A DNA stretch of 64,000 bases from Minisyncoccota bacterium (GTDB taxonomy: Bacteria > Patescibacteriota > Minisyncoccia > Phycocordibacterales > JACRKE01), in assembly GCA_041660505.1 (NCBI GenBank), contig JBAZWG010000001.1, forward strand, positions 541,776 to 605,775, given 5' to 3'. How positions within the stretch are numbered: the stretch's first letter is position 1; each line of letters opens with the position of its first letter. The notes under the pieces are model-generated. The model was not told the DNA's origin. It did no database searches and worked only from the letters and a program-made list of their open reading frames with translations. The translations under genes and the position numbers were made by a program. Shown piece by piece: positions 1-64,000 of this stretch.

Positions 1-533
1 CTCGGGCTCTGTTCCAACCCGGCAAAGAGTGCGAACGAGACTATGGCATTCTCGGCCGAAAGGATGCCAATCATCTGCGACAAAGCTCCTCTACGATTGA
101 CGATAAGCAAGAACGAACAGAATATTGCCGAGACTGCGATAATAAGCAAGGTGGTATCGACAGACGTGAACAAAGTAAGCGGCTGGCGCAAGAACGATTC
201 GGTGAAGGCAACAAGCGCGGCAATACAAAAGAGAGTGAGGGGAGTATTGAGGTATGTTGTCGCAGAGAATACCAATTGATGGCGTTTAATTAGATTAAAG
301 AAGAATGTCGGCGCAATGAAAAGTTTAATAACAATTGTTGATATCAAGGCAAGTGCCAAAAGAAGAGACAGCTCCGTGATAGATGACATTATAAGGAGGA
401 ACACCACTACTGCCGACTGCAAGACATAGAGCCAGACTACGGTCGAGTTCTTCTTCACCAAATGCATGAGGACTATAGAGACAAAGACTATCGCAATGGC
501 GGTAAACACAAATTGGGGAGAGAGTAGATCCAT
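1..533 (-). CDS. Partial (3' end off-window) small polytopic membrane subunit of a hydrogenase-4/Ehr-like complex, HyfE/NuoK-like
   Basis: Minus-strand ORF with ATG at 533..531 that runs off the window start. Translation MDLLSPQFVFTAIAIVFVSIVLMHLVKK... is all hydrophobic helices. It sits immediately downstream of the HycD-like gene. It is absent from the ORF track because the window edge truncates it. Confidence 0.45.
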   Translation of the reverse strand, partial: MDLLSPQFVFTAIAIVFVSIVLMHLVKKNSTVVWLYVLQSAVVVFLLIMSSITELSLLLALALISTIVIKLFIAPTFFFNLIKRHQLVFSATTYLNTPLTLFCIAALVAFTESFLRQPLTLFTSVDTTLLIIAVSAIFCSFLLIVNRRGALSQMIGILSAENAIVSFALFAGLEQSP

Positions 534-535
534 GT

Positions 536-1483
536 TTAGATTATAAGCGCAATCGCGATGATGTTGATAATGAATGAGGTGAACAAGAGGTCAGGCAGGC
601 GGAAGATACGGTACTTCGCCATTGTCGATTCGATAAAGGCGATACCGAAGCAGAAGGCGAGAACCTTAAGGATAAAGATTACTAGGGCCGGTATTACAGA
701 AAAGAGCGAGAGCGATGCGCTGATGCCCATCGGGAAGAAGAGGTTGGCACCAAGCGCGATGAAGATCAGATATTTGCCCCAGGCCGCCCACTCGATCAAG
801 GCCAGGCGCTTGCCGGAGTATTCCAGTATCATCGCCTCGTGGATCATAGTGAGTTCCAGGTGAGTCGCAGGATTGTCGAAGGGGAAGCGCTTGGTCTCGG
901 CCAAGAGCGAAATAATAAAGCTCATGAAGGCGAGAAGGAGCGGGGTCGAATGTAAGAACGGCAGTGCCGCTATGCGCGCCGAGATGCCGAAAAGGTTGGA
1001 GGTGCCGGCGATGAGAGCGAGCGAAAGTAACGAGAGGATGAGCCCGCCCTCCGTGAGTGATGCCACCATCATCTCGCGAGAAGAGCCGAAGCCGCCGAAG
1101 CCGGCGCCCGTGTCGATACCGGCCAAGGCCAAGAAGAACGTTGCCAAGGCAAGCAGATAAATAATAAGCAAGAAGTCGCTCGTCAGTATATTGGGGAAGG
1201 CGCTTGAGACGAGCGGGATGCCGGCGCCGATAACTATCATTACCGCAAATATAATATAAGGCGCCACTAGGAATATCCACGAGGCATCGTGGCTCACAAC
1301 TTCGTCTTTATGAAAGAGTTTCCACAGATCACGATAGGGCTGGAAGATAGAAGCACCTTCACGATTCTGGAAGAGGGCCTTAAATTTGCGAGTCATGCCG
1401 ATGACGAACGGTGCCATGACCGGTATGAGCAGGAGTTGCAGTATCCAAAAAATCAAGATATTTATATTGAAAGATAAAGTCAT
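536..1483 (-). CDS. HycD/NuoH-like membrane subunit of a group-4 hydrogenase-like (Ehr/Hyf-type) complex
   Basis: 315 aa polytopic membrane protein. Resembles respiratory complex I subunit 1 / formate hydrogenlyase subunit 4 in hydrophobic helix pattern and conserved charged residues. Lies in an operon with NuoL-like and NuoB-like genes. Confidence 0.7.
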   Translation of the reverse strand: MTLSFNINILIFWILQLLLIPVMAPFVIGMTRKFKALFQNREGASIFQPYRDLWKLFHKDEVVSHDASWIFLVAPYIIFAVMIVIGAGIPLVSSAFPNILTSDFLLIIYLLALATFFLALAGIDTGAGFGGFGSSREMMVASLTEGGLILSLLSLALIAGTSNLFGISARIAALPFLHSTPLLLAFMSFIISLLAETKRFPFDNPATHLELTMIHEAMILEYSGKRLALIEWAAWGKYLIFIALGANLFFPMGISASLSLFSVIPALVIFILKVLAFCFGIAFIESTMAKYRIFRLPDLLFTSFIINIIAIALII

Positions 1484-1489
1484 GATATT

Positions 1490-3538
1490 TTAATGCGCAA
1501 GAATTACGAGCAGTGCTATTAGTGTTATCAGCATGTAAACAATATAGAGGTTGGTGTTGCCGGACTGAATGCGCTTGAACTGGTTGGAAAGTCTCGTGAT
1601 AAAAGATTGAACTGGCGCGTAGAAGTTGTCGAGATAAATATCTTTGAGCTCGAGATGAACGACGCTTTTCTTCGGGAAGTAGCGGAGCTCCGCATCGTGA
1701 TACTCGATGTGTGTCTGGCGTGTCGGGCGGAGCAGACCTTTAAAGATAACGATGAGCGAGCGTGAGAATCCGGTCGCGGTTATCTCCATGCGAGGCAAGA
1801 GTTCCGTCCCGCAGTCCCAAGTGCGATCGCGTCTTAACTTTCGATTTTTTGTTACTAACCCGACAATGATTCCGATGAGTGCGAGCGCAATTACCAGCCC
1901 GACGAAGAGAAGCCCTAGCGACATATTGGCAAAGTTATTGGAAAGATGAACGGCGCTCACGCTAGGCAGAACATTTAGTGTTTCTGCCGACATACCCATG
2001 TTCTGGAGCGCTTGTGCCAAGACAGTAAGGATACCGGTTACCTTGCCGGCAAATACACCGAAGATGAGCGTAAGGGTGGCGAGGAAATACATTCCGACAA
2101 GAAGCGGAGCGGAAGATTCATGAGCATGCTTGGCCTCATCACTGCGAGGGCGAGCGAGGAAGGTGATGCCGAAGGCTTTGACGAAGCAAGCGGCGGCGAG
2201 ACCGGAGGTGAAGGCCAAAGCGCCGATAGCGAGCACGAATATCATTCCCATTGTCGAGCCGAGCGAAGACACTGCGCTGAACATCGCTTGGAAGGTGAGC
2301 CATTCGGAGGCGAAGCCGTTAAGAGGAGGCAAGGCGCTAATGGCCATTGCGCCAATGAGGAAGAGGAAGGCCGTCTGGGGCATATATCGGATGAGCCCGC
2401 CGTACTTCTCGATATTGCGCGTATGTGTTGCGTGGATGACTGAGCCGGCGCCGAGGAAGAGCAGGCCCTTGAACACCGCATGGTTCATAGTGTGGAAGAG
2501 GGCGGCGATGAGGCCGATAAGAGCCAGCGCCTTCATTCCGAAAGAGAGGAATACAAGCGAACTGCCGAGGCCGAGCATGATGATGCCGATGTTCTCGATA
2601 GAGTGATAGGCGAGCAAGCGCTTAAGATCATGTTCGGACAATGCATACAAAACGCCAAGCAAGGCCGAGATCGCACCGAGTATAAGAATCGTGACACCCC
2701 ACCAGACTTGCGCCGGGCCGAGCAAGTCGAAGAAGATGCGGATGAACATATAGATACCGGTCTTAATCATGACGCCGGACATGAGGGCCGAGACGTGCGA
2801 GGGTGCGGCCGGGTGCGCTGAAGGGAGCCAGATATGGAAGGGGATGATACCGGCTTTGGTGCCGAAGCCGATGAGGGCGAGGACGAATATCATATTCTGG
2901 ATCCAGAGCGGTGCCGTCATGAGCGAGAGTTTGATAGTTCCGAAATCCAACGAACCGGTTACCTTGAACATAAGGAGAAAGGCGAGCGTGATGAACGCGG
3001 TGCCCACGTGCGTCATGACGAAGTAGAGCGTACCGGCCTTGATGTTAGCCTGCTCATGGCGCTCGTAAATTACGAGGAAGTATGAGGCGACCGACATTAC
3101 TTCCCAAGCGATAAGGAAGAAAAGAATGTTAGATGATGTAACAACTAAGAGCATTCCGAGTATAAAGCTATTGTAGAAAAAACCGAGCGTCCCCAGATTA
3201 TATTTGCCGATATATTGCTTGGCATACCCATAGCCGTAGACAGATGCGGCGAGCGCAATGAGCGAAATGACGAAGACGAAAAACACCGATAAATGGTCGA
3301 GCGTAAAGGAGAATGTAAGTGCGGGAAAGGTTGAATATCCGGCGAACGAGAAGCCAATGCCTTGCATAAGTAATGAGAGCGAGAAGACAAGAGTCGATAG
3401 TGAGCCGACGATAGAAAATATCGATGACCAAGCATGTGCCGCCTCGTCGTCGTAGCGGAAGATAAGAGAGCCGATAGCGCCGATAGTAAAAAGGCCGAGA
3501 ATAGTGGGGAAGAGTTGTTGGAGGTAAACGGCGGACAT
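1490..3538 (-). CDS. HyfB/HycC/NuoL-like antiporter-type membrane subunit (Mrp/complex I family)
   Basis: 682 aa, about 16 TM helices. Central region ...WLPSAHPAAPSHVSALMSGVMIKTGIY... is typical of the NuoL/MnhA/HyfB proton-pumping family. Start is 3 bp from the stop of the NuoB-like gene. Confidence 0.8.
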   Translation of the reverse strand: MSAVYLQQLFPTILGLFTIGAIGSLIFRYDDEAAHAWSSIFSIVGSLSTLVFSLSLLMQGIGFSFAGYSTFPALTFSFTLDHLSVFFVFVISLIALAASVYGYGYAKQYIGKYNLGTLGFFYNSFILGMLLVVTSSNILFFLIAWEVMSVASYFLVIYERHEQANIKAGTLYFVMTHVGTAFITLAFLLMFKVTGSLDFGTIKLSLMTAPLWIQNMIFVLALIGFGTKAGIIPFHIWLPSAHPAAPSHVSALMSGVMIKTGIYMFIRIFFDLLGPAQVWWGVTILILGAISALLGVLYALSEHDLKRLLAYHSIENIGIIMLGLGSSLVFLSFGMKALALIGLIAALFHTMNHAVFKGLLFLGAGSVIHATHTRNIEKYGGLIRYMPQTAFLFLIGAMAISALPPLNGFASEWLTFQAMFSAVSSLGSTMGMIFVLAIGALAFTSGLAAACFVKAFGITFLARPRSDEAKHAHESSAPLLVGMYFLATLTLIFGVFAGKVTGILTVLAQALQNMGMSAETLNVLPSVSAVHLSNNFANMSLGLLFVGLVIALALIGIIVGLVTKNRKLRRDRTWDCGTELLPRMEITATGFSRSLIVIFKGLLRPTRQTHIEYHDAELRYFPKKSVVHLELKDIYLDNFYAPVQSFITRLSNQFKRIQSGNTNLYIVYMLITLIALLVILAH

Positions 3539-3540
3539 AA

Positions 3541-4101
3541 TTATTTTGACTTAGAAGGTTCAACTTTAGGCACCTTAAAGGTTGAACCTTCTAAGTCGCC
3601 CAAAATTTGAAGCAGTGCCGTCATGATAGTCATGGGTGATGGCGGGTCGCCCGGGATTTCATAATCTACCGGTATGGCACCGCGCGCACCGTCGAGTACG
3701 GCGTAGGAGCCTTTGAATATTCCGCCATTAATAGCGTCATCGCCGACCGCGACAACAATCTTCGGAGTCGGTGTTGCTTCATAAGAATGCATAAGCCCGT
3801 CATACATATTGCGAGAGACCGGGCCTGTCACCATCAGCATATCGGCATGGCGCGGGGAGGCGACGAAGTGAATGCCGAAACGTTCAACGTCATAATAAGG
3901 ATTGCCCAGAGCCACGAGCTCCTGCTCCTCTGCGTTGGTCCCGCCGGCGGTCACGACGCGGATGGCCAAGGAGCCATTAAAGATTTTTTTGACCTTAGCG
4001 CTTAGTTCCGCGCCGGCAGTGTGATATTCAGGAGGTAAGCCCATATCAACCGATTCTATCAGTCTGGGGGTTTTTATGATTTTGGAAATTAAATTAAGCA
4101 T
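3541..4101 (-). CDS. NuoB-like hydrogenase small-subunit homologue lacking all Fe-S ligating cysteines (Ehr-type)
   Basis: 186 aa with NuoB/Oxidored_q6-like spacing (..RHADMLMVTGPVS.., ..AVGDDAINGG.., ..IPGDPPSP..). The protein contains zero Cys. The canonical CCxxE, GxCxxxGG and GCPP positions read GG, D and D. The last ~18 codons overlap a palindromic repeat (copy A1). Confidence 0.7.
   Translation of the reverse strand: MLNLISKIIKTPRLIESVDMGLPPEYHTAGAELSAKVKKIFNGSLAIRVVTAGGTNAEEQELVALGNPYYDVERFGIHFVASPRHADMLMVTGPVSRNMYDGLMHSYEATPTPKIVVAVGDDAINGGIFKGSYAVLDGARGAIPVDYEIPGDPPSPMTIMTALLQILGDLEGSTFKVPKVEPSKSK
3548..3597. repeat. REPIN-like palindromic doublet, family A copy A1 (inside 3' coding end of NuoB-like gene)
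   Basis: gacttagaaggttcaac / 16-nt loop / gttgaaccttctaagtc forms a perfect 17-bp inverted repeat built on the AAGGTTCAACCTT / AAGGTTGAACCTT motif. Confidence 0.75.
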
Positions 4102-4290
4102 GACTACAACAAAGCGTTATCCTACCCCAAACCTATATTTTTTTCAATAGTCTGGTATAATCGTAAACGTGAAATATGCATGGTTAATTCTGGTTATAAT
4201 TGTGGCGCTATTCGCTTTCGGCTTCTGGGTCGCGAGTAAAAGCGGCAGCCGCTTGGCGCCAGACCCGATAAATAACATTGCTGTTATCGG

Positions 4291-4319
4291 TTGACATTCT
4301 GGCCACATCGCGGTACTAT
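4291..4319 (+). promoter_or_regulatory. Sigma-70-like promoter candidate upstream of secE (TTGACA-17nt-TACTAT)
   Basis: TTGACA at 4291..4296, then a 17-nt spacer, then TACTAT at 4314..4319. Confidence 0.4.
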
Positions 4320-4333
4320 ACGGGTACTAAATG

Positions 4334-4352
4334 CCCCGCGGGGCTTTTTTAA
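4334..4352 (+). terminator. GC hairpin CCCCGCGGGG followed by T-run, between the promoter candidate and secE (terminator or leader attenuator)
   Basis: Perfect 10-nt palindrome ccccgcgggg at 4334..4343 followed by cttttttaaaa. It lies about 25 nt upstream of the secE ATG. Confidence 0.35.
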
Positions 4353-4378
4353 AATAAACTATAATTTAGACTATATTT

Positions 4379-4567
4379 ATGAGTAAAGCAGGAGATTATC
4401 TTAAGGACACAGCCGCCGAGATGAAGCATGTGAGCTGGCCGACCCAGTCGCAGTCGATTAACTACACGCTTCTCGTTATTGGCATTTCTGTTTTCGTCGC
4501 ACTCTTCCTCTACGCTTTCGACGAGGTCTTCGTTGTGCTCTTACAGAAATTTATTTTGAAGATCTAA
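4379..4567 (+). CDS. secE: Preprotein translocase subunit SecE
   Basis: 62 aa with a single C-terminal TM helix. Conserved position directly upstream of nusG. Confidence 0.85.
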   Translation: MSKAGDYLKDTAAEMKHVSWPTQSQSINYTLLVIGISVFVALFLYAFDEVFVVLLQKFILKI

Positions 4568-4571
4568 AACC

Positions 4572-5117
4572 ATGGCCAAACAAGAATTACAAGTTGGTCG
4601 CAATTGGTACGCTATCCATACCTACTCCGGGTATGAGAATGCCGTCGTGCGCAACTTGAAACAACGCATTGAGTCGCTCGGAATGGAGAATTTGATTTTC
4701 AACGTATTGGTTCCTAAAGAAAAGAAAGTAAAAGTTCGTGGCGGCAAGCGCGTGGAGTATGAAGACAAGATTTATCCCGGATACGTTTTAGTAGACATGA
4801 TCGTGACGGATGCGTCATGGTATGTAGTCCGCAATACGCCCCGCGTGACCGGCTTCGTCGGCTCGGGCGTCAATCCTATACCTTTGGACAAGAAAGAGGT
4901 TGATGAGCTCTTCCGCCGAATGGGCGAGACGTCTGTCAAACACTCCATCGAGCTCGATGTTGGTGAGACCGTGCGTATTAACGACGGACCGTTCAAAGAC
5001 TTCGAAGGCAAGGTGAGCGAGAAGGATGAGGCCAGGGGCAAGGTCAAGGTGCTCGTCTCGATGTTTGGTCGCGAGACACCCGTGGAGTTAGATTTTCTCC
5101 AAGTAGCGAAGATTTAA
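4572..5117 (+). CDS. nusG: Transcription termination/antitermination factor NusG
   Basis: 181 aa. N-terminal NGN domain (WYAIHTYSGYEN) and C-terminal KOW motif (GETVRINDGPFKDFEGKV). Confidence 0.9.
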   Translation: MAKQELQVGRNWYAIHTYSGYENAVVRNLKQRIESLGMENLIFNVLVPKEKKVKVRGGKRVEYEDKIYPGYVLVDMIVTDASWYVVRNTPRVTGFVGSGVNPIPLDKKEVDELFRRMGETSVKHSIELDVGETVRINDGPFKDFEGKVSEKDEARGKVKVLVSMFGRETPVELDFLQVAKI

Positions 5118-5213
5118 TTATTAACAGAATTTAAGAATTACAGAATTACAGAATAATAAAGCTTCTTTCTATAATTCCCAAATTCCTAAATTCTAAAATT
5201 CTGTTCAAATAAC

Positions 5214-5633
5214 ATGACAAAAGTAGTAAAAACAATTAAATTGCAAATCCCGGCCGGTAAGGCCACCCCGACGCCTCCGGTCGGTCCAGCGCTCGGCCAA
5301 GCCGGTGTTAACATCGGCGAGTTCATCACCAAGTTCAACGCCGCCACGGCCAAAATGGCGGGGGATATCATCCCTGTTATTATCTCGGTCAAGGATGACC
5401 GTTCCTTTAGTTTCGAGCTCAAGACTCCGCCGGCATCAAACCTCCTCCTCAAGGCCGCCGGTGCCGAGAAAGGCTCCGGTACGCCGAACACAAAGAAAGT
5501 CGGCAAGATAACGAAAGCCCAGCTCAAAGAAATTGCTGAGAAGAAGATGCCAGACTTGAATGCAAAAGACTTGGAAGGCGCCATGAACATCATTGCCGGC
5601 ACCGCCCGCAACATGGGAATTGATATCGTATAA
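5214..5633 (+). CDS. rplK: 50S ribosomal protein L11
   Basis: 139 aa. Motif [27 protein letters not shown] is diagnostic of L11. Confidence 0.95.
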
Positions 5634-5677
5634 GGTTTCAAAGGTTCAACCTTATGCATCCAAAAGGTTGAACCTTA
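5632..5677. repeat. REPIN-like palindromic doublet, family A copy A2
   Basis: aaggttcaacctt (5641..5653), 10-nt loop, aaggttgaacctt (5664..5676). The two halves are reverse complements of each other. Confidence 0.75.
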
Positions 5678-5689
5678 AAAAACAAAATT

Positions 5690-6292
5690 ATGTTTCTTTC
5701 AGATCGAGATATTAAAGCCGCAGTGAAGTCTGGCGCTATTCGTATCGATGATTTCGATCCAGAGCGGCTCCAGCCGGTCTCCTACGATATTCTCCTTGGC
5801 AACAAGTTCATCACCACCGAGTCGCAGGACACACCTTTTATCGACCCGGTAAAAAAGATTTTCCCCAGTACGCGCGAGATTACGATTGAGGACAACGAGA
5901 GTTATGTGCTCCATCCTGGCGTGAGTATCCTCGGTACTTCATTCGATTACTTCGGCTCGAAGGAATATCTCATTCAGCTCTCGGGCAAGAGTTCGCTCGC
6001 GCGCATTGGGCTCATTGTCCACAACACCGCGGGCATCATCAACCCGGGCCATTTCTTGCATATTACGCTCGAGTTATGCAATTTGAATGTCGTGCCAATC
6101 GTTCTCCGCCCCAAGATGCATATCGCGCAGTTACTATTCTCGAAAATTTCCAATCCTGTCATTCATGACTACAGCAAGACCGGCCGATACTTCGAGAAGA
6201 ATTGGCAAGGCATCACCCACGCCAAGAACCGGCGCGTGACCGATAAAAAAGTTAATAAAAAGAAGCATGTCAAATTTTCAGATGAAGGTTAA
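5690..6292 (+). CDS. dcd: dCTP deaminase
   Basis: 200 aa. MFLSDRDIK... N-terminus and the SSLARIGLIVHNTAGIINPGH region match the Dcd/dUTPase-like trimeric fold. Overlaps dut by 26 bp. Confidence 0.75.
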   Translation: MFLSDRDIKAAVKSGAIRIDDFDPERLQPVSYDILLGNKFITTESQDTPFIDPVKKIFPSTREITIEDNESYVLHPGVSILGTSFDYFGSKEYLIQLSGKSSLARIGLIVHNTAGIINPGHFLHITLELCNLNVVPIVLRPKMHIAQLLFSKISNPVIHDYSKTGRYFEKNWQGITHAKNRRVTDKKVNKKKHVKFSDEG

Positions 6293-6698
6293 GAGGCTCA
6301 ATCCTAAGGCGATACTGCCGGATTATAAGCACGATGGGGATGCCGGTCTCAATCTATATTCGATCGTTCGGGCCAAACTCGAGCCCGGTGCGCGCGCAAC
6401 AGTCCCGACAGGTATCGCAACAGAAATACCGGCAGGACATGTGGGCCTGATTTGGGACAGAAGCGGTCTGTCGCACAAATCGGGGCTTAAGGTTATGGGC
6501 GGGGTGATTGATGCGGGATACCGCGGTGAAATCGGCGTAGGGCTGGTAAACACTTCTCATGAAGCTTATACAATCGAAGCGGGAGACAAGATAGCTCAGA
6601 TGCTTATTCAAGAAGTCGAGCACGTTCTTATTTCAGAAGTCGCAGAACTTTCCGACACGTCTCGCGGTTCAGCCGGCTTCGGCAGTACGGGGCGCTGA
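6267..6698 (+). CDS. dut: dUTP diphosphatase (dUTPase)
   Basis: 143 aa. dUTPase motifs GLIWDRSGL, GVIDAGYRGE, and the C-terminal SRGSAGFGSTG. Confidence 0.9.
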   Translation: MSNFQMKVKRLNPKAILPDYKHDGDAGLNLYSIVRAKLEPGARATVPTGIATEIPAGHVGLIWDRSGLSHKSGLKVMGGVIDAGYRGEIGVGLVNTSHEAYTIEAGDKIAQMLIQEVEHVLISEVAELSDTSRGSAGFGSTGR

Positions 6699-6722
6699 AG
6701 AAATAGTCCAGTGCAATTCAAT

Positions 6723-6760
6723 TATTCCAAAACTCTGCTATCGCGTGATTCTGGAATAGA
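6723..6760. repeat. 36-nt repeat copy a flanking the PaaX-like regulator gene
   Basis: ttattccaaaactctgctatcgcgtgattctggaata. A second copy lies at 7342..7380. Confidence 0.6.
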
Positions 6761-6778
6761 AAAGATAATTCAAGTTTT

Positions 6779-7339
6779 TTATTTCAAACCGAATTTTTCT
6801 TTGAGCTTATTGTCTGGTTGAATGCGGGATTCGAGCAGATAGACATATTCAGAAATTTCGTGGTAGTTCAGAACGAAGTTCACCTCTTCTTCGCAGGGGT
6901 AGGGGAATACAAAAACGCTTTTCTGGAATTCTTTGAAACCGAGTTTTTTGAGTTTGGTACGCAAGGCATCTCGTGCCGGTTTGAGCGGCTCGGGAATGTC
7001 GAAGAGAACCATGCGCCATTTTTTGTCCCACTTCTTTTCTTGATTCAAGGTTAGCGCGTTGTACATTCGTTTCAGGCGATAACTGGCACCATCGCGCGTC
7101 ATCGCCATTTTATATGAATCCTTACCCTTCACAACTTCGACGTAGCCGCGTAGTTTCAGTTTGTCTAATGTCGCAAACAGCACCTTGCGGTTCATTTCGA
7201 ACCAAACTTTGTCACAATGCTCATGAATTGCGCGTCGCCGAGTTTTCCCGCGTGTGAAAATAAGAACAGTCTGCGAGGCCAGAAGATCAAGAATCTGCGT
7301 CGCGAGGATTTCTCGTTTTGTCATATCGTAATAATACAC
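6779..7339 (-). CDS. PaaX-family-like transcriptional regulator (N-terminal wHTH, C-terminal PaaX_C/Cas2-like domain)
   Basis: 186 aa. C-terminal block WDKKWRMVLFDIPEPLKPARDALRTKLKKLGFKEFQKSVFVFPYP matches the PaaX C-terminal signature. Sits inside the thyA-tmk cluster. Confidence 0.5.
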   Translation of the reverse strand: MYYYDMTKREILATQILDLLASQTVLIFTRGKTRRRAIHEHCDKVWFEMNRKVLFATLDKLKLRGYVEVVKGKDSYKMAMTRDGASYRLKRMYNALTLNQEKKWDKKWRMVLFDIPEPLKPARDALRTKLKKLGFKEFQKSVFVFPYPCEEEVNFVLNYHEISEYVYLLESRIQPDNKLKEKFGLK

Positions 7340-7341
7340 TA

Positions 7342-7380
7342 TTCCAAAACTCCGCGATAGCGTGATTTTGGGATAATCGC
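7342..7380. repeat. 36-nt repeat copy b flanking the PaaX-like regulator gene
   Basis: ctattccaaaactccgcgatagcgtgattttgggata. Flanks are direct relative to copy a. The central 9-mer (cgcgatagc) is the reverse complement of the 9-mer in copy a (gctatcgcg). Confidence 0.6.
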
Positions 7381-7393
7381 GAAAAAGAAATTC

Positions 7394-8323
7394 TTATACT
7401 GCAATCGGGGCTTTGATCGGTGGGTGGGGGTCGTAGCCTATGACTTCGACATCTTCGAATTTGAAATCGAAGATGTCTTTGACGGCGGGATTAATTTTCA
7501 TCGTCGGGAGCTTGCGCGGTTCGCGGGAGAGTTGTTCTTCTACTTGGGCAAAATGATTTTTATAAATATGGACATCGCCAAAGGTGTGGATGAACTCGCC
7601 CGGCTGCAGTCCGGCCACTTGCGCCATCATCATGGTAAAGAGGGAATAGGACGCGACATTAAAGGGTACACCCAGAAAGACGTCGGCCGAGCGCTGGTAG
7701 AGCTGGCAAGAGAGTTTGCCGTTAATGACCATAAAATGAAAGAGCGTGTGACAAGGTGGTGGGGCAGAGTGGTGCGCCTTGACTAAGCTCTCGATCTCGC
7801 CGATGTTCCAGCCGGAGACAATGAGTCGGCGCGAAGTCGGGTCGTTCTTTATCAAATCCAAAACAAGTTTGACTTGATTGATGCTCCTGCCGTCCTTCGT
7901 CTCCCAGTTGACCCACTGCTTACCGTAGATTGGGCCAAGCTCGCCGTATTTCTTGGCAAACTCGTCATCATTCACTATTTTCTCAACGAACTCCGCCATA
8001 TGATTGGTCCAACTCTCTGAATAGCGCGGATATTTTTCTTCCAGATTATTTTTCTTCAAATAGTCGGCATAGGCCCATTCGTTCCAAATCTTCACGCCAT
8101 TCTTTGCGAGATACTGAATATTAGTGTCTCCCCGCAAGAACCAGAGAAGTTCGTAAATTATCGATTTTAAATAAACTTTCTTGGTCGTGAGCAGAGGGAA
8201 GCCGTCGGCCAAATTCACTCTATATTGATAACCGAAGAGGCTGCGTGTGCCGACGCCGGTGCGATCCGCCTTATCGGTACCATCATCGCGAATCTTCTTG
8301 AGCAAGTCTAAATATTGCCGCAT
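7394..8323 (-). CDS. thyA: Thymidylate synthase ThyA
   Basis: 309 aa. Active-site region [41 protein letters not shown]. Confidence 0.9.
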
Positions 8324-8331
8324 AAGATTTA

Positions 8332-8931
8332 TTATTTTGATAAGTTAATAACTTCTTTATGTATCTCTTCGACGCTTCGCTCGCCATCTATGAGATATAC
8401 ATTTGGGTACCACTCCGGCATCTTGGCGTATATCTCGCCGGCTTTGCGTAATTTCTCGGTTTTCTCGAAGAGTTCCAGCTCGCGCCCATTTTTTGTAATA
8501 CGTTGCAAACAGACTTCTGGTCGTGCGATAAAGATAAAAGTCAGATCAGGGATGGGGAATGGCTCGTTGATTTGTTTAAGCCATTCAACATCCAGATTAA
8601 GCGAACCGAAGGCGACGGTCGAAAATAAATAACGGTCAGAAACTACCGTTTTGCCGGCATCAAGCGCCGGAATAATAACTTGCTCTACGTGCCACTTGCG
8701 ATCTTTAACAAAGAGTTCTTGTAATTCTTTCGGCGTTAGAGATTTCTTGTGTTTCAACACATCGTCAATCTCATCAGAAAAAGGACTTTCGCCACGCGAT
8801 GTTGGCTCCTCTGTCTGCAGGACGTCGTGTCTGTGTTCGGTAAGATATTTAATAAAAAGTTCGATTTGGGCGCTCTTGCCGGAGCCGTCGAGACCCTCGA
8901 AGACGATAAATTTCCCTTTTCTTGCACTCAT
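8332..8931 (-). CDS. tmk: Thymidylate kinase
   Basis: 199 aa. P-loop [16 protein letters not shown] region present. Confidence 0.9.
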
Positions 8932-8954
8932 AATTTTGATTGTAACAGAAAGAT

Positions 8955-9479
8955 GTGATATCGTCTAAGCATATGATAGTCTCGCTCATCGTTGCAATGG
9001 ACAAGAACCGTGTTATCGGGCAGTCGGGGACTTTGCCCTGGAATATCCAGGCCGATATGAACTTCTTCAAGACTATCACGATGCATCACCCGGTCATCAT
9101 GGGGAGGAAGACCCACGAGTCCATCGGCCGAGCCTTGCCTCATCGCTTGAATATTATCGTAACGCGCCAAGCGGGCTATCAGCCTAAAGGGAAAGCGGGG
9201 GATTCTGTGATTGTGCCGAATTTGGAAGCCGCCTTCGATTGGGCGCTCAAGGTAGAGAAGCAGGAGATATTCGTCATCGGCGGGGCAGAAATTTTCGAAC
9301 AAGCAATGCCAGTCGCCGACAAAATTTATATCACAGAAATAGATTCAGAATTCAAAGGTGACACATTTTTTCCTGAGATTAGCTCGAAAGAATGGGAGCT
9401 AAAATCGTCATCAGCTCTAAATAACGAATCCACCGGCGGGCATACGCTCCACTTCAAGACTTACGAACGAAGAAAGTAA
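8955..9479 (+). CDS. folA: Dihydrofolate reductase
   Basis: 174 aa. Motifs IVAMDKNRVIGQSGTLPW and VIMGRKTHESIG, plus the GG motif VIGGAEIF. Confidence 0.85.
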   Translation: MISSKHMIVSLIVAMDKNRVIGQSGTLPWNIQADMNFFKTITMHHPVIMGRKTHESIGRALPHRLNIIVTRQAGYQPKGKAGDSVIVPNLEAAFDWALKVEKQEIFVIGGAEIFEQAMPVADKIYITEIDSEFKGDTFFPEISSKEWELKSSSALNNESTGGHTLHFKTYERRK

Positions 9480-9487
9480 GTTAAAAC

Positions 9488-9520
9488 AATCACAGACTGC
9501 CGGATGACAGTCTGTGATGA
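9488..9520. terminator. Bidirectional hairpin between folA (+) and the GC-rich minus-strand gene pair
   Basis: atcacagactg / ccggatga / cagtctgtgat gives a perfect 11-bp stem. On the minus strand it is followed by a T-rich run (ttgttttaa). Confidence 0.45.
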
Positions 9521-9545
9521 TGCTGGGGGGGGCGAATCAGCTACA

Positions 9546-9884
9546 TTACAGCCTGCGAAGGGCGCGGTTGAGGCTTTTCATTGCCTCGACGAGCTCTTTC
9601 GAGAGGCGGTACTCTTTTGCCGCCTGGTACTGCTTGATCGGGACATCCAGCGCCGTTGCGATGTCCTCGACCGTAGTCAAACCTTTCGCCTTGTGGGCGT
9701 ACCGAGTTGCTTCGAAGGCGATGTCCTCGCCGGCGACGCGGAGTTTGACGAGCTCGTCCCGGGCTGCGAGCATCTGCTTGAAGGTGCCGAGGTCGTTGTT
9801 CTTTGTCCCCGGCCCAGCAGCGCCGCTTTCGCAGGAGTACACGAAGTCCTTGACGGACTCCTTGAGAATCTTTGTGTCGAACAA
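9546..9884 (-). CDS. Hypothetical protein, paralogue 2 of a tandem pair in a high-GC island
   Basis: 112 aa. Shares the block ..LRVAGEDIAFEATRYAHKAKGL..EDIATAL..QYQAA..ELVEAMKSLNRAL with the upstream ORF. GC content is clearly higher than in surrounding genes. Confidence 0.5.
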   Translation of the reverse strand: MFDTKILKESVKDFVYSCESGAAGPGTKNNDLGTFKQMLAARDELVKLRVAGEDIAFEATRYAHKAKGLTTVEDIATALDVPIKQYQAAKEYRLSKELVEAMKSLNRALRRL

Positions 9885-9894
9885 TCCGGCCTCC

Positions 9895-10242
9895 TTAGAC
9901 TAGAGCCCTGTCGAGGCACTTGATGGCCTCGACAAGCGCGTTCGTGACAGAGAAATTGCCCTTCTTCGAATATTGGACCATCACGACACCGACGGCCTCG
10001 GCGATCTCGTCGAGATTCTTCAAGGGCATCTTGATGCCCTTGGCCGTCTCGAACGGGATGTTCTCGCCGACGAATCGGATCTTGATGATCTCGATCCGGA
10101 TCTCGGCGATCCTGCCATAGGTCAGTATGTTGCGACTCCTGTCGCCGGGGATGATGGCCCCATCGGCCACCGCCTCGGTGACCCATGCCGTCAGCTCCTT
10201 GAGTTTCCTCGTGTCCACTCCTCCTCCTTCAGGCAGAGACAA
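9895..10242 (-). CDS. Hypothetical protein, paralogue 1 of a tandem pair in a high-GC island
   Basis: 115 aa. Block ..IRFVGENIPFETAKGIKMPLKNLDEIAEAVGVVMVQY..ALVEAIKCLDRAL is homologous to the 9546..9884 product. Confidence 0.5.
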   Translation of the reverse strand: MSLPEGGGVDTRKLKELTAWVTEAVADGAIIPGDRSRNILTYGRIAEIRIEIIKIRFVGENIPFETAKGIKMPLKNLDEIAEAVGVVMVQYSKKGNFSVTNALVEAIKCLDRALV

Positions 10243-10336
10243 TCCGCCCGCATCTGCTTAATCAAGATCAGCCTATAGGATTATAAGCTCCATGTCCATG
10301 GCCAACAGAACCCTTTTCGTGCTATAAATATGTTCT

Positions 10337-13300
10337 ATGGAATCAACTAAATCTGACGTCGCCAAGCGCGAGGAAGAGATACTGCAGTTTTGGCAAGAGG
10401 ATAAAACCTTTGAAAAGTCTTTAAAGAAGAAGTCGCCTAAGGGTAACTACGTTTTTTACGATGGCCCGCCTTTTGCCACCGGCACACCGCACTATGGGCA
10501 TATTTTAGGAAGCACAGCTAAAGATGTTATCGGGCGGTATAAGACTATGCAAGGCTACCATGTGCCGAGGCGTTGGGGCTGGGATTGCCATGGTCTGCCT
10601 ATTGAGAATATCGTCGAGAAAGATTTGAAGATTTCCGGCCGTAAGGCTATTGAAGAATACGGTATTGAGAAATTTACGGAGTATGCTCGCAGTAAAGTAT
10701 TGACCTACGTGCACGAATGGAAGAAGACAATCGATCGTATCGGACGCTGGGTGGACTTCGACAATTCCTACAAGACGATGGATAACAGCTTTATCGAGTC
10801 TGTCTGGTGGGCCTTGGGCGAACTGAATAAAAAAGGTTTGATCTATGAAGGTGTTCGCGTCTTGGCGTACTGCCCGCGCTGTGAGACGCCGATTGCCAAC
10901 TCCGAGATCGCAATGGACAATAGTTATAAAGACATCACTGATATCTCTGTCTACGCAAAGTTTGAACTAAAGGATGAGCCAAAAACATATTTCTTAGCGT
11001 GGACAACAACACCGTGGACGTTGCCGGGCAACATCGCACTCGCGGTCAATCCGGAGGTGGCTTATGTAAAAATTAAGCACGAGGGACAGTATTTGATACT
11101 CGCGAAGGAACGTCTGGTGAATACGATGAAAGATAAGCCCTATGAATTAATCGAAGAGTTTGAGGGCAAAACTTTTATAGGGAAAAAATATACGCCACTG
11201 TTCGATTATTATACACACACAAAAGGCATTGCCGATAATGAGAAGTCGTGGACGGTGCGCGGGGCGGAATTTGTGACCACGACCGATGGCACAGGAATAG
11301 TACATATCGCGCCAGCCTTCGGCGAGGACGATATGAATATGGCGAAGGCAGAAGGTTTGCCCTGGATCATCCATGTGACGCCGACCGGTAAATTTACCGA
11401 CGAGGTCACTCATTTTGCGGGCCAGCAAGTAAAACCCAAAGAGAATCATCAAGCCGCCGATGTCGAGATAATTAAGTATCTTGCGCATAATCATCTGCTG
11501 TTTGAAAAAGAAAAAATCATTCACTCTTACCCGCATTGCTATCGCTGTGAGACGCCTCTTTACTATTACGCGTTGCCGTCGTGGTTCGTTAATATCCAGA
11601 AAGAAAAATCTCACATTCTGAGTCGTGCTGAAGAGATGGCCTGGATACCTGCGCACCTGAAAGAGGGGAGGTTCAAGGGTGGCGTCGAGAGTGCGCCAGA
11701 TTGGACGATATCACGCAACCGTTACTGGGCATCGCCTTTGCCGATCTGGAAATCGAAGTCGGGAAAGGTTATGTTCGTAAACTCTCTCGAAGATTTAAAA
11801 AATAAGACAAAAAAGTCCGGGAATACGTACCACGTGATGCGCCACGGCGAGGCGGAAAATAATGTAAAAAAAATAGTCAGTTACGCTGACCAGAAAAATT
11901 CGCACCTCACGCCTAAGGGTAAAGAAGAGACTATGAGTACAGCAAAGACTGTTGCCGTAAATAAAATTACAAAAATCTTTTGTTCACCATTCACACGTAC
12001 GCTCGAGACTGCTTACATCGTGGCAGACGAGCTAGGAATTTCGCGAGACAACATCGTCACCGATGTTCGTCTCTGGGAACTAAACGCAGGGACATTCGAC
12101 GGTAAAAAATGGGCAGAGTGGGAAGTGTGGGCAAAATCACAGGAAAATTATTATAACGCAAGACCCGAAGGTGGCGAGAGCCATTTCGACGCTAAGAAAC
12201 GTTTCGGAGATTTTATCTACGATATCGATAGCCAGTTTCATAATGAAAGTATTCTTGTTGTAACGCACGGCATTGGGCTCGAGGTACTACCGGCAGTCGT
12301 CGAATGCGCCGACGGTGTGCGGTCTAAGCAGATTTACGAAAACACAAGTGAAAAAACAGGGGCAATGATTGAATTAGAATTCACTCCGCTTCCGCACACT
12401 GCCAACTATGAGCTTGATTTTCACCGGCCTTATATTGATGCGATAAAATTGGTTGATGAAGCAGGGGAAGAGTACACAAGAATTACAGAAGTCATTGACT
12501 GTTGGTTCGAGTCCGGCTCGATGCCATTCGCGCAAGACCATTATCCATTCGAACGCAAGAATTGGCAGAAAGAGAATTTTCCCGCAGGGTTCGTGGCAGA
12601 ATATATCGCCCAGACACGCACATGGTTCTATTATACGCACGCGCTTTCTACTATCTTCTTCGACCACGCACCATTCCAGAATGTCATCACGACCGGTAAT
12701 ATTTTGGCCGAGGATGGCCAGAAGATGAGTAAGTCGAAAGGGAACTTTCCTGATCCGGCTCTGCTCTTCGACAAATACAGTGTCGACGCATTGCGCCTCT
12801 ACTTGATGTCCAGCACGCTCATGAAGGGCGAGGATATGAACTTCTTCGAAAAAGGCGTAGATGAAGTAAATAAAAAGGTGATAATGCGCCTCGGTAATGT
12901 GTTGTCTTTTTATAAACTGTATTCTGACTTTAGCTCTAACTCCCAACTCCTAACTCCCAACTCCTCCCATGTGTTAGATCAATGGATGTTTTCTAGACTT
13001 GGTCAGCTTGTGACAGAAGTTACCACGTATATGGAATTATACGAGCTTGATAAGGCGACGCGACCACTCTTCGACTTCGTTGATGATTTATCGACATGGT
13101 ATCTGCGCCGTTCGCGCGACAGGTTTAAATCCGATGATGTTGAAGATAGGGAGGCCGCATTGCAAACTACTCGCTACGTATTAGAAACTACGGCAAAACT
13201 TGTCGCGCCACTTATGCCGTTCATCGCAGAATATATATATAAAGAGTTAGGGAACAGTGAGAGTGTGCACCTCGCCGATTGGCCAGGAATGGGAGATGGG

Positions 13301-13768
13301 AGTTTGGAGATAGGAGATAGGGTAATTCAAGATATGGTTCTGGTGCGGAAAGTAGCTTCACTTGGTCTCGAAGCGCGAGCAAAAGAAAAGATTGCGGTCC
13401 GTCAGCCATTAGCGAAGCTCGAGTTGAAAGATGCGACACTTGAGGGGAAGACGGAATTACTCGAACTGATTAAAGATGAAGTCAATGTAAAACAGATCTT
13501 GTTCAATAAAGAGCTGGAATCGGAAGTGAAGCTCGACACCGTGCTTACCGATGAGCTCAAACAGGAAGGCGAACTCCGCGAGCTGATGCGCGCTGTCCAA
13601 GATTTGCGAAAAACTAAAGGGCTTGAGCCGGGGCAAGTAATACGCCTGACTTTGTCAAAATCATATGAAACTCTCGCAAAAAAGTTCGAGACCGAACTCA
13701 AGAAAGGCGTTCGGGCAGAAAAGATAGTTGTGGCTGAAACGGCAGAAATGTCGCTCGAAGTAGTCTAG
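10337..13768 (+). CDS. ileS: Isoleucyl-tRNA synthetase with an inserted histidine-phosphatase (PGAM-like) domain
   Basis: 1143 aa. HIGH motif PHYGHIL, KMSKS motif QKMSKSKGN, editing-domain motifs and CYRCETPL all present. An inserted ~195 aa region (nt ~11819..12407) carries RHGEAENN, LTPKG, SPFTRTLETA, ELNAGTFDG and VVTHG, the hallmarks of histidine phosphatases. Confidence 0.9.
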   Translation: MESTKSDVAKREEEILQFWQEDKTFEKSLKKKSPKGNYVFYDGPPFATGTPHYGHILGSTAKDVIGRYKTMQGYHVPRRWGWDCHGLPIENIVEKDLKISGRKAIEEYGIEKFTEYARSKVLTYVHEWKKTIDRIGRWVDFDNSYKTMDNSFIESVWWALGELNKKGLIYEGVRVLAYCPRCETPIANSEIAMDNSYKDITDISVYAKFELKDEPKTYFLAWTTTPWTLPGNIALAVNPEVAYVKIKHEGQYLILAKERLVNTMKDKPYELIEEFEGKTFIGKKYTPLFDYYTHTKGIADNEKSWTVRGAEFVTTTDGTGIVHIAPAFGEDDMNMAKAEGLPWIIHVTPTGKFTDEVTHFAGQQVKPKENHQAADVEIIKYLAHNHLLFEKEKIIHSYPHCYRCETPLYYYALPSWFVNIQKEKSHILSRAEEMAWIPAHLKEGRFKGGVESAPDWTISRNRYWASPLPIWKSKSGKVMFVNSLEDLKNKTKKSGNTYHVMRHGEAENNVKKIVSYADQKNSHLTPKGKEETMSTAKTVAVNKITKIFCSPFTRTLETAYIVADELGISRDNIVTDVRLWELNAGTFDGKKWAEWEVWAKSQENYYNARPEGGESHFDAKKRFGDFIYDIDSQFHNESILVVTHGIGLEVLPAVVECADGVRSKQIYENTSEKTGAMIELEFTPLPHTANYELDFHRPYIDAIKLVDEAGEEYTRITEVIDCWFESGSMPFAQDHYPFERKNWQKENFPAGFVAEYIAQTRTWFYYTHALSTIFFDHAPFQNVITTGNILAEDGQKMSKSKGNFPDPALLFDKYSVDALRLYLMSSTLMKGEDMNFFEKGVDEVNKKVIMRLGNVLSFYKLYSDFSSNSQLLTPNSSHVLDQWMFSRLGQLVTEVTTYMELYELDKATRPLFDFVDDLSTWYLRRSRDRFKSDDVEDREAALQTTRYVLETTAKLVAPLMPFIAEYIYKELGNSESVHLADWPGMGDGSLEIGDRVIQDMVLVRKVASLGLEARAKEKIAVRQPLAKLELKDATLEGKTELLELIKDEVNVKQILFNKELESEVKLDTVLTDELKQEGELRELMRAVQDLRKTKGLEPGQVIRLTLSKSYETLAKKFETELKKGVRAEKIVVAETAEMSLEVV

Positions 13769-13771
13769 CCT

Positions 13772-14350
13772 ATGTACCGCGTCTACACGACGAAGGCAAT
13801 TGTGCTTGGCAGCAAGAACGCGGGGGAGGCGAATAAATATTACTTTCTGCTCACCCGCGAGCTCGGGCTCATCACTGCATTTGCGCAGGGAGTGCGAGAA
13901 TTAAAGTCGAAATTGCGGCATGGGCTCGAGCAGTATTCTTACGTACAAGTCTCGCTTATTCGCGGTAAAGAAAAGTGGCGGCTTACCAATGTTGCGCACA
14001 TGGTCGGCATAGAAGGTATAAAAAATTCTAAAGAAAAGGCTAAACTTGAGGCGAAGTTGTGCGCTCTGGTGCAACGCTTGGTGCACGGTGAGGAGGCAGA
14101 CATTGAATTGTTCGACGAGCTTGTTGACTCACTCAAATTTTTAGCGCGATGCGATTCCGATTTGCACGATTATGAACTGCTCGCGGTGCTTCGTGTGCTC
14201 GACCGGCTTGGCTATATCGCACCGCGCGAGGCTTGGCTCGCGTATCTCGATAATGAATTGTGGAAAGGTGAGGCGCTACCCGATATCGCCAAAGAGCGTA
14301 AGTCCTTGCTTCAGACTATCAATGAGTCTTTGTACCATAGTCAACTTTAG
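13772..14350 (+). CDS. recO: DNA repair protein RecO (short form)
   Basis: 192 aa. N-terminal OB-fold region pattern (AIVLGSKNAGEANKYYFLLTRELGLITAFAQGVRELKSKL) and C-terminal helical region fit RecO. Confidence 0.65.
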   Translation: MYRVYTTKAIVLGSKNAGEANKYYFLLTRELGLITAFAQGVRELKSKLRHGLEQYSYVQVSLIRGKEKWRLTNVAHMVGIEGIKNSKEKAKLEAKLCALVQRLVHGEEADIELFDELVDSLKFLARCDSDLHDYELLAVLRVLDRLGYIAPREAWLAYLDNELWKGEALPDIAKERKSLLQTINESLYHSQL

Positions 14351-14374
14351 TCCGGCGCGGTATAATGTATCTAT

Positions 14375-16288
14375 ATGACTCCGGATGAAGAAAAGAGCAA
14401 ACTTGAGCAAGTCGAGCAGACGCTTAATAAAAAAGACGACCGTTACTTCTTTCGCCGGCGCAAAGGTTTGGCCGCAGTGAAGCCCGTGGCGCATGAAGAC
14501 TGGCATGATGCATTACCCGAACAGGACATTCCTATGAAAAAACACACATTCGCAACACGCTTTTTTCTCGTTTCCCTTATCTTTTTTGCGAGTGCTATCG
14601 CGTTCGCATTTTATAAGATGCAAGGCGGTGGCAATCTGGTTTCTAATCAAAATATCGATATTACCGTAACCGGGCCTTTGAGTATAAAGGGCGGAGATGA
14701 AGTTCAGCTCCAGCTTCAAATCGTTAATAATAATAACGTACCGCTCGAAGTTTCTGAGCTCGTTATCGAATATCCTGCGGGTACGCGACTCTCTGATAAC
14801 CAGACGAAGGAGACAACAAGAGTGACGAAAAACCTCGGCGACATCGCGCCGCACCAGGTCATTAACGACACTTTCCGCGCGATACTCTTCGGAGAAGAGA
14901 AAAGCGATAAAGAAATAAAGATACAGCTAGAGTATCATCTGCCTGGATCCGGAGCTGTTTATACAAGGGATGTGTCTTATCATATTGTCATCGATTCCGC
15001 GCCGGTCACTCTTCGCATCTCGAGTCCAGATGCGGTGAACTCTGGCGACGAAACGACACTTAACGTCACAATAGATTCCAATACCGGCAAGCTAATACCT
15101 AATCTCAAACTCAAGATGAATTATCCACCCGGCTTTATTTTTACCAAAGCAACACCCGCGCCAATTTCCGGAACGACGAACGTTTGGACGCTCGGTGATG
15201 TCTCGGCAAGCTCTTCGCGCGATATCGTCATAACTGGCACGATGACCGGGCAAGAGAACGACACCAAGGCATTCCAAGCTATTGCCGGCATCTCCACAGG
15301 AGCGAACATAAAGAACGTTGATCTCGTTTATAATTCTTTGTTCCAAAAGATCGCTATCAAGAAGCCATTCCTTGGGCTCGCTATCGCGCTCAATGATTCT
15401 GTCGAAGATCCTTCCGTCGTAGAGGGCGAGACGCCAATGCAAGCGACTTTTTCTTGGGCCAACAACACGGATATTACCTTGACAGATTGCGCGCTCACGG
15501 TGCAGACCGGCGGCGCCATCGATAGGCGCAGTGTCAGAGTAGATACTGCCGGCTCATACTTTTCTTCCAAAAATACTTTAGTCTGGACCGCGAACGGTTT
15601 GGATAAATTCCAAGTGGTCAACCCGGGAGATTCCGGCACGCAAAATGTTACATTCGCTTCGTCGCCACTTCTCACGGATGGAGTGCCACTTAGACTGCCG
15701 ATGATAACCTTGCAAGGGACGTTCGTCTGTACGAAAGTCGGCGACAGCACAACGAAGGATTATCAACTTACAACGCAGGTCTTCCGAACAATAAAGATAA
15801 ATTCGAACGCACAATTCAGTGCCTCGGCGCGTTATTACACCGGCCCGTTTACCAACACCGGCCCATTCCCGCCTAAAGGTGACAGTGATACCACCTTCAC
15901 GATAATCTGGTCTCTTACCAATACGTCGAACGATATAGATAATGCGACGGTGACCGCCACGTTGCCTGCATACGCGAGCTGGGTTGATAAAACAGCGGGA
16001 GACGGAACGATGGCATACGATCAAGGCAGTAAGCAAGTGACATGGACGATCGGCACGCTTAAAGCGGGTGTCGGATACGAGAGCCCGGTAAAACAAACAT
16101 CGTTCCAGGTGAGTGTAAAACCGTCCGTAAATGCCGCCGGCTCGTTCGTTGATATTATCGGGCCGTCGACATTCGCCGGCATCGATGATTTTACAAAAGC
16201 GGAAAGGAAGAGTATAAAGGAGACTATGACCTCGGAACTTAAGTTCGATCCGGGCTTACCCAGAGACATGAGTGGCAAGGTGCAATAG
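14375..16288 (+). CDS. Hypothetical membrane-anchored protein with repeated beta-rich extracellular domains (DUF11-like)
   Basis: 637 aa. Charged N-terminal segment, one TM helix (FFLVSLIFFASAIAFAF), then Thr/Ser/Asn-rich repeated domains. Confidence 0.55.
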   Translation: MTPDEEKSKLEQVEQTLNKKDDRYFFRRRKGLAAVKPVAHEDWHDALPEQDIPMKKHTFATRFFLVSLIFFASAIAFAFYKMQGGGNLVSNQNIDITVTGPLSIKGGDEVQLQLQIVNNNNVPLEVSELVIEYPAGTRLSDNQTKETTRVTKNLGDIAPHQVINDTFRAILFGEEKSDKEIKIQLEYHLPGSGAVYTRDVSYHIVIDSAPVTLRISSPDAVNSGDETTLNVTIDSNTGKLIPNLKLKMNYPPGFIFTKATPAPISGTTNVWTLGDVSASSSRDIVITGTMTGQENDTKAFQAIAGISTGANIKNVDLVYNSLFQKIAIKKPFLGLAIALNDSVEDPSVVEGETPMQATFSWANNTDITLTDCALTVQTGGAIDRRSVRVDTAGSYFSSKNTLVWTANGLDKFQVVNPGDSGTQNVTFASSPLLTDGVPLRLPMITLQGTFVCTKVGDSTTKDYQLTTQVFRTIKINSNAQFSASARYYTGPFTNTGPFPPKGDSDTTFTIIWSLTNTSNDIDNATVTATLPAYASWVDKTAGDGTMAYDQGSKQVTWTIGTLKAGVGYESPVKQTSFQVSVKPSVNAAGSFVDIIGPSTFAGIDDFTKAERKSIKETMTSELKFDPGLPRDMSGKVQ

Positions 16289-16314
16289 TCTAACAGAATT
16301 AAAGAATTTAGGAA

Positions 16315-17724
16315 TTGACGATTATGACTGATACAAATATGGATGATATTATTTCGTTCGCGAAGCGCAAAGGTTTTGTCTATCCCGGCTCGGAAATTTA
16401 CGGCGGAGCAGCCGGCTTGTATGACTTCGGGCCGTACGGCGTCGAACTTTTAAATAATCTAAAGGCGTCATGGTGGAAGGAGAATGTGCAAAAGAAAGAG
16501 AACTACTTCGGCCTCGACTCGGCGATGTTCAAAGACCCTCGTGTCTGGGAGGCGTCTGGCCACGTCGGCGGGTTTTCCGACCCTTTGACCGAATGCAAGA
16601 AGTGCAACACGCGTCTGCGCGTAGACAAAGAGCTTGCCAAAATCGGTGTGTCTGCCGATGAGAAAATGTCCGAGGCCGAATTGAACGCGCTTTTTGACGA
16701 ACATAAGAAAAAAATCAAGTGTCCCAAGTGTGGCGGACAAGACTTCTCGCCAGTGCGCGCCTTCAATCTGCTCGTGAAGTCGAACTTGGGGGATTTTACC
16801 AATACCGGCGAGCATCCGGTGTATCTTCCAGGCGAAGCCTGCCAGGGTATTTATTTGAATTACAAAAATATTCTAGATACAGTGCGCGCCAAAGTACCCT
16901 TTGGCATCGCGCAAATCGGCAAAGCATTCCGCAACGAGATATCGCCGCGCAACTTCCTCTTCCGCACGCGCGAGTTCGAGCAGGCCGACACGCAGTATTT
17001 CATCCGACCAAACGAGAATAAGGCAGATTATGAAAGAATCAAACAAGAACGCTGGAGTTGGTACTTGAGTTTAGGTATTCCGGCAGAACAGCTGCGCTGG
17101 AAGCAGCACGAACGCCTGGTCTTCTATGCCAAAGATGCTTGGGATATTGAATACAACTTCCCATCATACGGCTTCGACGAAGTCGAGGGTATTCATGACC
17201 GTACCGATTATGACTTGACCCAGCATATGAAGTTCTCCGGCGTTGACCTCTCGTATCTCGATCCAGAAACGAACGAGAAATATATTCCGTGGATACTGGA
17301 GACGTCGATGGGGATGGGCCGGCTCTTTCTCGCTGTCCTTTCAGAAGCTTATACAGAAGATGAACTTGGGGGCGAGAAGCGCACATTGCTTAAACTCAAG
17401 CCGAGTTTGGCGCCTATTAAAGTTGCAGTCTTTCCTTTGCTTCGCAACAAGCCGGAACTGGTCGCCAAAGCGCGCGAAGTCTTTATGATGCTTAAGCAAG
17501 AATTCCGCACCGAGTGGGACGACAACGGCAATATCGGCAAGCGTTATCGCCGGCAAGATGAGATCGGCACGCCGTGGTGCGTCACAGTAGACTTCGATAC
17601 GCTCGGCGAAACCCCCGAGAATAAAGACACCGTAACAGTTAGAGACCGCGACACGGGCAAACAAGAAAGAATGAAAATCAGCGAACTTGCGTCGCATATA
17701 CAAAAGAGTATACTTTCGACATGA
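16315..17724 (+). CDS. glyQS: Glycyl-tRNA synthetase (alpha2 dimeric class II type)
   Basis: 469 aa. N-terminus FAKRKGFVYPGSEIYGGAAGLYDFGPYG, class II motifs, C-terminal anticodon-binding domain. Confidence 0.9.
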   Translation: MTIMTDTNMDDIISFAKRKGFVYPGSEIYGGAAGLYDFGPYGVELLNNLKASWWKENVQKKENYFGLDSAMFKDPRVWEASGHVGGFSDPLTECKKCNTRLRVDKELAKIGVSADEKMSEAELNALFDEHKKKIKCPKCGGQDFSPVRAFNLLVKSNLGDFTNTGEHPVYLPGEACQGIYLNYKNILDTVRAKVPFGIAQIGKAFRNEISPRNFLFRTREFEQADTQYFIRPNENKADYERIKQERWSWYLSLGIPAEQLRWKQHERLVFYAKDAWDIEYNFPSYGFDEVEGIHDRTDYDLTQHMKFSGVDLSYLDPETNEKYIPWILETSMGMGRLFLAVLSEAYTEDELGGEKRTLLKLKPSLAPIKVAVFPLLRNKPELVAKAREVFMMLKQEFRTEWDDNGNIGKRYRRQDEIGTPWCVTVDFDTLGETPENKDTVTVRDRDTGKQERMKISELASHIQKSILST

Positions 17725-17999
17725 AAAAAACTTCAAAAAATAAACAGCCGGTTACGATCGACATATTCGAGAAAAGCATGGCGAGCATTGCTAAGTCGTT
17801 TGTGCGTGTGGACGAACGATTTGAAAAGCACGATCAGATGTTCGAGTCCATTCTCGGAGAAATCAAGAATTTGCATGAAGACAATAAATACATCAGAAAC
17901 ACTTTGAATGATCTTGTGCGACAGGGTGCAAAAGATGATCGCAAAATGGACGATATGCTTGTTCGAATCGAACGACTCGAGGCGAAAGTCTTGGTCTAA
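17721..17999 (+). CDS. Hypothetical small coiled-coil protein
   Basis: 92 aa, charged and helical. Overlaps the glyQS stop by 4 bp (ATGA). Confidence 0.4.
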   Translation: MKKTSKNKQPVTIDIFEKSMASIAKSFVRVDERFEKHDQMFESILGEIKNLHEDNKYIRNTLNDLVRQGAKDDRKMDDMLVRIERLEAKVLV

Positions 18000-18004
18000 A
18001 CGGA

Positions 18005-19717
18005 ATGGAAACTAAGTCCTGCCAGAATTGCAAAGAAAATTTCGTCATCGAACCGGAAGATTTCGTTTTTTACGAAAAAATCAAAGTCCCCCCGCCGACT
18101 TTCTGTCCGGAGTGCCGTATGATCAGGCGATTCCTCTGGAGGAACGAGAGAACACTATATAAGCGTAAGTGTGATTTGTGTAGTAAAGACATAATTGCTA
18201 TGTATTCGGCAGATTCCGATTTTACAGTGTATTGTTCCGACTGCTGGTACTCCGACCAATGGGACCCAATGGAATACGGCAGCGATTATGATTTTTCCGT
18301 GCCATTTTTTTCTCAATTCGGGCTGTTGGTAAAGAAAGTTCCTCGGATAGCACTTGAGGGATATCAAAATTTAAATTCTCCATTCACTAATTACACATGG
18401 TTTTCGAAAGATGTTTATTTGTCTGCTTCCACGTTGTATTCGGAGAATGTTTTTAACTCCCAGGCAACATCTAACGGAGCAGATATATTCGATTGTGATA
18501 ATACTTCGAGATCTAATACTTGTCTTGATGTTGTGACGGCCGATAAATGTTCTCGCTGTTATTCTTGCATACAAGTTCAAGAAAGTCTGGATTCTCGTTT
18601 CCTTTACGATTGCAAAAATTGTACGAGTTGTATGTTAAGTCACAACCTGAGACACAAATCATACGTCCTAAGAAATAAACAGCTTACGAAAGAAGAGTAT
18701 GAAAAAGAAAAGCCTGATATAGGGAGTTTTAAAATTCAGTGCGAATGCGAGGCAGAATTTGCCCACCTGCGAAGCGGAGCGGTAACCAGATTCGCCTCTG
18801 TGACAAAGTCAGAAAATACCACCGGCGACTACATTACTAATTCCAAGAATATTTATCGTTCATTCGGTGTTGATAACGCCGAGAATATACGCTATGGATC
18901 CCGTGCCACATATATTAAAGATAGTATGGATGTCCACGGCGTCGGAAGCAGCGATGGGGCAGTTGAGTTATTGTATGAATTCATTAACGGCGGATACAAA
19001 GATTCACGAATGTTTTTTTCAGCAAATTCGTATGAAGGAATGCTGAACGCGTACTACTGTGATTATTGCAGAGGGTCAGAAAACGTATTCGGTTGTGTCG
19101 GTTTAAAAAAGAAGCAATATTGCATTCTTAATAAACAGTATTTAAAAGAGGAATATTTAGAGTTGGTGTCGAAAATAATCGAACACATGAACAAGATGCC
19201 ATACGTAGATGCTAGCGGCATCGAATATAAATACGGAGAATTTTTTCCATCGGAAATTGCACCATTTACCTATAACGAAAGTTTAGCACAAGAATATTTT
19301 CCGATAAGGCAAGATGTTGCCGAGACGGCTGGATATCGCTGGCGCAAACAAGAAGAAAAAAGTTATAGGATTACCATTTTGTCCAGTGCTCTGCCAGACC
19401 ACATCAACGACACCCCTGATTCTATCTTAAAAGAGGTTATAGGATGTGAACATCGTGCAGAATGTTCTGAACAGTGTACTGGTGCGTATAAAATAACACC
19501 GGCAGAATTGAATTTTCATCGCGCCAACGGAGTTGCCCTGTCTCGTTTATGTATGAACTGTCGGCATTCCGCTCAATTTAAAAAGAGAACACCAATGCAG
19601 TTATGGCATAGACATTGTATGAAAAAGGGTTGCCCAAACGAATTCGAAACCTCCTACGCCCCAGATCGCCCCGAGATCATCTATTGCGAGTCTTGCTATC
19701 AGCAGGAAGTCGTGTAG
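18005..19717 (+). CDS. Cysteine-rich multi-zinc-ribbon protein, paralogue A
   Basis: 570 aa, about 40 Cys mostly as CxxC pairs. N-terminus CQNCKENFVIEPEDFVFYEKIKVPPPTFCPECR. C-terminal tail YAPDRPEIIYCESCYQQEVV is shared with the 20365..22062 product. Confidence 0.7.
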   Translation: METKSCQNCKENFVIEPEDFVFYEKIKVPPPTFCPECRMIRRFLWRNERTLYKRKCDLCSKDIIAMYSADSDFTVYCSDCWYSDQWDPMEYGSDYDFSVPFFSQFGLLVKKVPRIALEGYQNLNSPFTNYTWFSKDVYLSASTLYSENVFNSQATSNGADIFDCDNTSRSNTCLDVVTADKCSRCYSCIQVQESLDSRFLYDCKNCTSCMLSHNLRHKSYVLRNKQLTKEEYEKEKPDIGSFKIQCECEAEFAHLRSGAVTRFASVTKSENTTGDYITNSKNIYRSFGVDNAENIRYGSRATYIKDSMDVHGVGSSDGAVELLYEFINGGYKDSRMFFSANSYEGMLNAYYCDYCRGSENVFGCVGLKKKQYCILNKQYLKEEYLELVSKIIEHMNKMPYVDASGIEYKYGEFFPSEIAPFTYNESLAQEYFPIRQDVAETAGYRWRKQEEKSYRITILSSALPDHINDTPDSILKEVIGCEHRAECSEQCTGAYKITPAELNFHRANGVALSRLCMNCRHSAQFKKRTPMQLWHRHCMKKGCPNEFETSYAPDRPEIIYCESCYQQEVV

Positions 19718-19758
19718 TCTACGTTGTTGGTTGACGCCTTTCGTGATATGCTACGCAC

Positions 19759-20052
19759 ATGAGCGATATCGCATTATTACAGCAGAATAAAGATATTTTC
19801 GAGAAATACGGCACGGCCTATGCCGGGCTTTTTGGGTCGCGTGCGCGAGGGAATGCTCATGAAGACAGTGATTACGATATTGTCGTCAAACTAAAAAAAC
19901 CGATCGGGCTTTTTACATTTACCGGCTTTCAGCTCGAATTGGAAGATCGTCTACAAAAGAAAGTTGATCTCATGACTGAGGCTTCGATAACTCCTAGGAT
20001 TAAGTTACAAGCATTAAATGACCTCAAGATTTTCTATGGACAGCGAGAATAA
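19759..20052 (+). CDS. mntA: MntA-type nucleotidyltransferase antitoxin
   Basis: 97 aa. Minimal nucleotidyltransferase signature GLFGSRARGNAHEDSDYDIVV. Confidence 0.8.
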   Translation: MSDIALLQQNKDIFEKYGTAYAGLFGSRARGNAHEDSDYDIVVKLKKPIGLFTFTGFQLELEDRLQKKVDLMTEASITPRIKLQALNDLKIFYGQRE

Positions 20053-20368
20053 GTTGTATCTCGGGCACATTCTTGATGCGATTACCAAGCTCGAGAAATA
20101 TGCGGGATTGACTTCGCGGACTGATTTGGAGACAAACGATCTTGTGTATGACGCCATAGTTCGCGAAATAGAAATTTTAGGTGAGGCAACGAAACACCTG
20201 ACGGACGACTTCCGTTGTCTGGAACAGGGAATTCCCTGGAATCTGATTATTGCAACCAGAAACAAGCTTATACACGAGTATTCCGAAGTTGATCTTGATT
20301 CTATCTGGAAAACTATCCAAGAAGATTTACCTAAGCTCAAAGCGGTGGTCAATAAGTATTTGAATTGA
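20018..20368 (+). CDS. hepT: HepT-type HEPN toxin (DUF86)
   Basis: 116 aa. HEPN Rx4-6H motif RNKLIHEY. Overlaps mntA as usual for this toxin-antitoxin pair. The alternative in-frame ATG at 20036 may be the true start. Confidence 0.8.
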   Translation: MTSRFSMDSENKLYLGHILDAITKLEKYAGLTSRTDLETNDLVYDAIVREIEILGEATKHLTDDFRCLEQGIPWNLIIATRNKLIHEYSEVDLDSIWKTIQEDLPKLKAVVNKYLN

Positions 20369-22062
20369 TGGAAACCAGAACTTGCCAAAACTGTAAGCAA
20401 AATTTCGTCATCGAACCGGAAGATTTTGAGTTTTACGAAAAAATAAAAGTCCCTCCGCCGACCTTCTGTCCGGAATGCAGAAATATCCAGCGTCTTGCGA
20501 CACGCAATATGAAGTCTTTGTATCGGCGCGCCTGCGACAAATGCGGAGAGAATGTTGTTTCTCGATTTTCTTCGTCCAACCGCGCAAGAATGTTTTGTCA
20601 TAAATGCTGGTGGGCAGAAGACTGGGACGGCATTTCATTCGGTAAGGATTACGACTTTTCGCGCCCATTTTTCGAACAGTTCAATGAATTACTTTTTAAC
20701 GTTCCTCATGTTTCTATTCTTAATTCAAACATGGTTGAGAGCGATTATTCCAACATGGAAACAGATTGCAAAAAATGCTATCTGACTTTCGGCGGCCACT
20801 ATAACGAAAATTGCGCCTTTACTGTCTACAGTTTGTATGGGAAGGAAGTTTACGATTCGTACTGGTCCCTTCACTGTGAACAATGTTTAGGCAACACGAG
20901 TGTTAATCATTGTTACCGTACGTTTTTTTCGGAACAATGCGGAAATTGTATCGACACCTTTGTCTCACGCGACTGCCGCGGGTGCACAAATATCATAGGC
21001 TGTGCAGGTTTGCGCAATAAGCAATATTGCATTTACAACAGACAATTCAGCAAAGACGACTATCTGAAAGAAAAGTCCAGGCTCAATTTCGGATCCCATG
21101 CAGAGCTCGAGAGTATCATCAGTAAGTCGCATGAAGTTTGGCTGAAGACGCCTCATCAATATGCAGCAATGATTAAGACAGTAAACTGCTCCGGCAACGA
21201 TATTTTTAACTCTAAAAATGTCATTAACGGATGGAACGTAGAAGAGAGCGAGAATTGCAAGAACGCATATATAGCAGCCTCGATAAAAGATTGCTATGAC
21301 GAAACCTCCGTAGGCAATGACGAGCTTGGCTACATGAATGCGAACGGCGGGGGATTATATAACTGTAAAGCAACGCTATACTCCTTTTCCAGCGACCCGA
21401 TGAATCGAAAAAGCGGATTTAATTGCGAATACTCCTATTCGCTTGTTAATTGCAATGACTGCTTCGGTTGTGCCGGTTTGCGCGGCAAGCGATACTGTAT
21501 TCTTAATAAACAGTACACAGAGGCCGAATACAAAAATTTATTGCCGAAAGTAATCGAACATATGAGGAAGGCACCTTTTGTATCTTCTGCCAACCGATAC
21601 ATTTATTCGTATGGCGATTTTTTCCCGGCAGAGCACTCGCTTTTTGCATATAACGAATCAGCCGCCCAAGATTTTTACCCGACACAAGGCGATAAGGCGC
21701 TAATGGCCGGATTTAATTGGCGAGAAGAACCGCCGACAGAATACAAGTTTACCGACTATATAATTCCGGATGATATTAGGGATGTTAAAGACGATATTTT
21801 AAATGCCGTGTTAAAGTGCGAGAAAAGTGGCAAGGCATATCGAATCATAAAGCAAGAACTCGAATTTTACAGAAGCATTGGACTGCCAATACCACGAATC
21901 GCCCCGCTCGAAAGAATAAATCAAAGAATTAATAATTTACTGCCGTTCAAACTTTGGGAGAGAACCTGCGGTAAATGCTCCAAACCCATTCAGACACCGT
22001 ACGCTCCCGACCGGCCGGAGATCGTCTATTGCGAGTCTTGCTACCAGCAGGAAGTAGTGTAA
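20365..22062 (+). CDS. Cysteine-rich multi-zinc-ribbon protein, paralogue B
   Basis: 565 aa, homologous over its full length to the 18005..19717 product. The first ~110 nt and last ~40 nt are ~85-90% identical at the DNA level. The interior is conserved only at the level of Cys spacing. Confidence 0.7.
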   Translation: MMETRTCQNCKQNFVIEPEDFEFYEKIKVPPPTFCPECRNIQRLATRNMKSLYRRACDKCGENVVSRFSSSNRARMFCHKCWWAEDWDGISFGKDYDFSRPFFEQFNELLFNVPHVSILNSNMVESDYSNMETDCKKCYLTFGGHYNENCAFTVYSLYGKEVYDSYWSLHCEQCLGNTSVNHCYRTFFSEQCGNCIDTFVSRDCRGCTNIIGCAGLRNKQYCIYNRQFSKDDYLKEKSRLNFGSHAELESIISKSHEVWLKTPHQYAAMIKTVNCSGNDIFNSKNVINGWNVEESENCKNAYIAASIKDCYDETSVGNDELGYMNANGGGLYNCKATLYSFSSDPMNRKSGFNCEYSYSLVNCNDCFGCAGLRGKRYCILNKQYTEAEYKNLLPKVIEHMRKAPFVSSANRYIYSYGDFFPAEHSLFAYNESAAQDFYPTQGDKALMAGFNWREEPPTEYKFTDYIIPDDIRDVKDDILNAVLKCEKSGKAYRIIKQELEFYRSIGLPIPRIAPLERINQRINNLLPFKLWERTCGKCSKPIQTPYAPDRPEIVYCESCYQQEVV

Positions 22063-22073
22063 TATAGGGGGTA

Positions 22074-23129
22074 ATGCATGATACCAAATTCAGCATCACC
22101 AATGACAGCATTGTCAGAGTAATTTTCTGGGTAGTTTTGGCTGTTCTGATATTCCTTCTGCGCGACCTTATTATCGCCATTGTCGCTTCTGTTGTTATCG
22201 CTTCGGCTATCGAGCCGGCCATCCGCTGGCTGGGTAATTATCGCATGCCGCGGATACCTTCTGTCATTAGTATTTATCTCGGTACGGCAATATTATTGCT
22301 TTCTATTTTCTATTTCTTCGTTCCGCCACTATTCAACGACATGATGGTCGTAAGCCGTCAACTGCCACAGATGATCGCCAAGGCGGAGATATTCGCACCT
22401 ATTACAGACAACTTCCCGCAGATTGTGGACGGGTTAAGACAGCAGTTCTCGCTGGTTGACGCATTCGTTCCTGGCGGAGCGGTCTCGACTGTCGGTGGCA
22501 ACGTAGTGCACACGGCCGGTGTGCTCGTCGGCAGTCTCTTTATGCTTATCTTGATACTCGTACTCTCATTCTACCTGGCAGTGCAGGAGCATGGCATCGA
22601 CAATTTCATCAGACTTGTCGCCTCCGATCAATACGAAGAATATTTGATAGATCTCTGGAAGCGTTCACGTAAGAAAATTGGCTACTGGATGCAGGGGCAA
22701 GTTCTCCTCGGTTTACTTATCGGAGTTTTCGTCTACCTCGGCCTCGCGGTCTTCGGTATTAAGTACGCTCTGCTCCTCGCGGTCTTGGCGGCAATATTCG
22801 AGATCATTCCGGTCTTCGGGCCGATACTCTCGGCCGTGCCGGGTGTGCTCCTGGGCTTCTCGCAAGGGTACGGCATGGGACTTTTTATCCTCGGCTTTTA
22901 TATAATCATCCAACAGTTTGAGAATCATCTTATTTACCCATTAGTTGTACGAAAAATTGTCGGCATTCCGCCCATTCTGGTAATCTTGTCGTTAATCGTC
23001 GGCGGGCAACTCTTCGGCTTTCTCGGCATTCTTATCGCCGTGCCCATTGCGACGATACTCATGGAGGTGCTGGGCGATCACGAACGCCGCAAGCTCGCCG
23101 GTAGGCAAATAGCACAAAATAAACAGTAA
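22074..23129 (+). CDS. AI-2E family transporter (UPF0118/PerM-like)
   Basis: 351 aa, 7-8 TM helices, conserved C-terminal region typical of the AI-2E family. Confidence 0.75.
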   Translation: MHDTKFSITNDSIVRVIFWVVLAVLIFLLRDLIIAIVASVVIASAIEPAIRWLGNYRMPRIPSVISIYLGTAILLLSIFYFFVPPLFNDMMVVSRQLPQMIAKAEIFAPITDNFPQIVDGLRQQFSLVDAFVPGGAVSTVGGNVVHTAGVLVGSLFMLILILVLSFYLAVQEHGIDNFIRLVASDQYEEYLIDLWKRSRKKIGYWMQGQVLLGLLIGVFVYLGLAVFGIKYALLLAVLAAIFEIIPVFGPILSAVPGVLLGFSQGYGMGLFILGFYIIIQQFENHLIYPLVVRKIVGIPPILVILSLIVGGQLFGFLGILIAVPIATILMEVLGDHERRKLAGRQIAQNKQ

Positions 23130-23135
23130 ACTAGC

Positions 23136-24557
23136 ATGCAAAAAATATACATAACAACAACTCTACCGTATGTAAATGCATCGCCGCATATCGGCTTCGC
23201 GATGGAAATTATCCGTGCCGATATTCTTGCTCGTCATTATCGCAAGGCCGGATACGAAGTTTTTTTTAATTTCGGTACAGATGAACACGGAAAGAAAATA
23301 TACGAGAAGGCCGTAGAGGCAGGGAAAGATCCGAAAGCATATTGTGATGAATTCGCCGCGAAATTCGACGCCCTTAAATCGGTCCTGAATGTGACTTATA
23401 ATAATTTCATCCGGACGACCGATGAACACCACATAATGGCCGCCGGGGAATTTTGGAAGATTTGTCATGCCAAAGGCGATATCTACAAGAAAAAGTATCA
23501 AGTCAAATATTGCGTAGGGTGCGAGCTGGAGAAGCAAGATTCGGACTTGGTTAATGGGCAATGTCCGGAGCACCCGAACCGCAAACTGGAACTCTTGGAC
23601 GAAGAAAACTACTTCTTTAGATTTTCCAAATACGAAAAGCAGCTGCTCGATTTATACGAGAAGAATCCAGAACTCGTCTCTCCTCCATGGAGGATGAACG
23701 AGATAAAGGCATTCGTCGAGAGAGGATTGCAAGACTTCTCAATTTCACGATTAAAGGCAAAGATGCCATGGGGGATAGATGTACCGGGCGACAATGACCA
23801 TGTTATGTATGTCTGGTTCGACGCTCTGGTGAACTATATTTCAGCTATCGGCTGGCCTGATGATATGAATAGATTCGGTGCTTGGTGGCCGGCCGTTCAG
23901 GTCTGCGGGAAGGATAACTTGCGCCAGCAGACGGCGATGTGGCAGGCGATGCTTATGTCGGCCGGACTGCCTCACTCGAAGAAGATCTACGTTAACGGCT
24001 TTATAATCTCCGGCGGACAGAAGATGAGCAAGTCGCTTGGAAACGGTATCAACCCTATTGAAATAGTAGCCGAATATGGTACAGACGCCCTCCGCTTCTT
24101 TCTGGCCAGGGAAGTTACACCCTTCGAAGATTCCGATGTTACATCCGAGAGAATCAAAGAATCGTATAACGCATATCTTGCCAACGGTATTGGCAATCTG
24201 GCTTCCCGCATCCTAAAAATGAGTGAGAGCTATCTTGCCGGCGAAAAGATCGAGGTTATTATCTCAGATAATCCCGAGTTTGATAGTTTTATAGAAAACT
24301 ATCAGTTCGATTCTGCTATGAAATTTGTTATGGACGAAGTAACCAAACTTAACGAAAAGATTCAGACGACACAACCTTTCTCTCTCTATAAGACCGATCC
24401 GGAAAAGGCGAAAGTCATTATTCGGGAACTTATGAAAGGACTCGCCGGAGTGGCCAGGCTCCTTGAGTCGGTGATGCCAGCAACTGCCGAGAAAATTTCA
24501 GAGTGCATCAAAGCCAACAAAAAACCGGAGACACCGTTATTCCTAAGAAAAGAGTAA
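23136..24557 (+). CDS. metG: Methionyl-tRNA synthetase (short form, no C-terminal tRNA-binding domain)
   Basis: 473 aa. PYVNASPHIGFA sits at the HIGH position. Zn knuckle CVGCELEK...CPEHPN. KMSKS motif GQKMSKSLGN. Confidence 0.9.
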   Translation: MQKIYITTTLPYVNASPHIGFAMEIIRADILARHYRKAGYEVFFNFGTDEHGKKIYEKAVEAGKDPKAYCDEFAAKFDALKSVLNVTYNNFIRTTDEHHIMAAGEFWKICHAKGDIYKKKYQVKYCVGCELEKQDSDLVNGQCPEHPNRKLELLDEENYFFRFSKYEKQLLDLYEKNPELVSPPWRMNEIKAFVERGLQDFSISRLKAKMPWGIDVPGDNDHVMYVWFDALVNYISAIGWPDDMNRFGAWWPAVQVCGKDNLRQQTAMWQAMLMSAGLPHSKKIYVNGFIISGGQKMSKSLGNGINPIEIVAEYGTDALRFFLAREVTPFEDSDVTSERIKESYNAYLANGIGNLASRILKMSESYLAGEKIEVIISDNPEFDSFIENYQFDSAMKFVMDEVTKLNEKIQTTQPFSLYKTDPEKAKVIIRELMKGLAGVARLLESVMPATAEKISECIKANKKPETPLFLRKE

Positions 24558-25492
24558 TGTCGCTCAAGCTCGTAGATATTCATACCCACCCGCAATTCGC
24601 GGCTTATACGGAAGACCGTGACGCTATTATGCAACGTGCCGAAGAGGCAGCGGTGGGGCAGATCGTTGTGGGGACGCAAAAGGACACTTCACAGGCCGCC
24701 ATAGATCTTGCGCATAAATATCCGCATACTTGGGCAACGGTCGGTCTGCACCCGATACACACCACCAAGTCTTATCATGACGCATATGAACTAGAAAATT
24801 CCAACCTCACCCCTGCACCCCTCTCCGACGGAGAGGGGAAACTCTCGGAAAATTCCCCCTCCCTTTCGGGGAGGGGGTTAGGGGGTGAGGTGGTGAAGCC
24901 CTTCACTTCTCGCGGAGAGGTTTTCGATTATGACTATTACAGAAAATTGGCTACAGACGAGAAGGTGGTCGCTATTGGTGAATGCGGCTTGGATTATTTC
25001 AGACTCGATGAAGACACCAAACAGATACAGATGAATGTCTTCGATGCACAGATTGCGCTGGCGAACGAAGTGGAGAAGCCTATTATGCTTCATATTCGTG
25101 CGGGCAAGCATGCCGGCAGTGGCACGGCCTATCAAGACGCTTTCCATATGCTGCACTCAAAATCAAAAGTTTCGGCCAACGTGCATTTCTTTGCCGGCGA
25201 TATCGAAACTGCTAAAAGATTTTTGTCTATAGGCTGCACGCTATCATTCACCGGCGTCATTACTTTTACCCACGACTATGACGAAGTGGTAAAGTATGTG
25301 CCGATAGAGTCTATGATGGTCGAAACCGACGCGCCTTACATTACGCCAGCGCCATATCGGGGCAAACGCAACGAATCTTCTTATGCCAGGCTTATCGCTG
25401 CCAGGGTTGCCCTCATAAAAGGTATAAGCATAGAACAGGCAGAAGCCAAGCTCCTAGATAACGCCATACGACAGTTCAGGTTGAAATTTTAG
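24558..25492 (+). CDS. tatD: TatD-family metal-dependent hydrolase with an in-frame palindromic-element insertion
   Basis: Start chosen as ATG 24558 (MSLKLVDIHTHPQF), directly after the metG stop. TatD motifs present. The ~28-aa insert LTPAPLSDGEGKLSENSPSLSGRGLGGEVVKP is encoded by GC-rich repeat copy G1. Confidence 0.8.
24806..24890. repeat. GC-rich palindromic element, family G copy G1 (in-frame inside tatD)
   Basis: tcacccctgcacccctctccgacggagagggg ... ccccctccctttcggggagggggttagggggtgagg. Nested inverted repeats. Shares the cacccctg.cccctc.ccgaaggagaggg core with copies at 37731, 44076 and 63570. Confidence 0.7.
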
Positions 25493-25518
25493 GGATACTC
25501 TGGTATTATAGCCGGATT

Positions 25519-26031
25519 ATGGATAGCGACACTAATAAGAAAGTCAAATACGACCTCCTGTTCGTTTTAAGCCCCGTTTTGGCCGAAGACAAGGCCAACG
25601 AGGAAACAACGCGCATATCGAAGATAATCGAGAGCCATGGCGGTACTATTTTCGGCTCAGACGCGCCCAAGCTCCGACCGCTATCATACCCAGTCGCAAA
25701 GACATGGGAAGGCAAGAAGACGGTTTATGAGCAAGGTCTCTTCGGCTGGACAAAGTTCGAAATCGACTCGATAGAGATTCCGGCAATTCAAAAAGAATTC
25801 CAAGCAATTCAACACCTGTTGAGGTCGGCAATTACTTATGCTTATCTCGATGTTCGTCCTGTGCGTCGCATTCCGACCGAGGATAAGCCAGAAGAAGTTG
25901 TTGTTTCGAGTCTTCCGCCAGAACTCGTTTCGGTACCCACGGCAACACCCGTTGCTCGCGTTGAAGCCGAACCAATCAAAAAGCTTTCCGAGGCCGAAAT
26001 AGATAAGCAAATAGAGAGTTTGCTCTCGTAA
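25519..26031 (+). CDS. rpsF: 30S ribosomal protein S6 with C-terminal extension
   Basis: 170 aa. N-terminal S6 fold pattern (YDLLFVLSP...RPLSYPVAK). First gene of the conserved rpsF-ssb-rpsR arrangement. Confidence 0.8.
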   Translation: MDSDTNKKVKYDLLFVLSPVLAEDKANEETTRISKIIESHGGTIFGSDAPKLRPLSYPVAKTWEGKKTVYEQGLFGWTKFEIDSIEIPAIQKEFQAIQHLLRSAITYAYLDVRPVRRIPTEDKPEEVVVSSLPPELVSVPTATPVARVEAEPIKKLSEAEIDKQIESLLS

Positions 26032-26036
26032 AAAAA

Positions 26037-26501
26037 ATGTACCTAAACAAAGTATTACTTATCGGTAATCTGACACGCGACCCGGAGAAGCGAGCTTTGC
26101 CGAATGGTACGAACGTTACGTCATTCAGCCTCGCGACTAATCGTATTTATAAAGACAAGAACGGTGCCAAGCAAGAATCGGTAGAATACCACAATGTCGT
26201 TACCTTCAGTAAACTCGCGGAATTGTGCGCACAATACTTAAAGAGAGGCCAGTCGGCATATGTGGAAGGCAGACTGCAGACGAGAAGTTGGGACGATAAA
26301 GCAACCAATCAGAAGAAGTACCGAACGGAGATAGTTGCAGACACGGTCCAGTTCGGGCAAAAGGCCGGTGGGAGTCCATCTACTCCGATGCCCGGAGGGG
26401 CCGGAGTTCCGACTTCGCCACAGGCGAACGTCGGAAAAGAAGCACTCGACACGATAGAGTACCCCGAAGAAGAAAGTAACGTCGAAGATATCCCATTTTA
26501 A
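26037..26501 (+). CDS. ssb: Single-stranded DNA-binding protein
   Basis: 154 aa. OB-fold N-terminus, Gly/Pro-rich linker, acidic tail EDIPF. Confidence 0.9.
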   Translation: MYLNKVLLIGNLTRDPEKRALPNGTNVTSFSLATNRIYKDKNGAKQESVEYHNVVTFSKLAELCAQYLKRGQSAYVEGRLQTRSWDDKATNQKKYRTEIVADTVQFGQKAGGSPSTPMPGGAGVPTSPQANVGKEALDTIEYPEEESNVEDIPF

Positions 26502-26531
26502 CAGAATTAAAGAATTATAGAATTAAAGAAT

Positions 26532-26744
26532 ATGATCTCATCCGCCAAACAATGTTATTTCTGCAATAATAACTTCAAGACGATAGACTACAAAGAGACC
26601 GAGCTCTTGAAGCGCTTCTTGTCACCGCACGCCCGCATTATGTCTCGCCGCAAGACCAGTACCTGCGCCAAGCATCAGCGCAAGTTAGACTCGGCTATCA
26701 AGCGCGCCAGACACTTGTCGCTCTTGCCATTCATCTCGCGTTAG
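26532..26744 (+). CDS. rpsR: 30S ribosomal protein S18
   Basis: 70 aa. Motif CYFCNNNFKTIDYKETELLKRFLSPHARI. Confidence 0.9.
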   Translation: MISSAKQCYFCNNNFKTIDYKETELLKRFLSPHARIMSRRKTSTCAKHQRKLDSAIKRARHLSLLPFISR

Positions 26745-26867
26745 AGCCATATTTTCACTGGAGTTGATAACTCGGTGGATAAACAGTGTACAAACTGTGG
26801 ATTAAGTATAGACTTTATAGCTGATAGTGTCTCCTGGCACTAGTTCATGGCTGGAAGGAGGTCCAGT

Positions 26868-27011
26868 ATGAACGTCGAACAGAGGGTCGAGGCTCGAAGG
26901 AAACTGCTGGATGTTATCCACGAACGGGAGAAGCATCCCGAAGACTCCTCTCTCGAGGAGGCCCAGAATAAAGCGGAACGCGAATTCAAGATCGCGTACG
27001 CAAATCGCTAG
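26868..27011 (+). CDS. Small hypothetical charged protein (47 aa) in a GC-elevated patch
   Basis: ATG preceded by a strong SD (ggaaggagg, 7-nt spacing). Followed by a GC hairpin plus T-run. Too short (<60 aa) to appear in the ORF track. Confidence 0.35.
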   Translation: MNVEQRVEARRKLLDVIHEREKHPEDSSLEEAQNKAEREFKIAYANR

Positions 27012-27021
27012 CCAGGCAACG

Positions 27022-27060
27022 GCGCCCCGAGGAATTTTTCCCGGGGCGCAGGACTTTTTA
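27022..27060 (+). terminator. Rho-independent terminator-like hairpin between the small ORF and efp
   Basis: gcgccccgag-gaatttttc-ccggggcgc stem, then aggacttttta. Confidence 0.4.
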
Positions 27061-27073
27061 CTTGAAAAAGCTA

Positions 27074-27652
27074 TTATTTACTCACTCGTTCGACGTATTC
27101 GCCGGTCTCGGTGTTGATGACAAGCGTATCGCCTTCGTTCACGAAGAGCGGGGCGTCGATGGAAGCGCCGGTCTCGATCTTCACTATTTTCATCCCGCCT
27201 TTAGCGGTGTCGCCCTTAATACCCGGGGCGGCCTCTGTCACTTTAACTTCAAGTTTGATGGGTAACTTCACGCCGATTATCTTTTCATCAAAGACAAGCG
27301 CATCAACCAGCATGTTGGTCTTGAGGAACTTGGCTGGCGTACCGAGGACATCGGCAGGGAGCTCAAAGCGCTTGCTGGGATCATTCGCCTCGCAGAACCA
27401 GAACTCGCCTTTGTTGGTAAAAAGATATTTGACCTGCTTGCGCGAGAGCTCGGCTTCTTCGGCTTTCTCGCTTACATGGAATGAATATTCAACAATGCGC
27501 CCGGAGATAAGGTTGCGGAGCTTGGTAGCATTGACCGGCTTGCGCTGTTGCTTACGGAAGACGTGAGATGTAAGCACCTCATAAGGTTCGCCTTCGTATA
27601 TGATGACCTTCTTCTCCTTGATATCGCTGTATTCGAGCATTGACATAGGCAA
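27074..27652 (-). CDS. efp: Elongation factor P
   Basis: 192 aa with three OB/KOW-like domains. Motifs VIIYEGEPYEV and KPVNATKLRNL. Confidence 0.9.
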   Translation of the reverse strand: MPMSMLEYSDIKEKKVIIYEGEPYEVLTSHVFRKQQRKPVNATKLRNLISGRIVEYSFHVSEKAEEAELSRKQVKYLFTNKGEFWFCEANDPSKRFELPADVLGTPAKFLKTNMLVDALVFDEKIIGVKLPIKLEVKVTEAAPGIKGDTAKGGMKIVKIETGASIDAPLFVNEGDTLVINTETGEYVERVSK

Positions 27653-27698
27653 GCATCATAGCATATATATAACTACTTGAGCAACCTTAAAATATGCT

Positions 27699-28259
27699 AT
27701 GCTGTTATATATGGAGATGAAACCAGATGAAGAGATATTAGCCCTTTCGGTCGCCAACCCGCGGCTTTTTTCTATTATCTTCGACCGTCACGAAGAGAAG
27801 TTCCGCCGCAAGGTCAAGCGCATTTTGGGCGATAGGCCGGAGGTGGAAGATGTCTTACAAGAGACTTTTGTGAAGATTTACCTTAATGCCGGTAAGTTCA
27901 AGAAGATTCCCGGCGCCTCGTTTACGTCATGGGCATATAAAATCCTGATTAATGTCACCTTTACCCAGTACAAGAAGTTAGATAAGAGGAAGGGGGACGT
28001 AGATATTTTAAAAGATGAATTACGTGAGGTGCTTCCGGACAAGTCGATGCCGGACCTGGCCTCGAAGGAGCTCAAGGACTACGTCGAATCAATCGTGGCG
28101 ACCCTGCCGGACAACCTTGGTCATGCGCTGACCGAGCACTTCATCAACGATAAACCGCAGGAGCAGATCGCGCGGGAGGAAGGTGTATCTGTCGGAGCGA
28201 TCAAGACTCGCATTCACAGAGCCAAAGAAGCCTTCCGCGAACAAGCATCAAAAGTCTAA
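27699..28259 (+). CDS. ECF-type RNA polymerase sigma factor
   Basis: 186 aa. Region 2 (DVLQETFVKIYLNAGKF..SWAYKILIN) and region 4 HTH (QIAREEGVSVGAIKTRIHRAKEAFRE). Confidence 0.8.
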   Translation: MLLYMEMKPDEEILALSVANPRLFSIIFDRHEEKFRRKVKRILGDRPEVEDVLQETFVKIYLNAGKFKKIPGASFTSWAYKILINVTFTQYKKLDKRKGDVDILKDELREVLPDKSMPDLASKELKDYVESIVATLPDNLGHALTEHFINDKPQEQIAREEGVSVGAIKTRIHRAKEAFREQASKV

Positions 28260-28305
28260 CGACTTTTGAAAATTTAAAGATTTAAATAGTAAAAATTTAA
28301 AAATT

Positions 28306-28644
28306 ATGAATAACGTACAACAATTAAAGAGGCGAGTCATGCGACGGGTGTATGCATTTTGGGTTTTGCGTACCGCATATCACTCCCTGTTGCTTAAAGG
28401 CGTTGCAATTTCGCTATTGTTTATTGAGTTAAGAGAATTGGTATCACTTAGAAACGTGATCACAAACACTCTACAGTCCGGAGGCATAGATCGCATGGTG
28501 TCTTATCTCGAATACTCTTTCGCTCACACTCAAGCGTCAGTACAAGTAACTCTAGCGCTTGTCGGTGTTCTGGCTGTTTGGTTCGTGGTTGACGCGATAC
28601 GAAAAGATTTTGTCGTGCCGGTTCAGCAATTCGCGCTCCGCTAG
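28306..28644 (+). CDS. Hypothetical small membrane protein (possible anti-sigma factor partner)
   Basis: 112 aa, two hydrophobic segments, immediately downstream of the ECF sigma gene. Confidence 0.35.
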   Translation: MNNVQQLKRRVMRRVYAFWVLRTAYHSLLLKGVAISLLFIELRELVSLRNVITNTLQSGGIDRMVSYLEYSFAHTQASVQVTLALVGVLAVWFVVDAIRKDFVVPVQQFALR

Positions 28645-28652
28645 ACGCCCAG

Positions 28653-28688
28653 AGGTTCGACCTTAAGCACCAAAAAGGTCGAACCTCA
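28653..28688. repeat. REPIN-like palindromic doublet, family A copy A3 (variant GGTTCGACC)
   Basis: gaggttcgacctt / 10 nt / aaggtcgaacctc. Located between the membrane-protein gene and the recA 3' end. Confidence 0.7.
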
Positions 28689-28695
28689 AAGGTGA

Positions 28696-29763
28696 TTATT
28701 CTTCGTCAGTCGGTTCCTTATCGTCATCAGCCGATTCTGACGCGGGGGATTTCATATCTAGGGCGCCTTTTTCTACGTTCTCTATAATCTTTTTCTTTAA
28801 TTCGTCACGGACTTTGTGATTTTCTTTAAGGAATGTTCTGGTGGCGTCATAACCGCGGCCTAGCTTGAGATCGCCGTACGCATATGAGGAACCACTCTTC
28901 TGGATTAAGCCTTGCTTCTCGGCAAGGGCGATGATCTCGCCTTCGGGGGAAATACCTTCGTTGTAGATAATGTCGAACTCGGCGAATTTGAAGGGGGCGG
29001 CCACTTTGTTCTTGACCACCTTGGCGCGGGTGCGCGAGCCCACAACCTCTTCGCCTTTCTTGATCTGGGCAATGCGGCGAATGTCGATACGAACCGATGA
29101 ATAGAACTTGAGCGCCTTACCGCCCGGGGTCGTCTCGGGGTTACCGAACATGACACCGATCTGCATTCTGATCTGATTTATAAATATGACGACAGTCTTG
29201 CTCTTGGCGACGATGGCAGTCATTTTGCGCAAAGCTTGCGACATTAGACGCGCCTGCTTGCCGACGTGGAAGGCGCCCATATCGCCCTCAATCTCGTCTT
29301 TTGGCGTAAGCGCCGCGACGGAGTCTATAACGAGCACATCAATCTGTCCGGAGCGAATGAGGCTGTCGGCAATCTCGAGCGCTTGCTCGCCGTTGTCCGG
29401 CTGGGAAATGAGGAGGTCGTTAATTTTCACACCAAGCTTCTTGGAGTATTCCGGGTCCATGGCGTGTTCGGCGTCGATGAAGGCACAGACCCCGCCTTTC
29501 TTCTGCGCTTCGGCAATCACGTGCAGAGACAGAGTAGTCTTGCCTGATGATTCTGGACCGTATATCTCGATGATACGACCACGGGGGAGTCCGCCGACTC
29601 CGAGTGCCAGGTCGAGGCCTAGTGAACCGGTCGGAACGGCGTCAACGTCCACATGTGGCTTCTCACCTAGACGCATAATAGAGCCCTCGCCGAACTTGGT
29701 CTGAATAGCTTTGATCGCATTCTCAACTCCCGCCGAAGGTCGTTCGGTTACTTTTTTTGCCAT
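28696..29763 (-). CDS. recA: Recombinase RecA
   Basis: 355 aa. Walker [11 protein letters not shown]1/L2 loops, acidic C-terminus. Confidence 0.95.
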
Positions 29764-29782
29764 AGTGACATATTATTATAGT

Positions 29783-30184
29783 CTAATAACTGCGTATTGA
29801 TGTCGGGAGTCCGGCAACCGGAGCATGCGGTGAATTCGCTTCTGCTACGAGTTCGAGCTTGCGCTCGATTTGTCGGCCAAATTTGTCCCGTGCTCGTACT
29901 TCTATCACATTATAGCCGGGAGACAAGAGGATATCTTTTTTAAAATGTCCGAGCGTATCAGTAAAGAGGTCTCCGCCATTAACTTGGATTGACGATACGT
30001 GGTCGGCCGTTCCTTTGATCGATATAAGACCAGCGTTTACGGTCGCTCCATTGGCCGGGTAATCTATTACAATTTGCGGACCTCGCGCAAAATCTTTCAT
30101 CTCGAATGCAGTATAAGACAAAATCACAAACGCAAGCATTATGCCTATGTATCTCCCTATCTTTTTCTTTGTCTGATAATGCAT
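29783..30184 (-). CDS. Hypothetical membrane-anchored protein
   Basis: 133 aa. N-terminal TM (IGRYIGIMLAFVILSYTAF), then a beta-rich soluble domain. Upstream of recA. Confidence 0.4.
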   Translation of the reverse strand: MHYQTKKKIGRYIGIMLAFVILSYTAFEMKDFARGPQIVIDYPANGATVNAGLISIKGTADHVSSIQVNGGDLFTDTLGHFKKDILLSPGYNVIEVRARDKFGRQIERKLELVAEANSPHAPVAGLPTSIRSY

Positions 30185-30221
30185 GTCTTTAATAATCAGT
30201 ATAACACAAGACCGATGTCTT

Positions 30222-32528
30222 TTAGCTACTCAAATTGTCCCCACCTGTGGATTGCCCGGGGCTGCTAATGAGCGCATCGGCAGAAGCAGTGTCTTTATCT
30301 AGACCGAAGCTTGAACCGCTTGCTCCATACACTTCGCGCGGCTTTGCGCCCTCGCCAGGGCCAACAACTCCTCTTTCTTCCAGCAGATCGATAAGACGAG
30401 CCGCTCTGGCATAGCCGACCTTAAGCTTGCGCTGGAGATAAGAAGTAGAAGCCTTGCCGGCTTGCATTACCGCCTCTCTTGCTGATTCATAAAGCTCATC
30501 GTCATCACCGGAGCTCTCGCTGTCGAAGCCGGCAACAGACTTCTCTGTGAACATGTCGCCTGAAGAGGTCGGTTCGCTCATGTGAATTTCGTTCGGGGCC
30601 ATATCCTCATACTGATCTATCAAATACTTCACCACCTTCTTTGTCTCAGGCTCTGACACGAATGAACATTGGAGGCGGACCGGCTTGGACATGTCACCAC
30701 CGAGATAGAGCATGTCACCGGCGCCGAGCAGTTTCTCTGCTCCAGGCATATCAATAATAGTGCGCGAGTCGATTTGTGAGGGTACCTGGAGGGCGACACG
30801 CGATGGTATGTTGGCTTTAATCAGACCAGTGATTACCTCTGTAGATGGTCGCTGGGTTGATAAGATCAAGTGGATGCCGACTGCACGTGACATCTGGGCC
30901 AGGCGGACGATGGCGGCCTCAAGCTCTCGAGGATAGGCGGTCATAATATCAGCAAGTTCATCTAGCACTATAACTATGTATGGCATCGGGTCGGGCAATT
31001 CAGCGTCTACTTTTTTGTTTTTCTCGAGTGCGGGTTCAAAAATATTCTTGTGGTACGACTGAATGTCGCGCGAACCGGTGCTCTCTAATATTTCATATCG
31101 GCGTTCCATTTCCTTCGCGGCCCAACGAAGAGACAAGATGCTTTTCTTCGCATCGGTGATAACCGGCGTCAAAAGATGCGGGATTTTGTTGTAAAGTGTG
31201 AGCTCGACGCGCTTTGGGTCTATCATGATAAAGCGCATCGCCTCGGGCGAATTGCGGTATAAGAGTGACAAGATGAGTGCGTGGATAGTCACAGACTTGC
31301 CGGAACCGGTCGCACCGGCAATAAGCATATGTGGAGACTTGGCAAGGTCGGTAAATAATGCAGCGCCCGACACGGTACGACCCATTGCCATAAGGAGCGG
31401 CTTGCTTGAGCCAGCGAATTGATCAGAGGCCAGCATTGATCCCAAGCGCACTGTTGTCTTGGTTGTGTTCGGTATCTCAATGCCAACGAGTGACTTGCCA
31501 GGTATCGGTGCTTCTATGCGAAGAGGGTGCGCCGCAAGCGCAAGCGACAAGTCATTCTGCAGGGCTACAATCTTCGAGAGTTTAACGCCTTCGGCCGGCT
31601 TAAGTGCATAGCGAGTAACCGATGGGCCGATTGATATCTCGTCCATCTCTACATTAATACCGAAGTTAAGCAAGGTGCGTTTGATAATATTGGAGTTCGC
31701 TTTGATGTCGCCTACGCCCGGTTTGCCGGTATCTTCTTCTAAAAGAGAGAGCGGGGGGGGCACGAATGCGCCACGGCTTCTGAAGGCCGTTGAGAATTCT
31801 TCCTCTGAAATTTCAGCTGTTTTAGCCGATGCTATAATTCTAGATTTCTTATTGGAATTATCTATTGGTGTCTCTGGTCTGGCTTCAGGCTTTGTCCCCT
31901 CGGGTTGTGCGGCGAGTTTGAGTTGTTCTGGCTTCTCGATATCCACGTCTTCGTCTTCAGACTCTGGTTCCTCACCCCATAAACGTCTCCCGAATAATTT
32001 ACCATCAAGCGATATTTGCGTATCAAGAAGTATCAGGATTCCCACGACCGCCACAGCAGTCAATATAATCATACTGACGGTCGGGTCGAAAAGTTTATCC
32101 AGAACAACAGCCAAGCCCTGTCCTATTAAACCGCCGGAAAGATAGCCGTGCGTCGGCTGGCGAAAGCGCAAGTCCATGAGTCCGAGAGCCGCCAAGAAAA
32201 GTATTGCACTGCCGAACACAGAGGTCGTCACCATTTGCGGCCGCATCGCTTTACTGAAGAGATAGCCGAGCACAGCGAGCGCAAGCGGGAATAGCAGATA
32301 CCCTGAACCAAATAGGAGATACAGATAATAGTACGCGCCCTTGAATACGATACCGCCGAAGCCGAACTTGGCAAGGAATAGGAGGAGTGCCAAAAGGATG
32401 CAAGCGACAGCAAGCACCCCGTGCTTGGTCTCGTGTTTCAAGCCCTCATTAACTTTAGAAAAGAAACCCGATGAGGTCTTCTCGTCAACGTTATCGCGCT
32501 CACTCTTCTTGATTTTTTTTCTTGCCAT
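30222..32528 (-). CDS. ftsK: DNA translocase FtsK/SpoIIIE
   Basis: 768 aa. N-terminal TM region, linker, motor domain with Walker A AGATGSGKS, C-terminal gamma wHTH domain. Confidence 0.9.
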   Translation of the reverse strand: MARKKIKKSERDNVDEKTSSGFFSKVNEGLKHETKHGVLAVACILLALLLFLAKFGFGGIVFKGAYYYLYLLFGSGYLLFPLALAVLGYLFSKAMRPQMVTTSVFGSAILFLAALGLMDLRFRQPTHGYLSGGLIGQGLAVVLDKLFDPTVSMIILTAVAVVGILILLDTQISLDGKLFGRRLWGEEPESEDEDVDIEKPEQLKLAAQPEGTKPEARPETPIDNSNKKSRIIASAKTAEISEEEFSTAFRSRGAFVPPPLSLLEEDTGKPGVGDIKANSNIIKRTLLNFGINVEMDEISIGPSVTRYALKPAEGVKLSKIVALQNDLSLALAAHPLRIEAPIPGKSLVGIEIPNTTKTTVRLGSMLASDQFAGSSKPLLMAMGRTVSGAALFTDLAKSPHMLIAGATGSGKSVTIHALILSLLYRNSPEAMRFIMIDPKRVELTLYNKIPHLLTPVITDAKKSILSLRWAAKEMERRYEILESTGSRDIQSYHKNIFEPALEKNKKVDAELPDPMPYIVIVLDELADIMTAYPRELEAAIVRLAQMSRAVGIHLILSTQRPSTEVITGLIKANIPSRVALQVPSQIDSRTIIDMPGAEKLLGAGDMLYLGGDMSKPVRLQCSFVSEPETKKVVKYLIDQYEDMAPNEIHMSEPTSSGDMFTEKSVAGFDSESSGDDDELYESAREAVMQAGKASTSYLQRKLKVGYARAARLIDLLEERGVVGPGEGAKPREVYGASGSSFGLDKDTASADALISSPGQSTGGDNLSS

Positions 32529-32610
32529 ACAATATCTAGAAATATAGCTAAGTATAGCAGAAAAGCATTGTTACAGAAGGGGAATACCTGCCGGGTAACG
32601 TCAAGCTTGT

Positions 32611-33390
32611 ATGTCGGACATGTCTTATATATACTGGCGTCACAACAGAAGAAGAATGTCCGACAAGAACTGTATAAAACACAATAAGACAAACAGAAAC
32701 AGAAGAGATAAAAGACAGCAAAACATGACAGAAAACTCTATAAGACAGTATGGTGAAACACCAGAAAATAGTAAGTTTTTGTTATTAAAGACAGAGAAGC
32801 TATCGGTCGCCATTCACATAGTGACCGGGCATTTGTCGGGGCGAGAGCCTCTGCGAGAAGAACTTCGTCGCATGTCGCTTAGACTTGTAGAGGACGTACG
32901 TGAGTTGATATACGGAGAGCAAGAAAGTTTGCTGTCCGACACTTCGCATCTGGAGAAAGTTGCCGGCTCCATAGTCTCTAGTTTGTATGTCGCAAAAAGT
33001 GCAAAAATAATAGGCCAGGGTAATGTATCTGTGCTCGAGCGTGAATATTTGGAGCTCGGAAATTATTTTACAAAAAGCATGCCGGAACAAGAGATCCTGC
33101 CGACAAGGGAATTACCAGCCAAAAAGATTTCTATCGGACATGAAATAAGTAAAGGACATAAGTCGTCTGAACGCGTAAAAAGTTCACACAATCCTCCGGA
33201 AGGCCTTTCTCGTAAAGAATCAATACTCAATATAATAGAAGGTCGTAACTCCTATTCGCTTGGTGACATCGTCTCAAAAATTAAAGGGATAAGCGAGAAA
33301 ACTATCCAACGCGACCTCCTTGGGCTGGTTAGTCGCAAGGTACTCAAAAAGATAGGGGAGCGGCGCTGGAGCCGATACATGCGAGCATAA
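32611..33390 (+). CDS. Hypothetical DNA-binding protein (C-terminal wHTH-like)
   Basis: 259 aa as given. The first ~40 codons are Arg/Asn-rich and overlap an inverted repeat (atgtcggacat / atgtccgacaa), so the true start may be ATG 32728 (MTENSIRQYG..). C-terminus SLGDIVSKIKGISEKTIQRDLLGLVSRKVL looks HTH-like. Confidence 0.45.
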   Translation: MSDMSYIYWRHNRRRMSDKNCIKHNKTNRNRRDKRQQNMTENSIRQYGETPENSKFLLLKTEKLSVAIHIVTGHLSGREPLREELRRMSLRLVEDVRELIYGEQESLLSDTSHLEKVAGSIVSSLYVAKSAKIIGQGNVSVLEREYLELGNYFTKSMPEQEILPTRELPAKKISIGHEISKGHKSSERVKSSHNPPEGLSRKESILNIIEGRNSYSLGDIVSKIKGISEKTIQRDLLGLVSRKVLKKIGERRWSRYMRA

Positions 33391-33396
33391 TAGACG

Positions 33397-33444
33397 AAAC
33401 ACAAGGCAGTCTTCTGTGAGCCCCAGAAGACTGCCTTGTGTTTG
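33397..33444 (+). terminator. Long perfect hairpin downstream of 32611..33390
   Basis: aaacacaaggcagtcttctg / tgagcccc / agaagactgccttgtgtttg, a 20-bp perfect stem. No canonical U-run follows. Confidence 0.45.
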
Positions 33445-33853
33445 AGGCGAAGTTGACTTTTGAGCCCCAAAAAGCTATTATTGACGGACGCTCTTATAGG
33501 GGTAAAAAAGGCTTAAAACACCTTACTTATCCACATAATGGCTTTGCAGATTGATGAACGAACGGCTATACTTTCCGCTAGGCGGGTACTGTCCTGAGTC
33601 GTCTCTGTATTCAGGTATTCATTTCCTGAACTTTGAAAACAGAATAAATCAGTAACGATAGAAATGTTTTTGTGTTTTAAGTTTGTCTTAAACTCATTCC
33701 GACAATTACTAAAATCGGAATGTTTAAGAATTAAGTTTGGTATCAAAATGCGATGGATTACTTGGTGACTTGTCGAAGCCAGGTCCCTCGCATGCGGTTC
33801 TTCTCTAAGGTCTCGTAGCCCGAAAGAAGGATCATTTATTAGAAACAATATAT

Positions 33854-36800
33854 ATGAGTAGAAAGTTCAAAAACTCGAAAGTGACGAAAGTCATTTCAGG
33901 TTTGACGGGCTTGATGACTGCAGTGGTCATGGTTGGTGGGGCACTCGTAGTGCCTGCATCTGCCGCAACCGCAGCAGAACTTCAATCTCAAATCGACGCT
34001 CTTCTCTCGCAGGTTCAGACCCTACAAGGTCAGGCCGAAGGAGGAGGATCAGCATCGTCAGGTTACACCTTCAGCAAGAATCTCTTGCTCGGTAGCACAG
34101 GTGCTGACGTTAAGGCGCTTCAAGAGCTCTTGAACCAGGATTCAGATACACAAGTATCTGTAACTGGCGCAGGTTCTCCGGGTGCAGAGACTTCATACTT
34201 TGGTCCTGCAACGAAACGCGCAGTTATTAAATTCCAAGAGAAGTACGCAGATGAGATTCTTGCCCCGATCGGCTTGGCCCACGGGACAGGAACAGTCGGC
34301 CCAGCCACTCGCGCAAAATTGAATGAGTGGTCAGGTACGGTCTCTAGTACAGACACTACTACCAGTACATTCCCTGCCGGCTGTACATCAGCTAGTGGCT
34401 TCAGTCCGACAACCGGACAGTCATGTGCTTCTGGTACAACGACAACCACAACCACGACACTTCCGGCCGGCTGTACATCAGCTAGTGGCTTCAGTCCGAC
34501 AACCGGACAGTCCTGTGCCGGCGGTACAACCACCACAACGACTACGACTGGTGCAGGAACCCTCACGGTTTCTTCTGCCACTCAGCCGATGAACTCGCTC
34601 GCACCGAAAGGTACGTCGCGTGTTCCGTTCACAACCTTCACACTCACCGCAGGTGCGTCTGATGTCTCTGTGACAGGTGTCACCGTCCAGCGCGCAGGTC
34701 TCGCACAAGATGCGGCCTTCGCCGGTGTCGTTCTCTTGAGCAGTGATGGTACACAGCTCGGTATTGCCAAGACTTTGAACTCGGACCACACCGCAACAGT
34801 GGGTGATCCGTTCACTGTCAAGGCCGGTACTTCAGCCACCTACACCATCGCCGGTAACATGGCAGCGGATGAGACTTCATACGCAGGCCAAGTTGCCCAG
34901 CTCAATGTTATGGGTATCCAGACTGCCGCCACGGTATCAGGAACCTTCCCGATCCTCGGCGCCCAGCAGACGATTAACAACACTTTGAGTGTTGGTACGG
35001 CAACTTTCGCCGCTTCTTCTTTTGACCCTAACACGGCTCAAAGCAAGCAGATCGGTGAGACGGCTTACAAGTTCTCTGGTCTACGCGTTACCGCGGGTTC
35101 AGCAGAACGCGTAATCCTCAAGTCTGTTCGCTGGTACCAGTCAGGCTCGGCCGCATCAGGCGACCTTGCTAATGTCATCACTAAAGTTGATGGCGACAGC
35201 ACCCTATATCCGACGACTGTGTCGGCAGACGGTAAGTACTACACGACAATCTTCGGTACAAGCGGCCTCTTGATTGACAAGGGTCTCTCAAAGGATCTCT
35301 ATGTAACTGGTGACCTCGTAGGTGCTGGTTCTTCAGGCCGAACTGTAGAATTCGATGTTTACAAGAACACCGATATCTACATGACGGGTGAGACCTACGG
35401 CTACGGTATCATCGGTACAGCTACGGCCAACTGTAACGCAGTTGCTTCAACAGCAACGACAGCTTCTGAATTCATCAACTCAAGCACTTCTTGTGCGTCA
35501 TCCGGTACGATTGGTACGCCGTTCTATAGCGCTTCGGTCTTAACGATCAGCGCCGGTTCGGTAACCAGTCTCCAGAAGGCCACATCGGTTCCTTCGCAGA
35601 ACATTGCAGTCAATGTTCCGAATCAGATCTTGGGTGGCTATATTGTAGACCTCAAGGGTGAGCCGGTAGCGGTTCAGTCACATGTCTTCACAATCGCTTC
35701 CTCAACAGCGGTTGCAGGAAATGGTGTGCTTACAAGTGTAACTCTCGTTGATGAGAACGGTGCAGTTGTCGCCGGTCCTGTCGATGGAGTTTCTGCTACA
35801 GGTAACACGCCGACCCAGACAGTGACCTTCACCGATACGGTAACGTACAAGATCGGAGCACACACTTATACCCTTAAGGGTAAGGTGCCTTCGACCGCAA
35901 GTACGGGTAACACCTATCAGGTTTCCTCGTTCACGCTCTCGAGTGCAACAGGCCAGACAACGGGTAACACAATTACCTTCCCGGCCGGTACTGCGCTCAA
36001 TACGATGACGGTTAAGTCCGGTGCGCTCGCAGTTTCTGTCTCGTCACAGCCGGTAGCACAGAGCATTGTGTCCGGCGGTACGAACGTACTTCTCGCGAAC
36101 TACCAGCTTGACGCATCGCAGTCCGGTGAAGATGTACGCTTCTCTTCGCTCACCGGTACGCTCACGAGCACCGGTACCGAATTCGCAACCACTTCGCTTA
36201 CGAACTGTCAGATCTACAATGATGCTGGTGTTTCGATAACGACAGGTTCGAATGTTGTCAATCCAACTGCTACGACGATTGCCTGGACATTCGACAACTC
36301 TTACACCGTAACCAAGGGGACCACCAAGACTCTCTCGGCCAAGTGTAACTTGTCAACAGCAGCAGTTGCGGGCAACATCGTCAGTCTCGGCCTTGCGGCA
36401 AGTGCATTGGGAACGGCCACTGGCCAAACTTCCGGCAATACAGTCGGAACGACCTATAGCGCTTCTGTGGGTCCTGCGATGACGATTGCCGCAGGTTCGT
36501 TTGCAGTGTCTCAAGATTCTTCCGCTCCTTCATACACTGTTGTTGGGTCAAGTGCGAACGTGCCGGCAACCGGCATTGTTGCTAACGTGCTTCGCTTCCG
36601 CGCAACTAATGAAGGCGTCAACTTGACCAAGCTCGGTATTCAGTTGACAAATGCCACAGTGGCATCGTCTTCGTCATCCGACTTGTTGCAGTACACAGTA
36701 TGGGATGGCAGTACTCTCTTAGGTACCCAGACCATTACTGGTTCTGCCTCATTCGCGACAACCACACTCACACTCATGAATCCCGCTGGAGTTCCGCTCC

Positions 36801-37606
36801 CGAAGGATATCGACAAGCTCATTACGATCAAGGCTGACCTCGCCCAGGTTGGTACCAACCAATCCGGTACACAAGGTCACTTAGTCAAGCTTGACTTCTT
36901 GAATGCGGAAGGTACTGGAGTTCAATCAGGCTCGACTCTCGAAGCTACAGGTTCGACCGCTGTAGGCGGTCTCCGTGTCTTCAAGTCATATCCGACAGTT
37001 GCTATTGACACTCTCTCTGTAACAGGAGGAGGAGTCGCTTCTGACGGTAACCTGATCCGCTTCAAGGTAACAGCATCACCTTCAGGCGATGTGGCTCTCA
37101 CGAGCTTCAATGTCAAGTTTGCAACGACATCGGCAACGATCAGCAACTTGAATGCCTTTGCTTACACAGATGCAGCCTACTCACAAGGTGTGTCTGGAGT
37201 ATCAAACGGCGGCCAGTTGAAGAGCACGAACGTCTCATTGGCTGCATGGGCTGATAGTACAACAGTCATTGGTATGACTGTCACCGACAGCGCTGGAGTA
37301 GCAAGTTCTGTATCAATCCCAGCAGGTCAGACGCGCTACTTCCAGGTACATGGTACGGTTACCCCGTCGACGACAACCTATTCGGTTGGTACGACGCTCT
37401 TGGGTGACAATGCCTATCCCGGATTAGCGACCACATTCATGGCGAATGCCGCGGTTGTTGAGGCTGGTGTAAGCGGTACTAATAACGACTTCGTATGGTC
37501 ACCGAATGCGACCACGACTTCGATACGTACTGCAAATGACTGGACGAACGGTTACCAGATCCCTGGTTTGCCTACCTCCGGATTGTCCCAGAACCGCACG
37601 AACTAG
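33854..37606 (+). CDS. Giant cell-surface (S-layer-like) protein with N-terminal coiled coil and peptidoglycan-binding domain
   Basis: 1250 aa. Signal/anchor MSRKF..GLTGLMTAVVMVGGALVVPASA, coiled coil, then a PG_binding_1-like segment (GADVKALQELLNQ...YFGPATKRAVIKFQEKY). Thr-rich linkers with a duplicated PAGCTSASGFSPTTGQSCA unit precede about 900 aa of beta-rich repeats. Confidence 0.75.
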   Translation: MSRKFKNSKVTKVISGLTGLMTAVVMVGGALVVPASAATAAELQSQIDALLSQVQTLQGQAEGGGSASSGYTFSKNLLLGSTGADVKALQELLNQDSDTQVSVTGAGSPGAETSYFGPATKRAVIKFQEKYADEILAPIGLAHGTGTVGPATRAKLNEWSGTVSSTDTTTSTFPAGCTSASGFSPTTGQSCASGTTTTTTTTLPAGCTSASGFSPTTGQSCAGGTTTTTTTTGAGTLTVSSATQPMNSLAPKGTSRVPFTTFTLTAGASDVSVTGVTVQRAGLAQDAAFAGVVLLSSDGTQLGIAKTLNSDHTATVGDPFTVKAGTSATYTIAGNMAADETSYAGQVAQLNVMGIQTAATVSGTFPILGAQQTINNTLSVGTATFAASSFDPNTAQSKQIGETAYKFSGLRVTAGSAERVILKSVRWYQSGSAASGDLANVITKVDGDSTLYPTTVSADGKYYTTIFGTSGLLIDKGLSKDLYVTGDLVGAGSSGRTVEFDVYKNTDIYMTGETYGYGIIGTATANCNAVASTATTASEFINSSTSCASSGTIGTPFYSASVLTISAGSVTSLQKATSVPSQNIAVNVPNQILGGYIVDLKGEPVAVQSHVFTIASSTAVAGNGVLTSVTLVDENGAVVAGPVDGVSATGNTPTQTVTFTDTVTYKIGAHTYTLKGKVPSTASTGNTYQVSSFTLSSATGQTTGNTITFPAGTALNTMTVKSGALAVSVSSQPVAQSIVSGGTNVLLANYQLDASQSGEDVRFSSLTGTLTSTGTEFATTSLTNCQIYNDAGVSITTGSNVVNPTATTIAWTFDNSYTVTKGTTKTLSAKCNLSTAAVAGNIVSLGLAASALGTATGQTSGNTVGTTYSASVGPAMTIAAGSFAVSQDSSAPSYTVVGSSANVPATGIVANVLRFRATNEGVNLTKLGIQLTNATVASSSSSDLLQYTVWDGSTLLGTQTITGSASFATTTLTLMNPAGVPLPKDIDKLITIKADLAQVGTNQSGTQGHLVKLDFLNAEGTGVQSGSTLEATGSTAVGGLRVFKSYPTVAIDTLSVTGGGVASDGNLIRFKVTASPSGDVALTSFNVKFATTSATISNLNAFAYTDAAYSQGVSGVSNGGQLKSTNVSLAAWADSTTVIGMTVTDSAGVASSVSIPAGQTRYFQVHGTVTPSTTTYSVGTTLLGDNAYPGLATTFMANAAVVEAGVSGTNNDFVWSPNATTTSIRTANDWTNGYQIPGLPTSGLSQNRTN
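34371..34550 (+). repeat. Near-perfect 90-bp tandem duplication inside the giant surface-protein gene
   Basis: ccggctgtacatcagctagtggcttcagtccgacaaccggacagtc occurs at 34377..34422 and again at 34467..34512. Each copy encodes PAGCTSASGFSPTTGQSC followed by a poly-Thr stretch. Confidence 0.85.
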
Positions 37607-37689
37607 TCTTAAATTCTTACCCCTTGCTTGTGACTTGGGATAAGACTTCAAATATCGATTCACAGGTCTAGAACCTAGTGATAGATACC

Positions 37690-37727
37690 AAAACCCCCTC
37701 CGACGGAATGTCGGAGGGGGTTTTGTG
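37690..37727 (+). terminator. Rho-independent terminator after the giant surface-protein gene
   Basis: aaaaccccctccgac-ggaat-gtcggagggggtttt gives a 15-bp stem, then ttttgtgttt. Confidence 0.6.
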
Positions 37728-37730
37728 TTT

Positions 37731-37822
37731 GGCCCCACCCCTGCCCCTCCCCGAAGGAGAGGGGGAAACCGAAATCTGAATTTTCTTCCCTCTCCTTCGG
37801 GGAGGGAATGAGGGAGGGGCTA
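37731..37822. repeat. GC-rich palindromic element, family G copy G2
   Basis: ggccccacccctgcccctccccgaaggagaggggg ... ccctctccttcggggagggaatgagggagggg. Confidence 0.7.
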
Positions 37823-37960
37823 ATCCCAAGAGTTAACAACACACTTATCCACACATTACAATTAGATATCTTGGCAAAACAAGAGTACAATGGAACTGCA
37901 TTCGCGAATAAAAAGTTTCGCGGGCGTTATATTAGCAATTTAGTAATTAATTAGAAAATT

Positions 37961-39037
37961 ATGTCTAGAATTTTCAAGAGAGGCGATGTGCTCAAGACCT
38001 CCCTTACGGTTCTTGGGTCCCTCTTGCTCACAGCAGGAGTTGTGGGTGCGGCAACGACTATCAGTACCAATATTAGTACTGGCGGTACGCTCACTGTTAT
38101 AGGTGCGACGGCAGGTTACGGTGCGGCGACTTTTGGCGGTACTGGTACTACTACGATTAGTACAGCTGGCGCGCTAACAGCACCTTCAGCTATTATTATT
38201 GGTACCACTTCTGGCTATGGTGTCGCAGCATTCGGTGCTACGGGCACCACCACAATCGCCACAAATGGTAATGCATCAACGACTGCTACTGTTCTGGCAA
38301 AGGTATTACAAATTACCCCTGGCCAGAGTATTGATACGACCGCGGCCGGCTCTCTCTCGTTTGGCCCGACAAACATGACATCACTCTTGATTACACCAGC
38401 CACCACACACATTGGTGCTGTTAGCGGTTACGGAGCAGCCGCTTTCGGTGCAACTGGTACAACGACATTGGGTACTGATGGTACGGCGTCGACAACAGGC
38501 ACAGTCAGTGTTCCTTCATTGGCTGTCACTGCAGGTGGCAGTATCGATGCCAAGGCCGCAGGCACATTGTTAATCGGTGGTACGAATGCAACTACAATTA
38601 CAATTGGACAATCAGGACAGCGAGTCTCGTTGGCCGGTAATGCTACCACCACAGGAACTTTCGGTGTTACGGGCAATACGATTCTTTCTACTGCCTCAAC
38701 GACAGGATTAGTACAAGTTGGCAGCTTGCAGGTTAACGGCGGTAGCCCGGGTACAACAATCAATGGCATCGTCTTTGGTACATGTGACATGGCTGCCGCA
38801 GCCGCCCCCGCAGCTACGTCATCAGCATCATTTACTTGTACTCAAACCGGAGCAACGACTGTCACTACCAGTCACCGTATATTTATCATGGCCACAAGTT
38901 CCATCCCGGTCAACTTCCGTATTGCCGCCGCCTCTTCGACTGGCGCTGGGACTATTGGTGTTGACGTGGTGAACAGCGGTATTATCGCAGGTACTACTTT
39001 CGGTCCGTACTCCTTTAACTTCATAGGTATTCGATAA
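37961..39037 (+). CDS. Secreted Gly/Thr/Ala-rich repeat protein (fibrous surface protein candidate)
   Basis: 358 aa. N-terminal signal/anchor. Four copies of the SGYGAAAFGATGTTT-type motif. Confidence 0.55.
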   Translation: MSRIFKRGDVLKTSLTVLGSLLLTAGVVGAATTISTNISTGGTLTVIGATAGYGAATFGGTGTTTISTAGALTAPSAIIIGTTSGYGVAAFGATGTTTIATNGNASTTATVLAKVLQITPGQSIDTTAAGSLSFGPTNMTSLLITPATTHIGAVSGYGAAAFGATGTTTLGTDGTASTTGTVSVPSLAVTAGGSIDAKAAGTLLIGGTNATTITIGQSGQRVSLAGNATTTGTFGVTGNTILSTASTTGLVQVGSLQVNGGSPGTTINGIVFGTCDMAAAAAPAATSSASFTCTQTGATTVTTSHRIFIMATSSIPVNFRIAAASSTGAGTIGVDVVNSGIIAGTTFGPYSFNFIGIR

Positions 39038-39073
39038 TCATTGGTACTCTATTAATTACTAACTAGTACCATA

Positions 39074-39997
39074 ATGATTAAAAAATACATAGCAGCTACA
39101 GTCGGGTTGCTCTTGGCCATGCCGTTTACGGCCTTGGCAGCAGCAGATGACGTAACGCTCACGACTGACGTATCAATCGTCACTGGCGGAGTCACGTTCA
39201 ACGTCAGTGGATCAAGCGCTACAATCTCAACGCTTTCGGTCAATGCCTCCAACTTCGCAGTAACTCTTGGTAACGGTTCATCAGTTACGGTAAAAACGGC
39301 AGATAGTTCTCAAATCGGTGACGATGCGCCAAGCGCCAATCTTTCGTCAAGCACTTGTGTCCCGGGCAATTCTACAAAGACATATACTGCGACAGGTGTT
39401 GTGACCGTCACCGTCTTTCCAACAAGTATCATTTGTAGTAGCGGTAGTGGCGGAAGCTCTACGCCAACCCCCACGCCAGTCGTTTCTTCCGGCGGCGGCT
39501 CGGTGTCTACAACCCCAGTAATTACGATACCCGCAGTTGTTCCGCCAGTGGTGGTTCCTCCGGTCGTTGTTCCGCCGGTAACACAGACTCCGAATGTTCC
39601 GGCAATCGTGAATGCTAATCCGTCAAAAGTGGCAGTAGCAGTATCGCCGGTATTCACCAGAGCTCTTGCTAAGAATCAGACACATGCTGATGCCAAACGC
39701 TTGCAACAGCTTCTCTCGCTTGACCTAGGTGTTGCGGTAAAGACTACAGGCAAGTTCGATACTGCGACACAGAACGCGCTTAAGAAGTTCCAGGTCAAGT
39801 ATAAGATTGCGAAGTCTGGTCAAGTTGGCTATGGCACATTCGGGCCAGCCACTCGAGCCAAGATGGCAGAGCTCTTCGAGCTTCAGAAGTCTGTTGTTGC
39901 GGCCACATCTTCTACTTCAGCAAGCAGACTTGCGCTTATCAAGACCCTGCTTGATAAGATCAAAGAGCTCCAAGCACAGCTCAAGCTAATGCAGTAA
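39074..39997 (+). CDS. Secreted protein with Pro-rich linker, C-terminal peptidoglycan-binding domain and coiled coil
   Basis: 307 aa. Signal peptide MIKKYIAATVGLLLAMPFTALAAA, a PPVVVPPVVVPPV linker, then a PG_binding_1-like segment (KRLQQLLSLDLGV...YGTFGPATRAKMAELF). Confidence 0.6.
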   Translation: MIKKYIAATVGLLLAMPFTALAAADDVTLTTDVSIVTGGVTFNVSGSSATISTLSVNASNFAVTLGNGSSVTVKTADSSQIGDDAPSANLSSSTCVPGNSTKTYTATGVVTVTVFPTSIICSSGSGGSSTPTPTPVVSSGGGSVSTTPVITIPAVVPPVVVPPVVVPPVTQTPNVPAIVNANPSKVAVAVSPVFTRALAKNQTHADAKRLQQLLSLDLGVAVKTTGKFDTATQNALKKFQVKYKIAKSGQVGYGTFGPATRAKMAELFELQKSVVAATSSTSASRLALIKTLLDKIKELQAQLKLMQ

Positions 39998-40017
39998 ACT
40001 AAGAAGAAATAACACAA

Positions 40018-40060
40018 AAACTCCCTTGCCATGTCAAATCTGGCGGGGAGTTTTTGTTTG
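40018..40060 (+). terminator. Terminator-like hairpin after 39074..39997
   Basis: aaaaactccc...ggggagttttt imperfect stem followed by a T-run. Confidence 0.4.
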
Positions 40061-40075
40061 TGCTAATATATTGCC

Positions 40076-40909
40076 ATGACACAGAAAATAACATTTAGCA
40101 TTGTCGCCGGTATTATAGTCGGACTCGCCAGTTCTTATATGATGTATGGTGGCAAGAAGCCCGCACAAACAAACACTGCGAGCACTGAACAAACGGCTAC
40201 AACATCGACAGCGAAGAAAAAGAAAACAGTGACAGTCGGCGGAATAACCTTCGAGACCGACGCAGATAACCCAAGCACGATTACGCTCGAACAAGTGCCT
40301 GCTGGCCAATTGCCGAAACCTGTGCCCACGCTTAGCGATGCTGTTACTTTTTCGGCGACAGCGAATGTAAGCCCTGATGCGCAGAAGATAATCCGCACAC
40401 AAATTACAGATCTCGTAAAAAAGTTGACCGCAAATCCAGGCGATTTTAACAGCTGGCTGTCAATTGGCCTCTACCGCAAGATGGCGGGGGATTACACCAA
40501 GGCACGCGATATGTGGGAGTATGCGAAGAAATTACAGCCAACGGATAAGCAGGCCTATAACAATTTAGGCGATCTCTATCAATATTATTTGAAAGATTCC
40601 GCGCAGGCGGAACTGAATTGGAAGAAGACTGTCGAGCTTGACCCGAAGTTCATTGCCGGATACCGCAGTCTTTATGACTTGTATACCCAGAATAAGCAGA
40701 ACGACAAAGCCAAGGCGATCTTGGATGTCGGCTTGCAAAAAAATCCGCGCAGTATCGACTTGCTGGTGTTGACCGCCCAGTTTTATAAAAACATCGGACA
40801 GAAAGATGTCGCAAAGACATTTTATGAGAAAGCACTAGTAGAAGCAAAAGCCATTCCCGAGGATGCAAGCATGATACCGTCCATTCAGGCAGAGATAGAC
40901 GCGCTATAA
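40076..40909 (+). CDS. Membrane-anchored TPR-repeat protein
   Basis: 277 aa. N-terminal TM, then TPR-like repeats (WLSIGLYRKMAGDYTKARDMWEYAKKLQP..AYNNLGDLYQYY..). Confidence 0.65.
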   Translation: MTQKITFSIVAGIIVGLASSYMMYGGKKPAQTNTASTEQTATTSTAKKKKTVTVGGITFETDADNPSTITLEQVPAGQLPKPVPTLSDAVTFSATANVSPDAQKIIRTQITDLVKKLTANPGDFNSWLSIGLYRKMAGDYTKARDMWEYAKKLQPTDKQAYNNLGDLYQYYLKDSAQAELNWKKTVELDPKFIAGYRSLYDLYTQNKQNDKAKAILDVGLQKNPRSIDLLVLTAQFYKNIGQKDVAKTFYEKALVEAKAIPEDASMIPSIQAEIDAL

Positions 40910-40913
40910 ATTT

Positions 40914-42254
40914 ATGCCGAAACACCTCACTCTGATCGGACTTCTCGGGGTGGTGCTCATGGGGAATATTGCGCAAGCTTCTGTAACTAATATCTCATTC
41001 AGTAATGAACAGCAGAATGTTGCTGTCGGTGTATCTTCGGATAAAATCACTATTCAAGCTAACGACAAACTCCCTGAAACCGGGGATCTGTATCTGACCA
41101 CATCTTCATTTACCGGGCAATTTTCTTCTAATAGTACCGATTGGCAACTCATTGAGAAAGTAACGATGAGTAAGAATACTGCCAACAGAACAGTGTATTA
41201 CAAAGATAGTACAGCCGGTAATTATACACTCACGGCGCGGTTAGTACTGCGTACAAGTGGCACTTCTTGGACAGCGACACAACCGATAACTGTGGGTAGT
41301 GTAGTCGAAACAGCGACGACGACCCAGGTCTCGGCTACGACTACTGAACAGACAGCTTCCACCACCACAGAAATAATAGAGTCACAGACAGCACTCTCCG
41401 CGATCTCCGCACACGACAGCGCTTTGCCGACGAGCGACGATATTAAAATAAAATTACAGCTTGTCGCTGATGCCGGGCGCGAGCGCATTGCTGTAACTCA
41501 TGCGCCAATTACTTTTTCATCTTCAGCGGTTGATCAGGCTGGAAAGAAAGTTACTTCGCTTGATACCGTGTGGTCATTCGGTGATGGTACTACGGCGCAT
41601 GGAGAAAATATTGAGCATGCTTACGGCTACCCCGGCGATTATGTGGTCATCATGAACACGCAGAAGTCGGACTTGGCGGCGGTTGATAGGACGTTGGTAC
41701 ACGTGGCGCCAGCGCAAATAATGATAACTCACGCACAAGCCGGTATTCAGAATGCCAACGTTGAGATCTTTAATCAAGGCAAGACAGAAGTTAATCTCGC
41801 GCGCTGGTCACTCGCGTCCGGTATGAATTCGTACGTTTTCCCTCGTGATACGATAATTCTGGCCGGCAAACATATCACACTGCCATATTCGGTTACGAAA
41901 TTGACGATTGAAGATCACACGTCTGTTGTTTTGCTTACTCCGGGCCAAGAAACAATGCACACATTCATTAAAAAACCAGAACAATACTTGGCGGTGAATA
42001 GTAAGGTACCGGCCATAGCCACTTCTTCTGTAAACATAATTAATAAGCCGACTCTTGCTGACGTACGGCGAGCGCTCGTGGCACTAGAGAAGAAAATTGC
42101 ACCAATGGATATTCGCCCCGTTGCAATTACGGTGCCGGTTAAGCGAGAAATTGTGACAGTAAAAGCGGTAGCCACCTCGTCTGTCCCCAAAATTATCACC
42201 GTGAAGAAACCCACAGGATTTTTTGCCAATATTATGTCATTATTTAACAAATAA
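40914..42254 (+). CDS. Secreted protein with PKD-like and lamin-tail-like (LTD) domains
   Basis: 446 aa. Signal peptide. PKD motif VWSFGDGTTAHGENIEHAYGYPGDYVV. LTD-like segment VEIFNQGKTEVNLARWSL. Confidence 0.55.
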   Translation: MPKHLTLIGLLGVVLMGNIAQASVTNISFSNEQQNVAVGVSSDKITIQANDKLPETGDLYLTTSSFTGQFSSNSTDWQLIEKVTMSKNTANRTVYYKDSTAGNYTLTARLVLRTSGTSWTATQPITVGSVVETATTTQVSATTTEQTASTTTEIIESQTALSAISAHDSALPTSDDIKIKLQLVADAGRERIAVTHAPITFSSSAVDQAGKKVTSLDTVWSFGDGTTAHGENIEHAYGYPGDYVVIMNTQKSDLAAVDRTLVHVAPAQIMITHAQAGIQNANVEIFNQGKTEVNLARWSLASGMNSYVFPRDTIILAGKHITLPYSVTKLTIEDHTSVVLLTPGQETMHTFIKKPEQYLAVNSKVPAIATSSVNIINKPTLADVRRALVALEKKIAPMDIRPVAITVPVKREIVTVKAVATSSVPKIITVKKPTGFFANIMSLFNK

Positions 42255-42433
42255 ACATGAAATTTTTAGACCACACCTTTTGGAAGTTCACTATTGCATT
42301 TATCGTTATCATTGTGGTAGTTTTGGGTATTACCAAGTACGTGACAGATTATGAGGACACTACTCAAACAGCGCCTTCCTACACCGCCAAGTGATTACTA
42401 AAAACTAATAACTACAAACTAAAAACTAAATAT

Positions 42434-42934
42434 ATGAGCGATTCGAATAAACTCGTTCTCACCGCTATCATAGGCATTTTCATCGGCTTGATATTCGGTC
42501 GTTTGCTCTGGTACAGCAAGACAGCGGAAATAAACAACGAGCCATCAAGTGAGGCAACAAGTACAAGCGAGGTCACAAAACAAGAAGCGTCTGTCAGCGA
42601 GTCAAACCCCGTCTCCACTCAAGGTCTGAATAGCGTCAGTGTAGAGAATCAGCCAGCGGGTAAAAGCGTACAGGTTACAATAACCGCCGACCAGACTGTT
42701 TGGGTAGAGGTACGTGATAACAACAACGGCGCCACGGGCAAGGTATTGGGCGCTAAACATTTCGCCGCCGGAAGCAGTTTGGCGGTTGTGCCGCTGCAAC
42801 GCGCCACTGAGTCCGGCTCATCATATTTCGTTGCGTTAGTGCCGTACAGTTCAGATACCCTCGACTACTCTGCCTCCGCTATCATGAAAGATTCTTCGGA
42901 TCAACCCATTTCTGCAAGCTTTACCGCGGAGTAG
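42434..42934 (+). CDS. Hypothetical membrane-anchored Ser/Thr-rich protein
   Basis: 166 aa. N-terminal TM LVLTAIIGIFIGLIFGRLLW, then a low-complexity linker and a small beta domain. Confidence 0.45.
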   Translation: MSDSNKLVLTAIIGIFIGLIFGRLLWYSKTAEINNEPSSEATSTSEVTKQEASVSESNPVSTQGLNSVSVENQPAGKSVQVTITADQTVWVEVRDNNNGATGKVLGAKHFAAGSSLAVVPLQRATESGSSYFVALVPYSSDTLDYSASAIMKDSSDQPISASFTAE

Positions 42935-42954
42935 ACTTCATAAAAAGTTCGTGC

Positions 42955-43080
42955 TATAGTAGCCGATGTAAGCCGTAGAAAGAAGGCATCCATAAGTCCT
43001 TCCGAGGCCCGCCTGCCAACGACTGGCACTGTCGGGCAGGTCGATTACAGCGGCTATTATTTTTTGGCCGTTTTTTATTA
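42955..43080 (+). promoter_or_regulatory. Ribosomal protein L10 (rplJ) leader, autoregulatory mimic of the 23S L10-binding site
   Basis: ccgatgtaagccgtagaaagaaggcatcc resembles the 23S GTPase-associated-centre sequence gatgttggcttagaagcagccatc. It is followed by the hairpin gcccgcctgcc...ggcaggtc and sits directly upstream of rplJ. Confidence 0.45.
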
Positions 43081-43085
43081 CAAAT

Positions 43086-43607
43086 ATGGCAATCAACAAA
43101 GAAAAGAAGACAGAGATATTGGCGACCTTGGCAGAGATGCTTAAAGACGCCCAATCGCTCGTCTTCGTCAAATTCAAAGGCGTTAAGGTGAACGACCAGA
43201 ACGCGATGCGCAAGTCGCTTCGCGAACAGGGCGTTGGCTATTACGTCGCGAAGAAGACTTTGGTCAAGCGCGCACTGCTTGATGCAAAGATAGAGGGCAC
43301 CTTGCCTGAGCTCGAAGGCGAGATGGCAGTGGCCTATAGTACGGACGCAGTTGCTCCTGCAAAAGGCATCGCGGAGTTCGTCAAGAAGTTCAAGGATGTG
43401 CTTGGTGTGGCTGGCGGTATGTTGGAGGGCAGATATCTTGCCATCGCCGAAGTTGAGGCGCTCGCCAAGATTCCTTCGCGCGAACAGCTCCTCGGCAAAT
43501 TGGTGAACGTCATGAACGCGCCGATTCAAGGCTTTGTCAGAACACTCAACGAAGTACCCGGATCATTTGTGCGTGTTCTTGATGGCGTGTCGAAAACTAA
43601 AAATTAA
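43086..43607 (+). CDS. rplJ: 50S ribosomal protein L10
   Basis: 173 aa. KKTEILATLAEMLKDAQSLVFVKFKGVKVND is typical of the L10 N-terminus. Confidence 0.9.
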   Translation: MAINKEKKTEILATLAEMLKDAQSLVFVKFKGVKVNDQNAMRKSLREQGVGYYVAKKTLVKRALLDAKIEGTLPELEGEMAVAYSTDAVAPAKGIAEFVKKFKDVLGVAGGMLEGRYLAIAEVEALAKIPSREQLLGKLVNVMNAPIQGFVRTLNEVPGSFVRVLDGVSKTKN

Positions 43608-43655
43608 GCCGACGCTTCGGTCGGCTCTCCGTACCTCGCCAGAGGCGAGCGTCGG
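43607..43655 (+). promoter_or_regulatory. Nested GC hairpins in the rplJ-rplL intergenic region
   Basis: gccgacgcttcggtcggc hairpin plus cctcgccagaggcgagcg, enclosed by a ccgacgc...gcgtcgg outer stem. Confidence 0.3.
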
Positions 43656-43678
43656 AGGAAATTAATCAATAAAATATT

Positions 43679-44059
43679 ATGGAAGTTCCAGCAAAATTCG
43701 CTGACATCGTCAGCAAGATCGAAACGATGAGTGTGCTCGACCTCTCAGAGCTCGTGCACATCTTGGAAGAGAAGTTCGGTGTGACTGCCCAAGCCGCAAT
43801 GATGGCCGCTCCGGCCGCAGCCGCAGCAGGTGCTCCGGCAGAAGAGAAGACTTCGTTCGACGTTGAGCTCACCTCGGCCGGCGAACAGAAAGTTGCCGTC
43901 ATTAAGGCAGTTAAAGACATCCTCGGTCTTGGTTTAAAGGAAGCCAAGGACATGGTAGACGGTGCCCCGGTCATGCTCAAAGCGGGCATGAAGAAGGAGG
44001 AAGCCGAAGCCGCCAAGAAGGCGATCGAGACAGCGGGAGGTAAAGTTACTCTAAAGTAA
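43679..44059 (+). CDS. rplL: 50S ribosomal protein L7/L12
   Basis: 126 aa. Ala-rich hinge [16 protein letters not shown]-terminal domain [27 protein letters not shown]. Confidence 0.95.
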
Positions 44060-44075
44060 CACTCAAGTAAATTCA

Positions 44076-44110
44076 GCCCCACCCCTGACCCCTCCCCCAA
44101 GGAGAGGGGA
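44076..44110. repeat. GC-rich palindromic element, family G half-copy G3
   Basis: gccccacccctgacccctcccccaaggagagggga, immediately after the rplL stop. Confidence 0.6.
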
Positions 44111-44119
44111 AAGATAAAA

Positions 44120-44153
44120 GAGAAAATCCGCCTTCGGGCGGATTTTCTCTTTG
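44120..44153 (+). terminator. Rho-independent terminator after rplL
   Basis: gagaaaatccgcc-ttcg-ggcggattttctc gives a perfect 13-bp stem, then tttgag. Confidence 0.7.
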
Positions 44154-44257
44154 AGCCAATAAGGTTTCTCCTCAGGCCAACCCAAGTCGCGCATAGAGCG
44201 ACAGGACAGAGGTGAGACCTTGGTGGCTCGGTTAGGAATTTGCTACAATAACCCGTA

Positions 44258-44725
44258 ATGATTACTTCAGATTTTGAGTTGGTAAAAGAAAAAGGTGAAG
44301 CTTTCTATAAGTCAGTTGGCGAAGTCTATTGTCCGTATCTCAAAGCAAAAGTTTCTTTCACAGCAGCAGGTCTTGAACATCTTAAATTTAAGCGTCACGA
44401 AAAGCCGCGTAATATCGAAGACCAATACATGAGATTTAAATTGCTCTCGCTTGCGCCAGAAATTCTCAAAGCATCGCATACACTACAGGGCATTCAGGAA
44501 ACAAAAAAGTTTGAACGCGTTCGTATGCACGGGAGAACCGAAAGCATTTTAAAACTCGTAACTTACTATGAATTTATTGCAGTGGTCAAAAGAAATCGCG
44601 TTAGGGTTATTTTAAAACAAATAGAAAGCGGGCAGTATTTCTTTTGGAGCTTGATACCATTCTGGGGCATGAACGAAATCACAAAATCGAGGATTTTACA
44701 TGATGGCGTTCCCGAAGAAGACTAA
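44258..44725 (+). CDS. Hypothetical protein
   Basis: 155 aa with no recognisable motif. Followed by a weak hairpin/T-run. Confidence 0.45.
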   Translation: MITSDFELVKEKGEAFYKSVGEVYCPYLKAKVSFTAAGLEHLKFKRHEKPRNIEDQYMRFKLLSLAPEILKASHTLQGIQETKKFERVRMHGRTESILKLVTYYEFIAVVKRNRVRVILKQIESGQYFFWSLIPFWGMNEITKSRILHDGVPEED

Positions 44726-44925
44726 AAACAAAAAACACCACGTTTTAAGTGATGTGTTTTGTCGGCGCTTGGCTACAGCTTGAGAGCCGTGAGAGGGCGA
44801 ACCCTCCAAACGCCGTACATACTATAACGCAGAGAGGCTGATTTTGATACTTGACTTAGTACAATTTATATTATATAGTTTTAGTGATCCTGTAATTATG
44901 ATGGAAAGAGCGAAAGGAGTCAGGA

Positions 44926-45210
44926 ATGAGCAGTCGAAAACTGAATTCCATTCTTCTCGTCCTGGAACGAGAGTCTGTGGCGGGAAACACCCGCAACGCC
45001 TTTACCGAAAGGTTGGAGGCGAGCGAGTTTTTGCCCCACGGGTTGCTGATGTTCATCAGCCCTGTTGTCGAAGAGGCGTGCAACAACCTCTCGGCAGAAC
45101 TCGGTCGTCCGGATATCATCTCTCGCCTGAAGGCACTGCCCTCTGGCGAGGTGTCTATCGCGAAGGCCGCCGAGATGCTCGACGAGGATCTCGGCTCCGC
45201 GCGGGAATAG
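44926..45210 (+). CDS. Small hypothetical protein (94 aa) in a high-GC patch with its own promoter-like, SD and terminator signals
   Basis: SD aaggag 6 nt before the ATG. Upstream TTGACT-17nt-TATAGT (44863..44891). Strong terminator at 45246..45280. GC content is well above the local background. Confidence 0.45.
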   Translation: MSSRKLNSILLVLERESVAGNTRNAFTERLEASEFLPHGLLMFISPVVEEACNNLSAELGRPDIISRLKALPSGEVSIAKAAEMLDEDLGSARE

Positions 45211-45245
45211 ACCCCGATTTCATGCCGGGCCAATAGCATGAAGGA

Positions 45246-45280
45246 AGCCCCCGATGCGACACGTGTCGGGGGCTTTTGAA
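45246..45280 (+). terminator. Rho-independent terminator
   Basis: agcccccgac-atgcgacacgt-gtcgggggct followed by tttgaatttt. Confidence 0.7.
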
Positions 45281-45312
45281 TTTTCCCTGAAATCGTGTAG
45301 TATAACCAGCCT

Positions 45313-45909
45313 ATGATAGAACTTTTGGGGACGCTATTGGGAGGCATAGACAAAGTCAAACTGATGCGGCTTTTCTTGGCTAATCCTGATTATATATTTA
45401 CAGAAGGAGAAGTGGTGGCGCGTAGCCAGATCAAGATCAAGAACGCCAAGCGCGAGCTTAAGAATTTGCTCAAGATCGGCTTTATTAAAGATCGCAAGTT
45501 CTGGACAGGGGAGAAGGCAAACCGCAAGCGCGCGAATGGTCTCCAGCTCAACCCCGACTTCCAACTGTTACAGTCAGTCAAACACTTGTTATTCAATACC
45601 GAACCGTTCACGAAGAAACAGATAGTCGAACGATTCAAAGGCACTGGTCAACTCAAGCTTATTATCGTGTCAGGCGTCTTTATGAAGCTCGAAGAACGCC
45701 GAGCAGATTTACTTATTGTAGGCGATGCTCTGCGCAAAAAGGTAATCGAGAATGTTATCAGAACAATGGAGGCGGAGATAGGCCACGAGCTCACATATTC
45801 TATTTTTGAGACAGAAGAATATAAATATAGATTGGGAATGTACGATAAGCTCATCCGCGATATCCTCGACTATCCACATGATGTCGTGGTTGACAAGCTT
45901 GTAGTGTAG
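45313..45909 (+). CDS. Hypothetical protein with N-terminal wHTH-like region
   Basis: 198 aa. The N-terminus GGIDKVKLMRLFLANPDYIFTEGEVVARSQIK resembles winged-helix DNA-binding domains. Confidence 0.45.
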   Translation: MIELLGTLLGGIDKVKLMRLFLANPDYIFTEGEVVARSQIKIKNAKRELKNLLKIGFIKDRKFWTGEKANRKRANGLQLNPDFQLLQSVKHLLFNTEPFTKKQIVERFKGTGQLKLIIVSGVFMKLEERRADLLIVGDALRKKVIENVIRTMEAEIGHELTYSIFETEEYKYRLGMYDKLIRDILDYPHDVVVDKLVV

Positions 45910-45945
45910 TATACTAGTGTCACTAGTAATTAACTATAATTATAT

Positions 45946-46623
45946 ATGTGGCAAGAATGGAGTGACACTTTGTATATGACGTTTACCGACATCGGTAACG
46001 GCGTCATACGTTTCGTTCCACGCGTGTTCGTTTCGATAATCGTGTTCATCGCCGGTTGGATAATCGGCAGCGTTTTGGGTAATTTGATTGAGCGCTTCTT
46101 TAAGTCAATCGATTTCGATAAGTTCTTGGAAGGGCTCGGTCTTAAGGATTTACTTGCCCATGCCGACATGAAGCTGAATAGCGGACGCTTCCTCGGTGAA
46201 TGTGTGAAGTGGTTTGTTATCATCGTCTTCCTCGTTGCCGGCCTGAATATTTTGAGCCTTACACAGGTCAATGATTTCCTGGGTCAGGTGCTTGTTTATC
46301 TCCCTAATCTCATTGCCGCGGCGCTCATGTTGCTCTTCGGCGCAGTCATTGCGAACTTCCTCAAGAAGACCGTTGTGGCTTCAGCAAGGACGATGGGCCT
46401 CCCCTCATCCCACCTTGTCGGTGGCCTCACCAAATGGGCGGTATGGATCTTTACGATACTTGTGGCACTCTACCAGATCGGCGTCGCGTCAGCTTTGATC
46501 CACACCCTCTTCACGGGCATCATTGCAGCCTTCTCGCTCGCTATCGGCCTTGCCTTCGGTTTGGGAGGCAAAGACACAGCCGCGGACTATCTTAAAAAGC
46601 TCCGCCACGAGATCAACGAATAA
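45946..46623 (+). CDS. Membrane protein with conserved-TM-helix repeats (MscS-associated TM_helix-like)
   Basis: 225 aa, 4-5 TM helices, repeated ..LGxxLxxLxxxxxxxL.. helix pattern. Confidence 0.5.
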   Translation: MWQEWSDTLYMTFTDIGNGVIRFVPRVFVSIIVFIAGWIIGSVLGNLIERFFKSIDFDKFLEGLGLKDLLAHADMKLNSGRFLGECVKWFVIIVFLVAGLNILSLTQVNDFLGQVLVYLPNLIAAALMLLFGAVIANFLKKTVVASARTMGLPSSHLVGGLTKWAVWIFTILVALYQIGVASALIHTLFTGIIAAFSLAIGLAFGLGGKDTAADYLKKLRHEINE

Positions 46624-46640
46624 TAGAAACTATCTTCCAA

Positions 46641-46670
46641 AAAAGCCCTTAGAAATAAGGGCTTTTTTGT
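46641..46670 (+). terminator. Rho-independent terminator
   Basis: aaaaagccctt-agaaat-aagggctttttt. Confidence 0.75.
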
Positions 46671-46684
46671 TGGGTATAAAATCC

Positions 46685-46713
46685 TTGACTTCGATAGCAC
46701 TTTCCTGTAAGAT
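46685..46713 (+). promoter_or_regulatory. Promoter candidate for the 23S-5S rRNA transcription unit (TTGACT-17nt-TAAGAT)
   Basis: TTGACT at 46685..46690, a 17-nt spacer, then TAAGAT at 46708..46713. Lies ~300 nt upstream of the 23S 5' end and downstream of a terminator. Confidence 0.4.
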
Positions 46714-47555
46714 GTACTCCATCCAGATATGCAAAAAATCCTCAACAAAAAACGCAGCGGTTAAGGAGATTCGCATCTGTGCGTACTCTTAAATCGCCAC
46801 AAGCGATTTTTTTTGTCCCAGAGGGACAATCCGCCGGTGAGGCGGGTGAGAGATTCATCAGAACGACCCGTAACTTGAAAATTTAATTCCATCGCATCAC
46901 TGGTGTTAACCAATTTTATTGGGGTCTACCATGATGAAGATGGGCAGGAAAAAGAAAGAAAAAAACAATTAAGCAAAGACGGTTTTCATATTTCCTAATA
47001 GGAAATATAAGAGCATATGGTGGATGCCTAGACTTTGAAAGGCGATGAAGGACGTAGCATGGCTGCGATAAGCTTCGGGGAGGTGCCTAGCAACCTTTGA
47101 TCCGGAGATGTCCGAATGGGGAAACCTTCATGACGATGAGTCATGAGACTCGTACTAATTCTACGAGATCGCACACCCTGGGAAGTGAAACATCTCAGTA
47201 CCAGGAGGAAAATAAACAAAATGTATTCGAATGTGGGATGTGGTGCGGTATAGTCCGCAGTACATCCTACATTCGTTGTATTCCCTAAGTAGCGGCGAGC
47301 GAAAAGGGAGAAGCCCAAACCGAATTTTTTCGCAAGAAAAACTTCGGTGTTATAAGGCAGTGATATAGAATTTATTCTAGTAGAGTTACAAAACAGCATA
47401 ATAATCGAATCGACTGGAAAGTCGAGCCACAGAAGGTAATGGCCCTGTAGATGAAATTATGTTGTCTCTAATTACTGTTCTTGAGTACCCCGGGACATGA
47501 TAAGCTTGGGGGAAGTCAGCGGCACTAACCGCTAAGGCTAAATACTTTCAAAGAT

Positions 47556-47594
<39 letters not shown>

Positions 47595-48309
47595 GCCCGG
47601 TGAGGGCGTTGAAATAAACCTGAAACCATATGTTTACAAGGAGTCGGAGCGGATGGCGCAAGCCATGCCGCGACGGCGTGCCTATTGAAGAATGAGCCAA
47701 CGAGTTTATATGTACTGCTAGGCTAATCGCGTTAACCCGCGAGGAGTCATAGGGAAACCAAGTGTTAATAGCGCGTCACCCTGTTTACAGGGGTGTAGTA
47801 CATGTAAGACCCGAAGCCAGAGCGAGCTTACCATGAGCAGGGTGAACCATCGAGAAATCGATGGGGAGGCCCGAACCCGTATGTCGTACAATGCATTGGG
47901 ATGACTTGTGGTAAGAAGTGAAAAGCTAATCGAGCCTGGTAATAGCTGGTTCTCTCCGAAATAGCTTTTGGGTTAGCGTCACGTGTTCCATGTGGGGGTA
48001 GAGCACTGGAAGGTCTCGACAGGTCGAAAGATCGCGAGACCTATCAAACTCCGAATACCACATGCTAAAAGCGTGGCAGTTAGACTGCGGGGGCTAAGCT
48101 CCGTTGGTCAAAAGGGGAACAGCCCAGATCTCAATCTAAGGTCCCTAAATCTACGTTAAGTGCATCACAAGGAGGTGAAGTTTCGTTGACAATGAGGAGG
48201 TTGGCTTAGAAGCAGCCACCCTTGAAAGAAAGCGTAATAGCTCACTCATCGAGAGACTTCGCGCCGAAGATAATCGGGGCTCAAACGTAGTACCGAAGGT
48301 GAGGACTTG

Positions 48310-48388
48310 AGGACTTCATTTTTGCAAATTCAGAAGGTTCAACCTTTTGAATGCCTAAGGTTGAACCTTGGGGCAAAAATGAAGTCCT
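48310..48388. repeat. REPIN-like palindromic doublet, family A copy A4, at the tip of an extended 23S helix (H45 region)
   Basis: aggacttcatttttgc ... gaaggttcaacctt / ttgaatgcct / aaggttgaacctt ... gcaaaaatgaagtcct. The repeat doublet is enclosed by a further 16-bp inverted repeat. Confidence 0.65.
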
Positions 48389-49190
48389 TGAGTGGTAGGA
48401 GAGTTTTCGTGTCCGCAGTGAAGCCTAAGGGGTGACCCGTGGTGGAGCGACACGAAGTACGAATGTTGGCACAAGTAACCGCAATAGCGTTTAGAACACG
48501 CTACGCCGAAAGACTAAGGTTTCCTTCGCGATGTCAATCAGCGAAGGGTTAGTCGGTCCTAAGGGAATGACGAATGTCGGACCCGATGGAATACAGGTTA
48601 ATATTCCTGTACTTTTTTGTAGTCTGATGAAATGACGAAGTGTAGTATGCATGGCGCATTATGGATTTGTGTTTGCGCATCCGCCTTGATTCCCAGGAAA
48701 ATCCGGGAGTCTGTCTTTAATGACGACGGTGAAGGTGTGTGAAGATTCCGCGATTCGTCAAAGGAGATCATGCAAAGCGCGCTTCCAAGAAAAGTTTCTA
48801 AAGATAACTACAGAAAAACCGTACCGTAAACCGACACAGGTAGTCAGGTCGAGCAGACCAAGGCGAACGAGTGAGTGCATCCCAAGGAACTCGGCAAAAA
48901 AGCGGCCGTAACTTCGGAATAAGGCCTGCCCACGCAAGTGGGCTACAACAAAAGTTTCTCTGGCGACTGTTTATCAAAAACACAGCTCCCTGCGAACTCG
49001 TAAGAGGATGTATAGGGGGTGACGCCTGACCAATGCCAGAAGGTCAACCGGTGACCGTGTGCGCATCACACTGCGTGTGATGCAGTTTAAATATTTAAAT
49101 ATTTAAATTTGCATCGCGCTTGGCGCGATGCGTATGCTGTTCGTCGTAAGCCCTGGTGAATGTCGGCAATAACTATAATTGTCCTAAGGT

Positions 49191-49510
49191 TTTCGGATGG
49201 TCGCAAGACAATTCGAAAAGAATTGGGACAATTAGAGTACTGTGTAGATAAATTAGTCATAATAAGTCATTAATGCAAGTCAAAGACGATAGCGCTACCT
49301 TATCTAGCTATATGCTGTAGAGTCTGTACATTCATTTATACAGATGAGCAGCAGGGAAGTCGCCTCTACGGCGACCCCTCAGAGACTGAACGCTGGACAT
49401 GAAATTCTCCTCACGGAGAAGATTATGAAGATATAGTCCGTACTCGTAAGCGATTACGAGAGTTTTGTAGAAATACAAAACCCATGTCGCAAGGCATTGG
49501 TAACATATAG
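49191..49510 (+). mobile_element. Group I intron in 23S rRNA (E. coli ~1917-1931 region), no homing-endonuclease ORF
   Basis: Inserted between exon gtcctaaggT and agcgcaattccttgtcggg. The 5' exon ends in U and the intron ends in G. Contains the P7-region elements cagagactgaacgctgg (R-like) and aagatatagtcc (S element, identical to the Tetrahymena consensus). Confidence 0.6.
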
Positions 49511-50113
49511 AGCGCAATTCCTTGTCGGGTAAGTTCCGACGTGCACGAATGGCGTAACGACTGGAGAACTGTCTCGGGATGTTGCTCGGTGAAAATACAG
49601 TGCCGGTGAAGATGCCGGCTACCTGCAGATAGACGAAAAGACCCCAGGAGCTTTACTGTAGCTTGATATTGATTATACGTTTTGTCTGCGTAGCATAGAT
49701 GGGAGGATTTGAGAGTATGATTTCGGTTGTGCTTGATCCGTCAGTGAAATACCATTCTTATGAAGTGTATAATCTAACCTGCAAGGATAAACCTTGCGGA
49801 GACAGTATCTGGTAGGCAGTTTTAGTGGGGCGCTATCCTCCTAAAGAGTAACGGAGGAGTTTATTAAGGTTGGCTAGCCGCGAATGGAAACCGTGGCGAT
49901 AGTGTAATGGCACAAGCCAGCTTAACTGCAAGACGTACATGTCGAGCAGATGCGAAAGCAGAACATAGTGAACCGACCATGCGCATTAGAGGCGGTGGAA
50001 GATTATCGGACAAAAGCTACCCTGGGGATAACAGGCTGGTACTGCCCAAGCGTCCATAGCGACGGCAGTGTTCGGCACCTCGATGTCGGCTCATCTTATC
50101 CTGGGGCTGGAGA

Positions 50114-50146
<33 letters not shown>

Positions 50147-50173
50147 AAGATACGCGAGCTGGGTTCAGACCGT

Positions 50174-50503
50174 ATAGCACCTAAATTTAAATATTTAAAT
50201 TTTGAAATATTTAAACAGTGGGTTTTATACCGTCTGAACCCTCGAGAATATGATATACAACAAACCACATCATACTGTTTACTTGAATCACGGCGGTCGT
50301 AGATAGAGATATCTATGATAGAGCTGACTTATATCGGTGGAGTCCCATGCGGATCACACCTAGGGAATTTCTAATATTTAAATATTTAAACATTTAAATT
50401 TTGGACGACCCGTAGAGACTAAACGTCAGCCATCTTCATTCATAATTTATTGTGAGAAAGATGAAGCTATAGTCCATGCCCGTAGCAATACGGTGAATAC
50501 ATG
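50174..50503 (+). mobile_element. Group I intron in 23S rRNA (E. coli ~2593-2600 region), no homing-endonuclease ORF
   Basis: Inserted between exon gggttcagaccgT and cgtgagacagg. Ends in G. Contains agactaaacgtc (R element) and aagctatagtcc (S element). Confidence 0.6.
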
Positions 50504-50865
50504 CGTGAGACAGGTTGGTCTCCTATCTACTGCAGGCGTTGAACATTGAGAAGATTTACTCCTAGTACGAGAGGACCGGAGTGAACTGACCGCTGGTCTA
50601 CCTGTTGTCCTGCCAAGGGCACCGCAGGGTAGCTAAGTCGGGAAAGGATAATCTCTGAAAGCATCTAAGAGAGAAGCCAACTTCAAGATTAATGTTCGTT
50701 ATGAGACTCGTGAGAGATGATCACGTTGATAGGTGTTCGGTGTAAGCATCGCAAGATGTTGAGCCAAGACATACTAATAAGTCCATTCCTATTAGGAAAT
50801 ATGGAAGTCGTCGAAACTTAAATTATTTTTTCTTTTAAAACCTGCAAATATAAAGTTGAATGTTT

Positions 50866-50978
50866 AGTTTTGGTGGTTTGTCGGAGGGGTCACACCTGTT
50901 CTCATTCCGAACACAGAAGTTAAGCCCTCTTGAAGCGATGGTACTCCTAACGGGGGAGAGTAGCTAGCCGCCAGAACT
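50866..50978 (+). rRNA. rrf: 5S ribosomal RNA
   Basis: ggtggtttgtcggaggggtcacacctgttctcattccgaacacagaagttaagccc...gggggagagtagctagccgccagaac matches the 5S consensus helices and loops. Confidence 0.85.
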
Positions 50979-51019
50979 AATTATTTAACTTAAAATTTTC
51001 CTGACTTTATGTCGGGCTT

Positions 51020-51841
51020 TTGTGTTTTTATGATTTAGAGTTATACTACCTGCATATGTCTTGGTCGCTTAAACGACAACTAATCGTATTATTAATACTC
51101 TTTGTGTTCCTGGGAATGTTCGCCGGTTTGGCTTTGTTGCTTAACAAGCCAGCATTGTCGTGTTTCGACAACAAGCAGAATCAGGGCGAGGAGGGAGTAG
51201 ACTGCGGCGGGCCGTGCAATAACTTTTGCCCTAATGCTGTAAACGATCCGATTGTCCGCTGGAGCCGCGTATTGCCGGTAAGAGCCCAGCAATTCGACGC
51301 AGTCGCGTATATAGAGAATCCTAACCCGACAGCGGGATTGTCTAAAGTAGACTACACCTTCCGGCTTTATGATGCCAAGAATAGCCCGATTGTCGAGCGT
51401 AAAGGGAGTACCTTTATAAACCCGGGTGAGAAATTTGCGCTCTACGAGCCAAACGTCGATGTTGGCAATGCTGTGCCCGTAAGAGCATTCCTTGAACTCA
51501 AGAAACCGAGCGAAGGTTACCCGTGGCGCAAGATTAGGGTCGCCTCGGATGCTCGTCCTAATCTTACTATCCGTTCGAAACAGTTCGACGATTCTACCGG
51601 CAATAGTGTTACTGCGTCTATGGCGAACGAGTCGCTTGCCGATGGCCATGCTATCAGGATAGTGGCAGTATTATACGACTCGAATGGTAATGTTACTGGC
51701 GCAAGTTCCACATTCGTCGATGTTATCAAGGGCGGGGCAGAGGTGCCAATCGTTTTCACTTGGCCGAATCGATTCACAGAGAATCCGGCTAACTTAGAGC
51801 TATACTTACATTACAATCAGGGGATTGTCTCGGGGAATTAA
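51020..51841 (+). CDS. Hypothetical membrane-anchored protein (likely start at Met 51056)
   Basis: 273 aa. TM LIVLLILFVFLGMFAGLALLL, a Cys-rich stretch CFDNKQNQGEEGVDCGGPCNNFC, then a beta-rich domain. Directly upstream of ftsW. Confidence 0.5.
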   Translation: MCFYDLELYYLHMSWSLKRQLIVLLILFVFLGMFAGLALLLNKPALSCFDNKQNQGEEGVDCGGPCNNFCPNAVNDPIVRWSRVLPVRAQQFDAVAYIENPNPTAGLSKVDYTFRLYDAKNSPIVERKGSTFINPGEKFALYEPNVDVGNAVPVRAFLELKKPSEGYPWRKIRVASDARPNLTIRSKQFDDSTGNSVTASMANESLADGHAIRIVAVLYDSNGNVTGASSTFVDVIKGGAEVPIVFTWPNRFTENPANLELYLHYNQGIVSGN

Positions 51842-51843
51842 AC

Positions 51844-52965
51844 ATGCAAATAAAGGCTTTTTTGCGCGGAATTGACTGGGTATTATTCTTTGCAACATTG
51901 CCAATCGTCGGTGCGGGTATCCTGACAATGAACGCATTCACCGGCCAGAATTACTTTGCTATCCGGCAGATTATTTGGCTTCTCGCCTCCATTTTTGTTT
52001 TTTTTATTGCAACTAGGATAGACTGGCGTTTCGCCAAGCGGCCGCGAATACTTGTTGCTAGTTATCTTTTTCTAAATCTATTATTGTTGGGGCTCTTCGC
52101 CGCAGCAAAAATCAAAGGAGCCTCAAGTTGGTTTCATTTCGGTATTTTTGCCATAGAGCCGAGTGAATTCGTAAAGATCCTCCTTATCATAATTCTGGCG
52201 AAATACTTTCACCGCCGTCACATAGAAATAGCGAACTTTAAGCACATATTCATCTCCGGGCTCTATGCGGCTGTGCCACTCGTTCTCGTGCTCCTTCAGC
52301 CGGATTTCGGTTCCGCTATCATTATTCTGATAATCTGGTTCGGTATGACCATGGTCTCTGGTATATCGAAGAAGCATTTTTTTACTCTTATCGGCTCCGG
52401 AATCCTCGCTTTTTTACTTCTCTGGCTTTTCATTTTTAAACCATATCAGAAGAACAGAATTCTAAACTTCATCGACCCCCTTCGCGACGTGCGCGGATCC
52501 GGGTACAATGCATTCCAATCTCAAATTGCTGTTGGCTCGGGGCAAATACTGGGTAAAGGCGTTGGTTTCGGCACACAGTCCCGACTTAAATTCTTACCAG
52601 AATATCAGACAGATTTCATTTTTGCGGCTTTCGCAGAAGAATGGGGATTCATGGGCGTATCACTTCTTCTTATCTGCTACGGGATTATCGCCTGGCGTAT
52701 TATTGCGAACGCTTTCGTTAGCGGAACCAATTTTGAGACGTTGTTCTGCGCCGGTTATGGTATTTTTATTATGGCTCATTTCGCAATAAATGCAGGAATG
52801 AACGTCGGCCTCTTGCCTGTCACCGGTATCACCTTGCCCTTTATGAGCTACGGCGGTACTCACCTGATAGTGGAGTATTTAGGTCTTGGTATGATAATGA
52901 GCATGCGTCGGTACGCCCGCGCCACTCACCGGGATAACATGAAGAATGAATTTTTGGGGATTTAA
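51844..52965 (+). CDS. ftsW: SEDS-family peptidoglycan glycosyltransferase FtsW/RodA
   Basis: 373 aa, 10 TM helices, conserved loop GSGYNAFQSQIAVGSGQILGKGVGFGTQS. Confidence 0.85.
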   Translation: MQIKAFLRGIDWVLFFATLPIVGAGILTMNAFTGQNYFAIRQIIWLLASIFVFFIATRIDWRFAKRPRILVASYLFLNLLLLGLFAAAKIKGASSWFHFGIFAIEPSEFVKILLIIILAKYFHRRHIEIANFKHIFISGLYAAVPLVLVLLQPDFGSAIIILIIWFGMTMVSGISKKHFFTLIGSGILAFLLLWLFIFKPYQKNRILNFIDPLRDVRGSGYNAFQSQIAVGSGQILGKGVGFGTQSRLKFLPEYQTDFIFAAFAEEWGFMGVSLLLICYGIIAWRIIANAFVSGTNFETLFCAGYGIFIMAHFAINAGMNVGLLPVTGITLPFMSYGGTHLIVEYLGLGMIMSMRRYARATHRDNMKNEFLGI

Positions 52966-52974
52966 CCCGCATTT

Positions 52975-53013
52975 GAGGTTCGACCTTTCAGATGTCCTAT
53001 AAGGTCGAACCTC
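52975..53013. repeat. REPIN-like palindromic doublet, family A copy A5
   Basis: gaggttcgacctt / tcagatgtcctat / aaggtcgaacctc. Lies immediately after the ftsW stop. Confidence 0.7.
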
Positions 53014-53058
53014 TGGCATGTGTTGCTATAAATTTTCAGTAGGTATAGAATTAAAGTA

Positions 53059-53256
53059 ATGGAACGGCCCATAGTAAAAAGTCTATATAAAACAGAGGCT
53101 CTGTACGACATATCAAAGGATCTAGGCCAGGTCTTTTTCGCCTCAGCATTTCTTGGACCATTACTATCAAGCGAGGAAGGCGGGCTTACGGCGATTATGG
53201 GTCTTGTGTTTGCCATTTTGTCTTGGATATGTGCGGTGGTATTAGCAAAAAATTAG
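53059..53256 (+). CDS. Hypothetical small membrane protein
   Basis: 65 aa with a C-terminal hydrophobic helix. Confidence 0.3.
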   Translation: MERPIVKSLYKTEALYDISKDLGQVFFASAFLGPLLSSEEGGLTAIMGLVFAILSWICAVVLAKN

Positions 53257-53409
53257 TATATGAACAACTAAATACAAATTATGACAGAATTCTACATCTT
53301 AGGAGGCATTGTGCTCATCGTTATTATTCTGTTGGGCATCCTCGCGAAGAAGAGTAATTAAATTTGCAATTTTCGTGGGGAGGGGTAGAATTAATTCATT
53401 GTAAAATAA

Positions 53410-54024
53410 TTGCCTCTCTGGGCGCAAATTACTATGAAAAAGTATATCGCAGGTCTATTACTCACGGCTCTCGTTTTTGTGTCAGGAGCCATGCTCGCGC
53501 ATGCAGCAACGTTGCTTGAGATGAAAACAAGCGTCGCTTCGATATTGGAGCAAGTTAACCTACTTCCCAGTACTACAATTGCACAACTGCAACTCAAGGT
53601 AAATTTGCTTCAAGGTGCCTTAAGTTTGCAAAAACAAATCAATGCTTTGATTACAAAAACCGCCAATTCTACTACGCCTTTCGTTCAGTTCATTTTGCCA
53701 TCAAGCGGTCTATCGGGAACACATGTTACTTTCATAGGCACAGGTTTTAGTCTAAACGATCAGATACAAATACAGTCTCCTTCTTCTGGCCGCTGGATGG
53801 ATTATGTAAGACCCGCTATCGAGTCTGGTATTACTATTCCGCTTGCTGACTATCCATATTTTCAGGTGTGTGATAGAACCGTTCCAACGTGCAACAGAAT
53901 AATAGGTCCTGCGACACCCGGAAAGACTTTCCTTTTCCGCATTAAACGATCTTCGGACGGCGCAGTCAGTAATTCCGTTCTATTTGAAGTTACTTCAGCT
54001 ATCAAAAACAGTACTTCGTATTAA
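53410..54024 (+). CDS. Hypothetical secreted protein with IPT/TIG-like segment
   Basis: 204 aa. Signal peptide from Met 53434 (MKKYIAGLLLTALVFVSGAMLAHA). Contains ILPSSGLSGTHVTFIGTGFS. Confidence 0.5.
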   Translation: MPLWAQITMKKYIAGLLLTALVFVSGAMLAHAATLLEMKTSVASILEQVNLLPSTTIAQLQLKVNLLQGALSLQKQINALITKTANSTTPFVQFILPSSGLSGTHVTFIGTGFSLNDQIQIQSPSSGRWMDYVRPAIESGITIPLADYPYFQVCDRTVPTCNRIIGPATPGKTFLFRIKRSSDGAVSNSVLFEVTSAIKNSTSY

Positions 54025-54043
54025 GATTTGGAAATATTGCGAA

Positions 54044-55045
54044 TCAATTTTCGTACACCGAGCGGGTTTTGGCTACCATTTTTTCTAGTGTAAATTCCTG
54101 CAGGTTGGGCGCGTCTAAGATTTCTGCGACTGCACCAACTCTGTTTGCTATAATCGGGAGGCCGGCCATTTTTGCTTCTAATAATACATACGGCAGACCC
54201 TCTTTTAATGAGGGAAGGGTAAATGTGTCGAAACCGGGCAATGCCTCGCTTGCCGGTACGAAGCCGAATAACTTCACGCGATCTTGCAGCATATATTCTG
54301 CAATCTTTTGTTCAAGATTATTGCGTTCTTCGCCTTCGCCGACTATCGCCACATACATATCTGGATTATTTCCGGCTTCTTTGACAAGAGAAATCTGATT
54401 TTTGTTTTTTGTCAGCTCGCCAATCGTGCCAGTAATTTTTACCCCCGCAGGGAAGGCTTTGCGTATTATTGCGCCCGTGCCGAATTTAATTGGTCCGATG
54501 CCGTTATAGACAAGTGAGACTTTATTTTTTGTAAATGGCCAGCGCCAGCAACTTCTCTCGTCTGCTTTGCCCACAACAATCGTATTGGTCGAGAAAAATA
54601 CCGTCAGCCAACTGAAGAATTTAATAATGTGTTGCTGTGGCCACGGACGCGCTTCATTAAACGGCCAGCCGTGCGCGGTAAAAACTATTTTTGGCACTCC
54701 GGCAACTCGCGCGGCGAATGCTCCTAATCCGCCAATCTTTGAGCTATTAACATGCACGATATCCGGACGTTCTTGCCAGAATAATTTTATAAGTTGCCAT
54801 AATACCGTAGCTTCTTCGGTAAAATGAATATCTCGTCCAAGCCGTTCGATTTTGTGTACCGTAACCCCTGCCTCACTTAACTTCTTAGACAGCTCGCCAT
54901 CACCGCCGAGCGCCACGCTTACCTCATATTCGTTTCGTAAATTGCTGGTAGCCAGGTCATAAACGTACCTCTGGGCACCGCCCCAATTGGATTTGGTTAT
55001 TAGGAATAGGAGTTTCTTTTTTCTGCTCATTGGAGTAGTATACAC
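54044..55045 (-). CDS. Glycosyltransferase family 4 (GT1-fold)
   Basis: 333 aa. C-terminal motif EGLPYVLLEAKMAGLPIIANRVGAVAEIL. Confidence 0.8.
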   Translation of the reverse strand: MYTTPMSRKKKLLFLITKSNWGGAQRYVYDLATSNLRNEYEVSVALGGDGELSKKLSEAGVTVHKIERLGRDIHFTEEATVLWQLIKLFWQERPDIVHVNSSKIGGLGAFAARVAGVPKIVFTAHGWPFNEARPWPQQHIIKFFSWLTVFFSTNTIVVGKADERSCWRWPFTKNKVSLVYNGIGPIKFGTGAIIRKAFPAGVKITGTIGELTKNKNQISLVKEAGNNPDMYVAIVGEGEERNNLEQKIAEYMLQDRVKLFGFVPASEALPGFDTFTLPSLKEGLPYVLLEAKMAGLPIIANRVGAVAEILDAPNLQEFTLEKMVAKTRSVYEN

Positions 55046-55048
55046 TAT

Positions 55049-56392
55049 ATGCAGGTATTCAACATTGGCAAGAAAATGGCCATCAAGCTGATGGCGGGGG
55101 ACATCGTTTTGTTTTTCGTAGCCCTCGTTTTATCCCTCACTATCCGCAACGGCGAAGTGCCGATACTTTACACGCTTTTGCTCAATATCTACTTCTTTGT
55201 CCCCGTATTCGCCTTATGGATAGTCGGCTTCTTTATCTATAACCTCTACGGGAGGTCAACGGTTTCCGCCAAAAAGAACTTGCCCACGACCCTCTTTCAG
55301 GCGACGGCACTTAACACTCTTACCGCTGTTATCTTCTTTTACATCATTTCTGTTCAAGGTGTAACACCCAAGACGACTCTTATATTAATCTCAATCATTT
55401 CTTATCTCCTGGTGTATGCATGGAGAGTAATAATTTGGCCTCGCGTTTCTCATCGTCAGAATGAGGCAGTGCTTGTTGTGGGCAAGACGCCGGAACACGA
55501 AGAGATTTTTGATGAGTTGAATAATAATCCATCAATGCACGTTGTTGCCGCGCTCTATGAAGGAAAAAATTCTGAGGAGCTCAAAGCCGAGCTTAAGCGG
55601 GTCCACGCGAAGGTGGTGATAGTAGACATGCGAGGTTCGCACGCCGAGGCATTGTTCTCGTCATTTACTCCCGAAGAAATTCTTAAATTAAGATTCGTGA
55701 ATCCTTCGTGGCTTTATGAAGAACTCTTCGGCCGGATACCTCTTTCGCACGTGACCAACACTTGGCTCTTTACCCACGTACGCTACGAGCAGAAGGTGTA
55801 TGATGCGTTCAAGAGAATCATTGACGTTTTAATCTCTTTTGTTGTCGGGATCATGTCGCTCGTTTTTTACCCATTTATTATTCTGGCAATCAAACTCGAA
55901 GATGGCGGAAAGATTTTTATCAAACAAGTGCGTGTCGGACAGAGCGGCCGGTCTATTCAGATAATCAAATTTCGCAGTATGACAGGAAATGATCAGGGCA
56001 AATATGAAGGCGGGAAGAGCCAGCTGCACATAACGCGTGTCGGTTCATTTTTGCGCGCTTCGCGTCTCGACGAACTGCCCCAACTCTGGAATATTTTGAT
56101 GGGCGATCTCTCTGTAATCGGTCCACGGCCGGAGCTGGTGCCTCTCGTCGAACAATACACCAAAGAGATACCGTTCTATCCAGTCCGCCACGTGATTGCC
56201 CCCGGTCTTGCTGGCTGGGCGCAGTTGCATCAGATCAACGCGGCGACAGATCCTCACCATGGTACTGCCGTTGAGGCAACCCGCGAGAAACTATCTTACG
56301 ATCTATATTATCTAAAACATCGTTCACTCACGCTCGACCTTATGGTTATGCTGCGCACGGTGCAGATTCTCCTGTCTCGGCCGGGTTCATAA
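55049..56392 (+). CDS. Polyprenyl-phosphate sugar phosphotransferase (WbaP/bacterial sugar transferase family)
   Basis: 447 aa. N-terminal TM helices. C-terminal catalytic domain KRIIDVLISFVVGIMSLV...KFRSM...RLDELPQLWNILMGDLSVIGPRP. Confidence 0.8.
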   Translation: MQVFNIGKKMAIKLMAGDIVLFFVALVLSLTIRNGEVPILYTLLLNIYFFVPVFALWIVGFFIYNLYGRSTVSAKKNLPTTLFQATALNTLTAVIFFYIISVQGVTPKTTLILISIISYLLVYAWRVIIWPRVSHRQNEAVLVVGKTPEHEEIFDELNNNPSMHVVAALYEGKNSEELKAELKRVHAKVVIVDMRGSHAEALFSSFTPEEILKLRFVNPSWLYEELFGRIPLSHVTNTWLFTHVRYEQKVYDAFKRIIDVLISFVVGIMSLVFYPFIILAIKLEDGGKIFIKQVRVGQSGRSIQIIKFRSMTGNDQGKYEGGKSQLHITRVGSFLRASRLDELPQLWNILMGDLSVIGPRPELVPLVEQYTKEIPFYPVRHVIAPGLAGWAQLHQINAATDPHHGTAVEATREKLSYDLYYLKHRSLTLDLMVMLRTVQILLSRPGS

Positions 56393-56404
56393 TCGGAAAA
56401 TAAA

Positions 56405-57310
56405 ATGAGAATTCTAATTACCGGAGCGGCAGGATATATCGGAGGAATGTTGACGGATCAGTTCAAGGAAGGTCCTGATGTGCAGATTCTTGCACTGGAT
56501 ATAAAAGATCAACCAAAAGAAATAGATCATCCACGCATAACTTGGTGCATAGGTGACCTTAGGAAATCAGATTGGTTCAGTATTCTCGGGAGTGTGAAGC
56601 CGGATGTTATTGTGCATTGTGCGTGGGCGGCTTCGGGTAATGAAGAGATGGCGAATAATGTTTTTGACTACTGCGTTCGCCAAAAAATTCCGAAATTTAT
56701 CTACCTAAGTGCTATCGACGGCTACGGCAATATCTCCGATAGATATTTTATCGAGAACGATCCGTTGCGTGCCACAGACGATAGATATGGGTTGGATGTT
56801 GTGGCGTCTGAACATGCGGTAAAGAAGCTCTATGGTGGGTCGGGTAAGCACACGCAGACTTTTATACTCCGCTTGCCGATAATATTCGGACCTCGTGGAT
56901 GGCAACAAGAGCACTTTTTCGGCACACTCGGTTTATTCAAAAGCGGCGGCTTGCCTCTTGTGATGAGCGATCCGGACAGTATAATATTCCAAGCCGTGCA
57001 TGAAGACGATCTTGTTGATATAATCGGACTTCTTGCTTTTAATAAGTTGAACGACAGGTACGAAGTCTTTAATATCACGCCGGAAGATACGGTGCCGGCA
57101 AGCGGTATCGCCGCCACGTTTGGCAAGAAAGTGGTTGCGGTCTCGAAGGCAGTCAGGAAACTCGTCCCCTTCAATAATTCATCGCGGCTCACTAGTTCGA
57201 TACTTGCAGACGGCAGTAAATTCACAAAAAAGTTTAAATATAAATTTAATTACACATCATATGAGGCAATCACAACAGAGGAGGGGAAATATGGCACAGA
57301 ACAGAATTAA
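56405..57310 (+). CDS. NAD-dependent epimerase/dehydratase (SDR family)
   Basis: 301 aa. Rossmann motif ILITGAAGYIGG. Confidence 0.75.
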   Translation: MRILITGAAGYIGGMLTDQFKEGPDVQILALDIKDQPKEIDHPRITWCIGDLRKSDWFSILGSVKPDVIVHCAWAASGNEEMANNVFDYCVRQKIPKFIYLSAIDGYGNISDRYFIENDPLRATDDRYGLDVVASEHAVKKLYGGSGKHTQTFILRLPIIFGPRGWQQEHFFGTLGLFKSGGLPLVMSDPDSIIFQAVHEDDLVDIIGLLAFNKLNDRYEVFNITPEDTVPASGIAATFGKKVVAVSKAVRKLVPFNNSSRLTSSILADGSKFTKKFKYKFNYTSYEAITTEEGKYGTEQN

Positions 57311-57335
57311 TGAATTTTAGAATTAACGAATAATC

Positions 57336-58508
57336 ATGAAAGACAAAGAAATCAAAGACTTGATAAAAGCGGAAACAAAGAGGCAGAAGTCGGTAGTGAA
57401 TCTAATCGCGTCAGAAAATTACGTTTCTAAAGATGTACTCGAAGCACTAGGCTCGGTGCTGACAAATAAATATGCCGAAGGATATTCTGGCGCGCGTTAT
57501 TATGGCGGGAATATTATTTCGGATAAAGTCGAAGACTTGTGTAAAGCGCGAGCGCTCAAGACATTCGGACTTAAAGATACTGAATGGGCGGTCAATGTAC
57601 AGGCGCTCTCCGGTTCGCCGGCGAACCTTGCAGTCTATCTGGCGCTAGTAGAGCCGGGCGCGAAAGTGATGGGTATGTCGCTCGCACACGGCGGACACTT
57701 AACTCACGGGCATAAGGTCTCAATGACGGGTAAGATTTGGCATCAGGTGCCCTACGGCGTGTCTAAAGAAACGGAACAGCTTGACTATGACGAGCTGATG
57801 GAGCTGGCTAAACGCGAACAGCCCAAGCTTATCATTGCCGGCTTCACGGCCTACCCGCGGGTCATAAACTTCAAGAAATTCCGCGAGATTGCCGACGCCT
57901 GTGGGGCGTATCTCATGGTAGACATGTCGCACTTCGCCGGTCTTGTGGCCGGCGGTGCTTATTCGTCACCGTTCGACTATGCAGACATTGTAACGACAAC
58001 AACGCACAAGACATTGCGCGGTCCACGCTCGGCGCTTATCTTCAGTAAAATGGATGAGCGAGAATTATATAAAAAAATAGACAAAGCCGTTTTCCCCGGA
58101 CTCCAAGGCGGGCCACATCTGAATCAGATTGCTGCGGTAGCAGTAACCCTTAAAGAGGCGCAGAGCAAAGAATTCAAAAAGTATGCCGCGCAGGTAATTA
58201 ATAATACAAAAGTTCTTGCCAATGAACTCACCAAACTCGGCTGGCGAATAGTCTCTGGCGGTACAGACACGCACCTTGCGCTCGTTGATACGTGGCTCGG
58301 TGGTAAAGGTATTGGTGGCAAAGAGGCGAGCGAGAGATTAGAAAAAGCGGGGATTATCGTTAATAAAAATACCATCCCCTTTGACCCGCGTTCGCCGGTA
58401 GACCCATCGGGTATCCGAATAGGTATGGCGGCTGAGACGACCAGAGGAGCAAAAGAAAAAGATGCGAAGAAGATCGCGCAGAAGATTGATAAAGTCTTGC
58501 GCTCGTAA
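57336..58508 (+). CDS. glyA: Serine hydroxymethyltransferase
   Basis: 390 aa. Motifs NLIASENYVSKDVLEALGSVLTNKYAEGYSGARYYGG and PLP-lysine region TTTTHKTLRGPR. Confidence 0.9.
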   Translation: MKDKEIKDLIKAETKRQKSVVNLIASENYVSKDVLEALGSVLTNKYAEGYSGARYYGGNIISDKVEDLCKARALKTFGLKDTEWAVNVQALSGSPANLAVYLALVEPGAKVMGMSLAHGGHLTHGHKVSMTGKIWHQVPYGVSKETEQLDYDELMELAKREQPKLIIAGFTAYPRVINFKKFREIADACGAYLMVDMSHFAGLVAGGAYSSPFDYADIVTTTTHKTLRGPRSALIFSKMDERELYKKIDKAVFPGLQGGPHLNQIAAVAVTLKEAQSKEFKKYAAQVINNTKVLANELTKLGWRIVSGGTDTHLALVDTWLGGKGIGGKEASERLEKAGIIVNKNTIPFDPRSPVDPSGIRIGMAAETTRGAKEKDAKKIAQKIDKVLRS

Positions 58509-58562
58509 AAAGCGCAGATGTGTGGTATAATTTATAACCGATGCTAGAAGGGAGGTGATATG

Positions 58563-58700
58563 TGACCAAAGAGGTGGCCTACATCTTGACCCTCGAAATC
58601 GAGGGCGAGATTCAGACGGGTCGGGTAGAGATTGTGACGGCCGCACAAGCCTACCCCGAGCTCGCGCAGTCCGAAAAAGATTTTGCCGAGCTCTCCTAAT
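58563..58700 (+). CDS. Small hypothetical acidic protein (45 aa) in a high-GC patch
   Basis: GTG start preceded by SD gggagg (5-nt spacing). Extended -10 element tggtataat at 58524..58532. Not in the ORF track (<60 aa). Confidence 0.3.
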
Positions 58701-58779
58701 CCCTCGCCTTGCGGTTCTCGTCTCGCCAGGTGGCAGACGGGACCGCTTTGTTTTTAGCCTAATTTTGTTACACTACCAA

Positions 58780-58815
58780 TGTTGAACCTTGGGCATATAG
58801 AAGGTTAAACCTTCT
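58780..58815. repeat. REPIN-like palindromic doublet, family A copy A6 (degenerate)
   Basis: gttgaacctt / gggcatatag / aaggttaaaccttc, just upstream of folD. Confidence 0.55.
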
Positions 58816-58822
58816 AAAATAT

Positions 58823-59722
58823 ATGATTATATCCGGAGACCAAATAGCTGAAGAGATTAGATATGAGCTTACACAAGAGGTGAGCCGTATGAATGCGCCG
58901 CTTACGCTTGTAATTGTCCAAGTGGGTGAGCACCCGGCTTCTTCGCAATATGTTCGCAAGAAAATGGCCTTTGCCAATTCGCTCGGCATTAATGCGGAAC
59001 CCAAGAAATTTGATGTAGGCATTACGGAAGAAGCGCTGAAAAAAGAACTTGCGCACATCGTGGCCGACATGAATCACGACCCGTATGCTTTTACCGGTAT
59101 CATTGTGCAGTTGCCGTTACCGAAAGAACTTGATACAGAAAAGATCCTCGCAGAGATTCCAGCCGAGAATGATGTCGACTTGCTCTCGCAAGAAGCGATA
59201 GAAAAGTTTAACACCGGCACGTCACGAATATTGCCGCCAGTTGTTGGTGCTGTTGCCGAGATATTAAGGCGCGCGCATGTGTCAGTTGCCGGCAAGAAGG
59301 CGGTCGTCGTCGGCCGAGGCAAGCTTGTCGGTAAACCTGCGGCGGTTTGGTTGGAACACGAAGGTGCGCAAGTTGTAATTGCCAACAGATCGACAGAAGA
59401 TTTGGCTAAGCTTACGCGAGAAGCCGATATTATTATCACCGGTGTCGGTTCGGCGAAATTGATTACGCCGGCAATGGTCAAGCAAGGCGTCATTCTCATT
59501 GATGCCGGCACAAGTGACTCGTCCCGAGCGCAGTCGAGGGAGTCGGAAGACCGCCCCTCGAGTTCCTCGGGGCAACGAGCGGAGCTCGTTGGCGATGCCG
59601 ACCCGGCTTGTGCGCCCAAATGCTCAATATTTACCCCCGTCCCCGGCGGTGTCGGCCCAATGACTGTAGCTATGCTCTTCAAAAACCTGATAGAACTCGC
59701 CAAAGCCCAGAACTCTTTTTAA
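58823..59722 (+). CDS. folD: Bifunctional methylenetetrahydrofolate dehydrogenase/cyclohydrolase with a GC-rich in-frame insertion
   Basis: 299 aa. FolD motifs throughout (..GKKAVVVGRGKLVGKP..ITPVPGGVGPMTVAML..). An extra ~24-aa Ser/Arg-rich insert (SDSSRAQSRESEDRPSSSSGQRAE) between IDAGT and LVGDAD is encoded by GC-rich hairpin-containing DNA at 59516..59585. Confidence 0.85.
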   Translation: MIISGDQIAEEIRYELTQEVSRMNAPLTLVIVQVGEHPASSQYVRKKMAFANSLGINAEPKKFDVGITEEALKKELAHIVADMNHDPYAFTGIIVQLPLPKELDTEKILAEIPAENDVDLLSQEAIEKFNTGTSRILPPVVGAVAEILRRAHVSVAGKKAVVVGRGKLVGKPAAVWLEHEGAQVVIANRSTEDLAKLTREADIIITGVGSAKLITPAMVKQGVILIDAGTSDSSRAQSRESEDRPSSSSGQRAELVGDADPACAPKCSIFTPVPGGVGPMTVAMLFKNLIELAKAQNSF

Positions 59723-59726
59723 AAAA

Positions 59727-59745
59727 TTGGAAGTTTCACTTCCAA
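59727..59745. repeat. Palindrome TTGGAAGT-N5-ACTTCCAA copy P1 (upstream of transposase gene; loop inverted relative to P2/P3)
   Basis: ttggaagtttcacttccaa. Two more copies sit inside the downstream gene at 59945..59963 and 60236..60254. Confidence 0.7.
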
Positions 59746-59763
59746 AAAGTTATAATATGGAGC

Positions 59764-60450
59764 ATGCACATAAATTTAGAGTTTGCCGAGGAAGAGTACT
59801 ACCATGTTTACAATAGGGGCGTAGAAAAACGCAGTATTGTGGTCGATGAAAAAGATTCCGCCCGATTTATACAAAGTTTGATCCAGTTCAATTCGCTCAA
59901 GCCGATAGGGAGTATTTTCGAAAACACTTACGAATACAAGAAAATTGGAAGTGAAACATCCAAAGAACTAACAAAGAAGAATGAAGCCCTTGTAGAAATT
60001 ATCGCATATTGCTTAAATCCCAATCATTTTCACATGATACTTTCACCAGTTGTTGAAGATGGTATTAGTAAGTTCATGCATCGTCTGGGAACCGGTTATA
60101 CGAAATATTTTAATAAGAGGCACAAACGCTCCGGGTCGCTTTTTCAGGGATTGTTTAAAGCGAAACACCTGGAAGATAACGACTATTTACTCCATGTGAG
60201 CGCCTATGTAAACCTAAACGACCGCGTGCATAAAATTGGAAGTGAAACTTCCAAAGTTTCAAAATTGGTGCGGAAGAGTTACGGGGAGTATGAAGCGGGG
60301 AGTGGCGGATTCTGCCAGAAAGATGTTATACTTGATCAGTTTAAGAATAGAAAAGAGTATACGGATTTCTGTGAAGATTCACTCGAACTTATGCACGAGA
60401 CAAAAGACGAGCAAAATGAACTAAAAGATCTTAATTTATTAGAATACTAA
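59764..60450 (+). CDS. IS200/RAYT-like HUH tyrosine (Y1) transposase homologue carrying two in-frame palindrome insertions
   Basis: 228 aa from ATG 59764. The ORF-track N-terminal extension overlapping folD is rejected. COG1943-like blocks YYHVYNRGVEKRSIV.DE.D, the HUH motif NPNHFHMIL, GSLFQGLFKAKH, and DYLLHVSAYVNLN (candidate catalytic Tyr). A TATAAT lies at 59751..59756. Confidence 0.6.
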   Translation: MHINLEFAEEEYYHVYNRGVEKRSIVVDEKDSARFIQSLIQFNSLKPIGSIFENTYEYKKIGSETSKELTKKNEALVEIIAYCLNPNHFHMILSPVVEDGISKFMHRLGTGYTKYFNKRHKRSGSLFQGLFKAKHLEDNDYLLHVSAYVNLNDRVHKIGSETSKVSKLVRKSYGEYEAGSGGFCQKDVILDQFKNRKEYTDFCEDSLELMHETKDEQNELKDLNLLEY

Positions 60451-60454
60451 TTTC

Positions 60455-61057
60455 TTGGACATGAGATGTCCAAAAGTTATGAGAGTAGTAAAAGAAACAT
60501 CAACGACTATCCTTCTTAAGGATTACGAATTTATCCCGATGCTCATGGCTGTAATTATGTGTGCCTTGGCTATTTTTTTTGTCTGGTTTCTCTCTGTTCC
60601 CGGACAATTCAAGCGGCCAGAAATTTGGGCTTCTCTGTTGTTCGTGTCAGCGTATGCATTTGCATTAATATGGACAATAGAAATGTTAACTTTTGAATTC
60701 GATAAATCGCAGAACAAACTGATTATTATTAAGAAAAAAATTACAAAAAAAACGCAGAAATCGTATACAATCACTGATATAGAAAAAATCTGGACGAGCC
60801 AATACGAAGGACAACGCCGGAAAAAAGGCGACATGTGGAGTGTGTACCTGTTGTTAAAAAGTGGAAATAAAGTTCCTCTAACCCCTGGGTTGAGTACAAA
60901 TAGGGTACATCCGTTGTATAATCCCAAAATTCCTAAATATGTAGGACGTTTAGCAAAGTGGCTGCAAGTTCCCCTTGAAGAGGGTAAGGAACTCGGCGTG
61001 AAAGAGGCGCTTAATAAAAGCTACGATAGCTCTAGTCACTCGGAAGAAGAAGCATAA
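60455..61057 (+). CDS. Hypothetical membrane protein
   Basis: 200 aa. Two TM helices near the N-terminus, then a Lys-rich soluble domain. Confidence 0.45.
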   Translation: MDMRCPKVMRVVKETSTTILLKDYEFIPMLMAVIMCALAIFFVWFLSVPGQFKRPEIWASLLFVSAYAFALIWTIEMLTFEFDKSQNKLIIIKKKITKKTQKSYTITDIEKIWTSQYEGQRRKKGDMWSVYLLLKSGNKVPLTPGLSTNRVHPLYNPKIPKYVGRLAKWLQVPLEEGKELGVKEALNKSYDSSSHSEEEA

Positions 61058-61120
61058 CTTTCCATTGCAAAAAGCGGGAAAATCTATATACTAGTGGCTT
61101 AATCTACTAGTAATAGCTTT

Positions 61121-62539
61121 ATGGTAAAAACACGCATTTCGGCCCTTGTTATACTCATCGTGGCTGTCGCACTCGGTTATTTTGTTTACGATACAGAGCA
61201 GGTTACGATGAAGACGACTCCTACCGGCACCAGCACGCCGGCAGTCGTTACACCCGTCGAATCATCTTTTAAATTCAAGCTCGGGCTCGATCTCAAGGGC
61301 GGGACAGAACTTATTTACAAGGCAGATTTGAGCCGCCTCGTTACCCAGTCGCCGGATGACTCCATGACGGCTTTGCGCGGTGTTATCGAAAATCGCGTGA
61401 ACGCACTCGGCGTATCCGAGCCGATTGTTCAAACAGAGACAAGCATCAGCGGTGATCGCAGGCTGATTGTTGCTTTGCCGGGCGTTACTGATATTAATCA
61501 GGCTATTGCTATTATCGGCCAGACGCCGGTTCTGGAATTTAAAACCGAGCGTCCGGCCGGTCCCGAGAAGGATGCTATCATCGCGGCGTATGTCAAAAAG
61601 GAGCAAGAAAAGGCAGAGGGCAAACCTATTACGCCAAACCCGCTCTTACAGCAAACTCCTAATTATGTAAACACCGCACTTACGGGGCAATATATCAAGA
61701 GCGCGTCACTCGACTTCGGCAATCAGACATCGATATCGCCGGCTGTTGCCGTCGAATTCACTGGCGAAGGATCAAAGATGTTTGCAAAAATGACGCAAGA
61801 CAATGTTGGCAAACAGATCGGTATATTCCTTGATGGTCGGTCAATTACAGAGCCGGTCGTCCGCGAAGCTATCACTGATGGCAAAGCCCAGATTTCTGGC
61901 GGCTTCAGTATTAAAGAAGCGCAGACATTAGTTGGTCGTTTGAACTCCGGTGCTTTGCCGGTACCGATCGAGCTCGTCTCGACCCAGACCGTGGGTGCTT
62001 CGCTTGGGCAGGACGTGCTCAACAAGAATGTGAACGCCGGTATCATTGGCTTCATCGTTATCGCCATCTTCCTCATCCTCTGGTACCGCTTGCCTGGTAT
62101 TCTTGCAGTCATCGCCCTCGCTATCTATGTAGTGCTGATGCTCTCATTATTTAAACTCATCGGTGTTGTCATGAGTGCCGCCGGTATTGCTGGATTTATC
62201 CTATCCATGGGTATGGCAATCGACGCCAACATTCTGATATTCGAACGTACGAAGGAAGAACTTAAAGCGGGCAAGACCATCGAGACCGCCGTGCGTGAAG
62301 GCTTCGCTCGTGCTTGGAACTCAATTCGTGACTCGAACGTCTCGAGTATGATTACCGCTATAATCTTGTTCTGGATGGGCACTTCGCTTGTCAAAGGCTT
62401 CGCTCTTACCTTCGGCGTCGGCGTCTTGGCCAGTATGTTCACCGCCATCACTGTTACTCGCATCTTCTTGATGACCCTCCGCTTCAAAGATTCTAAACTG
62501 TCTCGATTCTTGGTCAGCAATGGTTTTCATATATCTTAA
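61121..62539 (+). CDS. secD: Protein translocase subunit SecD
   Basis: 472 aa. N-terminal TM, large periplasmic domain, C-terminal 5-TM bundle with GIAGFILSMGMAIDANILIFER. Confidence 0.9.
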   Translation: MVKTRISALVILIVAVALGYFVYDTEQVTMKTTPTGTSTPAVVTPVESSFKFKLGLDLKGGTELIYKADLSRLVTQSPDDSMTALRGVIENRVNALGVSEPIVQTETSISGDRRLIVALPGVTDINQAIAIIGQTPVLEFKTERPAGPEKDAIIAAYVKKEQEKAEGKPITPNPLLQQTPNYVNTALTGQYIKSASLDFGNQTSISPAVAVEFTGEGSKMFAKMTQDNVGKQIGIFLDGRSITEPVVREAITDGKAQISGGFSIKEAQTLVGRLNSGALPVPIELVSTQTVGASLGQDVLNKNVNAGIIGFIVIAIFLILWYRLPGILAVIALAIYVVLMLSLFKLIGVVMSAAGIAGFILSMGMAIDANILIFERTKEELKAGKTIETAVREGFARAWNSIRDSNVSSMITAIILFWMGTSLVKGFALTFGVGVLASMFTAITVTRIFLMTLRFKDSKLSRFLVSNGFHIS

Positions 62540-62569
62540 ATTCTTTAATTCTTTAATTCTGTCAAAATT

Positions 62570-63484
62570 ATGTATATCGTAAAATATCGCAAATTCTTCC
62601 TCGGCCTTAGCTTGCTCTTTGTGGTGCTAAGCTTTGGCGCTATTGCCAAGTTTGGGCTCAAGCTTGGTATCGACTTCACGGGTGGCTCGGTGCTCCAAGT
62701 CGCTTATGATCAAGTACGCCCCGACATTGAGACGGTAAAGAAATCAGTTGAGGCGCTTAACCTTGGCGCAGCGACAGTTCAGGAAGCGGGAGATAAAGAT
62801 GTGATAGTGCGAACAAGGTCTCTTGCCGAGCCGGAGCGACAGTCTCTCATAAAAGCTCTTTCTGATAATGGTACGATACAAATGACAGAGAAGAAGTTCG
62901 ACTCTATCGGCCCAACCATTGGCGCAGAGTTGCGTACCAAGTCTTTATGGTCGGTCTTGCTCGTGATATTGCTAATCGTGCTCTATATCACCTTTGCTTT
63001 TCGCAAAGTTTCGTACCCTGTCTCATCGTGGAAGTACGGCTTGGCGGCGGTTGTCGCTCTCTTGCATGACGTTATTGTACCGACCGGGTTCTTCGTCGTC
63101 TTTAATCACTATGTGAGCGGTGAGATAGATGTGCTCTATGTGACTGCAATACTAACTATCGTCGGCTTCTCTGTGCACGACACCATCGTCGTCTTCGACC
63201 GTATCCGCGAAAACTTGCGCACGGGTAGCCCCAAGACAGAATTTACAGAGACTGTCGGCAAGAGTTTGAATCAAACATTCGGCCGCTCTATAAATACTTC
63301 GCTATCGGTCATATTGGTCTTATTGGTCCTTTTGTTCGCGGGTGGCGAGTCAACCAAGAACTTCGCTCTGCTCCTTACCGTCGGTATTTTCTTCGGCACC
63401 TACTCATCAATATTCCTCGCCTCGCCTTTGCTTATCTTGATCAAAGAAATGCAGGACAAAAAGCTGGCGAAAGGCAAGAAATAA
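62570..63484 (+). CDS. secF: Protein translocase subunit SecF
   Basis: 304 aa. Motifs LGIDFTGGSV and VHDTIVVFDRIREN. Confidence 0.9.
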   Translation: MYIVKYRKFFLGLSLLFVVLSFGAIAKFGLKLGIDFTGGSVLQVAYDQVRPDIETVKKSVEALNLGAATVQEAGDKDVIVRTRSLAEPERQSLIKALSDNGTIQMTEKKFDSIGPTIGAELRTKSLWSVLLVILLIVLYITFAFRKVSYPVSSWKYGLAAVVALLHDVIVPTGFFVVFNHYVSGEIDVLYVTAILTIVGFSVHDTIVVFDRIRENLRTGSPKTEFTETVGKSLNQTFGRSINTSLSVILVLLVLLFAGGESTKNFALLLTVGIFFGTYSSIFLASPLLILIKEMQDKKLAKGKK

Positions 63485-63700
63485 CGACGGCGAGGTGAGT
63501 CCTCCGGCAACCTGCCCGACATGCCAGGTCGTGTGGCAGGCGGGAGGCGGAGGTCTCACCTCAGACGACCAGCCCCTCCCTTTGTCCCTCCCCGAAGGAG
63601 AGGGAATGACTTCAGGCGTCAAGGTCTCTCCTCGAGGAGGAGCAAGGCGACGGGAAGAGGTGAGTCCTTGACGACATTAGACCTGTTAATAACTTATTGG
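63485..63700. repeat. GC-rich composite repeat block after secF containing family G copy G4 (63570..63608)
   Basis: ggcgaggtgagtcctcc ... gaagaggtgagtccttg direct repeats, ctgcccgacatgccaggtcgtgtggcaggcggg inverted repeat, and cagcccctccctttgtccctccccgaaggagagggaatg. Confidence 0.6.
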
Positions 63701-63764
63701 AAAGTTAAGCCACAAGGCGCTATGCTAACCCCATAGCGCTTTTGCGCGTAACTAACATAATTTT

Positions 63765-64000
63765 ATGGCAGGGAATTTAGAACAAGCACAACAAGAAACG
63801 CCGGTTAACGTAGTGGCTAACGGCGAAGTCCTTGCGAAGATGTCGGAAGAGGAAGTACCGGTAGAGAAAACACAGGCCGCGAATCTTAAAGAACAAATGA
63901 AAGCGCTTCGCGCTAAAAAAGAAAGAGAAGAAGCCGCCATGTTGGTTGCGGAGACTGAAAAGCAACAAGTCCCGGTGGAAAACACGCAAGCTGCTCGACT
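63765..64000 (+). CDS. Partial hypothetical protein (5' end; runs off window) with internal VPVE(K/N)TQAA repeat
   Basis: ATG at 63765, open to the window end. Translation MAGNLEQAQQETPVNVVANGEVLAKMSEEEVPVEKTQAANLKEQMKALRAKKEREEAAMLVAETEKQQVPVENTQAA... Confidence 0.3.
   Translation, partial: MAGNLEQAQQETPVNVVANGEVLAKMSEEEVPVEKTQAANLKEQMKALRAKKEREEAAMLVAETEKQQVPVENTQAAR

Follow-up and report, generated by a model that had tools for sequence, protein, structure and literature searches.

A type-2 isoleucyl-tRNA synthetase with a histidine-phosphatase domain nested in its CP3 insertion

One gene in the window (the whole 64-kb stretch of DNA analysed, which is 9% of a 719-kb contig) encodes an isoleucyl-tRNA synthetase (IleRS) that contains a histidine phosphatase. 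Is this phosphatase a genuine part of the protein, and what might it do there? Aminoacyl-tRNA synthetases belong to the most thoroughly studied enzymes, and their known added modules are editing, tRNA-binding or complex-forming domains. In the literature that we searched, we found no description of a synthetase whose catalytic body houses a conserved and apparently active phosphatase. The protein is an apparently working type-2 IleRS of a Paceibacterota (CPR) bacterium. A branch-1 histidine-phosphatase domain, complete and spanning aa 497-684, is nested in its CP3, a peripheral insertion of variable structure that separates CP2 from the second half of the Rossmann fold (Table 1).

Table 1. Features of the ileS gene and its product. 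Coordinates are positions in the window.
Feature	Coordinates	Strand	Evidence
ileS, type-2 (eukaryote-like) IleRS with nested phosphatase domain	10337..13768	+	ORF list; TIGR00392
HIGH signature of the synthetic site, HYGH, aa 52-55	10490..10501	+	invariant in 119 homologues
CP1 editing domain, ~aa 200-400	10934..11536	+	motif scan; 1wk8/1wny match
N-terminal CP3 part, aa 462-496, RYWASPLPIWKSKSGKVMFVNSLEDLKNKTKKSGN	11720..11824	+	alignments; entropy 0.85 bits
Nested His_Phos_1 (branch 1) domain, aa 497-684	11825..12388	+	Pfam PF00300
RHG motif: R502, H503 (predicted phospho-accepting nucleophile), G504	11840..11848	+	aligned to PhoE RHG
R554, second phosphate-binding Arg (SPFTR)	11996..11998	+	119/119
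E581, predicted general acid/base	12077..12079	+	E 118/119, D 1/119
Cap / specificity region, aa 582-612, hypervariable	12080..12172	+	entropy 2.62 bits
H644, second catalytic His (VVTHG)	12266..12268	+	119/119
C-terminal CP3 part and return to Rossmann fold, aa 685-722, LPHTANYELDFHRPYIDAIKLVDEAGEEYTRITEVIDCW	12389..12502	+	entropy 0.90 bits
KMSKS loop, aa 796-800	12722..12736	+	motif scan
Anticodon-binding helical domain, Anticodon_1, aa 881-1026	12977..13414	+	Pfam
C-terminal tRNA-binding region of type-2 IleRS, DUF5915, aa 1059-1137	13511..13747	+	Pfam

The host enzyme and the reality of the insert

The ileS gene is a single unbroken ORF of 1143 aa, whose product scores 838 bits against the NCBIfam ileS equivalog TIGR00392 (cut-off 621.4). 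Pfam recognizes tRNA-synt_1 on both sides of His_Phos_1, followed by Anticodon_1 and DUF5915. The protein is clearly closer to type-2 than to type-1 enzymes: it scores 724 bits with its best solved relative, Priestia megaterium IleRS2 (8c8u), versus 300 bits with the type-1 structure 8c9e, and 649-663 bits with yeast and human IleRS versus 293 bits with that of S. aureus. It also has the type-2 DUF5915-type C-terminus, in place of the bacterial Zn-binding domain, and this region aligns with the C-terminal domain of 8c8u/8c8v. The protein does not belong to the MupA or MupB families (NF000257 and NF000258), against which it scores 693 and 718 bits (cut-off 1900).

P. megaterium IleRS2 (8c8u/8c8v) and Thermus thermophilus IleRS (1ile), bacterial examples of the mupirocin-insensitive type 2, are of the same family and have the same domain order, namely the Rossmann fold with HIGH and KMSKS, the Zn cysteines of the CP core, CP1, CP2 and CP3, then the helical anticodon-binding domain and the DUF5915-type C-terminus. 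An AF2 model of the full-length protein (pLDDT 86.4, pTM 0.77) matches 8c8v with a TMt of 0.77. The CP1 editing domain has the motifs WTTTPWT (222), GTGIVH (318) and AFGEDD (327) and is flanked by the CP-core Zn cysteines (CPRC 179, CYRC 401), and aa 196-400 match isolated structures of the T. thermophilus IleRS editing domain (1wk8/1wny). The ribose-binding motif reads EYIAQTRTWFY, as opposed to EGIDQTRGWFY in type-2 IleRS. Given the intact HYGH, KMSKS and editing motifs, and a core that is 72-75% identical across the clade, it is likely that IleRS function is retained. The strong purifying selection on the core is consistent with, though no proof of, charging of tRNA-Ile as the cell's only IleRS. 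Neighbors of ileS are thyA, tmk, folA, two small unknown ORFs, recO, a DUF11 membrane protein and a class II synthetase; no functional hint emerged from this neighborhood within the 64-kb window.

It is extremely improbable that the architecture is an artefact of assembly or gene calling; nothing speaks in favor of this explanation, and the comparative data refute it. A chimera, a frameshift or gene read-through does not fit a continuous ORF with IleRS on both sides, no compositional break (GC 0.459 in the insert and 0.464 in the flanks, with no step), no junction repeats and an architecture that is shared with relatives. Of the 120 best homologues, drawn from four independent sources (NCBI, ENA, JGI and Logan assemblies), all 120 show this architecture, and so do 25 species genomes of GTDB; the agreement among the homologues excludes a frameshift or an assembly join. 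This very protein is on record, from a Candidatus Paceibacterota MAG (MFA6006665.1). The initial annotation had interpreted the locus as a true domain insertion, which is borne out by IleRS on both sides and the Pfam profile match. A frameshift or join at the domain boundaries, which it had named as a finding that would speak against the insertion, was sought in the ORF, the composition and the homologues, and was not found. The survey of IleS in related CPR genomes that it proposed recovered the same insertion throughout the clade.

The insert is thus clade-wide and is widespread in the sampled Paceibacterota/Parcubacteria relatives, and it looks vertically inherited. A recent mobile insertion was rejected, as no direct or inverted repeats flank the insert at its boundaries and its GC content equals that of the flanks.

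The phosphatase domain and its site

The His_Phos_1 model (PF00300, gathering cut-off 21.7) matches aa 500-651 of the whole protein with 94.1 bits (E 1.1e-26) and the excised insert with 99.1 bits (E 3.2e-28). The initial annotation had set the domain at 11819-12407 (aa 495-690), in the region of a small Zn knuckle. This placement holds and can be refined: the insert sits inside CP3, after the CP3 helix that ends in EDLKNKTKK and before the HRPYID segment. We use the published definition of CP3, the topology of which is different in each solved IleRS (PMC7191050). In place of ~18 CP3 residues of 8c8u (462-479), the present protein has 211 residues that hold the whole phosphatase domain; its aa 685-722 align to 8c8u from residue 480 on. 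In the structural papers that we examined, no contact between CP3 and tRNA is described.

A further difference from type-2 IleRS is the absence of the CP3 Zn cysteines. Of the ancestral Zn knuckle, the N-terminal part of CP3 has lost the first CxxC and the C-terminal part the second Cys pair, and the cysteines are also gone in about half of the relatives. The knuckle (WKCxxC...CxCGG) is kept alongside the insert in the proteins P0046, P0061 and P0119 and in about half of the GTDB loci. Since relatives with a Zn knuckle also keep the insert, the insert is not a replacement for the knuckle.

The domain contains the elements expected of its superfamily. The RHG motif follows a strand (aa 497-502), as is typical of the motif with the nucleophilic His, and is accompanied by an LT..G motif (aa 524-528), SPFTR (aa 550-554) and THG (aa 643-645); the second Arg, second His and acidic donor of the phosphate pocket are all present. 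The initial annotation had described a full catalytic set, and its motifs are indeed all present and align with the catalytic positions of the superfamily. R502 and H503 are present in all 119 clade homologues and G504 in 118, although identity over the remainder of the domain is only 38% across these proteins. The catalytic columns likewise show no variation among 23 GTDB species loci, with identities as low as 31%. Given that the active-site residues are kept while the remainder diverges, the domain is apparently catalytically competent, a prediction made from sequence. Beyond the catalytic residues, the most variable segments are the cap, the loop at 513-523 and the C-terminal part (2.2-2.8 bits). 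The cap is ~28 aa shorter in three homologues (L022, L024 and one other), and these retain the catalytic residues. The aligned relatives show no additional conserved basic residues around the active site.

The predicted fold is confident, is the alpha/beta fold of the superfamily and lies nearest to true phosphatases, with the phosphoserine phosphatase PspA as top match. By fold and score, the domain groups with the small phosphatases PspA, PhoE, Rv2419c and CobC. The label "PGAM-like" in the initial annotation is therefore misleading, as the domain also falls below every NCBIfam cut-off for mutase equivalogs. The broad-specificity PhoE/YhfR of Geobacillus stearothermophilus (1ebb, 1h2e), PspA (4ij5) and the glucosyl-3-phosphoglycerate phosphatase Rv2419c (4pz9, 6s2q) are free-standing, whereas the domain described here is nested. 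Moreover, it is only 18-27% identical to these enzymes, conservation does not extend to the cap, and its scores stay below all equivalog thresholds.

It is quite improbable that the domain is a disguised metabolic enzyme (dPGM, phosphoserine phosphatase or alpha-ribazole phosphatase) that fills a missing pathway step. Its best NCBIfam matches, ribazole_cobC (75 bits), dPGM_arch (72) and PspA (54), and the top fold match to PspA point in this direction. However, the scores miss the respective cut-offs for CobC (TIGR03162; 75.4 versus 162.9) and PspA (NF045917; 53.7 versus 350), and a dPGM identity (NF038349, TIGR01258 and the PRK equivalogs) was rejected in the same way. SixA (TIGR00249) was also rejected (31.9 versus 74.5).

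Related architectures in other proteins and lineages

A curated precedent for an IleRS with an additional enzymatic domain is NF040702 (ileS_w_GNAT). The present protein scores 323 bits against this model (cut-off 1999), matching only through the common IleRS part, and it carries a phosphatase rather than a GNAT domain, none being detected by Pfam. A relative with both His_Phos and GNAT, P0185, also lies outside NF040702 (218 bits). Branch-1 histidine phosphatases are likewise joined to nucleic-acid or nucleotide enzymes in the RNase H/acid phosphatase proteins (NF005567, Rv2228c type) and in the Nudix-His_Phos protein MutT1 (3fjy, 9cxx). Both are end-to-end fusions, whereas our domain is nested and its partner is an aminoacyl-tRNA synthetase; the score against NF005567 is far below the cut-off (326).

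The closest parallel occurs in ValRS, likewise a class Ia editing synthetase. In ValRS of Gracilibacteria/Peregrinibacteria-type CPR bacteria we found one to four His_Phos domains (e.g., P0277, P0279, P0283 and P0299), inserted with their RHG motif between WGHRIP and DVLDTWF, a loop that is homologous to the CP3 site of IleRS, or at one second site. The host enzyme and the domain lineage differ from those of the IleRS case, and tandem copies are frequent in ValRS. Within IleRS, His_Phos occupies four different positions, and a single protein (P0268) has three copies at three sites. All of these gains in class Ia synthetases are internal, in or beside the catalytic body, with no terminal fusions among them.

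The ValRS domains are 24% identical to those embedded in IleS, while the latter are 33% identical to free-standing proteins. The embedded domains apparently derive from at least two origins, and IleRS and ValRS apparently gained them convergently, in the same loop but in different CPR lineages. In the literature searched, we found no description of such a convergent gain or of the tandem arrays. All 33 sampled IleRS copies have the complete catalytic set, including Glu and both His. By contrast, 17 of 70 ValRS proteins appear to be without an intact Glu and/or second His; one ValRS subclade keeps R-H-R and retains the domain, with Glu changed to Ser, Ala or Gly and the second His to Asn.

The subfamily of the nested domain also includes about 35 proteins of 170-210 aa that are probably free-standing, and several of them start with M..GNxYxxxRHGE, resembling the junction of the IleRS insert. 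Other cargo also occurs in the same hosts: P0185 has a Y1-transposase-like domain in addition to GNAT, and P0046 an HD domain. In Patescibacteria, TsaC is fused to Ogt, TruB, 2H phosphoesterase, MPG, GNAT, Nudix or His_Phos, and this variety of partners indicates that fusions of unrelated small enzymes to translation-related proteins are common in these lineages. A TsaC-His_Phos fusion does exist (P0238), but only four TsaC clusters carry His_Phos. Because TsaC has so many unrelated partners, we downgraded a possible link between adenylate-forming enzymes and phosphatases, or removal of PPi. No signature of a family-I PPase was found in the 64-kb window.

A plain ValRS of 888 aa (P0374) may come from the same genome as one IleRS of the P0200 cluster, since the longest contig has the same length (439,541 nt) for both, and a Nomurabacteria ValRS (P0381) is also without an insert. 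These two proteins are consistent, on thin data, with one host per lineage. Genes neighboring ileS in the P0200 lineage are POR, SufBD, purA, DAHP synthase and a gene for an SLH protein.

Possible roles of the nested phosphatase

We tentatively favor an autonomous phosphatase that is carried by IleRS. Going by the chemistry of its family, the nested domain would be a phosphomonoesterase: R502, R554 and H644 would hold the phosphate, H503 would attack it, forming a phospho-histidine intermediate, and E581 would protonate the leaving group and activate water. With a broad, PhoE-like specificity, the enzyme would serve in house-keeping or salvage, and its carrier would be a loop that tolerates insertions, in a protein that is essential and constitutively expressed. 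Charging of tRNA-Ile would proceed normally, and the two active sites would lack mechanistic coupling. Broad specificity is suggested by the variable cap, loop and C-terminal part, the cap deletions, the lack of added conserved basic residues and the failure to reach any equivalog threshold, while the variable topology of CP3, the free-standing kin, the other cargo and the TsaC fusions argue for autonomy. On the other hand, such hitch-hiking does not predict that the same superfamily would enter class Ia synthetases repeatedly, or that the insertions would be internal when terminal fusions are evolutionarily easier. A deletable cap also resembles macromolecule-directed members such as SixA.

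Only slightly less probable is functional coupling, in which the synthetase positions the phosphatase to act on one of its phosphate-bearing ligands. The ligand might be a tRNA with a blocked 3′ end (a 2′/3′-phosphate or a toxin-added (pyro)phosphate on A76), whose chargeability would be restored, or a nucleotide or pyrophosphate that is produced during activation and editing. It might also be a phosphorylated residue within the synthetase, as class I synthetases are phosphorylated beside KMSKS by HipA-type kinases. For the proofreading, tRNA-end or nucleotide-hydrolysing role that the initial annotation had suggested, the evidence is circumstantial on both sides. In favor of coupling, the domain was inserted recurrently and convergently in IleRS and ValRS. 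However, we know of no house-keeping source of 3′-phosphorylated tRNA in bacteria, a character so strictly conserved throughout the clade looks more like house-keeping than defense, and removal of a product would help all twenty synthetases, not one. The lack of a described CP3-tRNA contact, the unrelated cargo in the same hosts, the promiscuity of TsaC and the degenerate ValRS copies also weigh against it. We regard it as rather unlikely that CPR class Ia editing synthetases repeatedly recruited an active phosphatase because of a substrate that the synthetase holds. In the boldest form of this proposal, the domain would strip a blocking 2′/3′-(pyro)phosphate from the CCA end, or dephosphorylate the synthetase or its nucleotide ligands.

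A non-catalytic role is improbable. The domain could then be a structural stand-in for the lost Zn knuckle, or could sense phosphate or a phospho-ligand and thereby regulate the synthetase; the catalytic residues would then serve solely to bind the ligand. The loss of the CP3 cysteines in this protein and about half of its relatives, and the ValRS subclade that retains a domain with altered Glu and second His, are in line with such a role. Against it stand the completeness of the catalytic set in IleRS (33/33 copies and 118-119 of 119 clade members, despite 38% identity) and E581, which would be needless for binding alone.

If the autonomous phosphatase is the correct reading, the protein is a clear example of an ultra-small genome that has placed an unrelated enzyme in a permissive loop of an essential protein, and would identify CP3 as an engineerable insertion site. 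Coupling to aminoacylation would instead mean a new synthetase-associated activity, perhaps a new quality-control step for tRNA ends or nucleotides. Were the domain recruited to act on a ligand, IleRS, and elsewhere ValRS, would be a "repair-and-charge" enzyme with a third activity besides synthesis and editing. The NCBI pipeline gives these proteins no name more specific than "class I tRNA ligase family protein", and many CPR genomes would be better annotated with a family model of their own for this architecture.

Nested phosphatase domain in IleRS

The ileS product is an isoleucine--tRNA ligase (NCBIfam TIGR00392, 838 bits vs a cut-off of 621). Pfam detects His_Phos_1 (PF00300) at aa 500-651 (E 1.1e-26, 94 bits; gathering cut-off 21.7 bits), splitting tRNA-synt_1 into two stretches that are followed by Anticodon_1 and then DUF5915. 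The segment 11819-12407 (aa 495-690) alone also matches His_Phos_1 (E 3.2e-28). The initial annotation had described a histidine-phosphatase domain inside a continuous 1143-aa ORF with IleRS sequence on both sides, and this observation is confirmed. The ORF is uninterrupted, HYGH (aa 52) and KMSKS (aa 796) lie N- and C-terminal to the insert, respectively, and every motif quoted is present and aligns to a catalytic position of the superfamily (R502-H503-G504, L524-T525..G528, S550..R554, E581 and H644). By analogy to the histidine-phosphatase family, the domain would hydrolyze phosphomonoesters via phospho-H503, with R502, R554 and H644 holding the phosphate and E581 serving as acid/base.

Among solved structures, the type-2 IleRS of Priestia megaterium matches best (8c8u, 724 bits), with type-1 enzymes scoring about 300 bits. 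Residues 8-475 and 687-1133 of our protein align with 8c8u residues 10-461 and 480-930, respectively; therefore, it has 211 residues in place of about 18 CP3 residues in the Priestia enzyme. The CP3 subdomain was defined in Candida albicans IleRS as the stretch from CP2 to the second half of the Rossmann fold; its topology varies among Candida, Thermus and S. aureus IleRS, and zinc is bound only in Thermus (PMC7191050). The earlier description of the site as a zinc-knuckle slot is thus essentially right. The four knuckle cysteines are absent from our protein (WKSKSGK ... VDEAGEEY; 11750-11770 and 12443-12466). Both WKCxxC ... CxCGG and the insert are kept in the relatives P0046, P0061 and P0119 and in roughly half of the GTDB loci described below, so the insertion is older than the cysteine loss. 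The full-length protein is predicted confidently by AlphaFold (pLDDT 86.4, pTM 0.77, both junctions >90), and the model superposes on IleRS2.

An assembly artefact can practically be dismissed. GC content does not shift across the junctions (0.459 in the insert, 0.464 in the flanks), and the only repeats at the junctions are chance ones of 10-14 nt. Databases already list an identical protein, encoded on a 719-kb Candidatus Paceibacterota MAG contig. Each of the top 120 homologues (56-63% identity, 1139-1323 aa; NCBI, ENA, JGI and Logan assemblies) contains PF00300, and a scan of GTDB species genomes added 25 loci spanning the insert and both flanks. In 23 of these 25, a script recognized an unbroken ORF that is as long as IleRS or runs off the contig; L006 and L014 escaped it solely because they read RHA, not RHG. 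The survey of related CPR IleS thus bears out the claim of a domain insertion rather than a fusion artefact. Record titles of the relatives give Nomurabacteria, Paceibacterota, Patescibacteria and Parcubacteria RAAC4_OD1, and 'Saccharibacteria' for automatically labelled TPA assemblies; taxon labels are unreliable for many MAGs.

Hundreds of proteins with this architecture are present in public databases with precomputed Pfam matches, under the NCBI product name 'class I tRNA ligase family protein'. Among NCBIfam models, one covers IleRS with GNAT and none covers IleRS with His_Phos. A description of a histidine phosphatase in IleRS, ValRS or any aaRS was not found in full-text literature, whose coverage stops at subscription journals, and this is absence of evidence only. 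In short, the protein is a type-2 IleRS that carries a second, predicted enzyme, a phosphatase, within it.

The nucleotide-binding motif of the synthetase (12599-12631, aa 755-765) is AEGIDQTRGWFY in P. megaterium IleRS2, AEYIAQTRTWFY in our protein and AEGLDQTRGWFY in other insert-bearing IleRS (P0162, P0195, P0200 and P0268). The EYIAQ.RT form (Gly to Tyr, Asp to Ala, Gly to Thr) recurs in 112 of the best homologues and represents a synthetic-site change specific to the clade. Within the phosphatase, RHGYGQHM replaces RHGE..xN (Asn509 to Met) in 13 of the 119 IleRS homologues, which form a subclade (e.g., P0020 and P0026). Glu614 is Ser (GES to GSS/ASS) in 13/119 sequences as well, coinciding with RHGYGQHM in the members inspected. 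These substitutions point to an altered phosphatase pocket in this branch.

Related domains in IleRS, ValRS and other proteins

An exhaustive search with the insert alone against 1.84 billion representatives gave 6162 matches, 459 with E below 1e-10. The best 150 include 89 IleRS or IleRS fragments, 2 ValRS, two free tandem doubles, one TsaC(Sua5)-His_Phos fusion and about 35 apparently genuine free-standing proteins of 170-210 aa, a call that for short metagenomic proteins means a start codon and no IleRS flanks. Several free-standing relatives begin M..GNxYxxxRHGE, as at the insert junction of our protein.

Some IleRS of other lineages have His_Phos at other sites, and some IleRS carry further domains. 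P0268 has three His_Phos copies: at site A', after the second zinc half; at site B, between a 13-residue segment and ADFIAEGLDQTRGWFY, i.e., before the GLDQTRGWF motif; and at site C, about 75 residues past KMSKS in the anticodon-binding domain. P0200 (locus L031, 8001-12260) and P0219 have His_Phos at sites B and C. The gene neighbours of P0200 (POR, SufBD, purA, DAHP synthase and an SLH protein) are atypical for a Paceibacterota genome. P0185 contains three foreign domains in frame: His_Phos in CP3, a REP/IS200-type tyrosine-transposase-like domain within the CP1 editing domain, and GNAT at site B after a 20-residue segment. The protein terminates directly past GNAT, and its gene may be split or truncated. 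P0046 has an extra C-terminal HD domain beside its CP3 phosphatase.

The ValRS P0131 has four His_Phos copies, and 70 of its 119 best relatives (a ValRS set including P0277-P0394) have one to three. Bearers with a name are labelled Gracilibacteria, Peregrinibacteria or unclassified 'bacterium'; ValRS labelled Nomurabacteria, Magasanikbacteria or Peribacteria are plain. The counterpart of the IleRS CP3 site, a homologous loop flanked by WGHRIP and DVLDTWF, holds 75 of 83 copies; the remaining 8 precede WCISRQ. Mean pairwise identity of the IleS-embedded domains is 36% to the single TsaC-fused domain, 33% to free-standing domains and 24% to ValS-embedded domains, which share 33% among themselves. 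These values, which are pairwise identities and not a phylogeny, indicate that the same loop of the paralogous IleRS and ValRS probably acquired the domain at least twice independently.

Possible roles of the insert

The phosphatase in IleRS may be an autonomous hitch-hiker, a reading that we favour tentatively. CP3 is peripheral and has a different fold in every solved IleRS (PMC7191050), the insert has close free-standing relatives, and the same hosts carry unrelated cargo. As a control, most TsaC of Patescibacteria (P0238, P0396-P0512) are fusions with a second small enzyme, predominantly the methyltransferase Ogt (PF01035) and less frequently TruB, 2H/cyclic phosphodiesterase, methylpurine glycosylase, GNAT, Nudix or His_Phos. 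Thus, translation-related proteins of these lineages often carry unrelated small enzymes in fixed fusions. Having one host per lineage fits, if thinly, a cell that needs phosphatase activity somewhere: a plain 888-aa ValRS (P0374) and a member of the P0200 IleRS cluster appear to share one genome, and a plain ValRS also occurs in a Nomurabacteria record.

It is also possible, if somewhat doubtful, that the phosphatase is coupled to a ligand of the synthetase. Members of one superfamily entered both IleRS and ValRS repeatedly and frequently in tandem, with six distinct insertion points that are all internal and within or adjoining the catalytic body. The domain can do without its cap, a trait of macromolecule-directed members, and its attachment to the synthetase is modelled as rigid. 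A purely structural or sensor role is unlikely in IleRS because E581 and both His are perfectly retained; all five R-H-R-E-H residues are kept in 33/33 sampled IleS copies. They are kept in 56/75 ValRS CP3 copies, and 17 of the 70 ValRS proteins apparently lack an intact copy, a count that hangs on a single column of the alignment within a variable segment. One ValRS subclade retains the domain with Glu changed to G/A/S and the second His to N. That the insert is a specific metabolic enzyme in disguise is more improbable still.

Other features of the window

Features of the window, with positions in nucleotides
Feature	Position	Strand	Remarks
ileS ORF	10337..13768	+	1143 aa, uninterrupted
ORF in GC-rich patch	9546-9884	-	112 aa
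ORF in GC-rich patch	9895-10242	-	115 aa
MetRS	23136-24557		473 aa, very compact, without inserted domain
1250-aa ORF	33854-37606		sole match weak peptidoglycan-binding; otherwise uncharacterised
23S rRNA gene	46994-50798		two group I introns, 49184-49460 and 50275-50495
5S rRNA	50869-50976		follows 23S rRNA gene

No 16S gene adjoins the 23S rRNA gene in the window, and the whole 64 kb yields no tRNA gene with ARAGORN. A GC-rich patch (9500-10300; GC 0.56-0.60, surroundings about 0.45) borders ileS on its upstream side. Its two tandem ORFs have no Pfam match and are paralogues of each other (33% identity, E 2e-12). The patch may be acquired DNA.

Follow-up and report, generated by a model that had tools for sequence, protein, structure and literature searches.

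Two members of a Patescibacteria-restricted family of predicted zinc-finger/β-solenoid proteins with conserved gene ends flank an MntA/HepT toxin-antitoxin pair

Four genes and a small open reading frame, all on the forward strand, make up the locus that is described here from a 64-kb window (i.e., the whole stretch of DNA that was analysed):

17721-17999, forward strand: small coiled-coil open reading frame of 92 amino acids, between glyS and gene A
18005-19717, forward strand: gene A, open reading frame of 570 amino acids with 31 Cys, class I of the CPR zinc-finger/β-solenoid family
19759-20052, forward strand: mntA, minimal nucleotidyltransferase antitoxin of 97 amino acids (PF01909, E 9e-13; PF18765, E 2e-13)
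20018-20368, forward strand: hepT, predicted HEPN RNase toxin of 116 amino acids (PF01934, E 4.8e-24)
20368-22062, forward strand: gene B, open reading frame of 564 amino acids from its ATG with 34 Cys, class II of the same family as A

The reading frames of mntA and hepT overlap by 35 nt, and the stop codon of hepT overlaps the ATG of gene B by 1 nt; an alternative start of the gene B reading frame at 20365 would give 565 amino acids instead of the 564 obtained from 20368. In the NCBI annotation, gene A comprises the last 361 amino acids only (WC764_03020; protein P0001, starting at Met210). Homologues of up to 57% identity match it over the full length. The NCBI start of hepT gives 110 amino acids, and the protein record of gene B is WC764_03035. 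In a related genome (locus L087), the position of the coiled-coil open reading frame is occupied by a PIN-domain gene; a homologue with 37% identity adjoins a family gene at locus L048.

The proteins A and B are homologous end to end, as had been claimed in an earlier note on this DNA (39% identity over 581 columns in BLASTP, E 2e-137). The Cys content is lower than the approximately 40 residues each that were given there, and 11-12 CxxC motifs are present in either protein. The impression that enzymatic motifs are lacking was borne out by profile searches of Pfam, NCBIfam, PADLOC, and PHROGs, in which no enzymatic family was found for A or B. No further paralogue is encoded in the 64-kb window. 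At the nucleotide level, the similarity of the two genes is concentrated in the following blocks:

18005-18129, forward strand: 5′ direct repeat, copy 1, 82% identical to its partner 20368-20492
20368-20492, forward strand: 5′ direct repeat, copy 2, partner of 18005-18129
19655-19721, forward strand: 3′ direct repeat, copy 1, 85% identical to its partner 22000-22066
22000-22066, forward strand: 3′ direct repeat, copy 2, partner of 19655-19721
19112-19195, forward strand: third conserved block of 84 nt, 74% identical to its partner 21487-21570 (approximately amino acids 360-440)

The terminal identity of about 85-90% that was first noticed is thus essentially confirmed, with 82% over the first 125 nt (84.7% over 111 nt in blastn), 85% over the last 67 nt, and about 90% over the last 39 nt, versus about 46% nucleotide and 33% amino acid identity in the interior. 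The quoted identical sequence is a 28-mer within the 5′ repeats that recurs exactly at 18036-18063 and 20399-20426, which was not reproduced in any of 100 shuffles. It does not hold, however, that the interiors share nothing but Cys spacing, because the third block encodes the sequence KxYCILNKQY..EY....K.IEHM and reaches 53-73% amino acid identity in 15-column windows over alignment columns 375-404.

Either protein would be built of an N-terminal double zinc finger, a β-solenoid core, a well-conserved linker region, and a C-terminal zinc module, with zinc, rather than an Fe-S cluster, being the assumed metal of the predicted sites. In gene A, these parts are encoded as follows:

18005-18268, forward strand: N-terminal double zinc-finger module, amino acids 1-88, with Cys 6/9/34/37 and 56/59/77/80
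18350-19100, forward strand: variable Cys-containing β-solenoid core, approximately amino acids 115-365, with an internal duplication
19442-19714, forward strand: C-terminal zinc module, amino acids 480-570, with a Cx4C-x17-CxxC finger and the class I sites

The Cys columns of the N-terminal module are invariant in an alignment of 19 such modules; in the full-family alignment, full invariance is seen for C6, C9, C34, C37, and C56, and conservation of at least 90% for C59, C77, and C80. The two terminal modules are themselves homologues (HHalign probability 98.9%, E 3e-17). The C-terminal module of A has an additional CxHx3Cx3C site plus CxxCR as class I features, while class II gene B is devoid of the CxHx3Cx3C and CPxCR sites. 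The two halves of the solenoid core in A each end in Cx2C...L[RK]xKxYxxxNKQxxKEEY, and the AF2 model of A has a pLDDT of 79.8 and a pTM of 0.80. For the core, no family was found in Pfam or NCBIfam; known β-solenoid proteins with which it may be compared are the left-handed β-helix acyltransferases and γ-carbonic anhydrases, trimeric autotransporter heads, and insect and plant antifreeze proteins. Neither a transmembrane segment nor a signal peptide was found in family proteins.

The Cys spacing of the terminal fingers is that of the treble-clef fingers zf_Tbcl and zf_Tbcl_2 (PF13451 and PF23477; TIGR04272, CxxC-x17-CxxC), for which sub-threshold to significant HMM matches were obtained in 26 (PF13451) and 14 of 51 family members, respectively; A and B themselves, however, score under the curated cut-offs, and the family differs in that two fingers are fused into a module of approximately 88 amino acids at both ends of a 570-amino acid protein. 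CxxC-x17-CxxC proteins, among them small proteins of M. mazei, bind zinc (PMC12704099). With LIM domains, in which two consecutive zinc fingers serve protein-protein docking, the modules share two sequential four-ligand sites within about 60-80 amino acids. The C-terminal module matches the profiles of the CRP1/CRP2 LIM domains weakly and not significantly (E 0.03-0.5; PDB 1ctl, E 0.03, for A), and ligand pattern and spacing differ, without any sign of common descent.

The family is very large and unnamed. More than 7,390 matches were retrieved, all of them "hypothetical proteins" of the ultra-small Patescibacteria (CPR); the family comprises 5,443 clusters at 50% identity, likewise all from Patescibacteria, and members are present in more than 587 stretches of GTDB species genomes. 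Near-invariant stretches of the consensus are CQNCKxxFxIEPDDFxFYEKIKVPPPTFCPECR and NEFETSYAPDRPEIVYCExCYQxEV. Family genes usually occur in tandem arrays, with as many as 8 copies within 15 kb and copy numbers per locus that range from 1 to at least 8, and some lie inside dnaK-dnaJ and ribosomal operons. At about 48% identity, 173 family genes fall into 54 groups, mostly with one member per locus. Since both genes have orthologues in other CPR genomes (57% identity for A, 57-67% for B) and A and B belong to different classes, distinguished by class-specific loss of zinc sites, the two genes are regarded as ancient lineages and not as the variants of a cassette-like arrangement that had been proposed initially; they would probably represent old, separate branches of this CPR-restricted family. 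The family would have grown by tandem duplication, with members being lost, replaced, or reshuffled by recombination, for which the conserved ends would be the sole homology available.

Family copies do recombine with each other, as is evident from a tract of 408 identical nt shared by array copies at locus L041. The part of the initial interpretation that invoked gene conversion or recombination is therefore supported for the family, but the pattern of conserved ends is family-wide and not special to A and B. The N-terminal 132 nt of A are 76% identical to B and 75-77% identical to genes of unrelated genomes (median 67%). In all members, constraint is strongest at the ends, which would account for conserved ends and diverged interiors with no need for exchange between A and B.

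That short conversion tracts keep the ends of A and B alike, and that conserved ends in turn let interiors be swapped in cassette fashion, is a possible but rather doubtful alternative. It would account for the frequency of identical codons at identical residues, which is 64% (35/55) at the ends versus 45% (73/163) inside, with about 42% expected by chance (Fisher p 0.019), as well as for the 28-nt run, which is longer than any run in the 306 cross-genome comparisons that include A or B (maximum 25); runs of 28 nt or more occur in 1.3% of GC-matched cross-genome pairs versus 15% of same-locus pairs. The A-B pair ranks 1-2 of 154 in terminal nucleotide identity, albeit 139 of 154 in the interior, the most similar end is found within the same genome both in the window and at L087, where family genes have turned over around the conserved toxin-antitoxin pair, and shared tracts of 44-56 nt are seen in other arrays in addition to that of 408 nt. 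The margins are small, however: unrelated genomes attain up to 77%, and 6.5% of GC-matched cross-genome pairs equal the silent-site identity of A and B, so that its excess at the ends (p about 0.01-0.07) is borderline. The family-wide excess, +0.014 versus -0.013, has a p value of 0.013 by pairs and 0.08 by loci. The class II signature of gene B is intact from residue 38 onward, and the C-terminal residues of B do not depart from the range seen among its orthologues. A second assembly, being 100% identical, adds no population evidence. As an observation in its own right, silent-site identity at the ends of A and B somewhat exceeds that of the interior and of most cross-genome pairs, so that purifying selection may not be the whole explanation.

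In multigene families such as the pilE/pilS and vls cassettes, the ends are conserved and the variable cores recombine. Those systems and the present family have in common a tandem arrangement of copies that are alike at their 5′ and 3′ ends and diverged in the middle, occasional tract sharing, and positional turnover. In contrast, the copies of the present family are complete and start-codon-bearing, their products are predicted to be cytoplasmic, they belong to old orthologous lineages conserved over the full length across genomes, and there are neither silent cassettes nor an expression site, which also counts against conversion of the cassette type.

The assignment of the pair between A and B to the type VII toxin-antitoxin modules, as made in the earlier note, stands. 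A nucleotidyltransferase with the GSx(n)DxD motif (GSRARG...DSDYD) is encoded upstream of, and overlapping with, a HEPN protein with the Rx4HxY motif (RNKLIHEY), and both proteins pass the Pfam thresholds. They are, however, under the NCBIfam equivalog cut-offs (MntA versus NF047752, 48.9 bits with a cut-off of 60), and the pair differs from the known system in lying between two family genes and abutting B translationally; its activity is predicted. At L087, the order glyS, family gene, MntA, HepT, family gene is the same, with 81-85% identity for glyS, MntA (82%), and HepT, but its family genes share no more than 38-40% identity with A and B, a difference for which replacement and differential loss from a larger ancestral array are not separable by comparison. 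HepT relatives with 85% identity are located in the same kind of junction at L087-L089; the same toxin-antitoxin pair is found between family genes at these loci and in other contexts at L091 and L092; 84 other family loci lack it. Toxin-antitoxin modules of other types adjoin arrays. The suggestion, made at the outset, that the pair may mark an integration event is supported by this distribution, and the pair is read as a mobile insert. The small module would have landed in a family-gene junction in the ancestor of this small clade; it would be outside the function of the family and may, as a side effect, make deletions between the repeats at the gene ends costly.

Neighbour tallies of family genes are topped by TrwB_AAD_bind, DUF87, T4SS-DNA_transf, and zf_Tbcl_2. 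A VirD4/TraG-like ATPase is encoded at 29 of 86 family loci, and for 36 of the 173 family genes the distance to such a gene is no more than 900 nt; the chance rate of the association is roughly estimated at about 3-5%, related genomes not being independent. Two thirds of the loci have no ATPase within 8 kb, and no VirD4-like gene is present in the 64-kb window. The adjacent ATPases carry the same CxxC-x17-CxxC finger as the family proteins (match to PF23477, E 5e-13) and, unlike VirD4/TraG coupling proteins, with which they share the TrwB_AAD_bind/TraG-D_C/DUF87 ATPase domains, they are devoid of an N-terminal membrane anchor; no transmembrane segments were found, which points to soluble proteins. 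Orphan VirD4-like genes are reported at about two per Patescibacteria genome; they are seldom close to virB4 and may have been exapted (PMC12102498).

The same neighbourhood could suggest that the family proteins are type IV secretion cargo: VirD4-like coupling proteins would recognise their conserved ends, the host cell would receive them, and the diversity of paralogues would correspond to different host targets. Such systems are widespread in Patescibacteria and thought to be repurposed, yet the homologue is dispensable for epibiotic growth of Ca. S. epibionticum (PMC12102498). An effector repertoire would be compatible with arrays in which divergent paralogues retain conserved ends, but the lineages are old and conserved instead of fast-evolving; together with the missing membrane anchor, the distance from virB4, and the lack of an ATPase in the window, this makes the reading improbable. 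Tightly folded multi-zinc proteins are, moreover, poor secretion substrates.

Equally unlikely is an anti-phage or conflict island in which variable zinc-finger solenoids would act as sensors with HerA/FtsK-like ATPases and toxin-antitoxin modules. Defence effectors are partnered by HerA-type ATPases, MntA matches the PADLOC candidate system PDC-S09, the GC3 of gene A, mntA, hepT, and gene B is below that of the flanking genes, and MntA/HepT, PIN, HicAB, PemK, and ParE recur in or beside arrays (as raw recurrence). However, A and B have no PADLOC match, an effector domain is absent, and stable orthologous lineages inside dnaK-dnaJ and ribosomal-protein operons are unlike patchy defence genes. 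Of similarly low probability is that the paralogues would assemble as subunits into a single hetero-oligomeric or filamentous structure (cf. bactofilins and chaperonin paralogues) with head-to-tail contacts between the end modules; the many old lineages kept once per locus, the homology of the two modules, the β-solenoid core, and the location in highly expressed housekeeping operons would fit, but copy number varies and lineage sets differ between related genomes.

As a whole, the explanation that is favoured with moderate confidence combines ancient family lineages, gene ends preserved by constraint, and a mobile toxin-antitoxin insert with an adaptor role alongside ATPases. Our best guess, taken solely from gene neighbourhood and the shared finger, is that the family consists of non-enzymatic adaptor or cargo proteins of VirD4/TraG-like ATPases. 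They would work with the soluble VirD4/TraG/HerA-like ATPases encoded alongside at roughly one in three of the examined loci, the zinc modules would provide constant docking surfaces, and the solenoid would carry lineage-specific specificity.

Five genes are tightly packed on the same strand between the gene for a class II glycyl-tRNA synthetase (glyS) and that for an AI-2E permease, namely a coiled-coil ORF, the cysteine-rich paralogues A and B and, between the latter, mntA and hepT.

Features of the locus (window coordinates)
16315-17724, class II glycyl-tRNA synthetase gene (glyS), upstream flank of the locus
17721-17999, coiled-coil ORF of 92 aa between glyS and gene A, same strand as A
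18005-19717, gene A, 570 aa, same strand as the coiled-coil ORF, mntA, hepT and B
19759-20052, mntA, same strand as A and B
20018-20368, hepT, same strand as mntA
20368 (ATG)-22062, gene B, 564 aa, same strand as A
from 22074, AI-2E permease gene, downstream flank, followed by metG from 23136

The proteins A and B are homologous end to end (39% identity, E 2e-137), as the earlier note had proposed, and the ends of the two genes are indeed more alike than the interior at the DNA level, with 82% identity over the first 125 nt and 85% over the last 67 nt; one 28-nt run is identical in both (18036-18063 and 20399-20426). Two details of that observation had to be corrected. The cysteine residues number 31 in A and 34 in B, including 11-12 CxxC motifs each, which is fewer than had been counted, and the interior is not conserved in Cys spacing only, since it includes an 84-nt block of 74% identity. 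Third-position GC is 0.41 in A, 0.42 in mntA, 0.48 in hepT and 0.48 in B versus 0.52-0.60 in the flanking housekeeping genes, so that the dip in total GC is not an amino-acid effect alone. Scans for promoters and terminators between 16 and 23.5 kb gave results no better than shuffles; the 64-kb window is devoid of tRNA genes and, by tblastn, of further paralogues of A and B. The NCBI record WC764_03020 (361 aa) begins gene A at Met210; since the ORF is intact over all 570 aa and matches its relatives throughout, this record is truncated. An independent assembly (Logan contig SRR18595301, corresponding to window 18071-23961) shows 100% identity across its 5,891 nt, with no variation. This contig breaks at 18071, directly after the 5' repeat common to A and B, which is possibly the cause of the break. 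The coiled-coil ORF (17721-17999) has a 37%-identical homologue directly downstream of a family gene at an unrelated locus (L048, 9816-10112).

Homologues of A and B number at least in the thousands among the matches listed, all of them "hypothetical proteins" of Patescibacteria, with Paceibacterota, Nomura-, Giovannoni-, Lipton-, Brenner-, Staskawicz-, Wolfe-, Jorgensen- and Kuenenbacteria among the hosts. A profile search of 1.84 billion representatives yielded 5,443 clusters at 50% identity. The contig JAMPXW010000002.1, which holds four family genes along with a VirD4-like one, carries the label "Burkholderiales bacterium" and is probably a mis-binned Patescibacteria contig. Neither Pfam, NCBIfam, PADLOC nor PHROGs provided a family covering the central ~400 residues of A and B, and in the literature on cysteine-rich, zinc-ribbon or tandem Patescibacteria proteins, TIGR04272 and PF23477 no paper describing the family was found. 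A and B thereby belong to an undescribed family of CPR proteins that has undergone heavy expansion and behaves unusually in its genomes.

An AlphaFold2 model built from 51 sequences can be regarded as confident overall (pLDDT 79.8, pTM 0.80), the variable core being weaker (51-78). The N-terminal module of ~88 aa and the C-terminal module of ~92 aa are homologous to each other (profile-profile comparison, 98.9%, E 3e-17), and each contains two four-ligand sites, the second of which has the spacing CxxC-x17-CxxC. This spacing has been found to bind zinc in small Methanosarcina proteins, where ICP-MS evidence is confined to those of M. mazei (PMC12704099). In Pfam and NCBIfam scans of A and B, the terminal fingers alone matched zf_Tbcl or zf_Tbcl_2, and weakly. 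B shows the zf_Tbcl_2/TIGR04272 spacing, with two CxxC pairs 17 residues apart (C534/C537 and C555/C558), and stays below the curated HMM cut-offs (PF23477, 21.8 bits versus GA 27; TIGR04272, 21.5 versus 36), while A contains a Cx4C variant (C538/C543 and C561/C564) and gave no match to either model; 14 of 51 relatives match this finger at E<0.05. No hydrophobic segment or signal-like N-terminus is present in A or B. We read both as soluble, non-enzymatic proteins that would be built as zinc module, solenoid and zinc module. Assignment to LIM domains was rejected, PF00412 matching 2 of 51 members at E>=0.013 and PDB LIM chains, the only ones retrieved when PDB sequences were searched with the family profile, being not significant (E 0.03-0.7). 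A left-handed beta-helix (hexapeptide) transferase was likewise discarded; the combination of a hexapeptide repeat signature with a strong fold match was not found.

The earlier note had explained the conserved ends by gene conversion or recombination between the copies, in a cassette-like arrangement. The family consensus is, however, near-invariant exactly over the flagged segments. Over codons 2-45, A is 76% identical in nucleotides to B versus 75-77% to genes of unrelated genomes (median 67%), and the 3' end gives the same picture, again including unrelated genomes. Both A and B have orthologues elsewhere at 57-67% identity. A (class I) and B (class II) differ in class, as told from their zinc sites: all of the 120 best relatives of B lack CxHx3Cx3C and 119 of these also lack CPxCR, whereas both motifs are retained in 99 of 119 relatives of A. 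Upon clustering, 173 family genes fell into 54 groups, in most of which each locus is represented once. From orthologues, class differences, clustering and family-wide end conservation, A and B are old lineages, and most of the end-conserved pattern is explained by purifying selection that acts on the zinc modules.

Conversion at the A/B ends in addition to this constraint is possible, if rather doubtful, and the evidence for it is borderline. Codons are identical at 35 of 55 identical residues at the ends versus 73 of 163 inside (chance level 0.42; p 0.019), and 6.5% of GC-matched cross-genome pairs reach the end codon identity of A and B. Identical runs reach 28 nt or more in 1.3% of GC-matched cross-genome pairs versus 15% of same-locus pairs, the longest run of A or B with any foreign gene being 25 nt. 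Across the family, same-locus pairs have only a slight excess at their ends (p 0.013 when counted by pairs, 0.08 by loci), and a minority of pairs have end tracts of 44-56 nt in common. An A-like C-terminus of B at the amino-acid level was considered and dropped after 25 B-type orthologues had been viewed; the C-terminal residues of B are within the variation of its own orthologues. An identical tract of 408 nt occurs in one pair, the tandem family genes of locus L041 (5214-6911 and 7992-9719), which are 62% identical overall. This tract ends near aa 509 (A numbering), and three shorter identical tracts lie nearer to the 3' end. The L041 tracts clearly point to partial gene conversion or chimeric duplication. 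A programmed cassette system deserves very little credence: antigenic and phase-variation cassette systems combine silent donors with one expression site and an exposed product, whereas A and B, like 173 relatives, are complete ORFs that have start codons, with no silent incomplete donors or single expression site, and the products of A and B, having neither a hydrophobic segment nor a signal-like N-terminus, are not of the exposed or secreted kind.

The best support for the recombination idea comes from locus L087, and it is for turnover of whole genes rather than for exchange between A and B. Its gene order is recO, a large upstream protein, glyS, a PIN gene, a family gene, MntA, HepT, a second family gene and HicB/HicA. 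Between L087 and the window, amino acid identity is 81% for glyS, 82% for MntA and 85% for HepT, while the family genes reach no more than 38-40% with A and B. Both belong to class I, and one, of another lineage, has a 54%-identical match in L032. From this disparity, the family genes around the conserved toxin-antitoxin (TA) pair have undergone either replacement or differential loss out of a larger array after the two genomes had diverged. In both genomes it is the two resident paralogues that have the most similar end, this being the 5' end in the window and the 3' end in L087. Constraint accounts for most of what the earlier note had seen, and recombination is retained for the family and, as whole-gene turnover, for L087. 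Over L087 5695-10470, the two family genes are interleaved with three TA-type units (the PIN gene, MntA/HepT, and a HicB-like gene with HicA), the PIN gene occupying the position of the 92-aa coiled-coil ORF. A 637-aa protein upstream of glyS (window 14375-16288; L087 2142-4106) is found again in L003 and L080, beside glyS and members of the family; with 52% identity between the window and L087 versus 81% for glyS, it is fast-evolving.

The identification of the pair between A and B as MntA/HepT was confirmed. MntA is a minimal nucleotidyltransferase fold (PF01909, E 9.1e-13, 48.9 bits versus GA 21; PF18765, E 1.8e-13) showing GSRARGNAHEDSDYD, a GSx(n)DxD motif, and HepT is a HEPN fold (PF01934, E 4.8e-24, 84.8 bits versus GA 23.5) with the motif RNKLIHEY (Rx4HxY, within Rx4-6H). 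In type VII systems the antitoxin AMPylates the RNase toxin, which is thereby neutralized. mntA precedes hepT on the same strand with a 35-nt overlap, the type VII operon order. Because the NCBIfam equivalog cut-off of 60 (NF047752, NF047751) is missed with 48.9 and 34.2 bits, the pair represents a divergent member of type VII rather than an equivalog. It occurs at the same junction in L087-L089 and is missing from 84 other family loci; among relatives at 69-72% identity, the L091 copy adjoins a non-family gene. From this patchy presence in varied contexts, MntA/HepT is a small mobile module and an ordinary TA, in line with the earlier suggestion that it marks an integration event. In L092, a 72%-identical pair lies between 26-nt direct repeats (46-71 and 758-783; 96% identical) that look like the 3' end of a tRNA with its T-arm and acceptor, which suggests site-specific insertion; ARAGORN found no complete tRNA on this short contig. 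PIN, HicA, PemK and ParE TA types recur among small ORFs in or beside the arrays. Loss of the TA would follow from a deletion between the repeated ends of the genes, so the pair could stabilize the array. In L082 (6517-6979), two small overlapping ORFs (76 and 81 aa) between family copies look like a type II TA; they have no Pfam match. That the locus would be a defence island is improbable.

Tandem arrangement is common, 44 of the 76 loci that hold one or more full-length copies having at least two within 8 kb, up to eight copies in 15 kb (L005). In two assemblies a B-type orthologue, 60% identical to B, stands alone between rplB (L2) and rpsS (S19) of the S10 ribosomal operon (L085, 8001-9734, GCA_021734995.1; L086, 2590-4323). 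In a member of the Nomurabacteria (L084, 1-17734, GCA_026396065.1), the gap between dnaK and dnaJ is filled by six copies of the family together with two genes for soluble VirD4/TraG-like ATPases, and GrpE, DnaJ and Hsp70 recur as family neighbours at other loci.

The commonest neighbours are soluble VirD4/TraG/HerA-like ATPases, found within 8 kb at 29 of 86 family loci and often directly upstream of a family gene; tblastn found none in the window. As a rough estimate, chance adjacency would be about 3-5%, given about two VirD4-like genes per Patescibacteria genome (PMC12102498). According to the same paper, such genes are rarely near virB4 (148 of 5,713) and may be exapted. One neighbour type combines a zf_Tbcl_2 finger (E 5e-13) with a proline-rich tail, which is long in one of the L084 ATPases. 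Coupling proteins of T4SS are membrane-anchored and linked to virB4, whereas the neighbour ATPases are without a transmembrane segment (maximum Kyte-Doolittle 19-residue mean 1.0-1.13); there is little likelihood that the family proteins are T4SS cargo. Assembly into a hetero-oligomeric structure has a similarly slim chance.

Taking as observed the domain anatomy, the end constraint, the old lineages, the tandem arrays, the mobile TA insert and the finger-bearing ATPase neighbourhood, the zinc modules may act as constant docking surfaces, the solenoid would be the source of lineage-specific specificity, and the adjacent ATPases would be the partners. A speculative, on balance unlikely, extension would unite the family with the finger-bearing soluble VirD4/HerA-like ATPases in one machine, undescribed and specific to Patescibacteria, in which a hexameric ATPase would dock a genome-specific set of zinc-solenoid paralogues via the shared zinc finger, and the gene ends would double as recombination handles letting lineages swap members between loci and genomes. 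If true, such a machine would explain why genomes of <1 Mb devote up to ~14 kb to the family and why its genes are found in ribosomal and chaperone operons.

For annotation, the TA of the locus is to be treated as an ordinary mobile pair and the public record of gene A as truncated. Patescibacteria genomes are among the smallest of cellular life, and much of their biology is based on proteins without assigned function. Within this setting the family stands out by its cost (thousands of members, up to eight tandem copies per locus), by its placement in operons in which interruptions are extremely rare (rplB-rpsS, dnaK-dnaJ) and by its linkage to "orphan" VirD4-like ATPases, whose role the literature has left open. 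These three features make it a strong candidate for a lineage-defining function, and they render the vague question of the role of exapted coupling proteins a testable one.

Follow-up and report, generated by a model that had tools for sequence, protein, structure and literature searches.

Why does tatD, a gene for a conserved hydrolase in a CPR bacterium, carry within its reading frame a GC-rich palindrome that also occurs elsewhere in the surrounding DNA? We addressed this question in a stretch of 64,000 nucleotides from a Candidatus Paceibacterota genome, which we call the window. The original prediction had described a family of GC-rich repeats (family G) at four loci, one of them at 24806-24890 inside tatD. 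Searching for the core CCCCTCYCCGAMGGAGAGGG with at most 3 mismatches returned 8 matches in the window, all at these four loci, against 0 in 100 dinucleotide-preserving shuffles, and an independent repeat finder groups the same loci (D5, I7, I13 and I15). The repeats (62-74 % GC) had also been said to stand out against an AT-rich genome, which is wrong, the GC content of the window being 47.5 %.

The unit of the family is a module consisting of a 9-bp polypyrimidine/polypurine hairpin and an adjoining third strand that mirrors the purine arm. With our own triplex-rule finder we found exactly 6 rule-obeying modules across the four loci of the window and 0 in 30 shuffles, no module exceeding 1 mismatch in the hairpin and 1 in the third strand over 9 nt. 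Purine arm and third strand covary in three states (GGAGAGGGG/GGGGTGAGG, GGGGAGGGG/GGGGTGGGG and GGGGAGGGA/AGGGAGGGG). An inverted partner of the core had been expected at all loci; G1 and G2 do have one, being double elements with two modules each in inverted orientation, while G3 and G4 are single modules. The features are as follows.

24557..25492, + strand: tatD, 311 aa, TatD-family metal-dependent hydrolase (PF01026, E 2.3e-64, residues 6-307)
24805..24838, - strand: G1 left module, read on the - strand as CCCCTCTCC-GTC-GGAGAGGGG-TGCA-GGGGTGAGG, a hairpin plus a G-rich third strand
24839..24854, no strand: G1 spacer AAACTCTCGGAAAATT, between the two G1 modules
24855..24890, + strand: G1 right module, CCCCCTCCC-TTTC(G)-GGGAGGGGG-TTA-GGGGGTGAG(G)
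37733..37764, - strand: G2 left module, intergenic, after a 1250-aa ORF and its hairpin
37787..37819, + strand: G2 right module, its third strand AGGGAGGGG an exact mirror of the purine arm GGGGAGGGA
44077..44109, - strand: G3, a single module with the rplL stop on one side and a terminator-like hairpin on the other
63573..63605, - strand: G4, a single module 86 nt downstream of secF, with another palindrome on either side

According to the triplex-rule finder, the left module of G1 has 0 mismatches in both hairpin and third strand, and the right module has 0 in the hairpin and 1 in the third strand. The second loop of the right module, TTA, is shared with type A TM_ECO elements of E. coli. 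The outer arms of G1 (CCTCACCCC / GGGGTGAGG) and its inner hairpins together make an 85-nt palindrome with the third strands outside, and G1 thus has the terminal inverted repeats of a MITE. Its predicted Watson-Crick folds have energies of -64.4 kcal/mol as RNA (z -6.4) and -30.3 kcal/mol as DNA (z -4.8). Scanning the whole window against Rfam at the gathering threshold gave nothing at any G copy, and hence no intron ribozyme at G1. We saw no direct repeat indicative of a target-site duplication beside G1, G2 or the DUF559 cassettes described below; the flanks only extend the inverted repeat by 1-2 nt.

G1 is the one coding locus and the other three are intergenic. Strong terminators had been predicted beside these copies. 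Terminator-like structures do accompany G2, which follows an A-tract, hairpin and T-tract downstream of the 1250-aa ORF, and G3, which is adjoined by its hairpin, but G4 lies among nested palindromes with no clean terminator. The 6 modules are non-identical, so any recent activity in the source genome would be conjectural.

The identity of the host gene is clear. The ATG of tatD overlaps the metG stop codon, and the product has the same sequence as the protein 'TatD family hydrolase [Candidatus Paceibacterota bacterium]'. Both the PF01026 domain and the conserved metal-binding His/Glu/Asp residues are present, with all family-invariant residues kept (H9, H11, E142, H179, H210 and D258). Matches to TatD/YcfH structures in the PDB reach E 7e-37, and these alignments split at query residues 71/126, corresponding to residues 79/87 of 1j6o.

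As predicted, G1 lies in frame: it begins at a codon boundary and translates as LTPAPLSDGEGKLSENSPSLSGRGLGGE with no stop. Both other frames of its orientation contain stop codons, and since the only stop-free frame of this orientation is the one found, tatD stays open. The net insertion is 30 codons, both against a 281-aa orthologue and against the basal loop at this position, which has 12 residues (DxxELGEGGKEF) in 80 of 120 homologues and 42 in the window protein. Aligning the orthologues places the boundaries of the extra segment at the boundaries of the palindrome, and repeat-free TatD orthologues have no homologous segment there. The AlphaFold model of the protein (pTM 0.83, mean pLDDT 84) shows a strand/helix alternation consistent with a TIM barrel, and its sole long stretch of low confidence (pLDDT <50, residues 75-115) is the insert. 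The G1 peptide is therefore predicted to be a disordered surface loop on an otherwise confidently modelled TIM barrel. Pfam finds TatD_DNase alone in the protein, with no Hint domain, and G1 is neither a self-splicing element nor an intein.

We then looked at the same loop in relatives. The close 281-aa orthologue (P0006/L002) has 13 residues at the loop and no insert in a codon-level comparison. The tatD of L001 carries the same repeat family as G1, read in a different frame and yielding an unrelated peptide; this copy is decaying, with hairpin B and the third strand degenerate. The loops of L003 and L004 contain palindromes unrelated to family G, and that of L005 is just 5 residues above basal length. 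Two further proteins, P0002 and P0003, share 89 % identity in the rest of the sequence but carry different palindromes in the loop. Palindromes of several unrelated kinds have thus settled repeatedly in the tatD loop. A separate observation concerns the "PSFA...KEGKEG" segment, which another lineage of Paceibacteria has inserted in its tatD loop; no further copy of it was found within its own 21-kb locus.

Triplex modules are common in our scans of Bacteroidota and other phyla, often in frame in genes, and the in-frame hosts of such repeats include TatD, aminoacyl-tRNA synthetases, MetH, EPSP synthase and others. Species-representative genomes were searched for the exact hairpin core, the third strand not being part of the pattern; at least 130 matches were found, and among the matches listed 108 have a rule-obeying third strand in the flank. 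Arms identical to the G1 type flank DUF559 in Bacteroidota and other phyla. Among the matches listed for GTDB species-representative loci, 6 of 8 DUF559 matches are within ~100 bp of a core, and metagenome loci provide two more DUF559 genes adjacent to a core. The Pfam DUF559 domain (PF04480, E 1e-32 to 1e-37) occurs in frame within LeuRS (5 loci) and MetH (2 loci) with arms on both sides, the arms being canonical TM arms in L013, L052, L055 and L121 and variant arms in L105, L123 and L053. Free-standing DUF559 genes have triplex-type arms on both sides in 3 of the 3 inspected. In full cassettes of other phyla the DUF559 ORF occupies the spot that matches the G1 spacer (arms of L013, L121, L052 and L209).

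The ORF of these long forms is predicted to be a 110-aa Vsr-like DUF559 nuclease of the PD-(D/E)XK type, and one member of the Vsr/DUF559 clade is a homing endonuclease from a group I intron, PDB 3r3p (PMC3424549). In E. coli the DUF559 gene ycjD has a BoxC-like hairpin at its end and TM_ECO no. 9 ~170 bp downstream. Annotation pipelines appear to put host-gene names ("MetH/LeuRS") on 130-aa DUF559 proteins. We found no DUF559 gene in the 64-kb window nor in ~50 kb of related loci; three DUF559 domains used as tblastn queries produced nothing but noise in the window and in L001-L005. A chimeric TatD+DUF559 query against 5.8 billion proteins returned ordinary TatDs alone, none carrying the endonuclease, and our literature search found no link of DUF559 with BoxC or with in-frame insertion.

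Taken together, we consider it probable that G1 belongs to a dispersed family of non-coding palindromic repeats of selfish type, is related to the DUF559 cassettes and is read through in tatD. The palindrome would have entered a purine-rich stretch of tatD coding for a surface loop, and its translation would give ~30 disordered residues, rich in Gly, Ser and Pro, which the TIM barrel presumably accommodates. Because the same arms bracket DUF559 in other phyla, G1 has the appearance of such a cassette without its ORF, and by this analogy both G1 and G2 may be ORF-less (MITE-like) forms. Spread and recurrence at the same site would depend on a DUF559 endonuclease, acting by homing-like or structure-specific nicking, and/or on an unusual DNA structure of the arms. 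Target choice might follow the resemblance of the target to the G-rich arm, the uninterrupted tatD loop being GGGCGAGGG. We infer that the G1 peptide itself has no function.

Conservation of the element is where this explanation meets its most serious competitor. An orthologue from another metagenome (L129) has the same insert with the same boundaries as the window tatD. Between the two the element is 79/85 identical (93 %) and the flanking coding sequence 157/222 and 64/85 (71-75 %); at third codon positions identity is 86 % in the element and 38-43 % in the flanks (Fisher p = 2e-5). The changes in the element fall within loops or spacer in 5 of 6 cases. Similarly, G3 and its orthologous copy in L194 agree at every position of a 38-nt stretch (100 %), compared with ~77 % identity in the adjoining rplL coding sequence. 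The DNA of the element has thus diverged much less than that of tatD around it.

Instead of selfish maintenance or recent transfer, a role in the host for the DNA or RNA structure could explain such strong conservation of G1. Candidate functions are pausing of transcription or translation in tatD, protection of 3' ends by terminators, and a recombination or replication signal. The identity of the element between lineages whose synonymous sites are nearly saturated, with changes mostly in loops and spacer, speaks for this explanation, as does the perfect conservation of G3 at an orthologous site; the very stable predicted folds of G1 and the position of G2 and G3 against terminator-like hairpins point the same way. 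However, other close tatD orthologues lack the element or have unrelated palindromes in its place, the L001 copy is decaying, and no G copy matches an Rfam family at the gathering threshold. The E. coli counterparts, moreover, showed neither promoter or terminator activity nor association with a class of genes (PMC4666352). We regard a structural function as the reason for the retention of G1 as rather unlikely, and it would be compatible with a mobile origin.

A different source of mobility is present in the window itself, namely a gene for an IS200-like Y1 transposase (59764-60447, PF01797, E 6.4e-9). Family G could be a REP-like repeat moved in trans by this RAYT-type enzyme, dispersed hairpins by gene 3' ends being typical of such systems. 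The genome evidently tolerates in-frame hairpin insertions, as the Y1 gene holds two of them. These hairpins, which both flank and invade the gene (TTGGAAGTGAAACTTCCAA), belong to a different family, though, and no G module is adjacent to the gene, its flanks being hairpins of the TTGGAAGT... type. A RAYT gene is flanked by the repeats that it mobilises, and this is not the case for the Y1 gene and family G. In other phyla it is DUF559 to which G-type arms are physically linked, with no transposase noted beside the arms in loci with listed called genes, and BoxC and REP are separate families in E. coli (PMC4666352). Mobilisation of family G by the Y1 transposase is therefore improbable.

It is even harder to see the insert as an adaptive surface loop of TatD maintained by selection on its amino acids, a possibility that we rate as very small. 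An in-frame insert is kept in at least 3 lineages (the window, L129 and L001), and the peptides of the window and L129 are nearly alike, with 2 differences in the 28-residue element and 4 across the D75-F116 loop. But third codon positions are as conserved as the rest of the element, which suggests that the nucleic acid and not the protein is constrained. L001 reads the same family in another frame into an unrelated peptide, the loop is predicted to be disordered, the same DNA occurs at non-coding loci, and the 80 homologues with the basal loop do without any insert. Finally, an origin of the finding in misassembly or in chance resemblance of low-complexity sequence has a negligible probability, since the insert is present in independent assemblies from different samples (NCBI/JGI/Logan P0001, JGI L129 and ENA L001) and shuffled sequence gave no match.

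Reading G1 as a mobile-type palindrome translated within tatD leads to a broader hypothesis, which we advance tentatively and to which we give somewhat less than an even chance: BoxC/PIT-type triplex palindromes may be the termini and ORF-less relics of unrecognised, cross-phylum mobile cassettes encoding DUF559 (YcjD/Vsr-like) proteins. Such cassettes would enter conserved protein-coding genes in frame and remain unspliced, and G1 in tatD would be a relic of one. In E. coli, BoxC/PIT elements were already recognised in the 1990s, and earlier accounts placed them strictly between genes, with no link to any mobile-element gene. Our results extend repeats of triplex architecture to CPR bacteria and many other phyla, where they recur in frame inside essential genes and as arms of small DUF559 cassettes. 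The link to DUF559 provides a testable hypothesis for the spread of BoxC/PIT-type repeats.

How does family G compare to known systems? The closest are the BoxC/PIT repeats, described by Holder et al. 2015 (PMC4666352), who cite earlier work by Bachellier and by Hoyne/Maher. The E. coli BoxC/PIT/TM_ECO elements and family G share the same intrastrand-triplex architecture; both are multi-copy, dispersed and often in inverted pairs, and neither has an obvious transposase. In the general class II G/C-rich motif of the ITxF database, a pyrimidine stem is joined by a loop of 1-6 nt to a complementary purine stem, and this by another loop of 1-6 nt to a third stem that runs antiparallel to the purine stem and forms G.G, A.A or T.A triplets; stems have at least 8 nt and at most 1 mismatch (PMC4666352). 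All 6 window modules fit this definition on paper. As single-stranded DNA, E. coli TM_ECO forms a stable intramolecular triplex by CD and NMR, while triplex formation in vivo is unsupported for the E. coli elements (PMC4666352). The two groups differ in stem register and sequence, which is CCCCTCTCC in family G and CCCTCNCCC in E. coli TM_ECO. The strict TM_ECO/BoxC consensus, CCCTCNCCC N3-6 GGGNGAGGG N3 GGGNGAGGG, had no match when run as a regular expression over the window with up to 3 substitutions. In paired modules the third strands are outside in the window and inside in the one E. coli pair inspected. The TM_ECO elements, tied to local genomic variability, are reported to be always intergenic and to be found in proteobacteria (PMC4666352), whereas family G has one coding copy (G1) and a CPR host. 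Family G therefore belongs to a known structural class of triplex repeats while being distinct in sequence from the strict E. coli consensus.

Family G can also be likened to MITEs, with terminal inverted repeats, no ORF, multiple copies and ORF-bearing long forms in other genomes; judged from these sequence features, mobility is a proposal. It differs from MITEs in the lack of target-site duplications and in the long-form ORF, which is not a DDE or other known transposase. The long forms resemble homing endonucleases in that a nuclease ORF is carried at conserved sites of essential genes (LeuRS and MetH), in that a site is shared by diverged lineages and in that the element is far more conserved than its flanks. 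Unlike inteins and group I introns, however, there is no RNA or protein splicing: the DUF559 insert stays in the protein, and G1 has no ORF. With REP/BIME elements family G shares dispersed extragenic hairpins, often near gene 3' ends, and a Y1 transposase in the same window, but G modules have a third strand, which REPs do not. In behaviour, G1 is like the Rickettsia palindromic elements (RPEs), which are ~100-150 bp long, Rickettsia-specific and encode conserved peptides (PMC10969869). Both are small palindromes found in frame in unrelated housekeeping genes and translated as surface peptides compatible with the fold. By their description, RPEs lack the triplex-type third strand, have no known link to an endonuclease, and differ in host phylum and length. 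In-frame palindromes may be a route by which protein surface loops are remodelled in bacteria beyond Rickettsia.

We confirmed that the open reading frame carrying the palindrome at 24806-24890 is tatD, and the sequence of the element (G1) agrees with its earlier description. The encoded protein is identical to an annotated Candidatus Paceibacterota MAG protein. As claimed, G1 keeps the tatD frame open, and its start coincides with a codon boundary. It sits in the sole stop-free frame of its orientation, the other two containing stops (TAG in the TTA-loop region and TGA in GGTGAGG).

Host gene and family G elements in the window
24557-25492, + strand: tatD, 311 codons (PF01026, E 2.3e-64)
24806-24890: G1, double element inside tatD
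24805-24838, - strand: left module of G1, CCCCTCTCC-GTC-GGAGAGGGG-TGCA-GGGGTGAGG
24855-24890, + strand: right module of G1
37731-37822: G2, double element
44076-44110: G3, single unit
63570-63608: G4, single unit

The original prediction took the extra TatD segment for an insertion, and alignment with orthologues bears this out. The segment between the HPIHTxKSYHD and FTSRGExFD blocks has 12 residues (DxxELGEGGKEF) in most homologues (80 of 120) and 42 in the window TatD, while the orthologue P0006 (locus L002) has no insert. An AlphaFold model of the window protein, built on a 120-sequence alignment (mean pLDDT 84, pTM 0.83), has a confident TatD-like fold of strands alternating with helices, and its sole long low-confidence stretch, residues 75-115, covers the insert. 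When the protein is aligned with solved TatD structures, query residues 72-125 match about 8 residues of 1j6o, and all family-invariant catalytic residues are retained. These results show that G1 is an insertion in a tolerated surface loop of TatD.

G1 is one copy of a dispersed triplex-type palindrome, and both the original observation and its interpretation are upheld. With at most 3 mismatches, the core CCCCTCYCCGAMGGAGAGGG has 8 matches in the window, all at the four predicted loci, and 0 in 100 dinucleotide-preserving shuffles; a generic repeat finder recovers the same loci (repeat families D5, I7, I13 and I15). The elements are 62-74 % GC, but the genome was wrongly called AT-rich, the window being 47.5 % GC. 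The gene calls rplL, secF, metG and rpsF are correct, and the "giant" 1250-aa ORF has a peptidoglycan-binding domain as its sole domain match. The adjacency of the other copies to terminators holds only in part: it fails for G4, which is surrounded by other palindromes and has no clean terminator beside it.

Each unit consists of a 9-bp hairpin (pyrimidine arm and purine arm), a 2-5-nt linker and a third segment mirroring the purine arm. We scanned the whole window for modules made up of a complementary hairpin and, antiparallel to its purine arm, a third strand (G.G/A.A/T.A triplets), with at most one mismatch each in hairpin and third strand. Exactly 6 modules were found, a pair in both G1 and G2 and a single one in both G3 and G4, compared to 0 in 30 shuffles. 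The module pairs of G1 and G2 are inverted with their third strands outside. Third strand and purine arm covary across three different states, as predicted under a mirror (triplex-type) constraint. As a single strand the 97-nt G1 region folds to -64.4 kcal/mol as RNA (z -6.4) and -30.3 kcal/mol as DNA (z -4.8), and in the predicted DNA fold an outer stem closes two inner hairpins.

A pattern scan of metagenome contigs found a tatD orthologue from another sample (L129) with the same insert, boundaries and frame.

Identity between the window and L129
Element: all positions 79/85 (93 %); third codon positions 86 %
Upstream flanking CDS: all positions 157/222 (71 %); third codon positions 38 %
Downstream flanking CDS: all positions 64/85 (75 %); third codon positions 43 %

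Element and flanks differ significantly (Fisher p = 2e-5), and five of the six changes within the element fall in loops or spacer. Similarly, the counterpart of G3 in locus L194, at the same place 3' of rplL, shows no difference over 38 nt, against about 77 % identity for rplL itself. Judged from these sequences, G1 is shown to be conserved as DNA, and selection on the protein does not explain the pattern. Such conservation suggests either that a nucleic-acid structure is selected or that near-identical copies repeatedly reach the same sites by homing or gene conversion.

The closest tatD orthologues keep the metG-tatD-rpsF-ssb synteny and diverge exactly at the loop.

State of the tatD loop in close orthologues
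L002 (P0006): without insert
L005: 5 residues longer than basal, no more
L001 (P0002): family G double element in another frame, with partial degeneration
L003 (P0003): unrelated palindrome
L004 (P0004): another unrelated palindrome

Outside the loop P0002 and P0003 share 89 % identity, yet their palindromes differ. The L003 palindrome (~1000-1060) is of the GAGGTGAGTCCTCC type, a second repeat family also present 3' of secF in the window. There, a nest of three palindromes occupies 63491-63676, with GAGGTGAGTCCTCC copies at 63492, 63549 (- strand) and 63657 flanking G4. Inserts of the PSFAKASEGKEG type occupy the same loop in many of the more distant Paceibacteria TatDs (P0014, P0032, P0042, P0044, P0048, P0051, P0052, P0063, P0067, P0092, P0102, P0107, P0115 and P0120 in homologue alignment A2), some of them with additions that seem to be nested (PPSHKASEGHS). 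Within L205 (10001-10918), the DNA of one such insert is a pyrimidine/purine quasi-palindrome, and its 21-kb locus showed no further copies. Comparison of these orthologues shows that different palindromes have repeatedly settled at this site. In an uninterrupted orthologue (L212, 1001-1837) the purine-rich basal loop, GAC GAG AAA GAA TTG GGC GAG GGC GGA AAA GAG, includes GGGCGAGGG, a sequence that fits the arm pattern GGGNGAGGG; speculatively, this resemblance might make the loop a landing hot spot.

The window holds several other repeats.

Other repeats and features of the window
59764-60447: Y1 IS200-like (RAYT-type) transposase gene, 228 aa, PF01797, flanked by small hairpins (region 59723-60478)
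59941-59965 and 60232-60256: 24-nt hairpin AAAATTGGAAGTGAAACWTCCAAAG, twice in frame in the Y1 gene, both reading KIGSETSK
46994-50798: 23S rRNA gene, with two group I introns at 49184-49460 and 50275-50495
49083, 50183 and 50366: AT-rich AAATTTAAATATTTAAA repeats (family D1), in or near the 23S introns
3555-3590, 5641-5676, 28652-28687, 48334-48369 and 58778-58813: five copies of hairpin family AAGGTTCAACCTT-N10-AAGGTTGAACCTT, one within the 23S rRNA gene coordinates
5113-5205, 16290-16324, 26490-26532, 57298-57334 and 62533-62568: AT-rich AACAGAATTAAAGAATT-unit repeats, intergenic, both orientations
18005-19721 versus 20368-22066: repeat pairs of 67-125 nt, 74-85 % identity, ~2.35 kb spacing (D4, D7, D9)

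With the AAAATTGGAAGTGAAACWTCCAAAG hairpin, this genome has a second palindromic family that has entered a gene in frame. The AACAGAATTAAAGAATT repeats may be promoter or regulatory motifs. The D4, D7 and D9 pairs suggest two diverged tandem copies of a ~1.7-kb segment, probably paralogous genes.

An exact scan with the hairpin core alone, using one genome per GTDB species, returned at least 120 stretches. The 130 core matches listed are mostly from Bacteroidota, the remainder including Ignavibacteria, Desulfobacteraceae, Clostridia, Chloroflexia, Saccharibacteria and Pseudomonas, and in 108 of them the 5' flank, which lay outside the search pattern, has a third strand that obeys the rule. This spread over phyla, together with the third strands, indicates that family G belongs to a cross-phylum structural class and is no lineage-specific oddity. 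Among the same 130 matches, 32 lie inside long ORFs that translation and Pfam identify as real genes. Single or double modules without an ORF are in frame in AspRS, ValRS, PheRS-alpha, EPSP synthase, RmlD, MnmA, a SpoIIE-type phosphatase, AcrB, a GT9 glycosyltransferase, adenylate cyclase, Saccharibacteria SufBD and a NuoL-type protein (L138, L147, L173, L151, L188, L160/L203, L185, L096, L113, L063, L041, L115, L083 and L103). These hosts are mostly Pfam-confirmed; L041 was called AspRS by eye only, and L160 and L203 are weakly matched BadF/G-type ORFs (L160 below the Pfam cut-off, L203 by eye). Coding insertions of triplex-type repeats are common, against the description of the E. coli elements as "always located intergenically" (PMC4666352).

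Some insertions carry a gene. A full-length DUF559 domain (PF04480, E 1e-32 to 1e-37), a Vsr-like endonuclease, is in frame in LeuRS at five loci (L013, L052, L055, L105, L123) and in MetH at two (L121, L053), all on Bacteroidota-type contigs. It is bracketed by two arms, for example GA|CCTCACCCC-TAA-CCCCTCTCC...hairpin ... hairpin-TTG-GGGGTGAGG|TC. The arms are of canonical family G type in four of the seven (L013, L052, L055, L121); those of L105, L123 and L053 are variants of that general type. Insertion points in LeuRS vary between loci, with at least two different sites. DUF559 matches occur in 8 of the 120 GTDB loci listed, 6 of them within about 100 bp of the core. Three free-standing DUF559 genes, chosen from the hits of a core-only protein search, are all flanked on either side by triplex-type arms: in L209 these are perfect with third strands outside, as in G1, and in L208 (a Phormidium genome) third strands are inside, as in the E. 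coli pair. E. coli K-12 ycjD (in locus L127, NC_000913 1350600-1352200) is itself a DUF559 gene; it terminates in a hairpin resembling BoxC, whose loop holds the stop codon. The 3' end of a second DUF559 gene survives downstream as a remnant, and TM_ECO no. 9 follows at a distance of about 170 bp. The hairpin and the nearby TM_ECO may extend the BoxC-DUF559 link to E. coli. Four free-standing DUF559 proteins of 128-138 aa (P0134, P0162, P0211, P0224) are named 'methionine synthase / leucyl-tRNA synthetase / ATP-dependent D...', probably by annotation transfer from hosts carrying an in-frame cassette.

We tentatively propose that triplex palindromes are arms and relics of DUF559 cassettes invading conserved genes in frame. 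G1 and G2 would be the ORF-less form, the 16-22-nt spacer occupying the ORF position, and spread would depend on the DUF559 nuclease and/or the arm structure. A homing endonuclease of a group I intron belongs to the Vsr/DUF559 clade of PD-(D/E)XK nucleases (PMC3424549). Against a cassette origin, no DUF559 gene is present in the window or related loci; no TatD with a full cassette was found. No target-site duplications flank G1, G2 or the DUF559 cassettes, nor does this genome show signs of recent activity. Alternatively, a host function of the nucleic-acid structure may keep the element, which fits its DNA-level conservation and the positions beside terminators. This is unlikely, as close relatives have the element only patchily, the L001 copy is decaying and the E. 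coli assays were negative. Mobilisation of family G by the Y1 transposase is more doubtful still, its gene being associated with a different hairpin family. That the insert is an adaptive TatD loop is hardly credible given the third-position conservation, the different frame read in L001 and the predicted disorder. Independent assemblies carrying the insert exclude an artefact. The arms-and-relics reading is a wider lead that merits systematic test. We found no published link of DUF559 to BoxC/PIT repeats or in-frame inserts within an incomplete coverage of the literature, and an earlier description may exist.

E. coli BoxC, also known as PIT elements or TM_ECO, follows the pattern CCCTCNCCC N3-6 GGGNGAGGG N3 GGGNGAGGG (Holder et al. 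2015, PMC4666352). In vitro, the single-stranded element adopts a stable intramolecular purine-motif triplex. MG1655 has 23 copies and five inverted pairs, and 262 proteobacterial genomes together have 3610 copies. The copies are tied to local genomic variability, without mobile-element association and without promoter or terminator activity (PMC4666352). Family G has the same architecture, including the TTA linker in the right arm of G1. However, the window has no match to the strict TM_ECO consensus even with 3 substitutions allowed, and the E. coli hrpB-mrcB pair has its third strands inside, whereas those of the window pairs are outside. Unlike BoxC, G1 is coding, and its host is a CPR genome. 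Its in-frame position in a surface loop resembles that of Rickettsia palindromic elements (PMC10969869). G1 is best filed as an element of BoxC/PIT/intrastrand-triplex architecture that behaves like a Rickettsia palindromic element.
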